From UHGV virus genome UHGV-1366781: a DNA stretch of 39,267 nucleotides; one strand, given 5' to 3'. The position numbers and the translations under genes were made by a program. Under the pieces are notes generated by a model. That model saw only the letters and a program-made list of their open reading frames with translations. It was not told the DNA's origin and made no database searches. The DNA is from a virus. Positions 1-39,267 of this stretch are shown here, piece after piece (the first letter of the stretch is position 1; each line of letters begins with the position of its first letter).

Positions 1-15
1 AGGGAAACCGCTAAG

Positions 16-39
16 TCTCCCTTTAGTGAGTGTTAATTA
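16..39 (-). promoter_or_regulatory. T3-type phage RNAP promoter, variant (TAATTAACACTCACTAAAGGGAGA; A instead of C at -10). Fires leftward across the window edge toward gene 4.
   Basis: Reverse-complement match to the T3 consensus at 22/23 positions. Gene 4 starts at the right edge of the window, which implies a circular or permuted assembly. Confidence 0.7.
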
Positions 40-144
40 TTCCTCGGTGTGTTCCTCCGCCTTGATTGGGTCTTTGCACTGACACTGACGTGACGGTACA
101 CGACTCTTCAACGGCTTATCACAGCGAATACAAACCATCCTCAT
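37..144 (-). CDS. small Cys-rich ORF (35 aa, CxxC..CxC) between lysozyme and primase; sits where T3 has 3.7 and T7 has 3.8
   Basis: Hand-translated (under 60 aa, so not in the ORF track): MRMVCIRCDKPLKSRVPSRQCQCKDPIKAEEHTEE. ATG at 142-144 is preceded by GAGGG. The stop TAA (37-39) lies inside the phi4-like promoter. Confidence 0.3.
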   Translation of the reverse strand: MRMVCIRCDKPLKSRVPSRQCQCKDPIKAEEHTEE

Positions 145-148
145 GGTA

Positions 149-604
149 TCACCCTCGGTCAGATGTAACCAGTTCGTTCTTCTCCCACCAGCGCTTCAAG
201 TCGAAGGACGGGCAGGCTTTGGGTGCAACGTCATGGTGAGCACGAAGGACTGAACCCTCATACTTCGCCAGCAGCGTGACCAGCAGACTACGCAGCGCTT
301 GCATTTGCGCAGGTGTAAAGTTGGCGTCGAACTTGCCTTTATCATCAATCCCACCCACGAGGCATACGCCTACGGAGTTGTGGTTGTAACCTTTCACGTG
401 GGAACCTACAGCCAGTTCATCGCGGCCTGCTTCCACAGTGCCATCACGCTTGATGATGAAGTGATATCCTACGTCTAACCAGCCCTGCTCTTTGTGCCAC
501 TGACGAATCTCACGAACGCCAATGTTCTGGCTTGGCTTGGTTGCTGAGCAATGCACAAAGATTGCCTCCGTGGTTGCTCGTGGTTTGAATTGAACTTTAG
601 CCAT
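149..604 (-). CDS. 3.5: gp3.5 lysozyme / N-acetylmuramoyl-L-alanine amidase (also inhibits RNAP)
   Basis: 151 aa, near-identical over its full length to T7 lysozyme as I recall it (MARVQFK...KACPSFDLKRWWEKNELVTSDRG). Confidence 0.95.
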   Translation of the reverse strand: MAKVQFKPRATTEAIFVHCSATKPSQNIGVREIRQWHKEQGWLDVGYHFIIKRDGTVEAGRDELAVGSHVKGYNHNSVGVCLVGGIDDKGKFDANFTPAQMQALRSLLVTLLAKYEGSVLRAHHDVAPKACPSFDLKRWWEKNELVTSDRG

Positions 605-1058
605 TTTTCTTTACTCCTTTCTTAGTCTTAAATTTATCGAACGGAACCTCCTTCTTGGGTTCTTTGAGCCACGCCACTGGTATCAGCTTGTCAGCAAACA
701 GAATGCCATGCTTCTCGCACCACTCACCGTAGCTTGTTGGGCTACCCTTGTAGAGCTTTGAGCGGCTGCTTGAGAAGACCAAGCGGATATCCAGTTCAGG
801 GTGTTGCTCACGAATCAAAAGGTGTTTCTTGCGGTCATCGGAATCCCACAACCCTTTGGTCTCAATAAAGATGCCATTAGGTAGCAGGAAATCTGGAGTG
901 TATAAGTGGTCACTCGCAGGGATGACGTAAGGGATACGCCAAAGTTCATAGTCGAACTTAATTCCCTTACTCTCAAGCTGCTTTGAGACTTTATCCTCTA
1001 GGCCGGAACGGAATGCTCCGACCTTGCGTACACCTCGCGCAGCGTATGCGCCAGCCAT
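597..1058 (-). CDS. 3: gp3 endonuclease I (Holliday-junction resolvase)
   Basis: 153 aa; N-terminus and core match T7 gp3 (MAG..RKVGAFRSGLEDKVSKQLESKGIKF...). Start overlaps the 2.5 stop as TAATG; its own stop overlaps the 3.5 start. Confidence 0.95.
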   Translation of the reverse strand: MAGAYAARGVRKVGAFRSGLEDKVSKQLESKGIKFDYELWRIPYVIPASDHLYTPDFLLPNGIFIETKGLWDSDDRKKHLLIREQHPELDIRLVFSSSRSKLYKGSPTSYGEWCEKHGILFADKLIPVAWLKEPKKEVPFDKFKTKKGVKKNG

Positions 1059-1756
1059 TAGAAGTCCTCGTCATCATCCGGGGTTTCTTCGTGCTCGTCT
1101 TCCTGCCACTCCTGCTCATCGCGGGACTGACGGGATTCACTCGCAGTGTAACCACCATCTTCGACTTCATCGGCCCACTCATCGTCACCACCACCACCGA
1201 AGGTAGCCAGTTCGACCAGCATCACGGACTCCAGTTGCAGCTTGACGCTTGCGCCCACAGCGGTGTTCCACTTGTAAGGCACCAGAGAGTATTTCACTTT
1301 CAGCTTAGAGCCGCCGCCGATAATCGGAACGTCCTGAATCTTCTTGCCCTTGCTATCTACCACGACCAGATTAATGTGTTTGGTCTCTTTGGTCTTCTTG
1401 TCTTGGAAAGACGCATAGCATTTGAACTTGAAGGTAGTCGTACCGTCACCGTTATCGAAGAACGGCATGTCGCCCTCGTAAGGTTTCAGCGGTTTCTTAC
1501 CACGCTGTGCCTGAGGCGGGTTAGCTTCGAACTCTTCCACGGCAGCAGCATAAGCCTCTTCGTGAGTCTTCACGATTTCATCGACCATCGCCTGACAGCG
1601 CGGGTCTTTATTGGAAAGAGTCAGGTCTACCTTATAGATACCACGAGGGTTGCCGAAGCCACGCTCTTCGTTGCCATAATCCGGCTTACTCAGGTAAGCA
1701 TAAGGCTCAGCAGTGCCAAGACCAGAGGTGTAGATTTTCTTCTTGAAACCAGCCAT
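1058..1756 (-). CDS. 2.5: gp2.5 ssDNA-binding protein
   Basis: 232 aa; matches T7 gp2.5 core (TAEPYAY..KPDYGNEERGFGNPRG..KFKCYASFQDKKTKETKHINLVVVDSKGKK), with the acidic C-terminal tail ending ..DDDEDF. Confidence 0.95.
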   Translation of the reverse strand: MAGFKKKIYTSGLGTAEPYAYLSKPDYGNEERGFGNPRGIYKVDLTLSNKDPRCQAMVDEIVKTHEEAYAAAVEEFEANPPQAQRGKKPLKPYEGDMPFFDNGDGTTTFKFKCYASFQDKKTKETKHINLVVVDSKGKKIQDVPIIGGGSKLKVKYSLVPYKWNTAVGASVKLQLESVMLVELATFGGGGDDEWADEVEDGGYTASESRQSRDEQEWQEDEHEETPDDDEDF

Positions 1757-1786
1757 GATGTTTCTCCTTTGTTGTTAGTGATTGGG

Positions 1787-1811
1787 TTGTTCCCTTTAGT
1801 GAGGGTAATTA
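1787..1811 (-). promoter_or_regulatory. T3-type promoter upstream of 2.5 (phi2.5), with a 1-nt deletion in the -12..-17 AT-rich part and GGGAAC at +1..+6
   Basis: CCTAATTACCCTCACTAAAGGGAAC read on the minus strand. Confidence 0.55.
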
Positions 1812-2045
1812 GGCTTTCACTTCTGGACGGATGCGGCTCACAATGAAGCCAGCGTCCTCGTAATGTTCAGCCTGTAGTGTTGCCTCTTCGAGAGACCGGG
1901 CGAATACCGGAACCTCAAAGGACTCGGTGTTTCCTTCTATCGTCAGAAGGTATTTCTGTTCTGAGTACATGCAGCGATTTGCGCATGAGTGGTTCTCCAT
2001 CCCTACGTCCTTCGCGTACTGGCACCCGTTGTTACACTGGCTCAT
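1809..2045 (-). CDS. 2: gp2, inhibitor of host RNA polymerase, with a Cys-rich N-terminal extension
   Basis: C-terminal 45 aa match T7 gp2 (..[15 protein letters not shown]..). ATG at 2043-2045 overlaps the 1.8 stop as ATGA. The true start could be internal. Confidence 0.7.
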
Positions 2046-2179
2046 TTATTGGCCTCCTTAAAGCGCCGCTCCCACAGCGCGTACAGTTGTTGATAGGCGT
2101 TGGCTGCGGCCTCGTCACCAGCCTCAATAGCTTGGTTCCACTTAGCGGCACACCAATCACAGCATTCACGAAGCGTCAT
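2042..2179 (-). CDS. 1.8: gp1.8-like small protein (45 aa)
   Basis: The ORF track gives 2042..2275, but its first 110 nt overlap 1.7 out of frame. The internal ATG at 2177-2179 ([15 protein letters not shown]..) sits 9 nt after the 1.7 stop. Position and size match T7 1.8. Confidence 0.5.
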
Positions 2180-2636
2180 AACACAGCCCCCGGTGTTTGT
2201 CAAAGAGTTCCTGATAGAATGCAGCTTTATTGAGGTCTTTCTCCATAGTTGCCAGTTCGGATTTCTTGCCAGCACGCAGGCGATACTTAAGGATGTTCCC
2301 TAAGCAGTACCCACGGAACGCCTCGACTGTCATTGACCGGGCGATAACCTCAATGGCTTCCACGTTGTCGAACAGCATGTAGTGGTTCGGGTGGGTCACG
2401 TCAGACTTGACTTCTGACTTCTGTGCTTCCACGTTCGGGCCGACTTTAGGTAGTGGGATTAGTACGGAAGGATGTACCTCAGCCTCACGAATACCGAAAC
2501 GAACCTTGACTCGACCAGTGTGAGAGTAGCCCTGCACTGTTCCGGTCAGACCCTTGAACAAAGGGTTCGCTCCTGAATAACGAACGGCAGAGTTAACCGG
2601 GAAGCGGCTACGCATATCATAATATTCCTGTAACAT
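2166..2636 (-). CDS. 1.7: gp1.7 (nucleotide kinase family in T7); shorter N-terminus than T7
   Basis: 156 aa; the C-terminal ~70 aa match T7 gp1.7 (PNHYMLFDNVEAIEVIARSMTVEAFRGYCLGNILKYRLRAGKKSELA). Confidence 0.8.
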   Translation of the reverse strand: MLQEYYDMRSRFPVNSAVRYSGANPLFKGLTGTVQGYSHTGRVKVRFGIREAEVHPSVLIPLPKVGPNVEAQKSEVKSDVTHPNHYMLFDNVEAIEVIARSMTVEAFRGYCLGNILKYRLRAGKKSELATMEKDLNKAAFYQELFDKHRGLCYDAS

Positions 2637-2893
2637 TACAGCACCTCCTTAATCCACTTAGCGAACAGACGGATGCGAGGCCAGTAAGTGACCACGGCTT
2701 CCAGATGCGGGCGCTCTTTGTTCATCGCCTTAATGAACTCTCCACGAGTGATCAGTAGGTGAACACGCGGCGATAATGGGACGACCGAACCAATAAGAGG
2801 CAGCTTGGCGTTGCGCTCAGAGGCCACTGCTGTAGAGCGGTCTTCACGGCGAACCGAAAAGATACCGTTTGATGTGTTGAAGTGTAAACGCAT
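2636..2893 (-). CDS. 1.6: gp1.6 hypothetical early protein
   Basis: 85 aa ORF in the gene 1.6 position, similar in size to T7 gp1.6 (88 aa). Start ATG at 2891-2893; the 1.5 stop TAA forms part of its SD (TAAGGAGA). Confidence 0.65.
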   Translation of the reverse strand: MRLHFNTSNGIFSVRREDRSTAVASERNAKLPLIGSVVPLSPRVHLLITRGEFIKAMNKERPHLEAVVTYWPRIRLFAKWIKEVL

Positions 2894-2905
2894 TATGTTG
2901 TCTCC

Positions 2906-2983
2906 TTAACAATCAGGCCAAATGTTGTCGTCGGCAACCATTAATCCCAGCGTTGCGACGATAGCGAATAGGATAAGCCACAT
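2906..2983 (-). CDS. 1.5: gp1.5-like micro-ORF (25 aa, hydrophobic)
   Basis: Hand-read: MWLILFAIVATLGLMVADDNIWPDC. AGGAGA lies 7 nt upstream, directly downstream of the phi1.5 promoter. Position matches T7 gene 1.5 (29 aa). Confidence 0.45.
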   Translation of the reverse strand: MWLILFAIVATLGLMVADDNIWPDC

Positions 2984-2991
2984 GGTGTGTG

Positions 2992-3014
2992 TCTCCTGTT
3001 AGTGAGGGTTAATA
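2992..3014 (-). promoter_or_regulatory. T3-type promoter phi1.5 (TATTAACCCTCACTAACAGGAGA)
   Basis: Core CCCTCACTAA conserved; immediately downstream of the TE terminator and upstream of the 1.5 micro-ORF. Confidence 0.7.
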
Positions 3015-3020
3015 CCGCTG

Positions 3021-3052
3021 AACGAAGAAAGGCCCACCCGTGAAGGTGAGCC
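3021..3052 (-). terminator. TE, intrinsic terminator for host RNAP after ligase gene 1.3
   Basis: Minus strand CTGGCTCACCTTCACGGGTGGGCCTTTCTTCG: GC hairpin plus U-tract, matching T7 TE (CTGGCTCACCTTCGGGTGGGCCTTTCTGCG). Confidence 0.8.
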
Positions 3053-3062
3053 AGTGAGTTGG

Positions 3063-4109
3063 TTACATTTTCTCTTGAGGGTTGTCCTCAGTGCCTCGGA
3101 ACTTCTCGAAGCTAGGGTGACGCAGGGAGCCGTCCGGGGTCTCTTCCATATAGTTGACCTGACAGGCCCACCCGTTGTAGAAGTCTTCACCGTGGGCTTT
3201 AACGTTGGCTGTGAACTCGTCCATCAGTGCGCGAGAGATGTTGTTGGCGTCTACTAAACGACCAGTCTCAAGAAGCACACTAAAGCCTATCACTTTACCC
3301 TCGTTGGCTAACCCTTCGGTTCCCCAATTGACACCCTGAATGATACCGTCAGCTTCACACTCAGGCTTGAGCTTCCACCAGCCAGACTTCTTGCCTCGCT
3401 TATAGATGCCCTGCGGGTCTTTCACAATGAGACCCTCATGACCTTCGGCACGCTTCTCTTCGTACAATTCAGTCAGCGAATCCATATCGTAGACCTCGTA
3501 GGTCTCAGCGATAAGCCACTCGATTTCCGGGAAGTATTCAACCAGAAGAGAGCGCATGGCTTCCACATGATACGGCATCAGCAGGTTCTGTACATCGTAG
3601 TCCTCGCCAGACTCCGCAATGTGAATCGGCATGACCGCATACAGGCGCACGCTCAGGCGCTTAGTGTCCAACTCAAAGGCGGTGCGAACCCGTTTAGCTA
3701 CTCCCACCTTACGTGGCTTGAGCATGTCTGGTGTGACCATTACGTTATGGAACTCGGCGTTATCCTTCTTGAGCCACTTGGTACGCAGCAGGCCAGACCC
3801 GGTGTTGAAGTCTACACCTTTGACCATCAGTTCGCCATCCAGCATGAAGCCATCCGGGAAGATGCAGCGGTCATCGTTCAGTAGTTGTTGCCAGCGCTTA
3901 TCGAATCCGTTAAGGTGCTCAAGCGCCGGAATCAGCTTGCCTACACGTGAAAGCCATGCAGCCTCAGCCACGTTGTCAACCACGATGTTACCGCGCACAC
4001 CATCGTACTTAATGTCCGCAATCAGGTAGCCGGAGGTCTCCAGCGCTTTCTTAACGGCAGACTCTACGAATGACACAGCTTTGAATGGGTTGGTATTGAA
4101 GATGTTCAT
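3063..4109 (-). CDS. 1.3: gp1.3 ATP-dependent DNA ligase
   Basis: Matches T7 ligase (NPFKAVSFVESAIKKAL..GYLIA.IKYDGVRGN; the K in KYDG is the adenylation lysine). I chose the ATG at 4107-4109 (MNIFNTNPF..) with AGGAAC upstream, rather than the track start at 4124. Confidence 0.95.
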   Translation of the reverse strand: MNIFNTNPFKAVSFVESAVKKALETSGYLIADIKYDGVRGNIVVDNVAEAAWLSRVGKLIPALEHLNGFDKRWQQLLNDDRCIFPDGFMLDGELMVKGVDFNTGSGLLRTKWLKKDNAEFHNVMVTPDMLKPRKVGVAKRVRTAFELDTKRLSVRLYAVMPIHIAESGEDYDVQNLLMPYHVEAMRSLLVEYFPEIEWLIAETYEVYDMDSLTELYEEKRAEGHEGLIVKDPQGIYKRGKKSGWWKLKPECEADGIIQGVNWGTEGLANEGKVIGFSVLLETGRLVDANNISRALMDEFTANVKAHGEDFYNGWACQVNYMEETPDGSLRHPSFEKFRGTEDNPQEKM

Positions 4110-4139
4110 ACGGTTGTTCCTCATTGGTTGAAAGTTAAT

Positions 4140-4183
4140 AAGTTCGAATCACAAAGGCCACTCGTTAAAGTGACCTTGAGGAT
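4140..4183 (-). promoter_or_regulatory. RNase III processing site R1.3
   Basis: Shared motif aatcacaaaggccac..(loop)..gtgaccttgag; an imperfect hairpin between 1.2 and 1.3. Confidence 0.65.
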
Positions 4184-4206
4184 TCTCCTGTTAGTGAGGG
4201 TTATTA
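4184..4206 (-). promoter_or_regulatory. T3-type promoter phi1.3 (TAATAACCCTCACTAACAGGAGA)
   Basis: Sits between the RNase III site R1.3 and the ligase gene. Confidence 0.7.
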
Positions 4207-4482
4207 CTTCCAGTGTTTCAAATCACTGTGAACCTTACGGAGCCATGCAGTCTGCGCGTTGATTTGTACATCGCTGTCGCTATGCTCGAAGGTTCTGGAT
4301 GCCACCGGATGCCCGGAGCGTGTGAACACACGGAGAACCTCACCGGATGACCTGCACATCTTCGCTGGGTTTTCATAGCTGAACGACTCCACCTTCACGG
4401 TCACGTCATGGTCTTCCTGTAGACGCGCTACCGCATCTTTGTAATCGTTCAGGTTGCCGCTATAGATACGTCCCATCATCAT
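4204..4482 (-). CDS. 1.2: gp1.2 (inhibitor of host dGTPase in T7)
   Basis: Matches T7 gp1.2 (MGRLYSGNL...; ends ..DLKHWK). The track start is GTG at 4491. The first ATG at 4480-4482 overlaps the 1.1 stop as TAATG and has GGGAG upstream. Confidence 0.85.
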   Translation of the reverse strand: MMMGRIYSGNLNDYKDAVARLQEDHDVTVKVESFSYENPAKMCRSSGEVLRVFTRSGHPVASRTFEHSDSDVQINAQTAWLRKVHSDLKHWK

Positions 4483-4622
4483 TAGTTCCACTCCCGTTTC
4501 TGTGAGTTACCGCGCTGTTGCTTGTGGCGTTTCTTCATGCGGTCACGGCGCTCTTGCCACTGTTCGCCATGCTCGTTGACCACTGAATCGCGCTTGGTAA
4601 ATTTCTCAAAGTTGGTACGCAT
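4482..4622 (-). CDS. 1.1: gp1.1 small basic protein (46 aa)
   Basis: Hand-read MRTNFEKFTKRDSVVNEHGEQWQERRDRMKKRHKQQRGNSQKREWN; resembles T7 gp1.1 (MRNFEKMTKR...). GAGGT lies 8 nt upstream. Confidence 0.7.
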   Translation of the reverse strand: MRTNFEKFTKRDSVVNEHGEQWQERRDRMKKRHKQQRGNSQKREWN

Positions 4623-4654
4623 AGTATCTTACCTCATGTTGATGTGTATTGAAA

Positions 4655-4692
4655 GTTAATCACAAAGGCCACCGCTGGTGATGACCTTAAGT
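4655..4692 (-). promoter_or_regulatory. RNase III processing site R1.1
   Basis: aatcacaaaggccaccgctggtgatgaccttaag. Confidence 0.65.
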
Positions 4693-4696
4693 TTAA

Positions 4697-4720
4697 CTCT
4701 CCCGTTAGTGAGGGTTAACT
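4697..4720 (-). promoter_or_regulatory. T3-type promoter phi1.1 (AGTTAACCCTCACTAACGGGAGAG)
   Basis: Upstream of gene 1.1, after the RNase III site. Confidence 0.75.
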
Positions 4721-4987
4721 GTATGTCCGTTCGATACGACCACACGTTGAACCTTCCGGGTAGTAGAAGGATTTCGTTTCGTTGTCCTCAGTGGTCTGGA
4801 AGATGACCATCCCGGAGGACGTTGAGTAACATTCCAACTTCGTGACCACCTTACCGCACGGCCCTAAGCCTAACCTAAATTCAGTCTTGCGGAGGTCATC
4901 ACTACCTGGCATCCAAGCGTAGAACTTAATGGAAGTCAAGCGGTTTAACTTAAAGATGTTCTTAAAGAAAGTCTTAATGTTAATCAT
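4715..4987 (-). CDS. 1.05: gp1.05-like hypothetical protein
   Basis: 90 aa ORF between gene 1 and 1.1, immediately downstream of a T3-type promoter. T3 and phiYeO3-12 carry gene 1.05 here; T7 does not. Confidence 0.55.
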   Translation of the reverse strand: MINIKTFFKNIFKLNRLTSIKFYAWMPGSDDLRKTEFRLGLGPCGKVVTKLECYSTSSGMVIFQTTEDNETKSFYYPEGSTCGRIERTYS

Positions 4988-5037
4988 AAATTTAATCTCT
5001 TAGTACCTAAAGTGTCTTAAAGTGGGAGACCTTAAGT

Positions 5038-5062
5038 AGTCTCCCGTTAGTGAGGGTTAATG
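5038..5062 (-). promoter_or_regulatory. T3-type promoter downstream of gene 1 (phi1.05/1.1A equivalent); the +1 region folds into a GGGAGAC..GTCTCCC hairpin
   Basis: CATTAACCCTCACTAACGGGAGACTACTTAAGGTCTCCC read on the minus strand. Confidence 0.75.
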
Positions 5063-5073
5063 CTAAGTGCTTG

Positions 5074-7728
5074 TTATGCAAAGGCAAAGTCAGACTTGAG
5101 AATGTCTTGCAGGTTCAGGTTCCCTTTCTTCGGAAGAGGAGGCATCTTGTCCAGTTGGGTCTCGTGTAGCTGGTCTGCAAACTGGTCATAGAAGTCTGCC
5201 AGCACATCGTTGTTCTCATAGGTTATAACCATCGTTTCACGCACAGCCTTAAAGAGCTTACCAGCGTCTGCCGGGATAGTCCCAAAGCTGTCATGGATGA
5301 GCGCAAAGGACTCAATACCATACTTCTCGTGAGCATAAACTACTGTCATGCGGAGGTGGCTACCGTCTTGTGAGTGAACAAAGTTAGGCGCGATGCCAGA
5401 CTCCTGCTTGTGTGCGTCAATGCCTGAATCCTTGAGGGTATTAATCGTCGGTTGCAGACGGAATTGCCCTAAGAAAATCATATCGAGACGCTTCTGGAGT
5501 GGCTTGCGGTATTCCTGCCAGACCGGGAAGCCGTCCGGCGTAGTCCAGTGAACCGCGCAACGGTGGCGCAGAATCTCCTTGGTCTTCTTGTCCTTGACCT
5601 CAGCAGCCAGCAGCTTAGCGGCAGACTTGAGCCAGTTCATCGCCTCAACCGCTGCGACTACGGTCACGCTCACCGCGTCCCAAATCAGCTTAGCCATATA
5701 GCCAGCCGCTTGGTTAGGTTGGGTGAACATCAAGCCCTTACCGCTGTCAATCGCAGGCTGAATGGTGTCGTCCAGTACCTGTTGACGAAAGCCGAACTCC
5801 TTGGAACCGTAAGCCAGCGTCATGACCGAACGTTTAGTTACGCTACGGGTTACACCGTATGCCAGCCACTGTTGCGCCAGCGTTGAGGTTCCCAGCTTGA
5901 GCTTCTCAGAGATTTCCCCGGTGTCCTTGTCGGTCACGGTAATCATCTCGTTAGGTGTGCCGTTGATTGCATCCTGTTTGAGAATCTCGTTTACTTTCTG
6001 TGCAACGATTCCGTAAATGTCCTGCACGGTTTCGCTTGGCAGCAGGTTAACCGCACGACCGCCTACCTCATCGCGGAGCATCGCGGAGAAGTGCTGGATA
6101 CCAGAGCAAGACCCGTCGAACGCCAGCGGCAGAGAGCAATTGTAGCTCAGACCGTGGTGCGCAACGCCTGCATACTCGAAGCAGAACGCTAGGAAACAGA
6201 AAGGTGAATCCTGCTCGGCCCACCAAGTGTTATTGATTGGGTCTTTAGCGCAAGCCAGAATGTCGTCTACGTGCTTCTCAATGAACGCGATGCGCTCAGG
6301 GAAAGGCACCTTATCGACACCCGCACAGTTCGCACCGTGGATTTTCAGCCAGTAGAAACCTTCCTCACCGATTGGCTTTCCTTTAGCGAGGGTCAGCAGA
6401 CCTTTCGTCATGTCGTTGCCCTGCGGGTTGAACATCGGCACAGCGTACACACGCCCGCGCCAGTCCATGTTGTAAGGGAACCAGATTGCTTTCTTGTTTG
6501 CAAACTTGTTGGCCTGCTCCAGCATGAACTCTAAGCTGATACGGCGAGACACTCGTGCCTTGTCCAAGCGGTAGACACCAGCAGCGGCTTTCTTCCACTC
6601 CTTGAGTGCTGCCTCGTTGGTGTCAATGTCGTCCGGCTTAGGTGGTAACTCTTGGCGCTCCAGCGATGGAATGTCCGCTACCGGGCAGTTCTTCCAGTTC
6701 ACAATCTCGTTGACAACCGCGAGGACTTTCTTGTTGATTTTCCATGCGGTGTTCTGTGCGATGTTGACCGCCTTGTATACTTCTGGCATGTAAACATCCT
6801 CATAGCGCATCAGTCCCTTCTTAGAGTGAGTGCGAATGAGCGCCAAAGGTCTGCGACCGTTCGCCCAATAGCCGCCACCTGTGATTGATACCCAAGGTTT
6901 CGGCGGTACTACACACGGTTGGAACATCGGAGAGATGCCAGCCAGTGCTCCTGCACGCTTCGCTAACACATCGACGTACTCTTGGGCCAGTTGCAGTGCC
7001 TCATGGTCAGAGCCTGCGTTGCCTGCATTGTGGCGCTGTAATTCCACCAGACCTGTGGATTCAATCAGCATTTCAATCAGGCGAATCCCTACGTGCATCG
7101 TGGTTTCTTTATCCCAGCTAGACCACGCCTCACCTCCCAGCAGCCCGCGACCAATCATATCGGCCTCGACCACCTGCATAAAGGCTTTCTTGTAGACTTG
7201 CCCGTGGCGCTTGTTAAGCTGTTCCTCAACGTGCTTCTTGAAGTGCTTCGCTTCGAGGTCACGGATGCGACCGAAACGTGCCTCATCCTCAATGGCCTTC
7301 CCCAGCATACCAGCAGCGGCCTGAATGGTTGTCATGTTCGTGCTGGTCAGTGACGCAAGGATGACCTTGAGTGTGATAAACGCGGAGGCTTCCGGCTTGA
7401 GTAACTGGAGCGGTGCATAGGCTACTGGCTTGCGGCCTTTCTTCGAGGCGTACTCTTCGAGCCACTCAACGATGCGTGCGGTTAACTTAGGGAGAAGTGT
7501 AGCGAGTAATGGCTTAGCGGCTGCGTTGTCTGCAATCTCACCAGCTTTCGCTTGACGCTCCAGCATCTTGAGGAAGCGGCGCTCACCTAACTCATAAGAC
7601 TCGTGCTCTAAAGCCAGTTGTTCACGAGCCAGTGCGCTGCCGTAGTGGTCTGCCAGCGTGTTGAACGGGATAGCAGCCAGTTCGATTTCAGAGAAGTCAT
7701 TCTTTTCGATAGTTTCGATGATGTTCAT
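5074..7728 (-). CDS. 1: gp1 DNA-directed RNA polymerase (single-subunit, T3-type)
   Basis: 884 aa from the ATG at 7726-7728 (MNIIETIEKNDFSEIELAAIPFNTLADHYG..), GAGG upstream. Almost residue-for-residue T3 RNAP as I recall it. The track start is a GTG 4 codons upstream. Confidence 0.98.
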   Translation of the reverse strand: MNIIETIEKNDFSEIELAAIPFNTLADHYGSALAREQLALEHESYELGERRFLKMLERQAKAGEIADNAAAKPLLATLLPKLTARIVEWLEEYASKKGRKPVAYAPLQLLKPEASAFITLKVILASLTSTNMTTIQAAAGMLGKAIEDEARFGRIRDLEAKHFKKHVEEQLNKRHGQVYKKAFMQVVEADMIGRGLLGGEAWSSWDKETTMHVGIRLIEMLIESTGLVELQRHNAGNAGSDHEALQLAQEYVDVLAKRAGALAGISPMFQPCVVPPKPWVSITGGGYWANGRRPLALIRTHSKKGLMRYEDVYMPEVYKAVNIAQNTAWKINKKVLAVVNEIVNWKNCPVADIPSLERQELPPKPDDIDTNEAALKEWKKAAAGVYRLDKARVSRRISLEFMLEQANKFANKKAIWFPYNMDWRGRVYAVPMFNPQGNDMTKGLLTLAKGKPIGEEGFYWLKIHGANCAGVDKVPFPERIAFIEKHVDDILACAKDPINNTWWAEQDSPFCFLAFCFEYAGVAHHGLSYNCSLPLAFDGSCSGIQHFSAMLRDEVGGRAVNLLPSETVQDIYGIVAQKVNEILKQDAINGTPNEMITVTDKDTGEISEKLKLGTSTLAQQWLAYGVTRSVTKRSVMTLAYGSKEFGFRQQVLDDTIQPAIDSGKGLMFTQPNQAAGYMAKLIWDAVSVTVVAAVEAMNWLKSAAKLLAAEVKDKKTKEILRHRCAVHWTTPDGFPVWQEYRKPLQKRLDMIFLGQFRLQPTINTLKDSGIDAHKQESGIAPNFVHSQDGSHLRMTVVYAHEKYGIESFALIHDSFGTIPADAGKLFKAVRETMVITYENNDVLADFYDQFADQLHETQLDKMPPLPKKGNLNLQDILKSDFAFA

Positions 7729-7798
7729 TGCTTGCCTCACTATGGATAAATCGTTCCTATTCAGGCCACCTCATGATGACCTGTAAGAAAAGACTCTA

Positions 7799-8908
7799 TC
7801 AGCCTTGCAGTCTCTTGTCAAGGTATGCGTCTATGTGTAACGGCTTGCCCCATACGATAGCCTTGTGGTCTATCTGTGCCATCTGTGCGGCTGCTAACAG
7901 TTCGAGCCGTGCGAAGTCAACATTCATGTGCTGCACCCAAGCGTTGCGCCAGTGCTTATCCCCCCACAACATACGTGCCCTAGGCTCGGCCCTGCGTTGC
8001 TCGTTGGCATCCATGCTCATCTTAGCGAGTACCTTAGCGTTGCGCTTCTCACGCTTAGAGGCCTTTCTGCGCCATTTGGCACGGGCCTTTCGTGCTACCT
8101 GAAAGTCTCCTTTAGGGTCACGGCGTGCCTTGCGTGCCTTACAGCGGTCAATCGCTTCCTGCGCTCTCAGCGCCTCAATCTCAGCGATGAGTTCATCCGG
8201 GTCACAGTGGAACTCACCCGGCTTTAACTTGTCGTCTGCGCTGAATGATACCGGGTCTGTGATAATCAGGCGTCCCATCTGGTCTTTCATCATGTTACCG
8301 CTGTGACAATCGAACGATGCGATGCCTAAGAAGAACTTGCGGATATCCTTGCAGGTCTCAATGAACCCGTCACTTATTGGGTACTCTTCGGCAGCATCAA
8401 AGCAATCCTCCTCAATGATTTCCCGTGCGGCCTTGAAGTGGTGACGAATCTTGTCACTCTCACCATCGCACCAGTAGTTAAGCGGATTCAGATAATCAAG
8501 AACCACCGTGTAACAACCAGCATGTCGCTGAATGTCGTACACCGTAGGGATACCTTCCCGGCCTTGGTTCATACGGCAGAAGGCTGCATAGGCTGCGCCT
8601 GAGTCCTCTTTCTTAAAGCCTACCTTGATGACCTTGCCCGGTAACAATGCGTGCTCATATGCTGCGCTAAAGTGACCATTTCCTAACTTGATGAAACCAA
8701 CATCCCTCATGCGCTCCGCCAGCGTCTGCCAGTAGTCCATATGTTCGAGCGCCTTGTTTCCTGCGTCCTGCGTCAGTTGCCCATCTTGAGTCTCAGCGTT
8801 CACAATGGCAGCAGCAAGAGCCACCAGCATGGGCTGGCGCTCGCTCAGGCGCTCAATCGGTAGATTGCGGATAGCTTCGAGTGCGGCTTGTGCTTCGGTG
8901 AAAGTCAT
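7799..8908 (-). CDS. 0.7: gp0.7 serine/threonine protein kinase / host transcription shut-off
   Basis: 369 aa; matches T7 gp0.7 kinase core (GNGHFSAAY.H.LLP..VIKVGFKKEDSGAAY.AFCRM.QGR.GIP.VYD.QRHAGCYTVVLD; ITDPVSFS) with a basic C-terminal half. Confidence 0.9.
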   Translation of the reverse strand: MTFTEAQAALEAIRNLPIERLSERQPMLVALAAAIVNAETQDGQLTQDAGNKALEHMDYWQTLAERMRDVGFIKLGNGHFSAAYEHALLPGKVIKVGFKKEDSGAAYAAFCRMNQGREGIPTVYDIQRHAGCYTVVLDYLNPLNYWCDGESDKIRHHFKAAREIIEEDCFDAAEEYPISDGFIETCKDIRKFFLGIASFDCHSGNMMKDQMGRLIITDPVSFSADDKLKPGEFHCDPDELIAEIEALRAQEAIDRCKARKARRDPKGDFQVARKARAKWRRKASKREKRNAKVLAKMSMDANEQRRAEPRARMLWGDKHWRNAWVQHMNVDFARLELLAAAQMAQIDHKAIVWGKPLHIDAYLDKRLQG

Positions 8909-8966
8909 TTCAATGTGTCCTTAGGTAGTAGTTAATGCGCTGTAGAAGATACCGACCTTATCGGTC

Positions 8967-9467
8967 TTAAAGTTTGCCCGTTAAATAGTGGAAGGCATTG
9001 CGTAACAATTCAGGCGAATCCTTTAATAGTCCTATTCCCCTGTTGCAGTTTGAACATAAAAGACCCCGAACGTCCCCGGTGATGTGGGAGTGGTCAACAC
9101 AGAGCTGCCTACCGGCTATGCTCTCAGGGTGCTTGCATATGGCGCACACTCCGTGCTGCTCCTCATACATTTTGCGGTAGGTCAGTTCATCAATCCCATA
9201 GTTTACTTTCAGGTGGTTGTTGCGTCTCCGCTTTGCATCCTTAAGCGCCTTATCGGTAGGCACAGAGGCGGCTTTCGCCTTTAAGCGTCTTTCGCGCTGC
9301 TGTTTGGCTTTACACGCCTTGCATGTGCCGATGTGCCCATCAAGTGACGCCGCATTCTTTGTGTAGAACTCAAGTGGCTTTATCTCACCACATGCTACGC
9401 AGGTCTTAATGGGTTGCAATGTAGAATACTCCCACCTTGTTGGCCTTAAAGCGTCCGTTACGTTCAC
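8967..9467 (-). CDS. endonuclease VII-type HNH nuclease with an N-terminal CxxC..CxxC zinc ribbon; candidate free-standing homing endonuclease
   Basis: 166 aa. VCAICKHPESIAGRQLCVDHSHITGDVRGLLCSNCNRGIG aligns to T4 gp49 (CLICQREL..HLDHDHELNGPKAGKVRGLLCNLCN). Start is GTG (9465-9467) with no SD, overlapping the upstream ORF by 62 nt. No counterpart in the T7 layout. Confidence 0.7.
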   Translation of the reverse strand: MNVTDALRPTRWEYSTLQPIKTCVACGEIKPLEFYTKNAASLDGHIGTCKACKAKQQRERRLKAKAASVPTDKALKDAKRRRNNHLKVNYGIDELTYRKMYEEQHGVCAICKHPESIAGRQLCVDHSHITGDVRGLLCSNCNRGIGLLKDSPELLRNAFHYLTGKL

Positions 9468-9600
9468 GAACCGTAAACCGTGGGATGAATCCCCACTTAA
9501 AGTAACTCAGCGTTGCCTTGTGTATTGCCAGACCGCGCTTAAAGTCTCGCATAAAGTACATTGCGATGCACAGATAGACCAGTGCGATTAGTGCTGCCAT
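9406..9600 (-). CDS. hypothetical early protein (64 aa, hydrophobic N-terminus, basic C-terminus); position of 0.6B/0.65
   Basis: ORF track. ATG at 9598-9600 overlaps the end of the upstream 30-aa ORF (ATGGCAGCACTAA). Confidence 0.5.
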   Translation of the reverse strand: MAALIALVYLCIAMYFMRDFKRGLAIHKATLSYFKWGFIPRFTVRERNGRFKANKVGVFYIATH

Positions 9601-9680
9601 CGTGAGAAATACCCTAAGTTGTTCATAATGATTAAGATGATAATCGGCCCGATAGACCAGTTCACAACCTTCTCGAACAT
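9588..9680 (-). CDS. hypothetical small hydrophobic early protein (30 aa); position of 0.6A / T7 0.4-0.5
   Basis: Hand-read MFEKVVNWSIGPIIILIIMNNLGYFSRWQH; AGGAGAG lies 6 nt upstream of the ATG at 9678-9680. Confidence 0.4.
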   Translation of the reverse strand: MFEKVVNWSIGPIIILIIMNNLGYFSRWQH

Positions 9681-9696
9681 ATCATGCTCTCCTGTA

Positions 9697-9745
9697 ATGT
9701 TAATCATAAAGGCCACTCGTATGGAGCGACCTTGAGTTTAACACT
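9697..9745 (-). promoter_or_regulatory. RNase III processing site R0.5-like, in the early region
   Basis: taatcataaaggccactcgtatggagcgaccttgagttta. Confidence 0.65.
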
Positions 9746-9789
9746 TGATAGACTTGAAGTCTGTTGCCCAGTGATTACAAATCGCGTTA

Positions 9790-9990
9790 TCAATCATTCC
9801 AGCCCGCACATGTTGCTTGGTGTATCACACAGGCTTGATAATCCTCTTGTGCTAAAATCGGGTTTACCCAATGTGTGACCTGTTTACCGTATCGCACAAC
9901 GTAGGTGCTTCCCATTGACCCGTGGTAATACTCACGCAGTGTTACGGTGCATTGGCCTTCTATTTTAGATGTTGCCAGTAGTTTACTCAT
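9790..9990 (-). CDS. hypothetical early protein (67 aa); position of T3 0.45
   Basis: The track ORF 9790..10062 begins inside the RNase III hairpin that follows 0.3. The ATG at 9988-9990 (MSKLLATSKIEG..) with AGGA upstream is the first start clear of the hairpin. Confidence 0.45.
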   Translation of the reverse strand: MSKLLATSKIEGQCTVTLREYYHGSMGSTYVVRYGKQVTHWVNPILAQEDYQACVIHQATCAGWND

Positions 9991-10014
9991 GGTGTTAGTC
10001 CTATAGCGTGCTAA

Positions 10015-10062
10015 GTGATAATCATAAAGGCCACACATACAGTGCGACCTTGAGTCTATCAC
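10015..10062 (-). promoter_or_regulatory. RNase III processing site immediately after gene 0.3
   Basis: gataatcataaaggccacacatacagtgcgaccttgagtctatcac. Confidence 0.65.
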
Positions 10063-10521
10063 TTACTGTACTTGCCAGCGGCGTCCGAACTCATCAATCG
10101 TAAAGCAGCCTTGCAGTGGTGCGCCTTTAGGCACCTCTTGGAAGCTACCCGGCAGACGTTCAGCCTTATACCCGTCGATACCTTTAGCGTACACCAATCC
10201 CGCTGTGTGAGTCTGTGATTTGTATACCAGTACGCAATCTTGCTCATACTCATTGCAAGCTAAGCGTGCAACATTGAGTGCCTGCGCCTTGTCCTTGCAG
10301 CGTACACGAACCGTTTTTTCCTCAGTCGGTGCGCTTGCGATTGCCTCACGATAGCACCCGGTCAAATCTGTAGACTCAAGTTCGCCGTAGATACCCGGTG
10401 CGGCACGTAATTCACTCACCATGTGGCGGTGGCGGCTCATGTTCACCTCATCATCAAGGTTAGAACGGAATGCTGACACCAGTACATAGAAGACGTTAGC
10501 AGGCTCTTTAGTGAAAATCAT
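10063..10521 (-). CDS. 0.3: gp0.3 S-adenosylmethionine hydrolase/lyase (SAMase, anti-restriction)
   Basis: 152 aa, MIFTKEPANVFYVLVSAFRSNL... matches my recollection of T3 SAMase. First gene downstream of A1-A3 and the R0.3 site; GAGGT upstream. Confidence 0.85.
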   Translation of the reverse strand: MIFTKEPANVFYVLVSAFRSNLDDEVNMSRHRHMVSELRAAPGIYGELESTDLTGCYREAIASAPTEEKTVRVRCKDKAQALNVARLACNEYEQDCVLVYKSQTHTAGLVYAKGIDGYKAERLPGSFQEVPKGAPLQGCFTIDEFGRRWQVQ

Positions 10522-10549
10522 TTGGCGTTACCTCATGTTAGTTCGTGTT

Positions 10550-10608
10550 AAGTGAATATCATAAAGGCCACGCTTTCAGTGCGACCTTGAGTTATTCGCT
10601 TATACATC
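10550..10608 (-). promoter_or_regulatory. RNase III processing site R0.3, upstream of gene 0.3
   Basis: aatatcataaaggccacgctttcagtgcgaccttgagttattcgc. Confidence 0.7.
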
Positions 10609-10799
10609 GGTACACTCAAGAGCTATTATCCAGATTGTTAAAGAACTTTAGGCTACAGTTTCGTCGAGCCGAGGCTATTTCAGTGTTAGCCGTCACTTGC
10701 GTTATAAGTGCGACAAGCTCTTTATTATCGTGGTCGCTTGTGCTTTCGCCATCTATCCACTATGTCGCGTTTTTACACCTACGACACTCGGTGTCTTTC

Positions 10800-10838
10800 A
10801 TGTGGTACATCGTACCGTGCTTACTTCATGTTGTCAAC
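10800..10838 (-). promoter_or_regulatory. E. coli sigma70 early promoter A3 (-35 TTGACA, 17-nt spacer, -10 TACGAT)
   Basis: TTGACAACATGAAGTAAGCACGGTACGATGTACCACATG; T7 A3 is TTGACAAACATGAAGTAAACACGGTACGATGTACCACATG. Confidence 0.8.
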
Positions 10839-10904
10839 CATTTTGTTTCGCTTTATGTGCCGTGGTGCGCTTAAGTCACCTAGAAGACACCGATTTGGTG
10901 GTTA

Positions 10905-10948
10905 ACGTTATGTTGTGCATCTTACTGCGTTTACTTCATGTTGTCAAT
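10905..10948 (-). promoter_or_regulatory. E. coli sigma70 early promoter A2 (-35 TTGACA, 17-nt spacer, -10 TAAGAT)
   Basis: TTGACAACATGAAGTAAACGCAGTAAGATGCAC; T7 A2 is TTGACAACATGAAGTAACATGCAGTAAGATAC. Confidence 0.75.
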
Positions 10949-11039
10949 GCCTGTTTTTCGTATGACTTATCAGGCTGTCTACTTATCCGGTTGACTCCGG
11001 TATCTCAGGGAGTGGCTTTAAGGCCGTTGTCCCGTTGAC

Positions 11040-11078
11040 GAGATGAATAATAGCTTTAAAGGTAACTTAAAGTCAACC
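11040..11078 (-). promoter_or_regulatory. E. coli sigma70 early promoter A1 (-35 TTGACT, 18-nt spacer, -10 TATTAT)
   Basis: Minus strand reads TTGACTTTAAGTTACCTTTAAAGCTATTAT; T7 A1 also begins TTGACTTAAAG. The adjacent promoters are strong, regularly spaced and on the same strand. Confidence 0.6.
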
Positions 11079-11132
11079 ATTAATTTAAATCTTTTATTAA
11101 ATCCTTAATTACCTCTTTAAGTATCAACCTCA

Positions 11133-11157
11133 TTCCCTTTAGTGAGGGCAATTGAAT
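11133..11157 (-). promoter_or_regulatory. T3-type promoter phiOL (left-end replication promoter), variant TTGCCCTCACTAAAGGGAATG
   Basis: Located between the terminal repeat / 7-mer array and E. coli promoter A1, as phiOL is in T7. Confidence 0.6.
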
Positions 11158-11195
11158 TGACGATAGACACCATAGACGACTACAAGGCACCGCTA

Positions 11196-11332
11196 CAGGT
11201 TAACAATGGGTCTTATCGGTCTGGTTGTCTTTAAGATAGCGCCACTCTTTAGGTGGTGGCTTTAGGTCTGGTCTTTAGGTGGTGGCTTTAGGTCTGGTCT
11301 TTAGGTGGTGGCTTTAGGGTTTACTTTAGGAA
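11196..11332 (-). repeat. array of CCTAAAG-type 7-mers (plus strand ctttagg) on the left-end side of the TR, including ~2.5 tandem copies of a 26-bp unit (ctttaggtggtggctttaggtctggt) at 11247-11316
   Basis: At least 9 ctttagg/ctttaag copies. The T7 ends carry equivalent CCTAAAG arrays (ACCAGACCTAAAGACCAGACCTAAAG..). Confidence 0.8.
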
Positions 11333-11342
11333 TGGCTAACAG

Positions 11343-11573
11343 ATAGGGACACATAGAGATGTACTATCGAACTGGTACACTAGGACACTCTTTAAGCCCT
11401 CTTTAAGCCCATCCATCACTTTAGGTATTGACTTTAGGCAACACTTTAGGCTATCCTATAGGCCACTTGAGGAGATACCCAAGGTTAACCGAAGGTTAAA
11501 CCAGAGTGGTAGGGCTGGCTTTAGGTGGCTTTAGGAGGGCTATGGGGGTACTTTGGGTTCTTGAACTGTGAGA
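11343..11573 (-). repeat. direct terminal repeat (single collapsed copy, ~231 bp); concatemer junction
   Basis: The minus strand from 11573 reads TCTCACAGTTCAAGAACCCAAAGTACCCCCATAGCC.. (T7 left end is TCTCACAGTGTACGGACCTAAAG..). It ends ..TGTGTCCCTATCTGTTAGCCATTCCTAAAG, which resembles the T7 TR end. Right-end-unique sequence lies at higher coordinates, left-end-unique at lower. The length is assumed from my recollection of T3. Confidence 0.55.
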
Positions 11574-11760
11574 TACCCATTCAGATTTTTGTGGTAAATT
11601 CTTAAAGGGTCTCTTTAGGCAACCACTTTAGGTAAGGCCACACCATAGGTGAGACCATAGGAGCATCCCGAAGGGATAGCTAGGAGACACCAGAAGACCC
11701 TGTAAGACCATTACGAACTACAGGGCATCTTTAGGTATAACCTTTAGGGTTGACTCTACA
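11574..11760 (-). repeat. array of CCTAAAG-type 7-mers on the right-end side of the TR (between 19.5 and the TR)
   Basis: ctttagg/ctttaag/cataggt motifs recur every ~15-40 bp. Confidence 0.7.
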
Positions 11761-11830
11761 GGGATGAGTTGGTGTAGTGAAACTATACCTACGAATCCCT
11801 CAGAGCCGCTTGTCGGTCATCAACAATAAT

Positions 11831-11980
11831 TTAATCCCCACAAGAGAGTATAGAGCAAAAGGCCACTTCCAGTTGACCGAGGTGGTCAGTAAGACCTGCG
11901 TACCCAATGGTAGCAGTAAGTACCAGAAGAAATCGCCAAGTGACTCTATGACGCAGCAGGGCAATCAGCAAGCGTAACAT
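11831..11980 (-). CDS. 19.5: gp19.5 (49 aa)
   Basis: MLRLLIALLRHRVTWRFLLVLTATIGYAGLTDHLGQLEVAFCSILSCGD vs T7 gp19.5 MFRLLLNLLRHRVTYRFLVVLCAALGYASLTGDLSSLESVVCSILTCSD. AAGGAGGTG upstream of the ATG at 11978-11980; lies downstream of phiOR. Confidence 0.8.
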   Translation of the reverse strand: MLRLLIALLRHRVTWRFLLVLTATIGYAGLTDHLGQLEVAFCSILSCGD

Positions 11981-12120
11981 TGAGCCACCTCCTTTCAGTT
12001 GCTCTAAGGTAGGGTGATTATACAATGATAATATCACCAATCATAGAGGAGACTTAAAGTGCATAAAGGGTCATTGCATAACCTGAATGACTAACCTATA
12101 TAGTAGCTTTAAGTCCCCCT

Positions 12121-12145
12121 CTCTCCCTTTAGTGAGGGTTAATTC
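12121..12145 (-). promoter_or_regulatory. T3-type promoter phiOR (AATTAACCCTCACTAAAGGGAGAG), upstream of 19.5
   Basis: Perfect consensus match. Confidence 0.85.
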
Positions 12146-12212
12146 AAACTCGTTGATTCTTAAGGAATTTCTCCTTATGGCCTTCCTTGGTCTGTATGAA
12201 TAGGAAGTCACA

Positions 12213-12635
12213 TTAAGCGAGATAATATGCACCAACCAATTCGGAAGCCTTAGCGTCTCTCCACGCCACAGCGTCATTGAGTTCTGTGAACTTCTCCACG
12301 TACTTGACGCCTCTGACAGTTAGCGTTGCATCAAATCCCTTGGCTGTCTTACGAATACCCTTCGGCAGTCCGTCAGCTTTAGGTCTCTTTGAGTTGTGTA
12401 CGTTCTGAGACCTAGAGGCCAGACGTAAGTTCTCGATGCGGTTATCAAGTTTGTTCCTGTTTATGTGGTCAACAAACATACCTTCCGGTATACGACCATT
12501 GAATGCCTCCCAAATTATCCTATGGGCTGCACCTCCGTGTAGTGTGTAGTATGAACCACTCAGCACACATAGTTGCTCTCCCTTGGAGTTAGAGAGGCAA
12601 CCCGGAACCTCCGGGCTGTACCTCAAATCAAACAT
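12213..12635 (-). CDS. HNH_3-family endonuclease with a C-terminal AP2-like DNA-binding domain; candidate homing endonuclease inserted after terminase gene 19
   Basis: 140 aa. HNH motif HINRNKLDNRIENLRLASRSQN..N, then GVKYVEKFTELNDAVAWRDAKASEL (AP2-like). AAGGAGG lies 7 nt upstream; start is 10 nt after the gene 19 stop. No counterpart in the T7 layout. Confidence 0.8.
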   Translation of the reverse strand: MFDLRYSPEVPGCLSNSKGEQLCVLSGSYYTLHGGAAHRIIWEAFNGRIPEGMFVDHINRNKLDNRIENLRLASRSQNVHNSKRPKADGLPKGIRKTAKGFDATLTVRGVKYVEKFTELNDAVAWRDAKASELVGAYYLA

Positions 12636-12644
12636 AGTTCCTCC

Positions 12645-14408
12645 TTACCAGTCAATGAACCTATTGCTATTCACATCGTCATCCTCCCAATAGAGTTCCA
12701 TACCGTCAACCATAGAGGTAACTACGTGACCAGCCGAATGGATTGGGTGCTCCATGTGTTCCTCTAAGAACGCCTCAAGCACCTCAGCCTCAACCTTAAC
12801 GGCGTCCAGTTCCATCGTAGAGCGTAAGAACTCTACACCCAATGCTAACGCATCAAGTCGGTCGTCATGTGCCACAGCGCCCTTCTCACGGGCCATACGG
12901 GTTAACTGGTAGAACAGCGAATAGCGAACGTCATGCTTGCCATCAGCGTCACGGGCAGTCTGGTAGTCCTCACGAATCACCTCATCACGAATCACAAGGC
13001 GGTGCGTAGAGAGCACAGGTTCCAGCGTATCACAAATGCGTAGTTCCTTCATACCACGAGCGCGAATCTCTTCCATAGCGGCTGCATGGTGTTTCAGGAG
13101 CACAGGGCTGAATACCTTACCAAACATACCATCCCCGAAGTTACTCTCGAAGACCACTGTCTGAACCTTCCACTGCTTCGCTTTCTTAGCGAGGGACTCA
13201 AGGGTCTTATCGGAATAACCATCGCGGAACCCGCCAGCTTCCATCAGATAGATGTAGCCATTCAGGGTGAACAACACTGCGTAACCAGTCTCATCCTTAC
13301 CGCGACCACTAGGGTCAATCACGAGGATGCGTTGCTGGTACTGTCCAGTGTTCTGGCTGCACGAATGATAGCTATGAATATCATCACCCTTAAGGCCCAC
13401 GTTAGGTAGCTCTTCATTGCGATTCTGACGGTTCGGAAGCCACTGGTAATGCATTGGGGCTTTCTCGAAGTCCAGACCGCACACTATAGCGTCACGGAGG
13501 CGTAAGGGGTACTTCTCGGCATCACTCAGGTTCGGGTTGAGCATGAACTGCAAAGTGAAGCCAGCCTTACCGTATTCCAACTCACGCTCTCGCAGGTCTT
13601 CCATATCGAAGCGCACGGGGTCAGTCGGTTGACCTTGGAGCATCTCGAACCCATCGTTGAACTCTTCGCGGAGCATCGGGGCCAGACGGTCGCCATAGTA
13701 CAAGTCTTCCTCACGGCTACGCGGATAAAGCGCAGGCCAGATGATTGTGGTGTACCCACGGTTATCTTCGAGTTCCTTGTACAAGGTCATTTCGGTTTGA
13801 GGCGTACCAAGGTAGATAACGCGAGAAGTCGGCAGCGGTTTCAGAAGCGCAGCAAATTCCTGCACCAGAGTCCACAGCTTCTCACGGGCACCTTGAGTTG
13901 CGGAGTTAGAAGGAATCTCAACGTCATCCGCTATGATGATATCAGCACGACTACCAGTCAACTGACCAGTGATACCCACCGACTTCACAGACGGAGAGTG
14001 GTCAGGCTTGGCAGGGCCAACATCGAAACTAATCACAGAGTCACGCTGACCGGGGCGAGGCTTTAACTCAGCCAAGAAGGGCAGCAGGTCAATGATGTTC
14101 TTGATGAAGATGGAGTTAGCGTCCGCACGTTCTTTGGATGCAGAGACAATCAGTATCTTCAACTGAGGGTCACGCCATAACGTCCACACAACGAACGCAC
14201 AGGTGATGAATGACTTACCGATACCACGGAAAGCCTGTAGGATAAACTTCTTGTTGTCTCCGTTAGCCAGACACCGGGCCATGTCGATTTGACACTTAGT
14301 TGGCTGTGGAAGCGAAAGGGCTTTCCATAAGACAAATAAGAAAGCGACAAAATCGCCTTTAAGTTGCGCAACGATTAGCGCATTACGGTTTGCTTGGTTG
14401 TCGCTCAT
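12645..14408 (-). CDS. 19: gp19 terminase large subunit (DNA maturase B)
   Basis: 587 aa; long identical runs with T7 gp19 ([61 protein letters not shown]). Confidence 0.97.
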
Positions 14409-14835
14409 TCTGCATCTCCTTAATAGTACGCTGGAGCGCCCTTACGTGAGCATCAGCAGCTTGGGTTATTCCGATAATACGCTTAGCATCTGACTCGTGT
14501 AGTTCGGCTCGACCATTAAACTCGCATCTACCGTTATCTTCTGGTAGTCCGGTAAGGGTTTTGATGCGGACTGACAGCCGCTTATTATTACTACGCAGGT
14601 CATTAAGCATCCTATCAGTGCTTCCTTCAATGGCTGCAATCTCTTCTTGGTACTCACGGGATACCCGACTGACCTCTGCCTGAGTTGCTGCGGTTGCTTT
14701 TGTTTTCGCAATGTATTCATTTTGGATTACCTCCTTCCAGTTTGCTCTCTCATGGGTTGACCCTAAGTGCCAGCCACCCATAAAGAGTGTCCCGGCGAGT
14801 ACCCAAGGGAGTGCGCTGCGTAAAAGTTTTAGCAT
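14383..14835 (-). CDS. 18.5: gp18.5 i-spanin (Rz-like)
   Basis: Matches T7 gp18.5 (..LRKLIPWVLAGMLF..GWHLGS). I chose the ATG at 14833-14835 ([11 protein letters not shown]) with GGGAGGTG upstream, rather than the track TTG start. Confidence 0.85.
14466..14720 (-). CDS. 18.7: gp18.7 o-spanin (Rz1-like lipoprotein), embedded in the +1 frame of 18.5
   Basis: 84 aa; lipobox ..IISGCQSAS; C-terminus [21 protein letters not shown] vs T7 18.7 VDSSLMVEPNLTTEMLNVFSQ. Confidence 0.8.
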   Translation of the reverse strand: MNTLRKQKQPQQLRQRSVGYPVSTKKRLQPLKEALIGCLMTCVVIISGCQSASKPLPDYQKITVDASLMVEPNYTSQMLSVLSE

Positions 14836-14879
14836 AACACCTCCCATCAATTTTCAGATTTCACATAGATGCACCAAAT

Positions 14880-14924
14880 AACATCCATAAAGGCTCCCCG
14901 CGTGGAGAACCTTGAGTATGTCAC
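14880..14924 (-). promoter_or_regulatory. RNase III processing site R18.5, between 18 and 18.5
   Basis: catccataaaggctccccgcgtggagaaccttgagtatgtcac. Confidence 0.65.
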
Positions 14925-15191
14925 TTACTGTAGCGTGATAGTCTCATCGTCAGTCAGACCATTAGGGCCGACCACTTTGTTGTAGTCTTCCAGACCAGCC
15001 GCGAGACCGCCAAGGATGTTCTCATCCGGGGTCAGCTTACTGATTTGGAACTTATGGCGGTCTAACAGTTTGCCGATGGCGTTGTAAAGCTGCGGCGTTC
15101 GGCGCTCCTCGCTCTGGAGGTCAGCAAGCATACGCTGTGCCATCTCCGTGTCCAGCATCTCCAGCAGCTTGATTAAAGTCTTGTCGCTCAT
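14925..15191 (-). CDS. 18: gp18 terminase small subunit (DNA maturase A)
   Basis: 88 aa; MLDTEMAQRMLADL..ERRTPQLYNAIGKLLDRHKFQI.KL.PD..ILGGLA matches T7 gp18. Confidence 0.9.
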   Translation of the reverse strand: MSDKTLIKLLEMLDTEMAQRMLADLQSEERRTPQLYNAIGKLLDRHKFQISKLTPDENILGGLAAGLEDYNKVVGPNGLTDDETITLQ

Positions 15192-15194
15192 GGG

Positions 15195-15398
15195 TTACTC
15201 CTTATTTGCACGTTTCCAGTCAATCATCTTATCGACTACCTTGGCACCAATCTGAACCACTGTGTAGGCGATAGCTGCAACGTAGAACCATTCGTTTAAC
15301 GATAGTCCCCAAAAGAGTCGGGCCGCACCATCAGCGACCCCTGTGCCAACAATCGGCGCAGCCTTAACGACCTCGTTATTGAAGTCAAAAGATAACAT
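15195..15398 (-). CDS. 17.5: gp17.5 class II holin
   Basis: 67 aa, nearly identical to T7 gp17.5 (MLS.DFNNE..KAAPIVGTGVAD..ARLF.GLSLNEWFYVAAIAYTVVQIGAKVVDKMIDWK.ANKE). Confidence 0.92.
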   Translation of the reverse strand: MLSFDFNNEVVKAAPIVGTGVADGAARLFWGLSLNEWFYVAAIAYTVVQIGAKVVDKMIDWKRANKE

Positions 15399-15409
15399 TC
15401 TTGTTCTCC

Positions 15410-15796
15410 TTATAGTTTCTGTAACTCCGCTTGCAGAGCCAGCAGGTCAGCCATAATGTCCTCTTTGGTACGGACAGCCCCTACTACTTTAGGTTTCTCG
15501 ACGAACTTCTCACCGTCGAACTTATAGTCACGCCAAGTCTCTTTAGTGAACGGAGTGGACTCGGTAACGATAACGGAATAGCCATCAGAGGGTGCGAACT
15601 TCTCAGAGACAGCGCCTTGGGTCATCCACGCTATGTCACCTTCAGGAGACACGCATACGACTGAGCGGTTACTCTGTTCATCCAGTTCGACCATAAGGTC
15701 ATACCAAGAGACACCATCTCTGGTGATCTCAATGATAAAGTTATCACCACTTACCTTCTCGCCATTAGTCCACTTCCAGTTATTATAAACTTCCAT
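15410..15796 (-). CDS. hypothetical 128-aa protein inserted between tail fibre gene 17 and holin 17.5; weak resemblance to Tfa-type tail-fibre assembly chaperones
   Basis: ATG at 15794-15796 with AAGGAGA 5 nt upstream, 18 nt after the gene 17 stop. The T7 map has no gene here. Weak Tfa-like features (DGVSWYDL.., W.DYKFDGEKFVEKP, C-terminal EDIMADLLALQAELQKL). Confidence 0.6.
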   Translation of the reverse strand: MEVYNNWKWTNGEKVSGDNFIIEITRDGVSWYDLMVELDEQSNRSVVCVSPEGDIAWMTQGAVSEKFAPSDGYSVIVTESTPFTKETWRDYKFDGEKFVEKPKVVGAVRTKEDIMADLLALQAELQKL

Positions 15797-15814
15797 AGTA
15801 ATCTCCTTTATGAA

Positions 15815-17542
15815 TTAAGCCGAGCCGATAACACGAGCAGACCCGTTACCATATCGAATCCACAGCTTGCGGTGGAACATACCATCAAGCCACGCATTCC
15901 GAACACCGCCCGTAGCATCCTGAGTGTAACCAGTACACACAGAGCCTCCGCCTAATGCGTAGTCGATACGAGCGCCGCCGTTCGTGGATACCCACTCTTG
16001 ACCGCCAAGCCACACATCGTTAAGGAAGCGGTCGTTCATGAAGTCCCTCAGCCACTTACCCTCCCAGATAGATCCACGAATGTTACCATCCTGTTCGACA
16101 ATCGCCCCACCATTGATGACGATTCTTGCGCCTCGGTTTCCGGCGATCTCAAAGTTACCATTTCCTTTGATTCGCATCCACGTATCGTTGTCCCCACCAA
16201 CAAGGTGCCAGCCACGCTCAATATAATAACCTACAATCTCGGAAAAGAATTCATCGCAAGCAAAACCACCAACAGAGCCTCGAATGAGGTTTGTAATCTT
16301 GTTTGCACCAGATGGAACCCACTTGTCCTTATAAATATAGTCACCACCATGCACGTACAGAGTCGCGTCTGCAACCAAATCGCCAGTAGAATGAATCCAT
16401 GAGCCGTTGATGGCCTGAGCGTTAATGGTTGAGTCGAAGTCAACAGAGTTCATCCCATTGAAGCGAACAACCTTGTTAGCGTCAAGCCGTAGTGAACCAG
16501 ATGGCTCGCCTTGCCCGCGGTAGAAATTCATGAATGGACTACCAGTACCATCCCACTCCAAACCAATCGACATACCGTTGTAGGCGCGGAGGACTTTACT
16601 ATCAATATCGTATTTCCACACAACCTTGCCCGAAGTATCACCTTCTGGCTTGATAACCTCTTTGATTGAACCAGCCAAATCGTTCATGTTCTCCAGCTTA
16701 TTTGCTTCCTCAATGGCTCGTTCCTCGGAAGCCTTAGCGTTGGTCTCAGAGGTCTTCGCGTTGGTCTCAGAGGTCTTCGCAGCGATTTTTGAGTTATTCG
16801 CGTTAATCTCAGAGGTCTTAGCGGCACCAGCACTTGCAGCACTAGCATCAGCAGAACCCTTGGACGCATCCCTGTACGCCATAGAGTCAAGGGCATACGA
16901 CCGGGAAGACTTAAAGGTTCCTTCCACCGGAGATTCCTTGATAGCCCAATCACGGGACAGGCTTGCAGAACTCGCAGAGTTACCCGCAGAGGTAGCAGCC
17001 TCGGAAGCACGCACAGTTGCACGGTCGGCCTCAGCCCGTGCGCGGTTCGCAGAGTTCAACGCAGAGTCGTTCCACTTCTGGACTTGACCTAAGTTGATTG
17101 CGTCACCGGGGTCTTTAGCGTCCGCAACGTTCACGATACGACGACCACGAGCATCCAAGTCACCATCGTTGTTAACGCCAATCGTATCAGCGGTAAGGTC
17201 ACGCGCTTCCTCAGCAACGTGGAGGGTCTGCACCTGCGAGATGTTCAGGTCATACGCACGGAGGATTGAGCCATCCGTAAAGTCAACCAGACGTTCAGTC
17301 GCTGAGGTGTACCGCCGAATCTCGATAAGGTTATAACCGTCCGCTGGCCCCAATGCTCTCGTTGTGGAGATTGTGGTCTTAGTTGCAAAACGATAGTCTT
17401 GATTCAAGGTGAGTTCCTTTCGGTCAACACCGATAAGGGTCACTCGGACGAACTTACGCGCCAGATACTCGAACGGAATATTAAAGTCCGTAGTTGAACC
17501 ATCCAGCGGGTAAGTCATCACGGTCTTAATAGTTGTAGCCAT
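15815..17542 (-). CDS. 17: gp17 tail fibre: T7-like N-terminal adaptor and shaft, divergent distal receptor-binding region
   Basis: 575 aa from the ATG at 17540-17542 (MATTIKTVMTYPLDGSTTDFNIPFEYLARKFV..), AAGGAGGT upstream. The first ~150 aa are near-identical to T7 gp17; beyond ~aa 290 they are not alignable, apart from a GNI.GS.W.GKWL motif. Confidence 0.93.
   Translation of the reverse strand: MATTIKTVMTYPLDGSTTDFNIPFEYLARKFVRVTLIGVDRKELTLNQDYRFATKTTISTTRALGPADGYNLIEIRRYTSATERLVDFTDGSILRAYDLNISQVQTLHVAEEARDLTADTIGVNNDGDLDARGRRIVNVADAKDPGDAINLGQVQKWNDSALNSANRARAEADRATVRASEAATSAGNSASSASLSRDWAIKESPVEGTFKSSRSYALDSMAYRDASKGSADASAASAGAAKTSEINANNSKIAAKTSETNAKTSETNAKASEERAIEEANKLENMNDLAGSIKEVIKPEGDTSGKVVWKYDIDSKVLRAYNGMSIGLEWDGTGSPFMNFYRGQGEPSGSLRLDANKVVRFNGMNSVDFDSTINAQAINGSWIHSTGDLVADATLYVHGGDYIYKDKWVPSGANKITNLIRGSVGGFACDEFFSEIVGYYIERGWHLVGGDNDTWMRIKGNGNFEIAGNRGARIVINGGAIVEQDGNIRGSIWEGKWLRDFMNDRFLNDVWLGGQEWVSTNGGARIDYALGGGSVCTGYTQDATGGVRNAWLDGMFHRKLWIRYGNGSARVIGSA
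16740..16781 (-). repeat. perfect 21-bp tandem duplication inside tail fibre gene 17 (encodes AKTSETN x2)
   Basis: ttggtctcagaggtcttcgcg occurs twice; the surrounding protein carries further degenerate 7-aa repeats (SKIAAKTSETNAKTSETNAKASEE). Confidence 0.9.
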
Positions 17543-17594
17543 GTGACCTCCTTTGTAAATTAGCATTAGGAGAGAAGAGGCCAGAATGTGACCT

Positions 17595-17618
17595 CTCTCC
17601 CTTTAGTGAGGGTTTATT
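17595..17618 (-). promoter_or_regulatory. T3-type promoter phi17 (AATAAACCCTCACTAAAGGGAGAG)
   Basis: Overlaps the gene 16 stop; upstream of the tail fibre gene. Confidence 0.8.
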
Positions 17619-20600
17619 GGCGAGGGCGTGTTGCGTCATCCTTAATCTTGATGCCCTGCTCTTCGAAGATGTGCATAATCAACTGTTGTGTCAGCGGGTC
17701 ATTGGGAACAAGCTCACGCATGGAGTTGAACACACCAGTACGGAACTCTACCTCACTTTGCTTACCATCAGAGCTAAGTAGCGTAGAGGCATTCATGGCG
17801 GTAGACCCAATGTTCCCAACTAGTCCTACAGCGGGCACTTGGTTGGATATTGCCCCTACGATGTTACCAGCAACCTCCTTACCAGTCCAAGCCTTGTTTC
17901 GGTCACGTTCGGTCTTTTCCTTTGGTAACACCGTTGAGCGGGTGTACTGGTAGGTATCATTACCGAACAAGCCACCAATCATATCGTAGACAGACAGTGG
18001 GGAACCAAGGTGTGAACTTCTGGATAATGACGCGTGGGCAATCATTTTAGGGTCAAGGGCGTTCTTGAGGTACTCCTTACGCTTGTGCTCCTGTAGGCCG
18101 TAAGCCTTCAAGTGCGCCTGAGCAACATAGTAACCACCCGCCAGACCCATAGAGATGATTGCAGTCAGCGCAGAATCGATAGCCCTGTTGTTCTTAGTTG
18201 CGTCATAGAACAACCTAACGAAGCGCGAGTTAAGAGACTTGATTACGAAGTTCTTAAACTGCATCACCATCTTGACAGCCGCCCCGTAAGCCTTGGTGTC
18301 CTGTGAGGAAACCTTATGCGGCCTAAGGATAGTCTCATCAGCAACCTTATCAGCCAGACGCCATAAGTCCATAGTCCGTGGGTCATTAGCGAAAGCCTGT
18401 TTGTCCCGGATTGTAAACTTACCGTCAGCATCACGAGTAGCGTGGTCACGGAACAACTGCTTTATTCCCTTCCACTGCTCAGGTGACACAGAGGCAGACT
18501 TAAGGTAATTCGCTTTACCGAACTTAGAGCCTTTCCCAGCGAGTGCTGCCCCAGCCACATCACCCAGTACCCCCTGTCTGGCAGCATCGATGATGTAGTT
18601 AGAGGTTCCATTAAGTAGCATCGTCCAAGGTGAACGCGCAGACAATTCCTGAGTGCCGAAGCGAATAGTCCCAACCACATTAGCCACCACTGCGTTAGTG
18701 TCAGTAGACTCCCGAAGGCGACGTATATGGTCTTCACGCCCCGGACGCATAAGCTGGTCTAGTTCCTTCCCGAACACCATACCGTGAATCTCCTTAATCT
18801 CAGAGCCGCTCATAGGCTTCCTCCGGCTAACCCAATCGTTAAGCAGTGGGATTCCATGAAGTACCGCAGAGGTGTTTCCTTTACTCAACATAGCAGCAAC
18901 CTCTGTGAAGTTCTGGAACGGCATGTAGAAGTTCTTAGCGAAGAAAGCCAAGTCAGTCATGGAGCGAAGAAGCGTACCGAAAGCTCCCTCTGGGTTCATG
19001 CGGGCACGACCAGTCAGAATCTTCACGGTGTCCTTGAGTGCTTCGACTTCACCTTTCAGTGAGCCGTTACCCTCAGACTGCTTGTCCAGCGCCATGATTT
19101 CATCTTTCAGTTCCTTCGTCGTCTTACCCGAACCACCCATGATAGCCACGTCACCATCAACTCGACGGTCATAAGCAGGAAGAATGTCAGCCATATCGTA
19201 GTTACGCAGGTCGTTCACAGAGAACGTGCTACCATCCGGGAGGGTAACAGCCATGTCGCTGTCGAACATGTTACGGGCCTCCAAGAAGTTATTGTTCTCG
19301 ATGCCAACCAGACCCTCAAGGTTTTCATCAATGATAGAGGAGGAAGTGAATTGGTCAGTGTGCGATATACCATACGCCTTGTCCATAGCGTGCTTCTGAA
19401 CCATATCTGGTGTTACTTCCTGTACCGTCTTGAGACCGTTAAGCTCCATCAGGTACTCATCGACTCTCGCCTTGACTTCTGGGCGAGCGCGGTAAGATGT
19501 AAGCCACGACTCTGTAATTGCCCGTTGTAGTCCCTCGTTACCGTAGCGACTCACCATGTACAACTTTATAGCGCGGTCATACACATTAGGCACGTAGGTT
19601 CCGTTATGGCGTGAGCCGGGGAATATGCTACGAGCTTTTACGTTCCCGAAGATAGCAGGGTTTTCCATGAGTTCGCGCTTGAGGTCGAAGTGTTGTTTCA
19701 GGATATCCATCACCTTACGTTCTCCCTTTGTGAGTCCCGATTGTAGCTCTGGTCTCTCAATCGCTAAGGCAGCACGCTTATAGATTTCCTGACGTACTTC
19801 CTTACGGCTCATCTTCACACCACCTGTAGAGAACTCAGGGTCTTTCATTGCGATGCGCACAGCATCATAAAGTAGATTGTAGGTGCGCTGGTTGAGCGAA
19901 TGGAGTCGCTCCTTAATGTCAGAAGCAGTCGAACCGAACTTACCGTTAGAGCCTGATTCCATCCCTGTTGGAGAACGAACAAGGTCACTCGCAATGGAGC
20001 GCACAGTCTCATTCTCCGACCGAAGGGTCTTGAGGCTGATCTCAGCGAATCCACCCAAAGAGATACCACGAGCCGCTCGCTCAGGGTTAACCTGCTCAAA
20101 TTCCTGAAGGGTCTGAGGGTTAATCGGGTTGGTGTCACTCAAGATTTGACCTTGTGGTAACACCACAGCACCCGGCTCAGTTTCAAGTGGAGAATAGTTC
20201 ACCCCAGCATGTTCCCCATCAAAGGAGCGACCATCTGTTGGCATACGTGTTAAGTCCTCGCCACCAGCTTGAAAGGCAGCCTCACGCGCCTCCAGTCGAG
20301 TAGCCATGCGGTCGAAGTCGTTACTAACTTGACCAGCGCGAACACGGCCCAAGGCTGCACTCACACCATCAGCTATTGCGCTCATCCCGGCCCCGAACAT
20401 AAGACCCCCAAGGATTGCATCTTGATAGTGCGCCTCACCACCAGCAACGGATGTGCGAACAGCTTCTGAAACTGCGCCCAAGGCTGCACTTTGGGCACCA
20501 ACAACGAACGCCTTGTTTACCACCTTGAGACCCTTTCCAGCAACACCAACAAGCGGCACATAGCTCAAGGGGTCAACACCAGCCCCAACGATTCCACCTA

Positions 20601-21582
20601 CCAACTGTGCTCCCACACCAGCACCTTGAGCCTTCGCAGCCATAGCCGCATTCTCATTAGCCAGCTTAATCAGGTCATCCAAATTCTCTGGGTCTCCACC
20701 AGTAACAACGTTGATGTAGTTTGGGTCTTTTACCTCGTTACGGATACGCTCTAATTGCTCAGGCGTCCACGTAGTGCTGTTCCAGCGAGTTGGGGTAATA
20801 GCGTCCTTGAAGATGTCAAAACTATCATCAAAACGCGCAGCATTGAAGGCAACACCCAATAGCGAGTTATGAAGCTCGGCACTTGTGGTGTCCTTTATCC
20901 CGAAGAATGTTGAACGGTTTTCATATTCCTCAACGGTAGTTCCATGTTTATCGTAGAAATCCTTAGTGAACGGTACGGCAGGTTCCTGTTGTTCCACACC
21001 CTCCAGCTTAAAGCCAGTTGATTGTGGAAGCTCAGTTCCTACCTTCCCGGCCTTACCGATTCCAGCAAAGGCGTCCTCAGCAGGAATCCCTTTAGCCTTT
21101 GGGGTTATCCCACCGAACGCCTCCAAGTCTCCCTTGCGCGGGCTGTTAGCCACATCGAGAAGTTTACGCATGTAGTTGCGACCCTCCTCGCTGATAGAGG
21201 CCCAATCGCCTCGGTCATAAGCCTGCATCTGTGGGGCACCATTGCGTCCCTCTCCTTGGTTGTACGCTAGGGCCGCTTTAAGTTCATCCCCGTCGTATTT
21301 CCTAACGAGGTCGCTAAGGTGACGAGCGGCTGCGTCCACAGCCAACTCAGGATTGAATCTCTCATCGTCATCTCCACCTGTCACCTTGAGTCCAAGCCCC
21401 GATGCCGTACCTTTAGTGAACTGCATGAGACCTAATGGCCCGGTAGGGCTTTTGGCTTTCGGATTGAAGCCAGATTCGTTGAATGCTAATTTACGAAGCA
21501 GGTCATAGGAGACCCCATGTTCATCTGCCGCTTTCTGAAATAACCCATCATACTCGGATGGTTTCGTCTTGTCGTAGCTCAT
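17614..21582 (-). CDS. 16: gp16 internal virion (core) protein D with an N-terminal lytic transglycosylase domain
   Basis: 1322 aa. The N-terminal SLT motif (..NESGFNP.A.S..GA.GLMQF..) and the length match T7 gp16 (1318 aa). Confidence 0.97.
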   Translation of the reverse strand: MSYDKTKPSEYDGLFQKAADEHGVSYDLLRKLAFNESGFNPKAKSPTGPLGLMQFTKGTASGLGLKVTGGDDDERFNPELAVDAAARHLSDLVRKYDGDELKAALAYNQGEGRNGAPQMQAYDRGDWASISEEGRNYMRKLLDVANSPRKGDLEAFGGITPKAKGIPAEDAFAGIGKAGKVGTELPQSTGFKLEGVEQQEPAVPFTKDFYDKHGTTVEEYENRSTFFGIKDTTSAELHNSLLGVAFNAARFDDSFDIFKDAITPTRWNSTTWTPEQLERIRNEVKDPNYINVVTGGDPENLDDLIKLANENAAMAAKAQGAGVGAQLVGGIVGAGVDPLSYVPLVGVAGKGLKVVNKAFVVGAQSAALGAVSEAVRTSVAGGEAHYQDAILGGLMFGAGMSAIADGVSAALGRVRAGQVSNDFDRMATRLEAREAAFQAGGEDLTRMPTDGRSFDGEHAGVNYSPLETEPGAVVLPQGQILSDTNPINPQTLQEFEQVNPERAARGISLGGFAEISLKTLRSENETVRSIASDLVRSPTGMESGSNGKFGSTASDIKERLHSLNQRTYNLLYDAVRIAMKDPEFSTGGVKMSRKEVRQEIYKRAALAIERPELQSGLTKGERKVMDILKQHFDLKRELMENPAIFGNVKARSIFPGSRHNGTYVPNVYDRAIKLYMVSRYGNEGLQRAITESWLTSYRARPEVKARVDEYLMELNGLKTVQEVTPDMVQKHAMDKAYGISHTDQFTSSSIIDENLEGLVGIENNNFLEARNMFDSDMAVTLPDGSTFSVNDLRNYDMADILPAYDRRVDGDVAIMGGSGKTTKELKDEIMALDKQSEGNGSLKGEVEALKDTVKILTGRARMNPEGAFGTLLRSMTDLAFFAKNFYMPFQNFTEVAAMLSKGNTSAVLHGIPLLNDWVSRRKPMSGSEIKEIHGMVFGKELDQLMRPGREDHIRRLRESTDTNAVVANVVGTIRFGTQELSARSPWTMLLNGTSNYIIDAARQGVLGDVAGAALAGKGSKFGKANYLKSASVSPEQWKGIKQLFRDHATRDADGKFTIRDKQAFANDPRTMDLWRLADKVADETILRPHKVSSQDTKAYGAAVKMVMQFKNFVIKSLNSRFVRLFYDATKNNRAIDSALTAIISMGLAGGYYVAQAHLKAYGLQEHKRKEYLKNALDPKMIAHASLSRSSHLGSPLSVYDMIGGLFGNDTYQYTRSTVLPKEKTERDRNKAWTGKEVAGNIVGAISNQVPAVGLVGNIGSTAMNASTLLSSDGKQSEVEFRTGVFNSMRELVPNDPLTQQLIMHIFEEQGIKIKDDATRPRQ

Positions 21583-21604
21583 GGAGCCTCCTTATAGTTT
21601 ACTG

Positions 21605-23848
21605 TTAGTCTTCTTTACGTCCATAGATAAACTTAGGAACCTTGTTCCGTTTCTCTTGGACACGCTTAGCTGCTTCTTTACGGGCCTTGGTTGCCGCGAC
21701 GATAGGTGCTCGCTTATTGGCTTCCGCTAAGGCTTTCTTCTCAGCCGCTGCCGCCTGTTGCTCAGCGTAGTTCTTGTACATCTTGCGTAGCAGTGTGTTA
21801 TCATAACTTATGCCCAAGTTGGTAGTGGTATCATAGATTTTGATTAAGTTACCCTGTTGGCTAACCTTAAGTTGCTTGTTAGTCACCCAAGGGTTTTGCT
21901 CTTGGTACTTCTTAACAGCTTGCTCAATGATATCCTTACCTTGCTCCCAAGATTTAGGGTCATCTGTTACCTGCATCATGTTGCGAGGAATAACTCCATA
22001 AGTTCCACCATCTACATTATCAGAAGAGAATGTATAGGTAGTGTCCTTTAGGAACGAACTAACCGCTGATATGGCATCCTTAGGGTTTCCTGTTAGGTAC
22101 TTCTCAGAGTCATAAATAATCTGAGCGTACTCACGCATGGAAGCCGGAAGGTATTTCAGTTCGGGCTGCACAGAGTTGTTCATCAGCTCGCTGAACGCAC
22201 GCTCATCCTCAATCTGCATTTCACGCGTTTTCCCTTGACGGGACTTAGTGGCGTTGATGAGAGCTTGCGGCTTTATCCCCTGTCTATCCAATTGATCCAT
22301 AGTGTGGAACAGCTCGGCATCGTCTGGATACAAGGCCGCGAACAATCCGGGGTCAATGTTGCGCATCTTGCGGAGGGAGTCAAGTGCTGGGGTGCTATCT
22401 GGCATATCCCCATTAATGACAGCCGCCTTCCACTCGCCACGAGCATCTGACACCAACTGACCTACAGCAGTGCGGAATGCACCATCTTTAGAGTCAGCTT
22501 GGAGGTACTGCAACTTCATGCGATCCTTCTGCGCCTCTGGAATGTCCATAGCGTCAATCTGCGCCAACTTCTGGTTCGCGTAGTTCACCATATCACTATG
22601 GACAAACTCTCCAGTGTTCTCGTTTGTTGGCATATCTTTGTAGTCAGTTGAAACATACTCACCATTGATTCTCTTCTGGAACTGCTTGTCGATGACCAAA
22701 GATTTATTCAGGGTCTTACGCTGCTTGTCCATCAGCTTCGCAGTCTCAGCGGCCTCTTGTTTGAAGCGCGTCTGCATATGTGCTTGGGCATCATTGAGCT
22801 GCTGGCGCTCAGGCGTAAGTTCTTCTCCGGGCTGAATCTTGTCGAGTTCCGCCTTGATACCTTGGAGCGCCTCCCATCCCTTGCCAGTATCCTCTTGGTT
22901 AAGCGCAGAGTTGATACTCAGTTGGAACCTCTCAGTCAACTTCGCATCGTTCTGGAATTGAGTGTGCTGTGCCTTAATCATCATGGCCTGCCACTGTTCA
23001 TCACCCATCAGTTCGCGATAGGTAGTCGTAGCGCCATTTAGAGTTACCTTGCGGTTCTCAATGTTCTGCAAGAAGGCGGCACCACCCGGACGCTGTAGTA
23101 CGTCATTCAAGGACGAAGAGATAACCTGTTGAGCCTGATTGTCAGTCATCCCTGTCACCAAGGAGTTGTCGATGTAGTTCTGGAAGAACTCACCGGACTC
23201 AGGACTAGACAGTAGGTCAGGGTCAGATAGGACACCGTTGAGTTCAACCTTGGAATTAAGGATAGCACCCTTCTGCGCTTGGTCACTCAGGAAGGTATCA
23301 TGTGCCCCATACAGAGCGATGTTGCGCTCGGTGATGTTAGCATTGAAACCCTTCTGGTACTCCTCGTCCATCTCATTGATGCCGAACTGCTCAGCGAACG
23401 ACTTCGACTGCTCCTGTAGTCGTGAGTGTCGATACTGCTCCAACTCTTCACGGGTACGGAAGCGCCCCTCTTTGATTCCCTGTTGAACCTCATCGTCCAC
23501 AAGGAACGCAGCGTTACGCCCTGTCTTGAACTTCAAGGCCTGCATTGCGTATGGGTCATCCTGATATAGTAGAGTACCATTCTGGATAGCCTGTCGGCGC
23601 TGCTCAGGGGTCAGCTTACGGATAATCTCGTTGGAGCGCTCATCGGCTCGTTGCTTATCACGTTCGTCTTTCGCCATGTACATATCTGCACCAGCCTTAG
23701 CGAATCGACTAATGGAGTCCAGAAGACTCGCTCTCGGTTGTTCAGCCTGAATGGTTGCTGCCCGGTAATCCATACCTTTGACGCCCCGGAGTCGTTCCAT
23801 ACCGGGAGTCGCCATGTTGCCTAAAACACTATTTAGTTTACTAGCCAT
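21605..23848 (-). CDS. 15: gp15 internal virion (core) protein C
   Basis: 747 aa, the same length as T7 gp15, in the syntenic position. Confidence 0.93.
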   Translation of the reverse strand: MASKLNSVLGNMATPGMERLRGVKGMDYRAATIQAEQPRASLLDSISRFAKAGADMYMAKDERDKQRADERSNEIIRKLTPEQRRQAIQNGTLLYQDDPYAMQALKFKTGRNAAFLVDDEVQQGIKEGRFRTREELEQYRHSRLQEQSKSFAEQFGINEMDEEYQKGFNANITERNIALYGAHDTFLSDQAQKGAILNSKVELNGVLSDPDLLSSPESGEFFQNYIDNSLVTGMTDNQAQQVISSSLNDVLQRPGGAAFLQNIENRKVTLNGATTTYRELMGDEQWQAMMIKAQHTQFQNDAKLTERFQLSINSALNQEDTGKGWEALQGIKAELDKIQPGEELTPERQQLNDAQAHMQTRFKQEAAETAKLMDKQRKTLNKSLVIDKQFQKRINGEYVSTDYKDMPTNENTGEFVHSDMVNYANQKLAQIDAMDIPEAQKDRMKLQYLQADSKDGAFRTAVGQLVSDARGEWKAAVINGDMPDSTPALDSLRKMRNIDPGLFAALYPDDAELFHTMDQLDRQGIKPQALINATKSRQGKTREMQIEDERAFSELMNNSVQPELKYLPASMREYAQIIYDSEKYLTGNPKDAISAVSSFLKDTTYTFSSDNVDGGTYGVIPRNMMQVTDDPKSWEQGKDIIEQAVKKYQEQNPWVTNKQLKVSQQGNLIKIYDTTTNLGISYDNTLLRKMYKNYAEQQAAAAEKKALAEANKRAPIVAATKARKEAAKRVQEKRNKVPKFIYGRKED

Positions 23849-23850
23849 TA

Positions 23851-24444
23851 TTACCTCCCGGTCTTGGTTCCTTTGGCGGCACTGATAGGTGCTGCTTGGT
23901 TTCCACCTTTCTTGTCAAATCCACCAGCCGCATATTGACTTGCAGCTTCCTGACCCATAATGGACAGAGGGTCTAGTACACGCATCAGACCAGACTTACC
24001 TTTGGCCTCGCTCTTGTACATTGCATCGACTTGACTTGCTGTTGACTGAGTGCGTCCCAACTGTTGCGCAAAGATACTCGCGTAGTCTCTGCGGTAATTC
24101 TCGGTGACACTGTTTGCCTCCCGAATGTAGTTGCCCTCTTCGATACGCTTGATGCGCTTCATGGACTCACCTTCGAGCATACCCTCGCCAATAGCTGCAC
24201 GGATGGTTCCCATAGCCTGTACCTTCTGCATGTTACGTGTAGTCAACTCAGAGGATGCAGCTTCAAGGGCGTCCCGTTGTTCCAGCGAGGCGTTGGCATT
24301 TTGGATATTCATCTCTTTTACCATCTCAATTGCCTGTCGGCGTCCAGCTTCGGTCTGTGCCACTCGCGCCTTGTCAGCACTGTTCTGGCTACTTAGAGCT
24401 TGGGCACCCATCATGGCAATAGGAATCGCTGCCATCCAGCACAT
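23851..24444 (-). CDS. 14: gp14 internal virion (core) protein B
   Basis: 197 aa. N-terminus MCWMAAIPIAM.GAQA and C-terminus ..PI.AAKGTKTGR match T7 gp14. Confidence 0.9.
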   Translation of the reverse strand: MCWMAAIPIAMMGAQALSSQNSADKARVAQTEAGRRQAIEMVKEMNIQNANASLEQRDALEAASSELTTRNMQKVQAMGTIRAAIGEGMLEGESMKRIKRIEEGNYIREANSVTENYRRDYASIFAQQLGRTQSTASQVDAMYKSEAKGKSGLMRVLDPLSIMGQEAASQYAAGGFDKKGGNQAAPISAAKGTKTGR

Positions 24445-24446
24445 AG

Positions 24447-24857
24447 TTACCTCCTACTGATAGTGAATAATTGGAATTGACCATCAGCGATAAACTCATT
24501 ATGGAATACCGCACCTATGGTCTTTAGGAAACGAATGTGTGACTTATTGCCAACCCAAACGAAGTTCCAAATGGACTCGTACTGGCTTAGCATCATATCA
24601 CGATATTCAATGATAAGTCTACGAAACTCTAAGCGTTCCTTTAAGTTAAACAGTGGGACGTACTTAGAGGTAAGGAACCACACTCGGTCTCCCTGATTGC
24701 CACCAATTGCCAACACAGCGTTATCGCTAAGCATTGCCACAGTGTTCTCATCAGGAATTACTTTAGGTTCGACACCCAATGCCTCAGCTTCCAGAATGTC
24801 CTCTATGGACGGCTGAAAGTTGTCAGCGTGGTCTTGTAAACACTTTGTAATATACAT
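24447..24857 (-). CDS. 13: gp13 internal virion protein A
   Basis: 136 aa ORF directly downstream of a T3-type promoter (phi13) and upstream of 14; the size matches T7 gp13. Confidence 0.8.
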   Translation of the reverse strand: MYITKCLQDHADNFQPSIEDILEAEALGVEPKVIPDENTVAMLSDNAVLAIGGNQGDRVWFLTSKYVPLFNLKERLEFRRLIIEYRDMMLSQYESIWNFVWVGNKSHIRFLKTIGAVFHNEFIADGQFQLFTISRR

Positions 24858-24885
24858 ACTGCTTTAACCCCTCGTATCTATTAGT

Positions 24886-24909
24886 GTCTCCCTTTAGTGA
24901 GGGTTAATT
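24886..24909 (-). promoter_or_regulatory. T3-type promoter phi13 (AATTAACCCTCACTAAAGGGAGAC)
   Basis: Consensus match between gene 12 and gene 13. Confidence 0.85.
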
Positions 24910-24929
24910 CACCACAGGGAGACTTTAAG

Positions 24930-27335
24930 TTAAATGCCAGAAGAACGACGAAGGTAGTTCCCCTCCCAGCCGCACCCAATGATGTTCAATGGGGTTGATG
25001 CGTCTGACTCGATAGTTACTATGTTCGTCTGAGCATTGCCAACCACCGGGAAGCGGTATTGCCCTGTACCAATGTTTGAGCCTCCAACGCGGAGGTTGTC
25101 AGACCCCAATCGTGCACCCGCCATTGTGTAGATGAACTCACGGGACAGGTTATTCACACGGATGATGAACGCTCCAGAGTCCTCATAGTTTACCCACGCA
25201 CGCCGAAGCTGTAAGCGACCAATATCCTCGGTAGCCGTCGAGCCGTCCTCAGCGGTCTTCTTGATGAGGAACTTAGAGAACGTATACGTGAATGGGATGT
25301 TGAACCCAATGTAGACTACTTGTCCCTCTTGGTTTCCATCAAGTCTCAGTATTGGGTCGCTACTCCACCCGTTGATTGGCTGGTCTATCTCTACAATCTT
25401 CCCATCAGGAAAGACCACCGAAACCCTACCCTTCGTGAAGTTCATCCCGTAAATCGTTGAGAGGCTTATTGACGTCTGGTAGGTATCATCATTGTATGTC
25501 CCAGCAGGGATGGTGTACTTCCTCTTAGCGTCGATATACAACCTGTAAGGTTCTCCCGGAAGGTCTATGGAGTTCTTCGTGAAGTGTAAGCGTCCCATCC
25601 ACACAGCATGTTCATTGCTCATCAATACTGTCATTGTTGAGTTTATGACCTGTGCTGCGAACACCGTAACGTTGTCCCCAAAGTCCCAATGAGACCACGA
25701 CTGCTGCCTGATTTCCTCGTCAATGTAGAGGAACTTGTAGATATACACTCGGTTAGGTGCCCCGCTCGTAAGGATAGCCGCGAAGTTCTCAGCGGTTGTC
25801 CCCGATATACTGAATACTCCATTCGGTATGTAGTTCGGAACGTGAGCCGTCATGTCCTCTGCGTTCTTCACAGAGCTTACATCCTGTACCGCATAGTATC
25901 GGTTAATGGATGTGAAGGAAGCGCGAGGTGACGCAAAGTATACATTACGTCCTACACCATGTGGGCGTGCCCTGTCTTGCACATCAAACTGAGTAGTAAG
26001 GTTCAACTCTACGGAGCGACTCGAAAGGATACCAGAGGCTGTCAGAACGAACTGCGCTTGGTCAGACCACAGGAGCAACTCTTCGGAGAACGGAACGGCA
26101 TACTTCAAGGTTGACACCCGGTTGTGGCTAACAGCAACGTCGATTGGGTCATCGTCCGAGTAGTTTGACACAGAGGCCGGGAAGAAGTTGAAGTATTTCG
26201 AGGTGCGAGACAAGATGATGTTCTCCCCACTAAGGAAGCCTAAACGGTTACGGAAGAAGAAAATATCGTTGATTGTCTGTCCGGTAAACGATGGGTATGG
26301 GTTGGTTGTATCATCGCCCACAGTACGAGCACCCCACTCAAGGTACTTGAAGTCAAAGTTCCCGTCAGAAGCACGTACCAACGCCCAAGGCATCGTGTGG
26401 TAATGTAGGTGAGTCCTTGTGTTCCAGCCAATTGTTTCTACCCATACCTTACGGTTGAGGTCGAACCTAACGTAATACTGGTCGGCAGTCTTGGAGGTGT
26501 CACCCACAATCTTCACAATGTACCCATCTGGCGCGTTAATAGGCAACTTCTGGAACGACTGAGTGTAATGGGTTACAGGGTTGATTAGCTGGTCTGCGTA
26601 ACCATCCTTAGTCTGTAGTCCCCAAACGTTATCGTTATTTGGCGCAAGGATATGGATGAATCCGGGGCCAACGTTGAAGCGCCACTTATTTGGGTTTTGT
26701 TCATTGTTTGGGTTCCCTAGGTTATTCCGCAACTGAGCCGCCAGCTTCTCAGCGATGGCCTGACCGTCAACCTCATTGACGTGTGCTGGTTGTGAGCCGT
26801 CTGGTAGTTGAACAGCAGCACGCTCAGCCCCGTTGAACTCGATTGAGAGTCTACGCCCATATTGTCCACCACGAACATTAATCAGCGCATCGCCTTGGTC
26901 TTTAAAGCCCGGAAGGTTGACCGATTGGTCGTTACTCTGCACAACCACCTTGCGGTTAGTCACAAAGGTATAGTCAGCCACCGTTACCATCCGAAGGTCT
27001 TCCCGTGGGTTGGCTGTTCGTACATAAGAGCGGTCTCCACGTACTTGGTATTCCTTACCATCGAGGTCGAACACCTTAATGTCTTCACCAGTGAACACAA
27101 CAAAATACTGCTCGAACTCATCACGGTTGATGAGGTGAACGTAAGGTTGCGCACCCACATACCCAGCAGCGCCAAGGGTCTTAAGGTGAATCATCGGTGG
27201 GCGCTTCTGGAGACCCTCGGACTCAGAAGACCAACCGTTAATCTGTACGCTACCTTGTTCAGCGAACCGGAGAATATCTGGCTGTTGGCTGATACCACCC
27301 TTGAGGTTTTTGATTGATTGGCTAATGAGAGCCAT
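24930..27335 (-). CDS. 12: gp12 tail tubular protein B (nozzle)
   Basis: 801 aa (T7 gp12 is 794 aa); MALISQSIKNLKGGISQQPDILR.. is typical of gp12. Confidence 0.95.
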   Translation of the reverse strand: MALISQSIKNLKGGISQQPDILRFAEQGSVQINGWSSESEGLQKRPPMIHLKTLGAAGYVGAQPYVHLINRDEFEQYFVVFTGEDIKVFDLDGKEYQVRGDRSYVRTANPREDLRMVTVADYTFVTNRKVVVQSNDQSVNLPGFKDQGDALINVRGGQYGRRLSIEFNGAERAAVQLPDGSQPAHVNEVDGQAIAEKLAAQLRNNLGNPNNEQNPNKWRFNVGPGFIHILAPNNDNVWGLQTKDGYADQLINPVTHYTQSFQKLPINAPDGYIVKIVGDTSKTADQYYVRFDLNRKVWVETIGWNTRTHLHYHTMPWALVRASDGNFDFKYLEWGARTVGDDTTNPYPSFTGQTINDIFFFRNRLGFLSGENIILSRTSKYFNFFPASVSNYSDDDPIDVAVSHNRVSTLKYAVPFSEELLLWSDQAQFVLTASGILSSRSVELNLTTQFDVQDRARPHGVGRNVYFASPRASFTSINRYYAVQDVSSVKNAEDMTAHVPNYIPNGVFSISGTTAENFAAILTSGAPNRVYIYKFLYIDEEIRQQSWSHWDFGDNVTVFAAQVINSTMTVLMSNEHAVWMGRLHFTKNSIDLPGEPYRLYIDAKRKYTIPAGTYNDDTYQTSISLSTIYGMNFTKGRVSVVFPDGKIVEIDQPINGWSSDPILRLDGNQEGQVVYIGFNIPFTYTFSKFLIKKTAEDGSTATEDIGRLQLRRAWVNYEDSGAFIIRVNNLSREFIYTMAGARLGSDNLRVGGSNIGTGQYRFPVVGNAQTNIVTIESDASTPLNIIGCGWEGNYLRRSSGI

Positions 27336-27350
27336 AGAGCCTCCTTATGA

Positions 27351-27941
27351 TTAGCGGTTAAGTAGACCAGAGGTGAATGAATCGCCCTCAAGCATGTTGT
27401 AGTTACCGTAGTCTAGCTCGTACTCGAAGCACGCACGCCACGCTTCCTGTTCCTCTTCCTGCAACACTCCGTCTACCTCCGGCGCACCGAAGAAGCGGTT
27501 GTTAAACTGGCGTGATGCCTTGGTGACGATGTAGTTACGGAAGCACTCAGGCATCTCATCGAACTCTCTCAGACGAATCAGGTTGACCTGAACACCAGAA
27601 GGGAATCTGTCGGTCTTCGCAGAGCGGTCATAGAGATAGCCACCACGGTTGACATATTGGGTCTGACCGCTGGTTGCCATTACGGACAGATAGTCAGAGC
27701 TAAATGGAATCATACCAGAGAACGCATCCGGTAGAAGAGTCACACCTTCCTCAATATTGAATGTCCATCCTCGTGACTGAATCTGTCGGTTAATCTTGTT
27801 GAGCACACGTCGAGCATTTGCAACATCAGCGTTTGCATCACCCTCAAGGGTCGATACTGGTGGCTCACCGATGGAAGCCAGAATGTCGTTGACGGCTGAT
27901 AGCTCTTCTGCGGTCTCAATGTTCATCTCATAAGAGCGCAT
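27351..27941 (-). CDS. 11: gp11 tail tubular protein A (gatekeeper/adaptor)
   Basis: 196 aa, near-identical to T7 gp11 ([37 protein letters not shown]). Confidence 0.95.
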
Positions 27942-27948
27942 GATGTTA

Positions 27949-27971
27949 CCTCCTGTTAGTGAGGGTTAAAG
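27949..27971 (-). promoter_or_regulatory. T3-type promoter phi11 (TTTAACCCTCACTAACAGGAGG), immediately downstream of Tphi
   Basis: Core conserved; sits 8 nt upstream of the gene 11 ATG. Confidence 0.65.
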
Positions 27972-28015
27972 CAAAAAACCCCTCAGACTCCCAAAGAGGG
28001 AACCCAAGGGGTTTG
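27972..28015 (-). terminator. Tphi, major late terminator for phage RNAP after gene 10
   Basis: Minus strand CAAACCCCTTGGGTTCCCTCTTTGGGAGTCTGAGGGGTTTTTTG; same architecture as T7 Tphi (..CCCCTTGGGGCCTCTAAACGGGTCTTGAGGGGTTTTTTG). Confidence 0.9.
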
Positions 28016-28129
28016 CTAGGTTTTACTCGGTGGCCTCTTTGAGAGCCTTGTTACGTGCCCTCGTGATAGCGGCTTTCTGTGCAGGCGTTAACTCATCGTT
28101 AGAGCTTGCCACTTCGTCCGCACCGCTGA

Positions 28130-29170
28130 TTACTTTGCAGCAGGCATCACGATTGCACCAGCAGCTTCTGGACGCAGACCGCCGTGACCCATCGCGTACT
28201 TAGCGATAATCTGGTCAGCCTGATAGTTCGCACGACGAGCGCGCTCCAGAGCCAAGTCTTTCAGCTTGACCGTACCAACCGCAGAGCGGTGCTGGAACAG
28301 GCCCACAACGTTATCCAGAGCAACCTTAACGGTAGTGCTGGAAGTCGCCGGGAAAGCGTGCTTCTGGTCAGCCGGGGCATCCTCACGGGTATCACCAGCG
28401 CCACCAGCGGTCAGGTGCGGAACCTCAACCACTTCGAAGCCCATCACGTTACGGATAGTACCACGCTCAGGGTCAAGCAGTGCCTGATAGTTTGCAGCGT
28501 TCGGCATCAGAGCAGCCAGAATCGCGGAGTAGTTATCAGGAGTGGTGTAGAAAGTACGGTCAGCAGCCGGAACGTAGTTCTTGGTCAGCGCCGCACGCGC
28601 GATAGTTAACTGAGCAATAATTGCTTTACCCAGCTCAACCGGGTCAGTCAGGTCGCCAGCTTTCGGCTTAACCAGAGTCAGTACGGTAGGCTTACCGAGA
28701 CCCTCGATGTTCTCATTGGATGCGTCAGGCAGGTTAACCAGACCAGCCAGTTCAGCTAGTACAGCGCCGTCAGCCGCCATCGCCAGAGATTCACCCAACT
28801 GTGCGGTGTACTCAGCGCGAACGTCGTAGTGGTTCATCGCGTCCTCAATGTCGTAAATCAGAACGTCCGCAGTCAGCAGGCCATCAATGTGGATTACCTT
28901 CTCGGTGTGTTTGATATCCTTACGTTTGTCATCGAGGTTCTCACCCGGTTTCAGGTAAGCAGCTTTGGTGCGACCAATCACAGGGAACTGTGCGGACTTA
29001 CCAGAAGCAATAGAGCGCAGCATGTGACGAGGCATGGTCACGGAGGTGCGAGCGAAAGCCGTCAGGACTTCACCGCCGAACACTTTCAGGAACAGCGCCA
29101 ATTTGTCCGCTGCGGACTGACCCTTACCCTGATTAGTACCAATTTGCTGTCCGCCTTGATTGTTAGCCAT
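28130..29170 (-). CDS. 10: gp10A major capsid protein (probable -1 frameshift product 10B extending to ~28023)
   Basis: 346 aa, downstream of the phi10 promoter and a long leader; it is followed by a 39-codon open -1 frame ending just before the Tphi hairpin. Confidence 0.96.
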   Translation of the reverse strand: MANNQGGQQIGTNQGKGQSAADKLALFLKVFGGEVLTAFARTSVTMPRHMLRSIASGKSAQFPVIGRTKAAYLKPGENLDDKRKDIKHTEKVIHIDGLLTADVLIYDIEDAMNHYDVRAEYTAQLGESLAMAADGAVLAELAGLVNLPDASNENIEGLGKPTVLTLVKPKAGDLTDPVELGKAIIAQLTIARAALTKNYVPAADRTFYTTPDNYSAILAALMPNAANYQALLDPERGTIRNVMGFEVVEVPHLTAGGAGDTREDAPADQKHAFPATSSTTVKVALDNVVGLFQHRSAVGTVKLKDLALERARRANYQADQIIAKYAMGHGGLRPEAAGAIVMPAAK

Positions 29171-29304
29171 GTTGAATCTCCTTATGTTAATTTAAAGAAA
29201 AGTTTGGTTACTACTTGAATCGAGTTGGTTCTCAATGTTTCGCCTACGGGAGTGACCACAAAGTTCTGTGCTCAGGTGATTCAACCATTGTAGTCATCTA
29301 TGGT

Positions 29305-29328
29305 CTCTCCCTTTAGTGAGGGTTAATT
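29305..29328 (-). promoter_or_regulatory. T3-type promoter phi10 (AATTAACCCTCACTAAAGGGAGAG)
   Basis: Consensus match; a 135-nt leader runs to the gene 10 ATG. Confidence 0.9.
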
Positions 29329-30259
29329 AGAAACTGGAGTCGATAACCTTCTGTTCTACCATTTGACGGTAGGCAGCATCACTACGGTAACGCGGGTCGC
29401 TCATAGCTTTAATCATCTCAGCCTGATTCGTAAAGCCCTCTTTCTGACGAGCTACAGGTTTAACCGGAGTAGCACGCTTGGTAACACTACGGTTGGCAGG
29501 CTTACCGAATTTCTTCGTGTAACTCTCACCAGCCAGATTGATAATTGCTTTGACAGTCGCCAAGTCTCGGTTCATCATTGCAGCCTCAAGGGACTCAGCC
29601 GCAGCCGGGTTGGTTGCTTCAAGGTGCGTATGGATTGCGCTAAAGCGCTCCTTACCGCCAGCAAAGGCAACTACCTGATTGACGTACTGGTCTACAAGGG
29701 CTTCCTGACCGGAGATGTAGGAGTCCACAAAGGCACGGCTATATCCAGCAGCTTCGAGTTCCGCATAGGATTTCTCAGAGATACCATCGGCTTCGTACTC
29801 TTCGTAGATGCGAGTCACAGAGTCTGCGCTCAGTCCGCGCTCAACTGCCTGCTCGACCATCGCCTGAAAGCCTTCTTCGTGCTGTCCTAATTGTTCAGTC
29901 ACTTGGCTCAGTTCTTCTGGAGTGTCACCCAGCGGCTCGAACTCATCGGCTTCACCTTCGGTCTCCACCTCAGCGTTATCGCTACCAGTGTCGAACTCGG
30001 CTTCATTACCATCTTCACTGATGCGAACCTGAATGCGGCCCTCATCGTCTTCACCATCAGCGAACGGGTCTACACCAGCCGCATAAGGGTCATCGTTATT
30101 AGAACTCGGTTCCTCGCTAAGTACGATTGCATCATCGCCATCACGGGCAGCAACATCGAGACTCAGCATATTCTGTTCGTGTTCAGTAGGTGTACTTCCG
30201 GTCATTACCGCGTTGTTCACACCGAAGGACGCATAAACGTCTGCATTAGATTCAGCCAT
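29327..30259 (-). CDS. 9: gp9 capsid assembly (scaffolding) protein
   Basis: 310 aa; MAESNADVYASFGVN.AVM.G...EHEQNML.LDVAARDGDDAI.L matches T7 gp9; acidic. Confidence 0.95.
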   Translation of the reverse strand: MAESNADVYASFGVNNAVMTGSTPTEHEQNMLSLDVAARDGDDAIVLSEEPSSNNDDPYAAGVDPFADGEDDEGRIQVRISEDGNEAEFDTGSDNAEVETEGEADEFEPLGDTPEELSQVTEQLGQHEEGFQAMVEQAVERGLSADSVTRIYEEYEADGISEKSYAELEAAGYSRAFVDSYISGQEALVDQYVNQVVAFAGGKERFSAIHTHLEATNPAAAESLEAAMMNRDLATVKAIINLAGESYTKKFGKPANRSVTKRATPVKPVARQKEGFTNQAEMIKAMSDPRYRSDAAYRQMVEQKVIDSSF

Positions 30260-30339
30260 TGTTAAATCTCCTAAGTTGTTAAAGATAAAGGGAAACCAAA
30301 GGACTCCAACCTTTAGTCATCGCTCATTTCAAAGATGAG

Positions 30340-30363
30340 GTCTCCCTTTAGTGAGGGTTATTA
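30340..30363 (-). promoter_or_regulatory. T3-type promoter phi9 (AATAACCCTCACTAAAGGGAGAC), overlapping the gene 8 stop
   Basis: Consensus match. Confidence 0.85.
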
Positions 30364-31968
30364 GGTGGCGTCTAGGCCAGCCTGTGCTGCTGCACCCTGC
30401 ATAGCTTCTGGACTTGAGGTCGCTAGAGCACCCACACCAGCCCCACCAGTGGCGGCAGCGTTATCGATACCTGTTTGGGCCGCATCCTGCATCATCAGTG
30501 CTTGCTTCTGCTCGTCCGTCAGTAGGATGCCAGAAGTATCAATACCAATGGCGTTAGCAATGCGCAGCTTAATGACAGCAAGGTTAATGTCCGGGTCTCC
30601 CTGCATAGGAGCCAGAGCAGCCCAAGCGGAGATACAGCGCTCCAGCTTATCGAGGTCTTGACCACGACCGATTGCTTCCAGACCTGTGCTGATAGTCGGC
30701 TCAACGGCTTCTTTCGGTAGCTCAGGAATCTGCGAGGTTGCTTGGAGTTGCTTCAAGAGCACACGAACCAGAGGCAATTGCAGTTCTTGAGACAGAATCG
30801 AATAGACACCACCAAGCGTATCTTCCAGTTCTGACGCAACGTATCGAATCTCTTCAGCGGTCACGCGTTCACCTGTCCGTTGCACCGCAGAGTTCAACAT
30901 AAAGGCATATGATAAGCGTGCTTCTATCTGGTCACTCACAGCTTTCGCTACGGTAAAGTCAGCTTGCTTCTCCAGTTGTAGGAAGTCAATGTCTTCTCGA
31001 CGACCGGGAACGAAGTCACCAGTCTGAGCTTTGGTTAATCTACGGGGCTGCGTAATGCCAGCCGGGTTAACCAGACCGATGACCTTAGCGCTAATCATGC
31101 TCATCTTAACGATAGCCTCTTGGAGATTCTCAAGAGACCTTAAGTCACCTAAGTATTCTTCACAGTAGGAGCGACCGTAAGACTCGCCATCAATGCGAAC
31201 CATGCGAACCGGAATGTAGGGCATCGCGTCAGTCGGATAGGTGGCATCTGAGCCATCAATCTCAACGTCCTCCACTTCCTCGTACTTGAGGTAATCGCCG
31301 GACTCTTCATCGAGATACACATGGGTGTACACATCGACCATTTCGTCCATCTTCTTCTCACCACCAGCTTTCTCTACCGCAGACCGAACGTCTTCCGGGA
31401 GAGCACCAAAGGCTATCTGGTCACGAGTGACAATCTGTAACACATTGCCGTATGCGTCTCTTTGGACAACATAAGAAGACAATCGGTACAGCTTCATCGG
31501 ATTGTAGCTACCTTCGGGTTCCGGTAAGTAAAGCAGTGCGTTACCTGCCACGATCAACTGCTTGAGGCACTCAAAGAGTGTTACACGGTAACTGTTGGAT
31601 TCGATATAGTTCATGATAATACGCTCAACCATCGACAGACCTTCGTCCACCTTAGCGAGTCCAGCAGGGTCTCCAACAAGCTGCTTCGCCTCATACTCAC
31701 TAATGGTCAGCTTCATCCACGATTGCATCGGGAATAGTGCCAGCATTAATTTAGAGGCTAGATTGTTAAGACCCCGCGCACCTACAGCCTGCCACGGAGT
31801 CGTGTAGTCGGTAGATTCGTTATCGGACTCCTTCGGGAACAAGGACGGAATGGTGTATTGCGCACAGTTTTCCGCACGAGTCTCATAGGCTCTACGGTCG
31901 TTCGTTAGGCGGTCATAGGTAGCTTTAGCACCGTCTTCGCCCAATCCTGTACGTTTTGAATCAGCCAT
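30361..31968 (-). CDS. 8: gp8 head-tail connector (portal) protein
   Basis: 535 aa (T7 gp8 is 536 aa); syntenic between 7.3 and the phi9 promoter. Confidence 0.96.
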   Translation of the reverse strand: MADSKRTGLGEDGAKATYDRLTNDRRAYETRAENCAQYTIPSLFPKESDNESTDYTTPWQAVGARGLNNLASKLMLALFPMQSWMKLTISEYEAKQLVGDPAGLAKVDEGLSMVERIIMNYIESNSYRVTLFECLKQLIVAGNALLYLPEPEGSYNPMKLYRLSSYVVQRDAYGNVLQIVTRDQIAFGALPEDVRSAVEKAGGEKKMDEMVDVYTHVYLDEESGDYLKYEEVEDVEIDGSDATYPTDAMPYIPVRMVRIDGESYGRSYCEEYLGDLRSLENLQEAIVKMSMISAKVIGLVNPAGITQPRRLTKAQTGDFVPGRREDIDFLQLEKQADFTVAKAVSDQIEARLSYAFMLNSAVQRTGERVTAEEIRYVASELEDTLGGVYSILSQELQLPLVRVLLKQLQATSQIPELPKEAVEPTISTGLEAIGRGQDLDKLERCISAWAALAPMQGDPDINLAVIKLRIANAIGIDTSGILLTDEQKQALMMQDAAQTGIDNAAATGGAGVGALATSSPEAMQGAAAQAGLDAT

Positions 31969-31978
31969 TCAGTCCTCC

Positions 31979-32299
31979 TCAGATATTGATTCCACCGCCG
32001 GAACTGCGAGCTACGCTAAGTGCCTTCTTACCGCCAGAGCGTGCTTTCTTACGTGCGCTTTCGGTTTGCGCCTCATCCTCACCCTCAGCCTTATCCTGTT
32101 CCGGTACATCTACAACTTGTGCTGGTGGTGGTGCAGCGACTACTGGTGCTGGAGCCTCTTGTTGGATAATCTCCTGCTTACCTGCACCAAGCGCGCCTCC
32201 AACAACCTTACCAACTTCCTTACCTGCCTTCTCGACTGGTCTGCTAACTTCCTTCACGACTTTCTTAACAGCCTTCTTGATTTTCTTGAAGAATCCCAT
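31979..32299 (-). CDS. 7.3: gp7.3 tail assembly / virion protein
   Basis: 106 aa; N-terminus MGFFKKIKKAVKKV.K and C-terminus ..DEAQTES.RKKAR.GGKK.LSVARSSGGGINI match T7 gp7.3. There is no gene 7 between 6.7 and 7.3, as in T3. Confidence 0.88.
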   Translation of the reverse strand: MGFFKKIKKAVKKVVKEVSRPVEKAGKEVGKVVGGALGAGKQEIIQQEAPAPVVAAPPPAQVVDVPEQDKAEGEDEAQTESARKKARSGGKKALSVARSSGGGINI

Positions 32300-32326
32300 G
32301 ATGTTTCTCCCTATGCTATGACTCAG

Positions 32327-32578
32327 TTACCCAAACGCCTTGGAGCGAATGGAGGATTTACTCTTGTTCTTGGCTGCGCTGTCATCCAGCTTTACCTTAA
32401 GACTGCTCTTACCGCTGCTCTGTGTGGTTGGAACCTCAGAGGAAGACACGCTGGTGTCCTCATCGTCATCGCCTCCCCATACCACAGATTTCGGTGGTTC
32501 AGTCAAAGGTGCTGGTTCGGCAGCGCGAATCTGGTTAGTGTCCATCTTAGGGACTTTCACCTTCGGTTTCCAGCACAT
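32327..32578 (-). CDS. 6.7: gp6.7 small virion protein
   Basis: 83 aa ORF in the 6.7 position; Ser/Lys-rich C-terminus as in T7 gp6.7. Confidence 0.75.
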   Translation of the reverse strand: MCWKPKVKVPKMDTNQIRAAEPAPLTEPPKSVVWGGDDDEDTSVSSSEVPTTQSSGKSSLKVKLDDSAAKNKSKSSIRSKAFG

Positions 32579-32582
32579 ATAA

Positions 32583-32828
32583 TTACTCCTGTCTCAGTTG
32601 CTCTTTACGCACCTCAATCTCATCAAGTGTTCGAGAGGCAAGGTACAGACCATGCAACACACCCGCAATGAAAGACTCAGAGTATCCAGCAGCGCGTAGC
32701 GCACGGTACTCCCCAGACTCCATCACATAAGTCTGATTGAAGCGCACCTGTAGATACTCTTTAGCTGCACGAGGCATACTAGGAATATCATCGGGATGAG
32801 TTAAAACATGATTAATTGGTTGTAACAT
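32583..32828 (-). CDS. 6.5: gp6.5 hypothetical protein
   Basis: 81 aa ORF (T7 gp6.5 is 84 aa) immediately downstream of phi6.5/R6.5. Confidence 0.75.
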   Translation of the reverse strand: MLQPINHVLTHPDDIPSMPRAAKEYLQVRFNQTYVMESGEYRALRAAGYSESFIAGVLHGLYLASRTLDEIEVRKEQLRQE

Positions 32829-32854
32829 AATTTCACCTCTTAAGGTTAAGTCTT

Positions 32855-32925
32855 AAAGTAATAATCATAAAGGCTCCCTCTTCCCTTTAGTGAGGGTTAA
32901 TACAGAGAGCCTTGAGTTTATCACT
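32855..32925 (-). promoter_or_regulatory. RNase III processing site R6.5, with the phi6.5 promoter in its loop
   Basis: aataatcataaaggctccctc[promoter]cagagagccttgagtttatcac. Confidence 0.7.
32878..32902 (-). promoter_or_regulatory. T3-type promoter phi6.5 (ATTAACCCTCACTAAAGGGAAGAG), embedded in the R6.5 RNase III hairpin
   Basis: Consensus match flanked by the two halves of the RNase III site motif. Confidence 0.8.
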
Positions 32926-33034
32926 TAATCTCGGAGTCTCGCTTCACGTCTCGGACTATGAGAGCGAACATCCAGAGACCTCGCGCCAGCATACCTACCA
33001 GCACAGCGATAGTAATCAGCTTCGCGGCGTCCAT
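32921..33034 (-). CDS. 6.3: gp6.3-like small membrane peptide (37 aa)
   Basis: Hand-read [37 protein letters not shown]; GGAGA lies 7 nt upstream. It overlaps the last codons of gene 6; same size as T7 gp6.3. Confidence 0.5.
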
Positions 33035-33927
33035 AAGTAAATCTCCTTGTCAATGTAATTGTATTCCTCGAAGCGAAGAATGCGAGCCATCTGGCCTTGC
33101 TTGATGATTTCCTGCTCGGTCATCCCAGCTTTGGCTCCAATGGATTTAATGCAGTCCCACAGCGTCTCAGTCGCATCAGGAGCACGCTTCACCCACTTGG
33201 TTACTGTCTGCCCCTTGTTCTTACCAGACTTCAACACGGACTCTACAGGCTCCACAATGAACGGGTCATTCAGGAAGGCTTCTGCCGTATCGCCCCAGCC
33301 GGGAATACCGGAGTAGCCATCAGTCATATCACCCTTGATAGTCTGGAAGAGATGCCACCAATCAGCGGTCTCTTTGGTCTGCGTCAAGATGTTACCAGTG
33401 GTACACCACAGGAAGTCAACGTCCGGGATAGTCTTGAAGTCCTTGTCACAGGAGACCAACACAGCCTTCTTGAAGCCGAAGACCTCGTGACCAGACCCAA
33501 TGATGCCCATAACGTCATCACCTTCAAGCATGTCCTCTTTGATGTGAATGAACTCATCGCGCTCCCACAGAGCTTGAAGGAAGTCACGGTAGCCCACAGG
33601 TTTACGGGTCGCCTTGCGGTTCTCCTTATAGGTCTCATCAACCAGTACCTTACGCCAGTTCACATCATCGGTAAACGCCAGAACAACCATAGCGTCACTC
33701 CAAGCCTTCTTACGGGTTCGGTACGATTCGATTGCAGAATCGAGAATGCTCCGTGCCTTGGCGTGGTCACACTCAAGAGTCCAAATGTCATCTCCCCAAT
33801 CCGTCTCAACTTCGGCAGCAGCCATTGATTGATATACCAACCAGTCACCATCCATGACCAGCACTCCCTTCTCCACAGGCTTACCTTCACGCATCTCCGC
33901 GAAGTCTTTCAATGTGATTAGGCTCAT
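33016..33927 (-). CDS. 6: gp6 5'-3' exonuclease
   Basis: 303 aa (T7 gp6 is 300 aa); the start overlaps the 5.9 stop. Confidence 0.95.
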
Positions 33928-34106
33928 TCGTCATCCTCCACGTAAACCATTTCGACTGCATCAGAGTATCCGTCCCAATTATCCACACCACACGCCTTAA
34001 GCGCATTCAGGAACTCTAGGTCTTTCTCCAGCTTATCAATGTACGCGCTAACATCGTTCCACGCATCACGGGTCATCGTTACGGTGTCACTCTTAGGCAT
34101 AATCAT
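33924..34106 (-). CDS. 5.9: gp5.9-like (RecBCD inhibitor family in T7)
   Basis: MIMPKSDTVTMTRDAWNDVSAYIDKLEKD.. vs T7 gp5.9 ..VTIPRDVWNDIQGYIDSLEREND... Chosen start is the ATG at 34104-34106, 5 nt after GGAGGT. The track start is further upstream inside 5.7. Confidence 0.6.
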   Translation of the reverse strand: MIMPKSDTVTMTRDAWNDVSAYIDKLEKDLEFLNALKACGVDNWDGYSDAVEMVYVEDDE

Positions 34107-34312
34107 ACGCAACCTCCCATTCGTTTCAGGAAGCGCACACCAGCGGCTGTGACCTCCCATGCTCCACCATTGCGACCGCCCACAGTCAAACAGCTAATGT
34201 GTCCACGAGAAGCGGCCTCAGCTACGAGAGCCGCATTGTTTCGCACATAGTTCGACTGAAAGGACTTAGGGCATCCCTTGATAGCTGCCAGAACTTTCAG
34301 GTATTCACTCAT
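34103..34312 (-). CDS. 5.7: gp5.7
   Basis: 69 aa from the ATG at 34310-34312 (MSEYLKVLAAIKGCPKSFQSNYVRNNAALVAEAASRGHISCLTVGGRNGGAWEVTAAGVRFLKRMGGCV), near-identical to T7 gp5.7; GGGAGGT upstream. Confidence 0.85.
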   Translation of the reverse strand: MSEYLKVLAAIKGCPKSFQSNYVRNNAALVAEAASRGHISCLTVGGRNGGAWEVTAAGVRFLKRMGGCV

Positions 34313-34428
34313 TAGAGTACCTCCCAGTAGCCACACTTCGTACACTCACGGCAAGCGAACCCAATTGAGCCTTTGGTTACGAAAGAGTGGTTGCACTCCT
34401 TCTTATTCTTGATACGCCTGATTGCCAT
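34312..34428 (-). CDS. 38-aa Cys4 zinc-ribbon micro-ORF, translationally coupled between 5.5 and 5.7
   Basis: Hand-read MAIRRIKNKKECNHSFVTKGSIGFACRECTKCGYWEVL. Its ATG overlaps the 5.5 stop (TAATG) and its TAA overlaps the 5.7 ATG (TAATG). GGAGGTG lies 6 nt upstream. Confidence 0.45.
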   Translation of the reverse strand: MAIRRIKNKKECNHSFVTKGSIGFACRECTKCGYWEVL

Positions 34429-34727
34429 TAGAACACCTCCCGTACAGTAGCGGGAGACAGCTTGAAGCTGTCCTTATCAGAATACTCTTCGTGCATATCT
34501 TTGATAGCCTCACGGAAAGACGCTCGCACAAGGAAGGCCATCACCCCATCCATACCATACGTCAGAAACTGGACAATCATCTCTTTCTGTTTACCATTGG
34601 GGACAATAGCGCCTGAGCCAACCTGCTTACACAGGTGCAGAATGTCTTTCTCCAAGATTGCCTGAACGTCAGATGCCATCTTAGAGGTAACATCGAAGGA
34701 CACTTTAAATTTCTTGGTCATAGCCAT
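34428..34727 (-). CDS. 5.5: gp5.5 (H-NS-binding protein in T7)
   Basis: 99 aa; MAMTKKFKVSFDVT.KM.S..QAILEKD.LHLCKQVGSGAIVPNGKQKEMIVQFLT.GMDG is near-identical to T7 gp5.5. Confidence 0.92.
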   Translation of the reverse strand: MAMTKKFKVSFDVTSKMASDVQAILEKDILHLCKQVGSGAIVPNGKQKEMIVQFLTYGMDGVMAFLVRASFREAIKDMHEEYSDKDSFKLSPATVREVF

Positions 34728-34746
34728 AATAATTTCTCCTATAGAA

Positions 34747-36861
34747 TTAGTGACAGACGGCCCAATTCGGCCCCATCTTACCCTCGGTATCTAAACGACA
34801 ACGGAAAGCCCAATGCTCTCCGACCCAACGCATAGCTTCCTGCGCGGTGTCAATAACAATCTGAGCGATGTGCTCTGTACGGCAGGCCACCTGAATCTCA
34901 TCGTGAACCCAAGCCATGTACGCAAAGTCACCATCCCAGCCATGCTTCAAGCCTTTCTCAATGAGCATCTCTTCGGTCTTGATAATCCACAGCTTACAAA
35001 TTAGAGCACCAGCAGACTGCAACAATGTGTTGAGCGCTGCGTGTGGAGACCTGACGTGAACCTTGCGGCCATCCAGACCCTTAATCCAACGGCGTTTCCA
35101 CTGGACTTTCTGCTCACCACCAATCCAAGCGGAAGACTTAACGAGAGATTGTTGGATAGCTTCTCGTAGCGCTGCAATCGCCGGGGTGTTCTCTAAGAAT
35201 TTCTTCTTGAGTTCCTTCCCGCGCTCCTTCCCTGCCCCAACAATCTGACCAATCTTCTCATCTCCGGCTCCGTAAAGGAACCCGTAAATGAAGGTCTTGG
35301 CGTTGTCGCGCGTTGGGAGTTCCGCAGCGTTCTGGTTCTTGGTGTGAATGTCACCGTTGAGAATCTCATTCGCATACTCTCCATTGTCGAAGCGAGCCAT
35401 GAAGTGTGCCAGACAGCGCAACTCTAAGCCACTGGCGTCTATCCCCGCTTGCACCCACGGCTTGCCAGTAATCCCATCCAAATGATGTTCAGCACCAAAA
35501 GCGCTACGACACTGCTCCCCGTAAGGAGAACGAACGCCGGGTACTTGTGCAAGGTTTGGGAAACTATGAGTAGCACGACCAGTAACTGCACCGTTAGGGT
35601 TAACGGCTCCATGAATCTTACCATCATCTTGAACATAACGTAACCACGCTTTGTCACCCTCTGCCGCCTGACCGATTCGCTTCTGAATCATCAGGTACTC
35701 TTTAATCAAGTCAATGCACGCCTGCTTCTCAGGGTCATCCACTCGTACATGCTCCAAGACCTCATCGTCCACCACAGGCGCACCCTTCTCGGTGAACTTC
35801 TCAGGAACCCATCCGGCCTCCTGTAGTTTCTTCTGAATGTGGTCACGGCTACTTGGCTTGAACGTAACGAACTCGACCGGAGTATACGGAGCACCCTCCA
35901 TGTAATCCCTCGTGTCCAAGTCGCAAGGTTCAAGACCTTCGCGCTGTGCCTTATTACGAGGCTTCTTATACACTCCACCCTGTTTCGGATAGACCACGCG
36001 AGGATAACTCGGCAGCGGCTTGCCTGTCCGTGGGTGCTTGAAGAGTTCCTTACCACCTTTCGGTTGATACCACGAGCCAAACGTTTCGGTTAACTTTCGC
36101 AGAAGCTCTGCGCGTTTCGCTGCCAGTTCTACATAAAGTTCCTCAATTGCCTGTGTGTTGAACGGGAAGCCGTTACGCTCCTGCTTCGCTAACAGCCACG
36201 CTGCACGATGTTCAATATCCACAGACTCGCCAGCTTCGCGCCAGAATAAATCCGCATCGTACTTCGTGAAGTCCATACCCTCAGGGAAGTAGTGGAGGTC
36301 TGTAAGGAATTTCTCTAAGAGCTTGACAGTGACCACAACGTCTTGAACGTTATACGCCATCATCGGCTCGTTGAACGAAACCCACTCAGCACCATCAACA
36401 TATTCTTCGCCCTGCTCTTCTAGCATAGCCTTGAAGTCGTCCTTGTATTCACCTTTCATCTCGCCCAAGCGATAACCCCATGCCTCAAGAGCGTGAGACC
36501 CGAAGCGACGACCGGGTAGTTTCCCGGAACGAAGAAGCCCCATGTCTGTGTCTTTAAGGTTCGCATGAAGTAAACGCGAGAGTACCAGTGTGTCAATACA
36601 ATTCTCACGTGGTAACTTGAAGTCACGATTGAGTTGCAGCTTTGCGAGTTTCTCTAAAGCCGGAACGTCATATTTGTGACCGTTATGGAAAACAATAAGC
36701 CCACCTCGCTTCACCTCGGCTTCCAGCGCATCCAGATACGCCCCGAAGTCGCCCGGACGATAACTATGATACTCACCATCACGGTAGTCATAGATAACGC
36801 CACAGTGAAACTTGGTGACTTTCTCTAAGAGGTTGTTGGCCTCAATGTCACTTACGAGCAT
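34747..36861 (-). CDS. 5: gp5 DNA polymerase (family A; thioredoxin-binding type)
   Basis: 704 aa, the same length as T7 gp5, with long identical runs (MLVSDIEAN.LLE.VTKFHCGVIYDY...). AAGGAGGG upstream. Confidence 0.98.
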   Translation of the reverse strand: MLVSDIEANNLLEKVTKFHCGVIYDYRDGEYHSYRPGDFGAYLDALEAEVKRGGLIVFHNGHKYDVPALEKLAKLQLNRDFKLPRENCIDTLVLSRLLHANLKDTDMGLLRSGKLPGRRFGSHALEAWGYRLGEMKGEYKDDFKAMLEEQGEEYVDGAEWVSFNEPMMAYNVQDVVVTVKLLEKFLTDLHYFPEGMDFTKYDADLFWREAGESVDIEHRAAWLLAKQERNGFPFNTQAIEELYVELAAKRAELLRKLTETFGSWYQPKGGKELFKHPRTGKPLPSYPRVVYPKQGGVYKKPRNKAQREGLEPCDLDTRDYMEGAPYTPVEFVTFKPSSRDHIQKKLQEAGWVPEKFTEKGAPVVDDEVLEHVRVDDPEKQACIDLIKEYLMIQKRIGQAAEGDKAWLRYVQDDGKIHGAVNPNGAVTGRATHSFPNLAQVPGVRSPYGEQCRSAFGAEHHLDGITGKPWVQAGIDASGLELRCLAHFMARFDNGEYANEILNGDIHTKNQNAAELPTRDNAKTFIYGFLYGAGDEKIGQIVGAGKERGKELKKKFLENTPAIAALREAIQQSLVKSSAWIGGEQKVQWKRRWIKGLDGRKVHVRSPHAALNTLLQSAGALICKLWIIKTEEMLIEKGLKHGWDGDFAYMAWVHDEIQVACRTEHIAQIVIDTAQEAMRWVGEHWAFRCRLDTEGKMGPNWAVCH

Positions 36862-36883
36862 AATGCCCTCCTTTGGTTTCGTG

Positions 36884-36928
36884 CTAAATGATAATCATAA
36901 AGGCCACCCTTGGGCGACCTTGAGTTTA
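36884..36928 (-). promoter_or_regulatory. RNase III processing site R4.7, between 4.5 and 5
   Basis: gataatcataaaggccacccttgggcgaccttgagtttatcac. Confidence 0.7.
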
Positions 36929-37213
36929 TCACTTCTCGATAATCTCTTGCATACCAGCGCCGAACTCTACCAGACGCTCACGGTTATCGCCGACCACCTT
37001 GTCAGCAGCCATAGTCAGGGCACCCATAAGGCGACCGACCTGCTTGTCATCCAAGGTCATGCGTTGAGTGTGTGCTTTCGGAGACTTGTGGTCTTTCCAG
37101 CGGTAGACCATTGTTACCTTCTCGCCACGCACATTGATATGAACTCGGCGGGCGAACTGGTCAGCGGTGTCCGGCAGACGGATGGTGTTTGCGTGAGTGA
37201 TTGACTTGCTCAT
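36929..37213 (-). CDS. 4.5: gp4.5 hypothetical protein
   Basis: 94 aa ORF in the 4.5 position (T7 gp4.5 is 89 aa). Confidence 0.75.
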   Translation of the reverse strand: MSKSITHANTIRLPDTADQFARRVHINVRGEKVTMVYRWKDHKSPKAHTQRMTLDDKQVGRLMGALTMAADKVVGDNRERLVEFGAGMQEIIEK

Positions 37214-37225
37214 GGATTGTGCTCC

Positions 37226-37438
37226 TTACTCAAAGAATTTGCTCATGGACTGTGCTTTGGCTGCAATCGCTGCCGACTTGTGGATGCCACTAACAGCCGC
37301 ATCGGATTTCTCGCGGGACTGTTTCGCCAACTCAATGGCTCGCTGTGAATCAGCTTTGGCTTTCTTGTCCAGCTTCTTGGCTTCGATGAAATACAGTTTT
37401 ACTACCAGCTTGCCTAAAGTGTTAATGAATTTAAACAT
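37226..37438 (-). CDS. 4.3: gp4.3 hypothetical protein
   Basis: 70 aa, the same size as T7 gp4.3; directly downstream of the phi4.3 promoter. Confidence 0.75.
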   Translation of the reverse strand: MFKFINTLGKLVVKLYFIEAKKLDKKAKADSQRAIELAKQSREKSDAAVSGIHKSAAIAAKAQSMSKFFE

Positions 37439-37466
37439 GGTGTGTGTCTCCTATGGTTTAATGGTT

Positions 37467-37490
37467 GTCCCCGTTAGTGAGGGTTAATTA
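37467..37490 (-). promoter_or_regulatory. T3-type promoter phi4.3 (AATTAACCCTCACTAACGGGGAC)
   Basis: Between the gene 4 stop and the 4.3 start. Confidence 0.75.
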
Positions 37491-37536
37491 GTGGTACATG
37501 ATTCCATCGCAATCGGAATGCCCACACGGGCATCCT

Positions 37537-39267
<1,731 letters not shown>

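Follow-up and report, generated by a model that had tools for sequence, protein, structure and literature searches.

An F-CphI-like endonuclease gene between genes 0.6 and 0.7 of a T3-like phage

The DNA analysed here (the window, 39,267 nucleotides; virus genome UHGV-1366781) is that of a T3-like (Teetrevirus) phage, in which a nuclease gene lies between gene 0.6 and the protein kinase gene 0.7 (Table 1). The gene is real, intact and ordinary. It probably encodes a free-standing homing endonuclease of the F-CphI or 'DHHRN' family, which starts at a UUG codon and was captured in the 0.6–0.7 slot at the sequence CTTTAAG(G). In the mechanism we propose, the gene would be transcribed within the early operon served by the host RNA polymerase and translated from the UUG with a Shine-Dalgarno sequence in the 3′ end of gene 0.6, an initiation region that would also serve gene 0.65 of related phages. 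Early in a mixed infection the nuclease would cut nuclease-less relatives at or near the 0.6–0.7 locus, and repair off the nuclease-bearing genome would copy the gene in. Site-specific cleavage, its target and homing drive are features that we infer.

Table 1 Features of the nuclease locus in the window (all on the minus strand)
Feature	Coordinates	Strand	Basis or remarks
Gene 0.7, protein kinase, downstream neighbour	7799..8908	-	Shine-Dalgarno TAAGGA at 8923-8918; kinase annotation in every relative
Decayed duplicate of the gene 0.6 3′ end (CTTTAAGACCGATAAGGTCGGTATCTTCTACAGCGCA), from the last nuclease codons on; insertion scar	8936..8972	-	Colinear alignment
Endo VII-type (F-CphI-like) endonuclease CDS, 150 aa	8967..9419	-	TTG 9419-9417 to TAA 8969-8967
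Endo VII catalytic domain (beta-beta-alpha-metal), CAIC ... VDHSH ... R ... CSNCN	8979..9215	-	Pfam, conserved residues, PDB/Foldseek
N-terminal Cys4 zinc ribbon and basic helix, about residues 4-50 of 150	9270..9410	-	Conserved Cys, AF2, Foldseek
Gene 0.6, 64 aa, hydrophobic N-terminus (homologue of T3 gene 0.6 and phiYeO3-12 0.6A)	9406..9600	-	phrog_2385, E 4.8e-29
Upstream copy of imperfect direct repeat (CTTTAAGGCCAACAAGGTGGGAGTATTCTACA), within gene 0.6	9420..9451	-	Local alignment
Open-frame extension upstream to GTG	9420..9467	-	TAG in Keithsmous, mtp8 and Kp31; no Shine-Dalgarno at GTG
Shine-Dalgarno-like sequence AAGGTGGGAG in the gene 0.6 3′ end, 9-11 nt upstream of TTG	9429..9438	-	Anti-Shine-Dalgarno duplex

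The Pfam family PF02945 (Endonuclease_7) matches residues 85 to 163 of the longest open reading frame, of 166 residues (8967-9467), with an E value of 1.1e-23 and 83 bits against a cut-off of 23.6 bits. The canonical HNH family PF01844 gave no match at E ≤ 0.1 in the Pfam search, and the domain is of the Endo VII type. A preliminary description of the sequence had named an HNH gene of the endonuclease VII type carrying a second CxxC..CxxC zinc ribbon; the Endo VII assignment and the ribbon stand, the HNH profile does not. The Endo VII motif is without the central Asn of HNH (Fang et al., PMC6083498). In the window the motif reads CAIC...LCVDHSH..GDVRGLLCSNCN, and the pattern of the DHHRN family, CX2-4C ... 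D-H-(D)-H ... R ... CX2C-N, is found as CAIC ... VDHSH ... VRG ... CSNCN. In 60 homologues the D, H, H, R and N of the motif and its four Cys are invariant or nearly so, with C92, C95, D109, H110, H112, R118, C122, C125 and N126 (numbering of the 150-residue product) invariant; C7, C10, C33 and C36 of the N-terminal CxxC...CxxC are at least 90% conserved. The AF2 model has a pLDDT of 92.9, and in it the N-terminal module consists of four short strands and then a helix (pLDDT >90). The protein begins with a Cys4 zinc ribbon, continues through a basic linker helix and ends in a beta-beta-alpha-metal nuclease that is stabilised by Zn. The ribbon is presumed to be the module for DNA binding and recognition. 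No paralogue of the nuclease turned up when the window was searched by tblastn.

The closest characterised relative is F-CphI of cyanophage S-PM2, an experimentally characterised homing endonuclease of the DHHRN/Endo VII-motif family (Fang et al. 2018, PMC6083498). BLASTP aligns the two at 41% identity over 143 residues (E 1e-30), covering residues 5-146. F-CphI is a full-length homologue of similar size (142 vs 150 residues), with the same order of an N-terminal CxxC...CxxC module and a C-terminal Endo VII motif, and it too is encoded by a free-standing gene adjoining a conserved gene. All of the residues shown to be essential in F-CphI and T4 Endo VII (PMC6083498) are conserved in the window nuclease. 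The two differ in setting, a T4-like cyanomyovirus as against a T3-like podovirus, and in locus; the window nuclease has no equivalent of the F-CphI target (intron-less psbA) or of the way in which F-CphI works together with an intron. Podovirus members of the 'endonuclease clade' of Fang et al. combine a C-terminal motif with a phage-encoded endonuclease I (PMC6083498). Both traits are found here: the motif occupies residues 69-147 of 150, and the phage encodes the gp3 endonuclease I (597-1058, minus strand; PF05367 Phage_endo_I, E 8e-84).

Occurrence, selection and mobility

The gene is sporadic. It is carried by 6 of about 150 Teetrevirus records and by a handful of Przondovirus, Teseptimavirus and Yersinia phages; orthologues at least 60% identical in amino acid sequence come from only some 26 records in four lineages. 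A scan of IMG/VR with a single protein query gave only three loci, two of which are copies of HZ2R8 and HZP2. The genomes closest to the window, mtp14, mtp1 and 2050H2 (97–98% identical), are without it, and T7, T3 and phiYeO3-12 have no such gene between 0.6 and 0.7, as the preliminary description had supposed for the T7 early region. Such patchiness in closely related phages, at one fixed site flanked by conserved genes, is that of the DHHRN family. Because the polymorphism occurs among genomes at least 97% identical and is accompanied by an insertion scar (below), the evidence supports what had first been suggested, a gene that is optional, moves horizontally and sits between conserved neighbours.

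With a dN/dS of 0.02–0.11 and a reading frame intact in all seven Teetrevirus copies, the nuclease is, on sequence grounds, under strong purifying selection and its function appears to be retained. Frameshifted or truncated copies occur in KpV92, CQ615, P0013 and P0014, as expected in the life cycle of a homing endonuclease. The dS between nuclease copies is 0.02–0.17, compared with 0.13–0.51 for the adjacent 5′ half of gene 0.7. At least three different 0.7 haplotypes adjoin the nuclease, each also found in nuclease-less phages, and the 5′ third of gene 0.7 falls into three deep haplotypes common to nuclease-plus and nuclease-minus phages. The nuclease has probably been recombined onto several 0.7 backgrounds after its arrival. 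A patch of about 400 nucleotides in the 5′ end of 0.7, seen in the profile of the window against 10164-302, was considered as a co-conversion tract and rejected; it is an old haplotype, also present in the nuclease-less phiYeO3-12 and not in other nuclease-plus phages. The early region of these phages recombines heavily everywhere, therefore mosaicism alone is no proof of endonuclease-driven movement. Among flanking polymorphisms none is associated with the nuclease but two synonymous sites in the overlap codons, which are perfectly associated; the flanks thus show neither a clear tract of co-conversion nor a polymorphism recognisable as one of immunity. No candidate target could be identified from the flanking polymorphisms.

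A function that benefits the phage would explain the strong purifying selection just as well, and the frequency of the gene, low in every genus (about 4%), falls short of what would be expected of an efficient driver. The nuclease might serve the phage as an early weapon against co-infecting competitor phages, plasmids or host DNA, or in counter-defence, and be selected in some niches. Its place in the early operon among genes of host takeover (the SAM lyase 0.3 and the kinase 0.7), a position kept across four lineages, the low dN/dS with an intact frame and the want of a clear co-conversion tract all favour such a role. We nevertheless think it unlikely. The gene is rare per genus and absent from the closest relatives in the same sewage and river collection (mtp8 has it, mtp14 and mtp1 do not), frameshifted copies exist, and among characterised homologues the nearest is a homing endonuclease. 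Moreover, exclusion of a competitor and homing are mechanistically one act, and the difference is partly one of emphasis. We thus prefer homing. The weight of this for basic biology is small, since near-identical copies are already annotated in GenBank and free-standing endonucleases with the Endo VII motif are already known in T7-like phages.

The 0.6–0.7 slot and the insertion scar

Upstream of the nuclease, gene 0.6 encodes a product near-identical to T3 gp0.6, and its final 14 nucleotides overlap the nuclease start. The nuclease frame opens at the UUG within the final codons of gene 0.6 and stops just short of the Shine-Dalgarno sequence of gene 0.7. Three alleles of this interval are found in Teetrevirus: empty (SH2, CT02), gene 0.65 (T3, phiYeO3-12, 10164-302) and nuclease. 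The same three states recur in Przondovirus, where the slot is empty in KP32, holds a 0.65-like gene in Pharr and holds the nuclease in phi1_146049. An overlap with gene 0.6 of 17 nucleotides, from an ATG, is found both for the 0.65-like frame of Pharr and for the annotated nuclease of KpV92; the same ATG is present in phi1_146049, whose record annotates a longer CDS. T3 gene 0.65 (termed '0.6B' in phiYeO3-12) shares with the nuclease its slot, a UUG start, a Shine-Dalgarno sequence in the 3′ end of gene 0.6 and the 14-nucleotide overlap, but it encodes an unrelated basic protein of 55 residues (phrog_10380). Gene 0.65 and the nuclease are alternative occupants of the slot and are not homologous.

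The segment that follows the nuclease records how the Teetrevirus allele was formed. Local alignment of the upstream repeat copy with it scores 30, where the maximum in shuffles was 24 (0/2000). Shigella phage CT02 has an 'empty' allele, and to its gene 0.6 3′ end plus intergenic sequence the segment aligns colinearly with a score of 69, where shuffles reached at most 30 (0/2000). All seven nuclease-bearing alleles have this scar, which marks insertion at the CTTTAAG(G) microhomology. In the gene 0.65 allele no remnant of gene 0.6 gave a signal above shuffles. The allele probably originated when a segment from another lineage, comprising the gene 0.6 3′ end and the nuclease, joined an 'empty' genome at CTTTAAG(G), a joining that would have left the duplicated remnant of gene 0.6. 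Kp31 keeps a Przondovirus-like 0.6 3′ end with ATG, suggesting import together with donor flank. A clean indel flanked by conserved sequence, which the preliminary description had proposed to look for, is found only in Przondovirus; in Teetrevirus the nuclease is instead an alternative to gene 0.65 and carries the duplicated gene 0.6 remnant.

The arrangement is old, as judged from the strong purifying selection on the gene and from Przondovirus homologues that sit in the same slot with the same start overlapping gene 0.6; the idea of a recent acquisition is thereby set aside. A nuclease ancestral to Studiervirinae at this slot and lost many times, its patchiness reflecting deletion and not mobility, would also account for the slot and gene 0.6-overlapping start that Teetrevirus and Przondovirus share despite saturated synonymous sites and a nuclease identity of only 65%. 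We consider this quite improbable: the gene 0.6 3′ remnant of the Teetrevirus allele is of the CT02/SH2 type and thus betrays insertion into an 'empty' allele, the seven Teetrevirus copies (dS ≤ 0.17) are much younger than the 0.7 haplotypes they adjoin, Kp31 appears to have received its copy with donor flank, and one metagenomic genome has the orthologue after the kinase and not before it. Capture and homing account better for these observations.

A wider reading is possible, though somewhat doubtful, in which the 0.6–0.7 interval would be a conserved cargo slot with its initiation region hard-wired in the 3′ end of gene 0.6, occupied in Teetrevirus and Przondovirus either by gene 0.65 or by the F-CphI-like nuclease, two cargos that exclude each other, or left empty, and the nuclease would spread by cutting 0.65 and empty alleles and being copied in. 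If so, the 0.6/0.7 junction would be a hotspot of endonuclease-driven recombination at which early-gene modules are shuffled across lineages and even genera, and the microhomology scar would be the record of one such cross-lineage capture. The three-allele slot, which has a clear scar and is common to two genera, makes a convenient natural system for testing homing and module exchange by the F-CphI family, in the setting of therapeutic Klebsiella and E. coli podophages.

Start codon and translation signals

The preliminary description had read the expression signals as odd, with a GTG start, no Shine-Dalgarno sequence and a 62-nucleotide out-of-frame overlap with the upstream gene. The two frames, of 166 and 64 residues, and their overlap do exist as open reading frames, but this start was rejected. 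In Keithsmous, mtp8 and Kp31, three of the seven alleles and themselves 96–99% identical alleles, a synonymous GTG to GTA change in gene 0.6 creates a TAG that separates the GTG from the gene body in the frame of the nuclease. The TTG at 9419-9417 is the only start common to all seven near-identical Teetrevirus copies, and it aligns with the UUG annotated in the T3 RefSeq record as the start of gene 0.65. The predicted duplex with the anti-Shine-Dalgarno sequence is -7.5 kcal/mol ahead of the TTG, among the strongest 6% or so of positions in the region, vs -2.4 kcal/mol ahead of the GTG; before gene 0.65 of T3 and phiYeO3-12 the element is kept as AAGGT(A/G)GGAG. Because the TTG is universal and well served by this element and the GTG is blocked by TAG in three alleles, the product is likely to be of 150 residues with a 14-nucleotide overlap, and the extension upstream probably lies outside the translated nuclease. 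The 62-nucleotide overlap is an artefact of ORF calling. Nor is weak expression, as had been proposed, supported for a gene that reuses the UUG and Shine-Dalgarno sequence of T3 gene 0.65.

Other records bear on the same point. Kp31 and one metagenome cluster have an ATG one codon upstream of the TTG, orthologues in other genera begin M-L-x-x-x-K-x-C, likewise one codon upstream, and orthologues in T7-like backgrounds have their own ATG and no overlap. Of five annotated GenBank records, three have the 150-residue CDS from TTG, Kp31 has 151 residues from ATG and ESh12 has 166 from GTG. The conserved UUG, as in T3 gene 0.65, should replace the longest-ORF GTG call. A promoter and terminator scan found no dedicated promoter or terminator for the nuclease gene; one terminator-like match inside it (9079-9066) is at chance level.

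The phiYeO3-12 record proposes a frameshift for '0.6B'. By analogy, a 0.6–nuclease fusion made by +1 ribosomal frameshifting, or a GTG-initiated protein of 166 residues, would tether the nuclease to the hydrophobic gp0.6; the nuclease frame is indeed +1 relative to gene 0.6, as in the annotated 0.6B, and in the window it is open through the 62 nucleotides of overlap. We judge this very improbable. The TAG, eight codons upstream of the TTG, is shared by phiYeO3-12 and T3 with the three alleles named above, the remaining eight codons contain no slippery motif recognisable by inspection, a Shine-Dalgarno sequence stands at the right distance from the UUG or AUG, and the alternative cargo is taken as a separate frame from the UUG in T3 RefSeq as well as in PHROGs (phrog_10380, full-length, E 2e-34). 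The non-overlapping ATG of T7-like-background orthologues also argues against it. The '0.6B' of phiYeO3-12 is more simply read as an independent UUG-initiated frame. A literature search on frameshifting in gene 0.6B/0.6A or on endonuclease VII in Teetrevirus found nothing relevant.

Relation to other Endo VII-motif nucleases

T4 Endo VII (gp49) has in common with the window nuclease the catalytic Zn-bound beta-beta-alpha-metal core with its D-H-x-H, R and N. Foldseek with the nuclease model recovers it at an rmsd of 2.5–3.5 Å over 85–91 columns out of 157 residues, and it is matched in sequence in the PDB (E 8e-4). T4 Endo VII is a structure-specific enzyme whose N-terminal motif is followed by a dimerisation domain, whereas the motif of the nuclease is C-terminal, behind the zinc ribbon. 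That the nuclease is a Holliday-junction resolvase like gp49, acting beside gp3 as the preliminary description had offered as an alternative, is hardly credible despite the shared catalytic motif and fold: only some 55 residues align (about 13-70 of T4 with 98-150 of the 166-residue frame), nothing corresponds to the C-terminal dimerisation domain, the domain order is that of F-CphI and the reverse of gp49, the sequence is closer to Hpy99I, the phage already has endonuclease I and most relatives do without the gene.

Hpy99I (PDB 3fc3) is the best match of solved structure, with E values of 8.7e-7 for sequence and 6.8e-6 for fold over 156 columns, an alignment that covers both Zn modules. Hpy99I has two tandem Cys4-Zn modules of which the second is the nuclease, as here (PMC2699513); it differs in an extra N-terminal beta-barrel and in its partner methylase on a bacterial chromosome, for which there is no equivalent here. 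If its target were mapped, the window nuclease could be a useful reagent, as a site-specific nuclease from a well-behaved T7-like phage. Also related are gp13.5 of phiYeO3-12 and EcoDS1 and similar 'endonuclease VII' frames of T7-like phages, which are about 39–42% identical over at least 95% of the length and whose Endo VII motif is recorded as C-terminal in the supplementary table of Fang et al. (PMC6083498). They have the same architecture and are likewise optional in Studiervirinae, but are found in the 13–14 interval or close to the right end of the genome.

Start codon and family of the nuclease

The window is a complete T3-like phage genome (Teetrevirus), circularly permuted and reverse-complemented. 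Its best genome-wide matches, at 97–98% identity, are Klebsiella phages mtp14, vB8388, mtp8, mtp1 and 31, Shigella phage ESh12 and Serratia phage 2050H2. The preliminary description described the ORFs and their 62-nt overlap correctly, but the odd expression signals it reported (a GTG start, no Shine–Dalgarno (SD) sequence) arose because the longest ORF was taken. Seven copies of the nuclease, 96–99% identical, were compared (window, ESh12, Keithsmous, vB8388, KpnP_VR4605, mtp8 and phage 31). Keithsmous, mtp8 and phage 31 share a synonymous change in a Val codon of gene 0.6, GTA for GTG, so that the nuclease frame meets a TAG after the GTG start and before the rest of the gene; with this stop in three of seven copies, the GTG start was rejected. 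The TTG at 9419–9417 is the sole start common to all seven. It is preceded by AAGGTGGGAG, whose predicted anti-SD duplex (−7.5 kcal/mol) is stronger than those of genes 0.3 and 0.7, compared with −2.4 for the GTG. One codon upstream of the TTG, an ATG is present in phage 31 and in a metagenome cluster of 22 members (P0001, MLQPIK...), and orthologues in other genera start M-L-x-x-x-K-x-C at the homologous position. Decisive for the start, the T3 RefSeq record places a "gene 0.65 protein, UUG start codon" at the same TTG, with a 14-nt overlap with gene 0.6. Most likely, then, the nuclease is translated from the gene 0.65 initiation region as a 150-aa protein.

That the gene is of endonuclease VII type was confirmed by PF02945 (Endonuclease_7), which matches residues 85–163 of the 166-aa product (E 1.1e-23); the Pfam search gave no canonical HNH match to this product. 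The Zn ligands and catalytic residues C92, C95, D109, H110, H112, R118, C122, C125 and N126 (150-aa numbering) do not vary across 60 aligned homologues, and the N-terminal CxxC...CxxC (C7, C10, C33, C36) is at least 90% conserved. The AlphaFold model from this alignment is confident (pLDDT 92.9) and comprises a four-stranded Zn ribbon, long basic helices and a beta-beta-alpha nuclease domain. Foldseek matched it to Hpy99I (E 6.8e-6, 156 columns) and T4 Endo VII (E ~6e-4, 85–91 columns, rmsd 2.5–3.5 Å); a PDB sequence search gave 8.7e-7 and 8e-4 for the same two proteins.

The sequence alignment with T4 Endo VII is limited to T4 residues 13–70, whereas F-CphI of S-PM2 is homologous over its full length (41% identity, E 1e-30; tblastn, BLASTP). 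F-CphI has been characterised experimentally as a free-standing homing endonuclease and is the founding member of the "DHHRN" family (PMC6083498). The same work sets a "resolvase clade" with an N-terminal motif, e.g. T4 gp49, apart from an "endonuclease clade" with a C-terminal motif, whose podovirus hosts also encode endonuclease I. The window protein has the C-terminal arrangement, and endonuclease I is present in the phage as gp3 (PF05367, E 8e-84). A resolvase role, raised earlier as an alternative, was thus not borne out. The gene is ordinary: it adds a member to an already known family of free-standing endonucleases that are probably homing enzymes; its cleavage specificity, target site and homing are inferred. 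What this analysis adds is the corrected start, the gene 0.65 slot with its three alleles shared by two genera, and the insertion scar at a microhomology.

Paralogues about 40% identical occur elsewhere in close relatives without the slot nuclease, between genes 13 and 14 or near the right genome end; tblastn found none at either place in the window. The gp13.5 paralogues of phiYeO3-12 and EcoDS1 are in a table of PMC6083498, in whose supplements, searched by T7-like phage names, the 0.6–0.7 slot subfamily was not found.

Features of the window and of related genomes (L numbers are extracted loci with their own coordinates)
Feature	Genome	Position or length	Strand	Remark
Three strong sigma-70 promoters	window	~11076, 10947, 10837	−	early genes
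SAM lyase 0.3	window	10063–10521	−	PF23780
0.45-like ORF, then 42-aa ORF	window	between 0.3 and 0.6	−	
Gene 0.6	window	9406–9600	−	
Nuclease ORF	window	8967–9467	−	
Imperfect direct repeat	window	9451–9420, 8972–8936		gene 0.6 3′ end
Hairpin	window	8951–8966		
Kinase 0.7	window	7799–8908	−	
RNA polymerase	window	5074–7740	−	
Teetrevirus empty allele	SH2, CT02	21-bp gap		
Teetrevirus gene 0.65 allele	T3, phiYeO3-12, 10164-302, 2050H2	171-bp gap		
Teetrevirus nuclease allele	6 records and window	497-bp gap		
"0.6B"	phiYeO3-12 (L002)	1724–2084		window slot 8909–9419
Gene 0.65	T3 (L020)	815–982		window slot 8909–9419
Przondovirus slot	KP32 (L018)	1432–1700		empty
Przondovirus slot	Pharr (L024)	874–1225		0.65-like ORF
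Przondovirus slot	phi1_146049 (L017)	2489–3129		nuclease
Frameshifted nuclease	KpV92 (L003)	2489–2948		
Frameshifted nuclease	CQ615 (L005)	2487–2955		
Nuclease locus	HZP2 (L006)	2190–2946		
Nuclease locus	ERZ27296293 (L023)	1916–3790		
Split 0.7	vB8388 (L008)	4100–5210		
Paralogue	phiYeO3-12	26682–27074		gene 13.5
Paralogue	2050H2	36454–36837		
Paralogue	mtp14	36836–37219		

Slot alleles and the insertion scar

Homology with nuclease-less relatives ends at the gene 0.6 stop codon. Three alleles occupy the slot between genes 0.6 and 0.7 in Teetrevirus, the gene 0.65 allele being found in about 68 records at no less than 90% identity. Przondovirus has the same three states, the nuclease being present in phi1_146049 and KpV92. 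There the indel is clean, and the first three bases of the kinase SD TAAGGA are the TAA stop codon of the nuclease. The 0.65-like ORF of Pharr starts at an ATG with a 17-nt overlap with gene 0.6, and both nucleases start at the homologous ATG; the overlap is visible in the annotated CDS of KpV92, while the phi1_146049 record gives a longer CDS. With the same alleles in both genera, and both Przondovirus cargos starting at one ATG that overlaps gene 0.6, either the slot is older than the Teetrevirus/Przondovirus split or cargos are swapped between them.

The gene 0.65 sequence carries two annotations, "0.6B, putative +1 frameshift" in phiYeO3-12 and an independent gene in T3. The 55-aa ORF is a full-length match to a PHROGs family (phrog_10380, E 2e-34), has an SD, and is preceded by an in-frame TAG eight codons upstream of the UUG; we therefore favour an independent ORF over a +1 frameshift product.

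In Teetrevirus the last codons of the nuclease and the next ~35 nt are colinear with CT02, an empty allele, across its gene 0.6 3′ end and intergenic region (nuclease side ...TAACGGGCAAACTTTAAGACCGATAAGGTCGGTATCTTCTACAGCGCA; CT02 TAACGG--ACGCTTTAAGGCCAATAAGGTTGGTATCTTCTACATCGCA....). This alignment reached a score of 69, the best of 2000 shuffles only 30; an imperfect direct repeat of the gene 0.6 3′ end thus lies on either side of the nuclease. In the simplest reading, a segment comprising a 0.6 3′ end and the nuclease and ending ...AAACTTTAAGG, as in Przondovirus, would have joined CTTTAAGG inside gene 0.6 of an empty-allele recipient, whose own gene 0.6 tail would have been left behind as a decaying remnant. 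On the left side the 0.6 tail of phage 31 remains Przondovirus-like (GGGATATTTTATG), which agrees with donor flank having been imported. Right after the nuclease stop, the remnant in the window contains a small hairpin, ACCGA-TAAGG-TCGGT. Its two substitutions relative to CT02 (CCAA...TTGG to CCGA...TCGG) compensate each other in the window; the position is mismatched in ESh12, VR4605 and mtp8.

Distribution, selection and mobility

Orthologues with at least 60% amino-acid identity were found in only ~26 of 50,697 phage records: six Teetrevirus, Yersinia phages WX1 and WX2, Teseptimavirus CQ615, HZ2R8, HZP2 and PDP351P2, and ~12 of several hundred Przondovirus. Of the six close-relative records, four already annotate their near-identical copies as "endonuclease VII". 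In the contexts inspected the nuclease lies immediately ahead of kinase 0.7 or, in genomes that lack the kinase, of RNA polymerase. In HZP2 it sits between gene 0.4 and RNA polymerase with no kinase annotated (HZ2R8 has a near-identical copy; tblastn matches H200–H203 cover both phages), and in the metagenomic genome ERZ27296293 between a shorter, 244-aa kinase and the polymerase; its position relative to 0.7 is therefore not invariant. Frameshifted or truncated copies, which are either decaying or sequencing errors, occur in KpV92, CQ615 and the homologues P0013 and P0014. The first two are frameshifted near the 3′ end, with the true C-terminus LLKDSPELLRNAFHYLTGKL readable downstream in another frame; an internal deletion affects the zinc ribbon of P0013, and P0014 is both frameshifted and truncated.

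The protein is under purifying selection: dN/dS is 0.02–0.11 among the seven Teetrevirus copies, and against other genera synonymous sites are saturated with pN 0.10–0.23. Nuclease dS (0.02–0.17) is several-fold lower than that of the adjacent 5′ half of 0.7 (0.13–0.51). The 5′ third of 0.7 (window 8640–8880) falls into three deep haplotypes, each common to nuclease-plus and nuclease-minus phages, which indicates a long-lived polymorphism with very fine-scale recombination in the kinase N-terminal region. The window and phiYeO3-12 are identical over ~8640–8830, though different elsewhere. Only two sites, both synonymous and in overlap codons, are perfectly associated with nuclease presence. 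It follows that the nuclease is a young, nearly uniform island, which recombination has placed on at least three older backgrounds through crossovers lying no more than ~100 bp from its 3′ end. This pattern fits the generalisation that nuclease genes are located at boundaries of genetic exchange (PMC10448857); it does not prove that the enzyme itself drives the exchange, since the early region is highly mosaic throughout. Sporadic presence, three alleles, the scar and several 0.7 backgrounds bear out, in outline, the mobile element first proposed.

In nuclease-bearing vB8388, a frameshift close to the 5′ end of the downstream 0.7 breaks this gene into two CDSs. Other cassette-like variable spots interrupt relatives otherwise 95–99% identical to the window: at 9700–10000 (0.45-like region) identity falls to 47–60% against 2050H2, Keithsmous and phage 31, and identity to mtp14 is ~75% at ~10600–10750 and ~67% at ~4000–4150.
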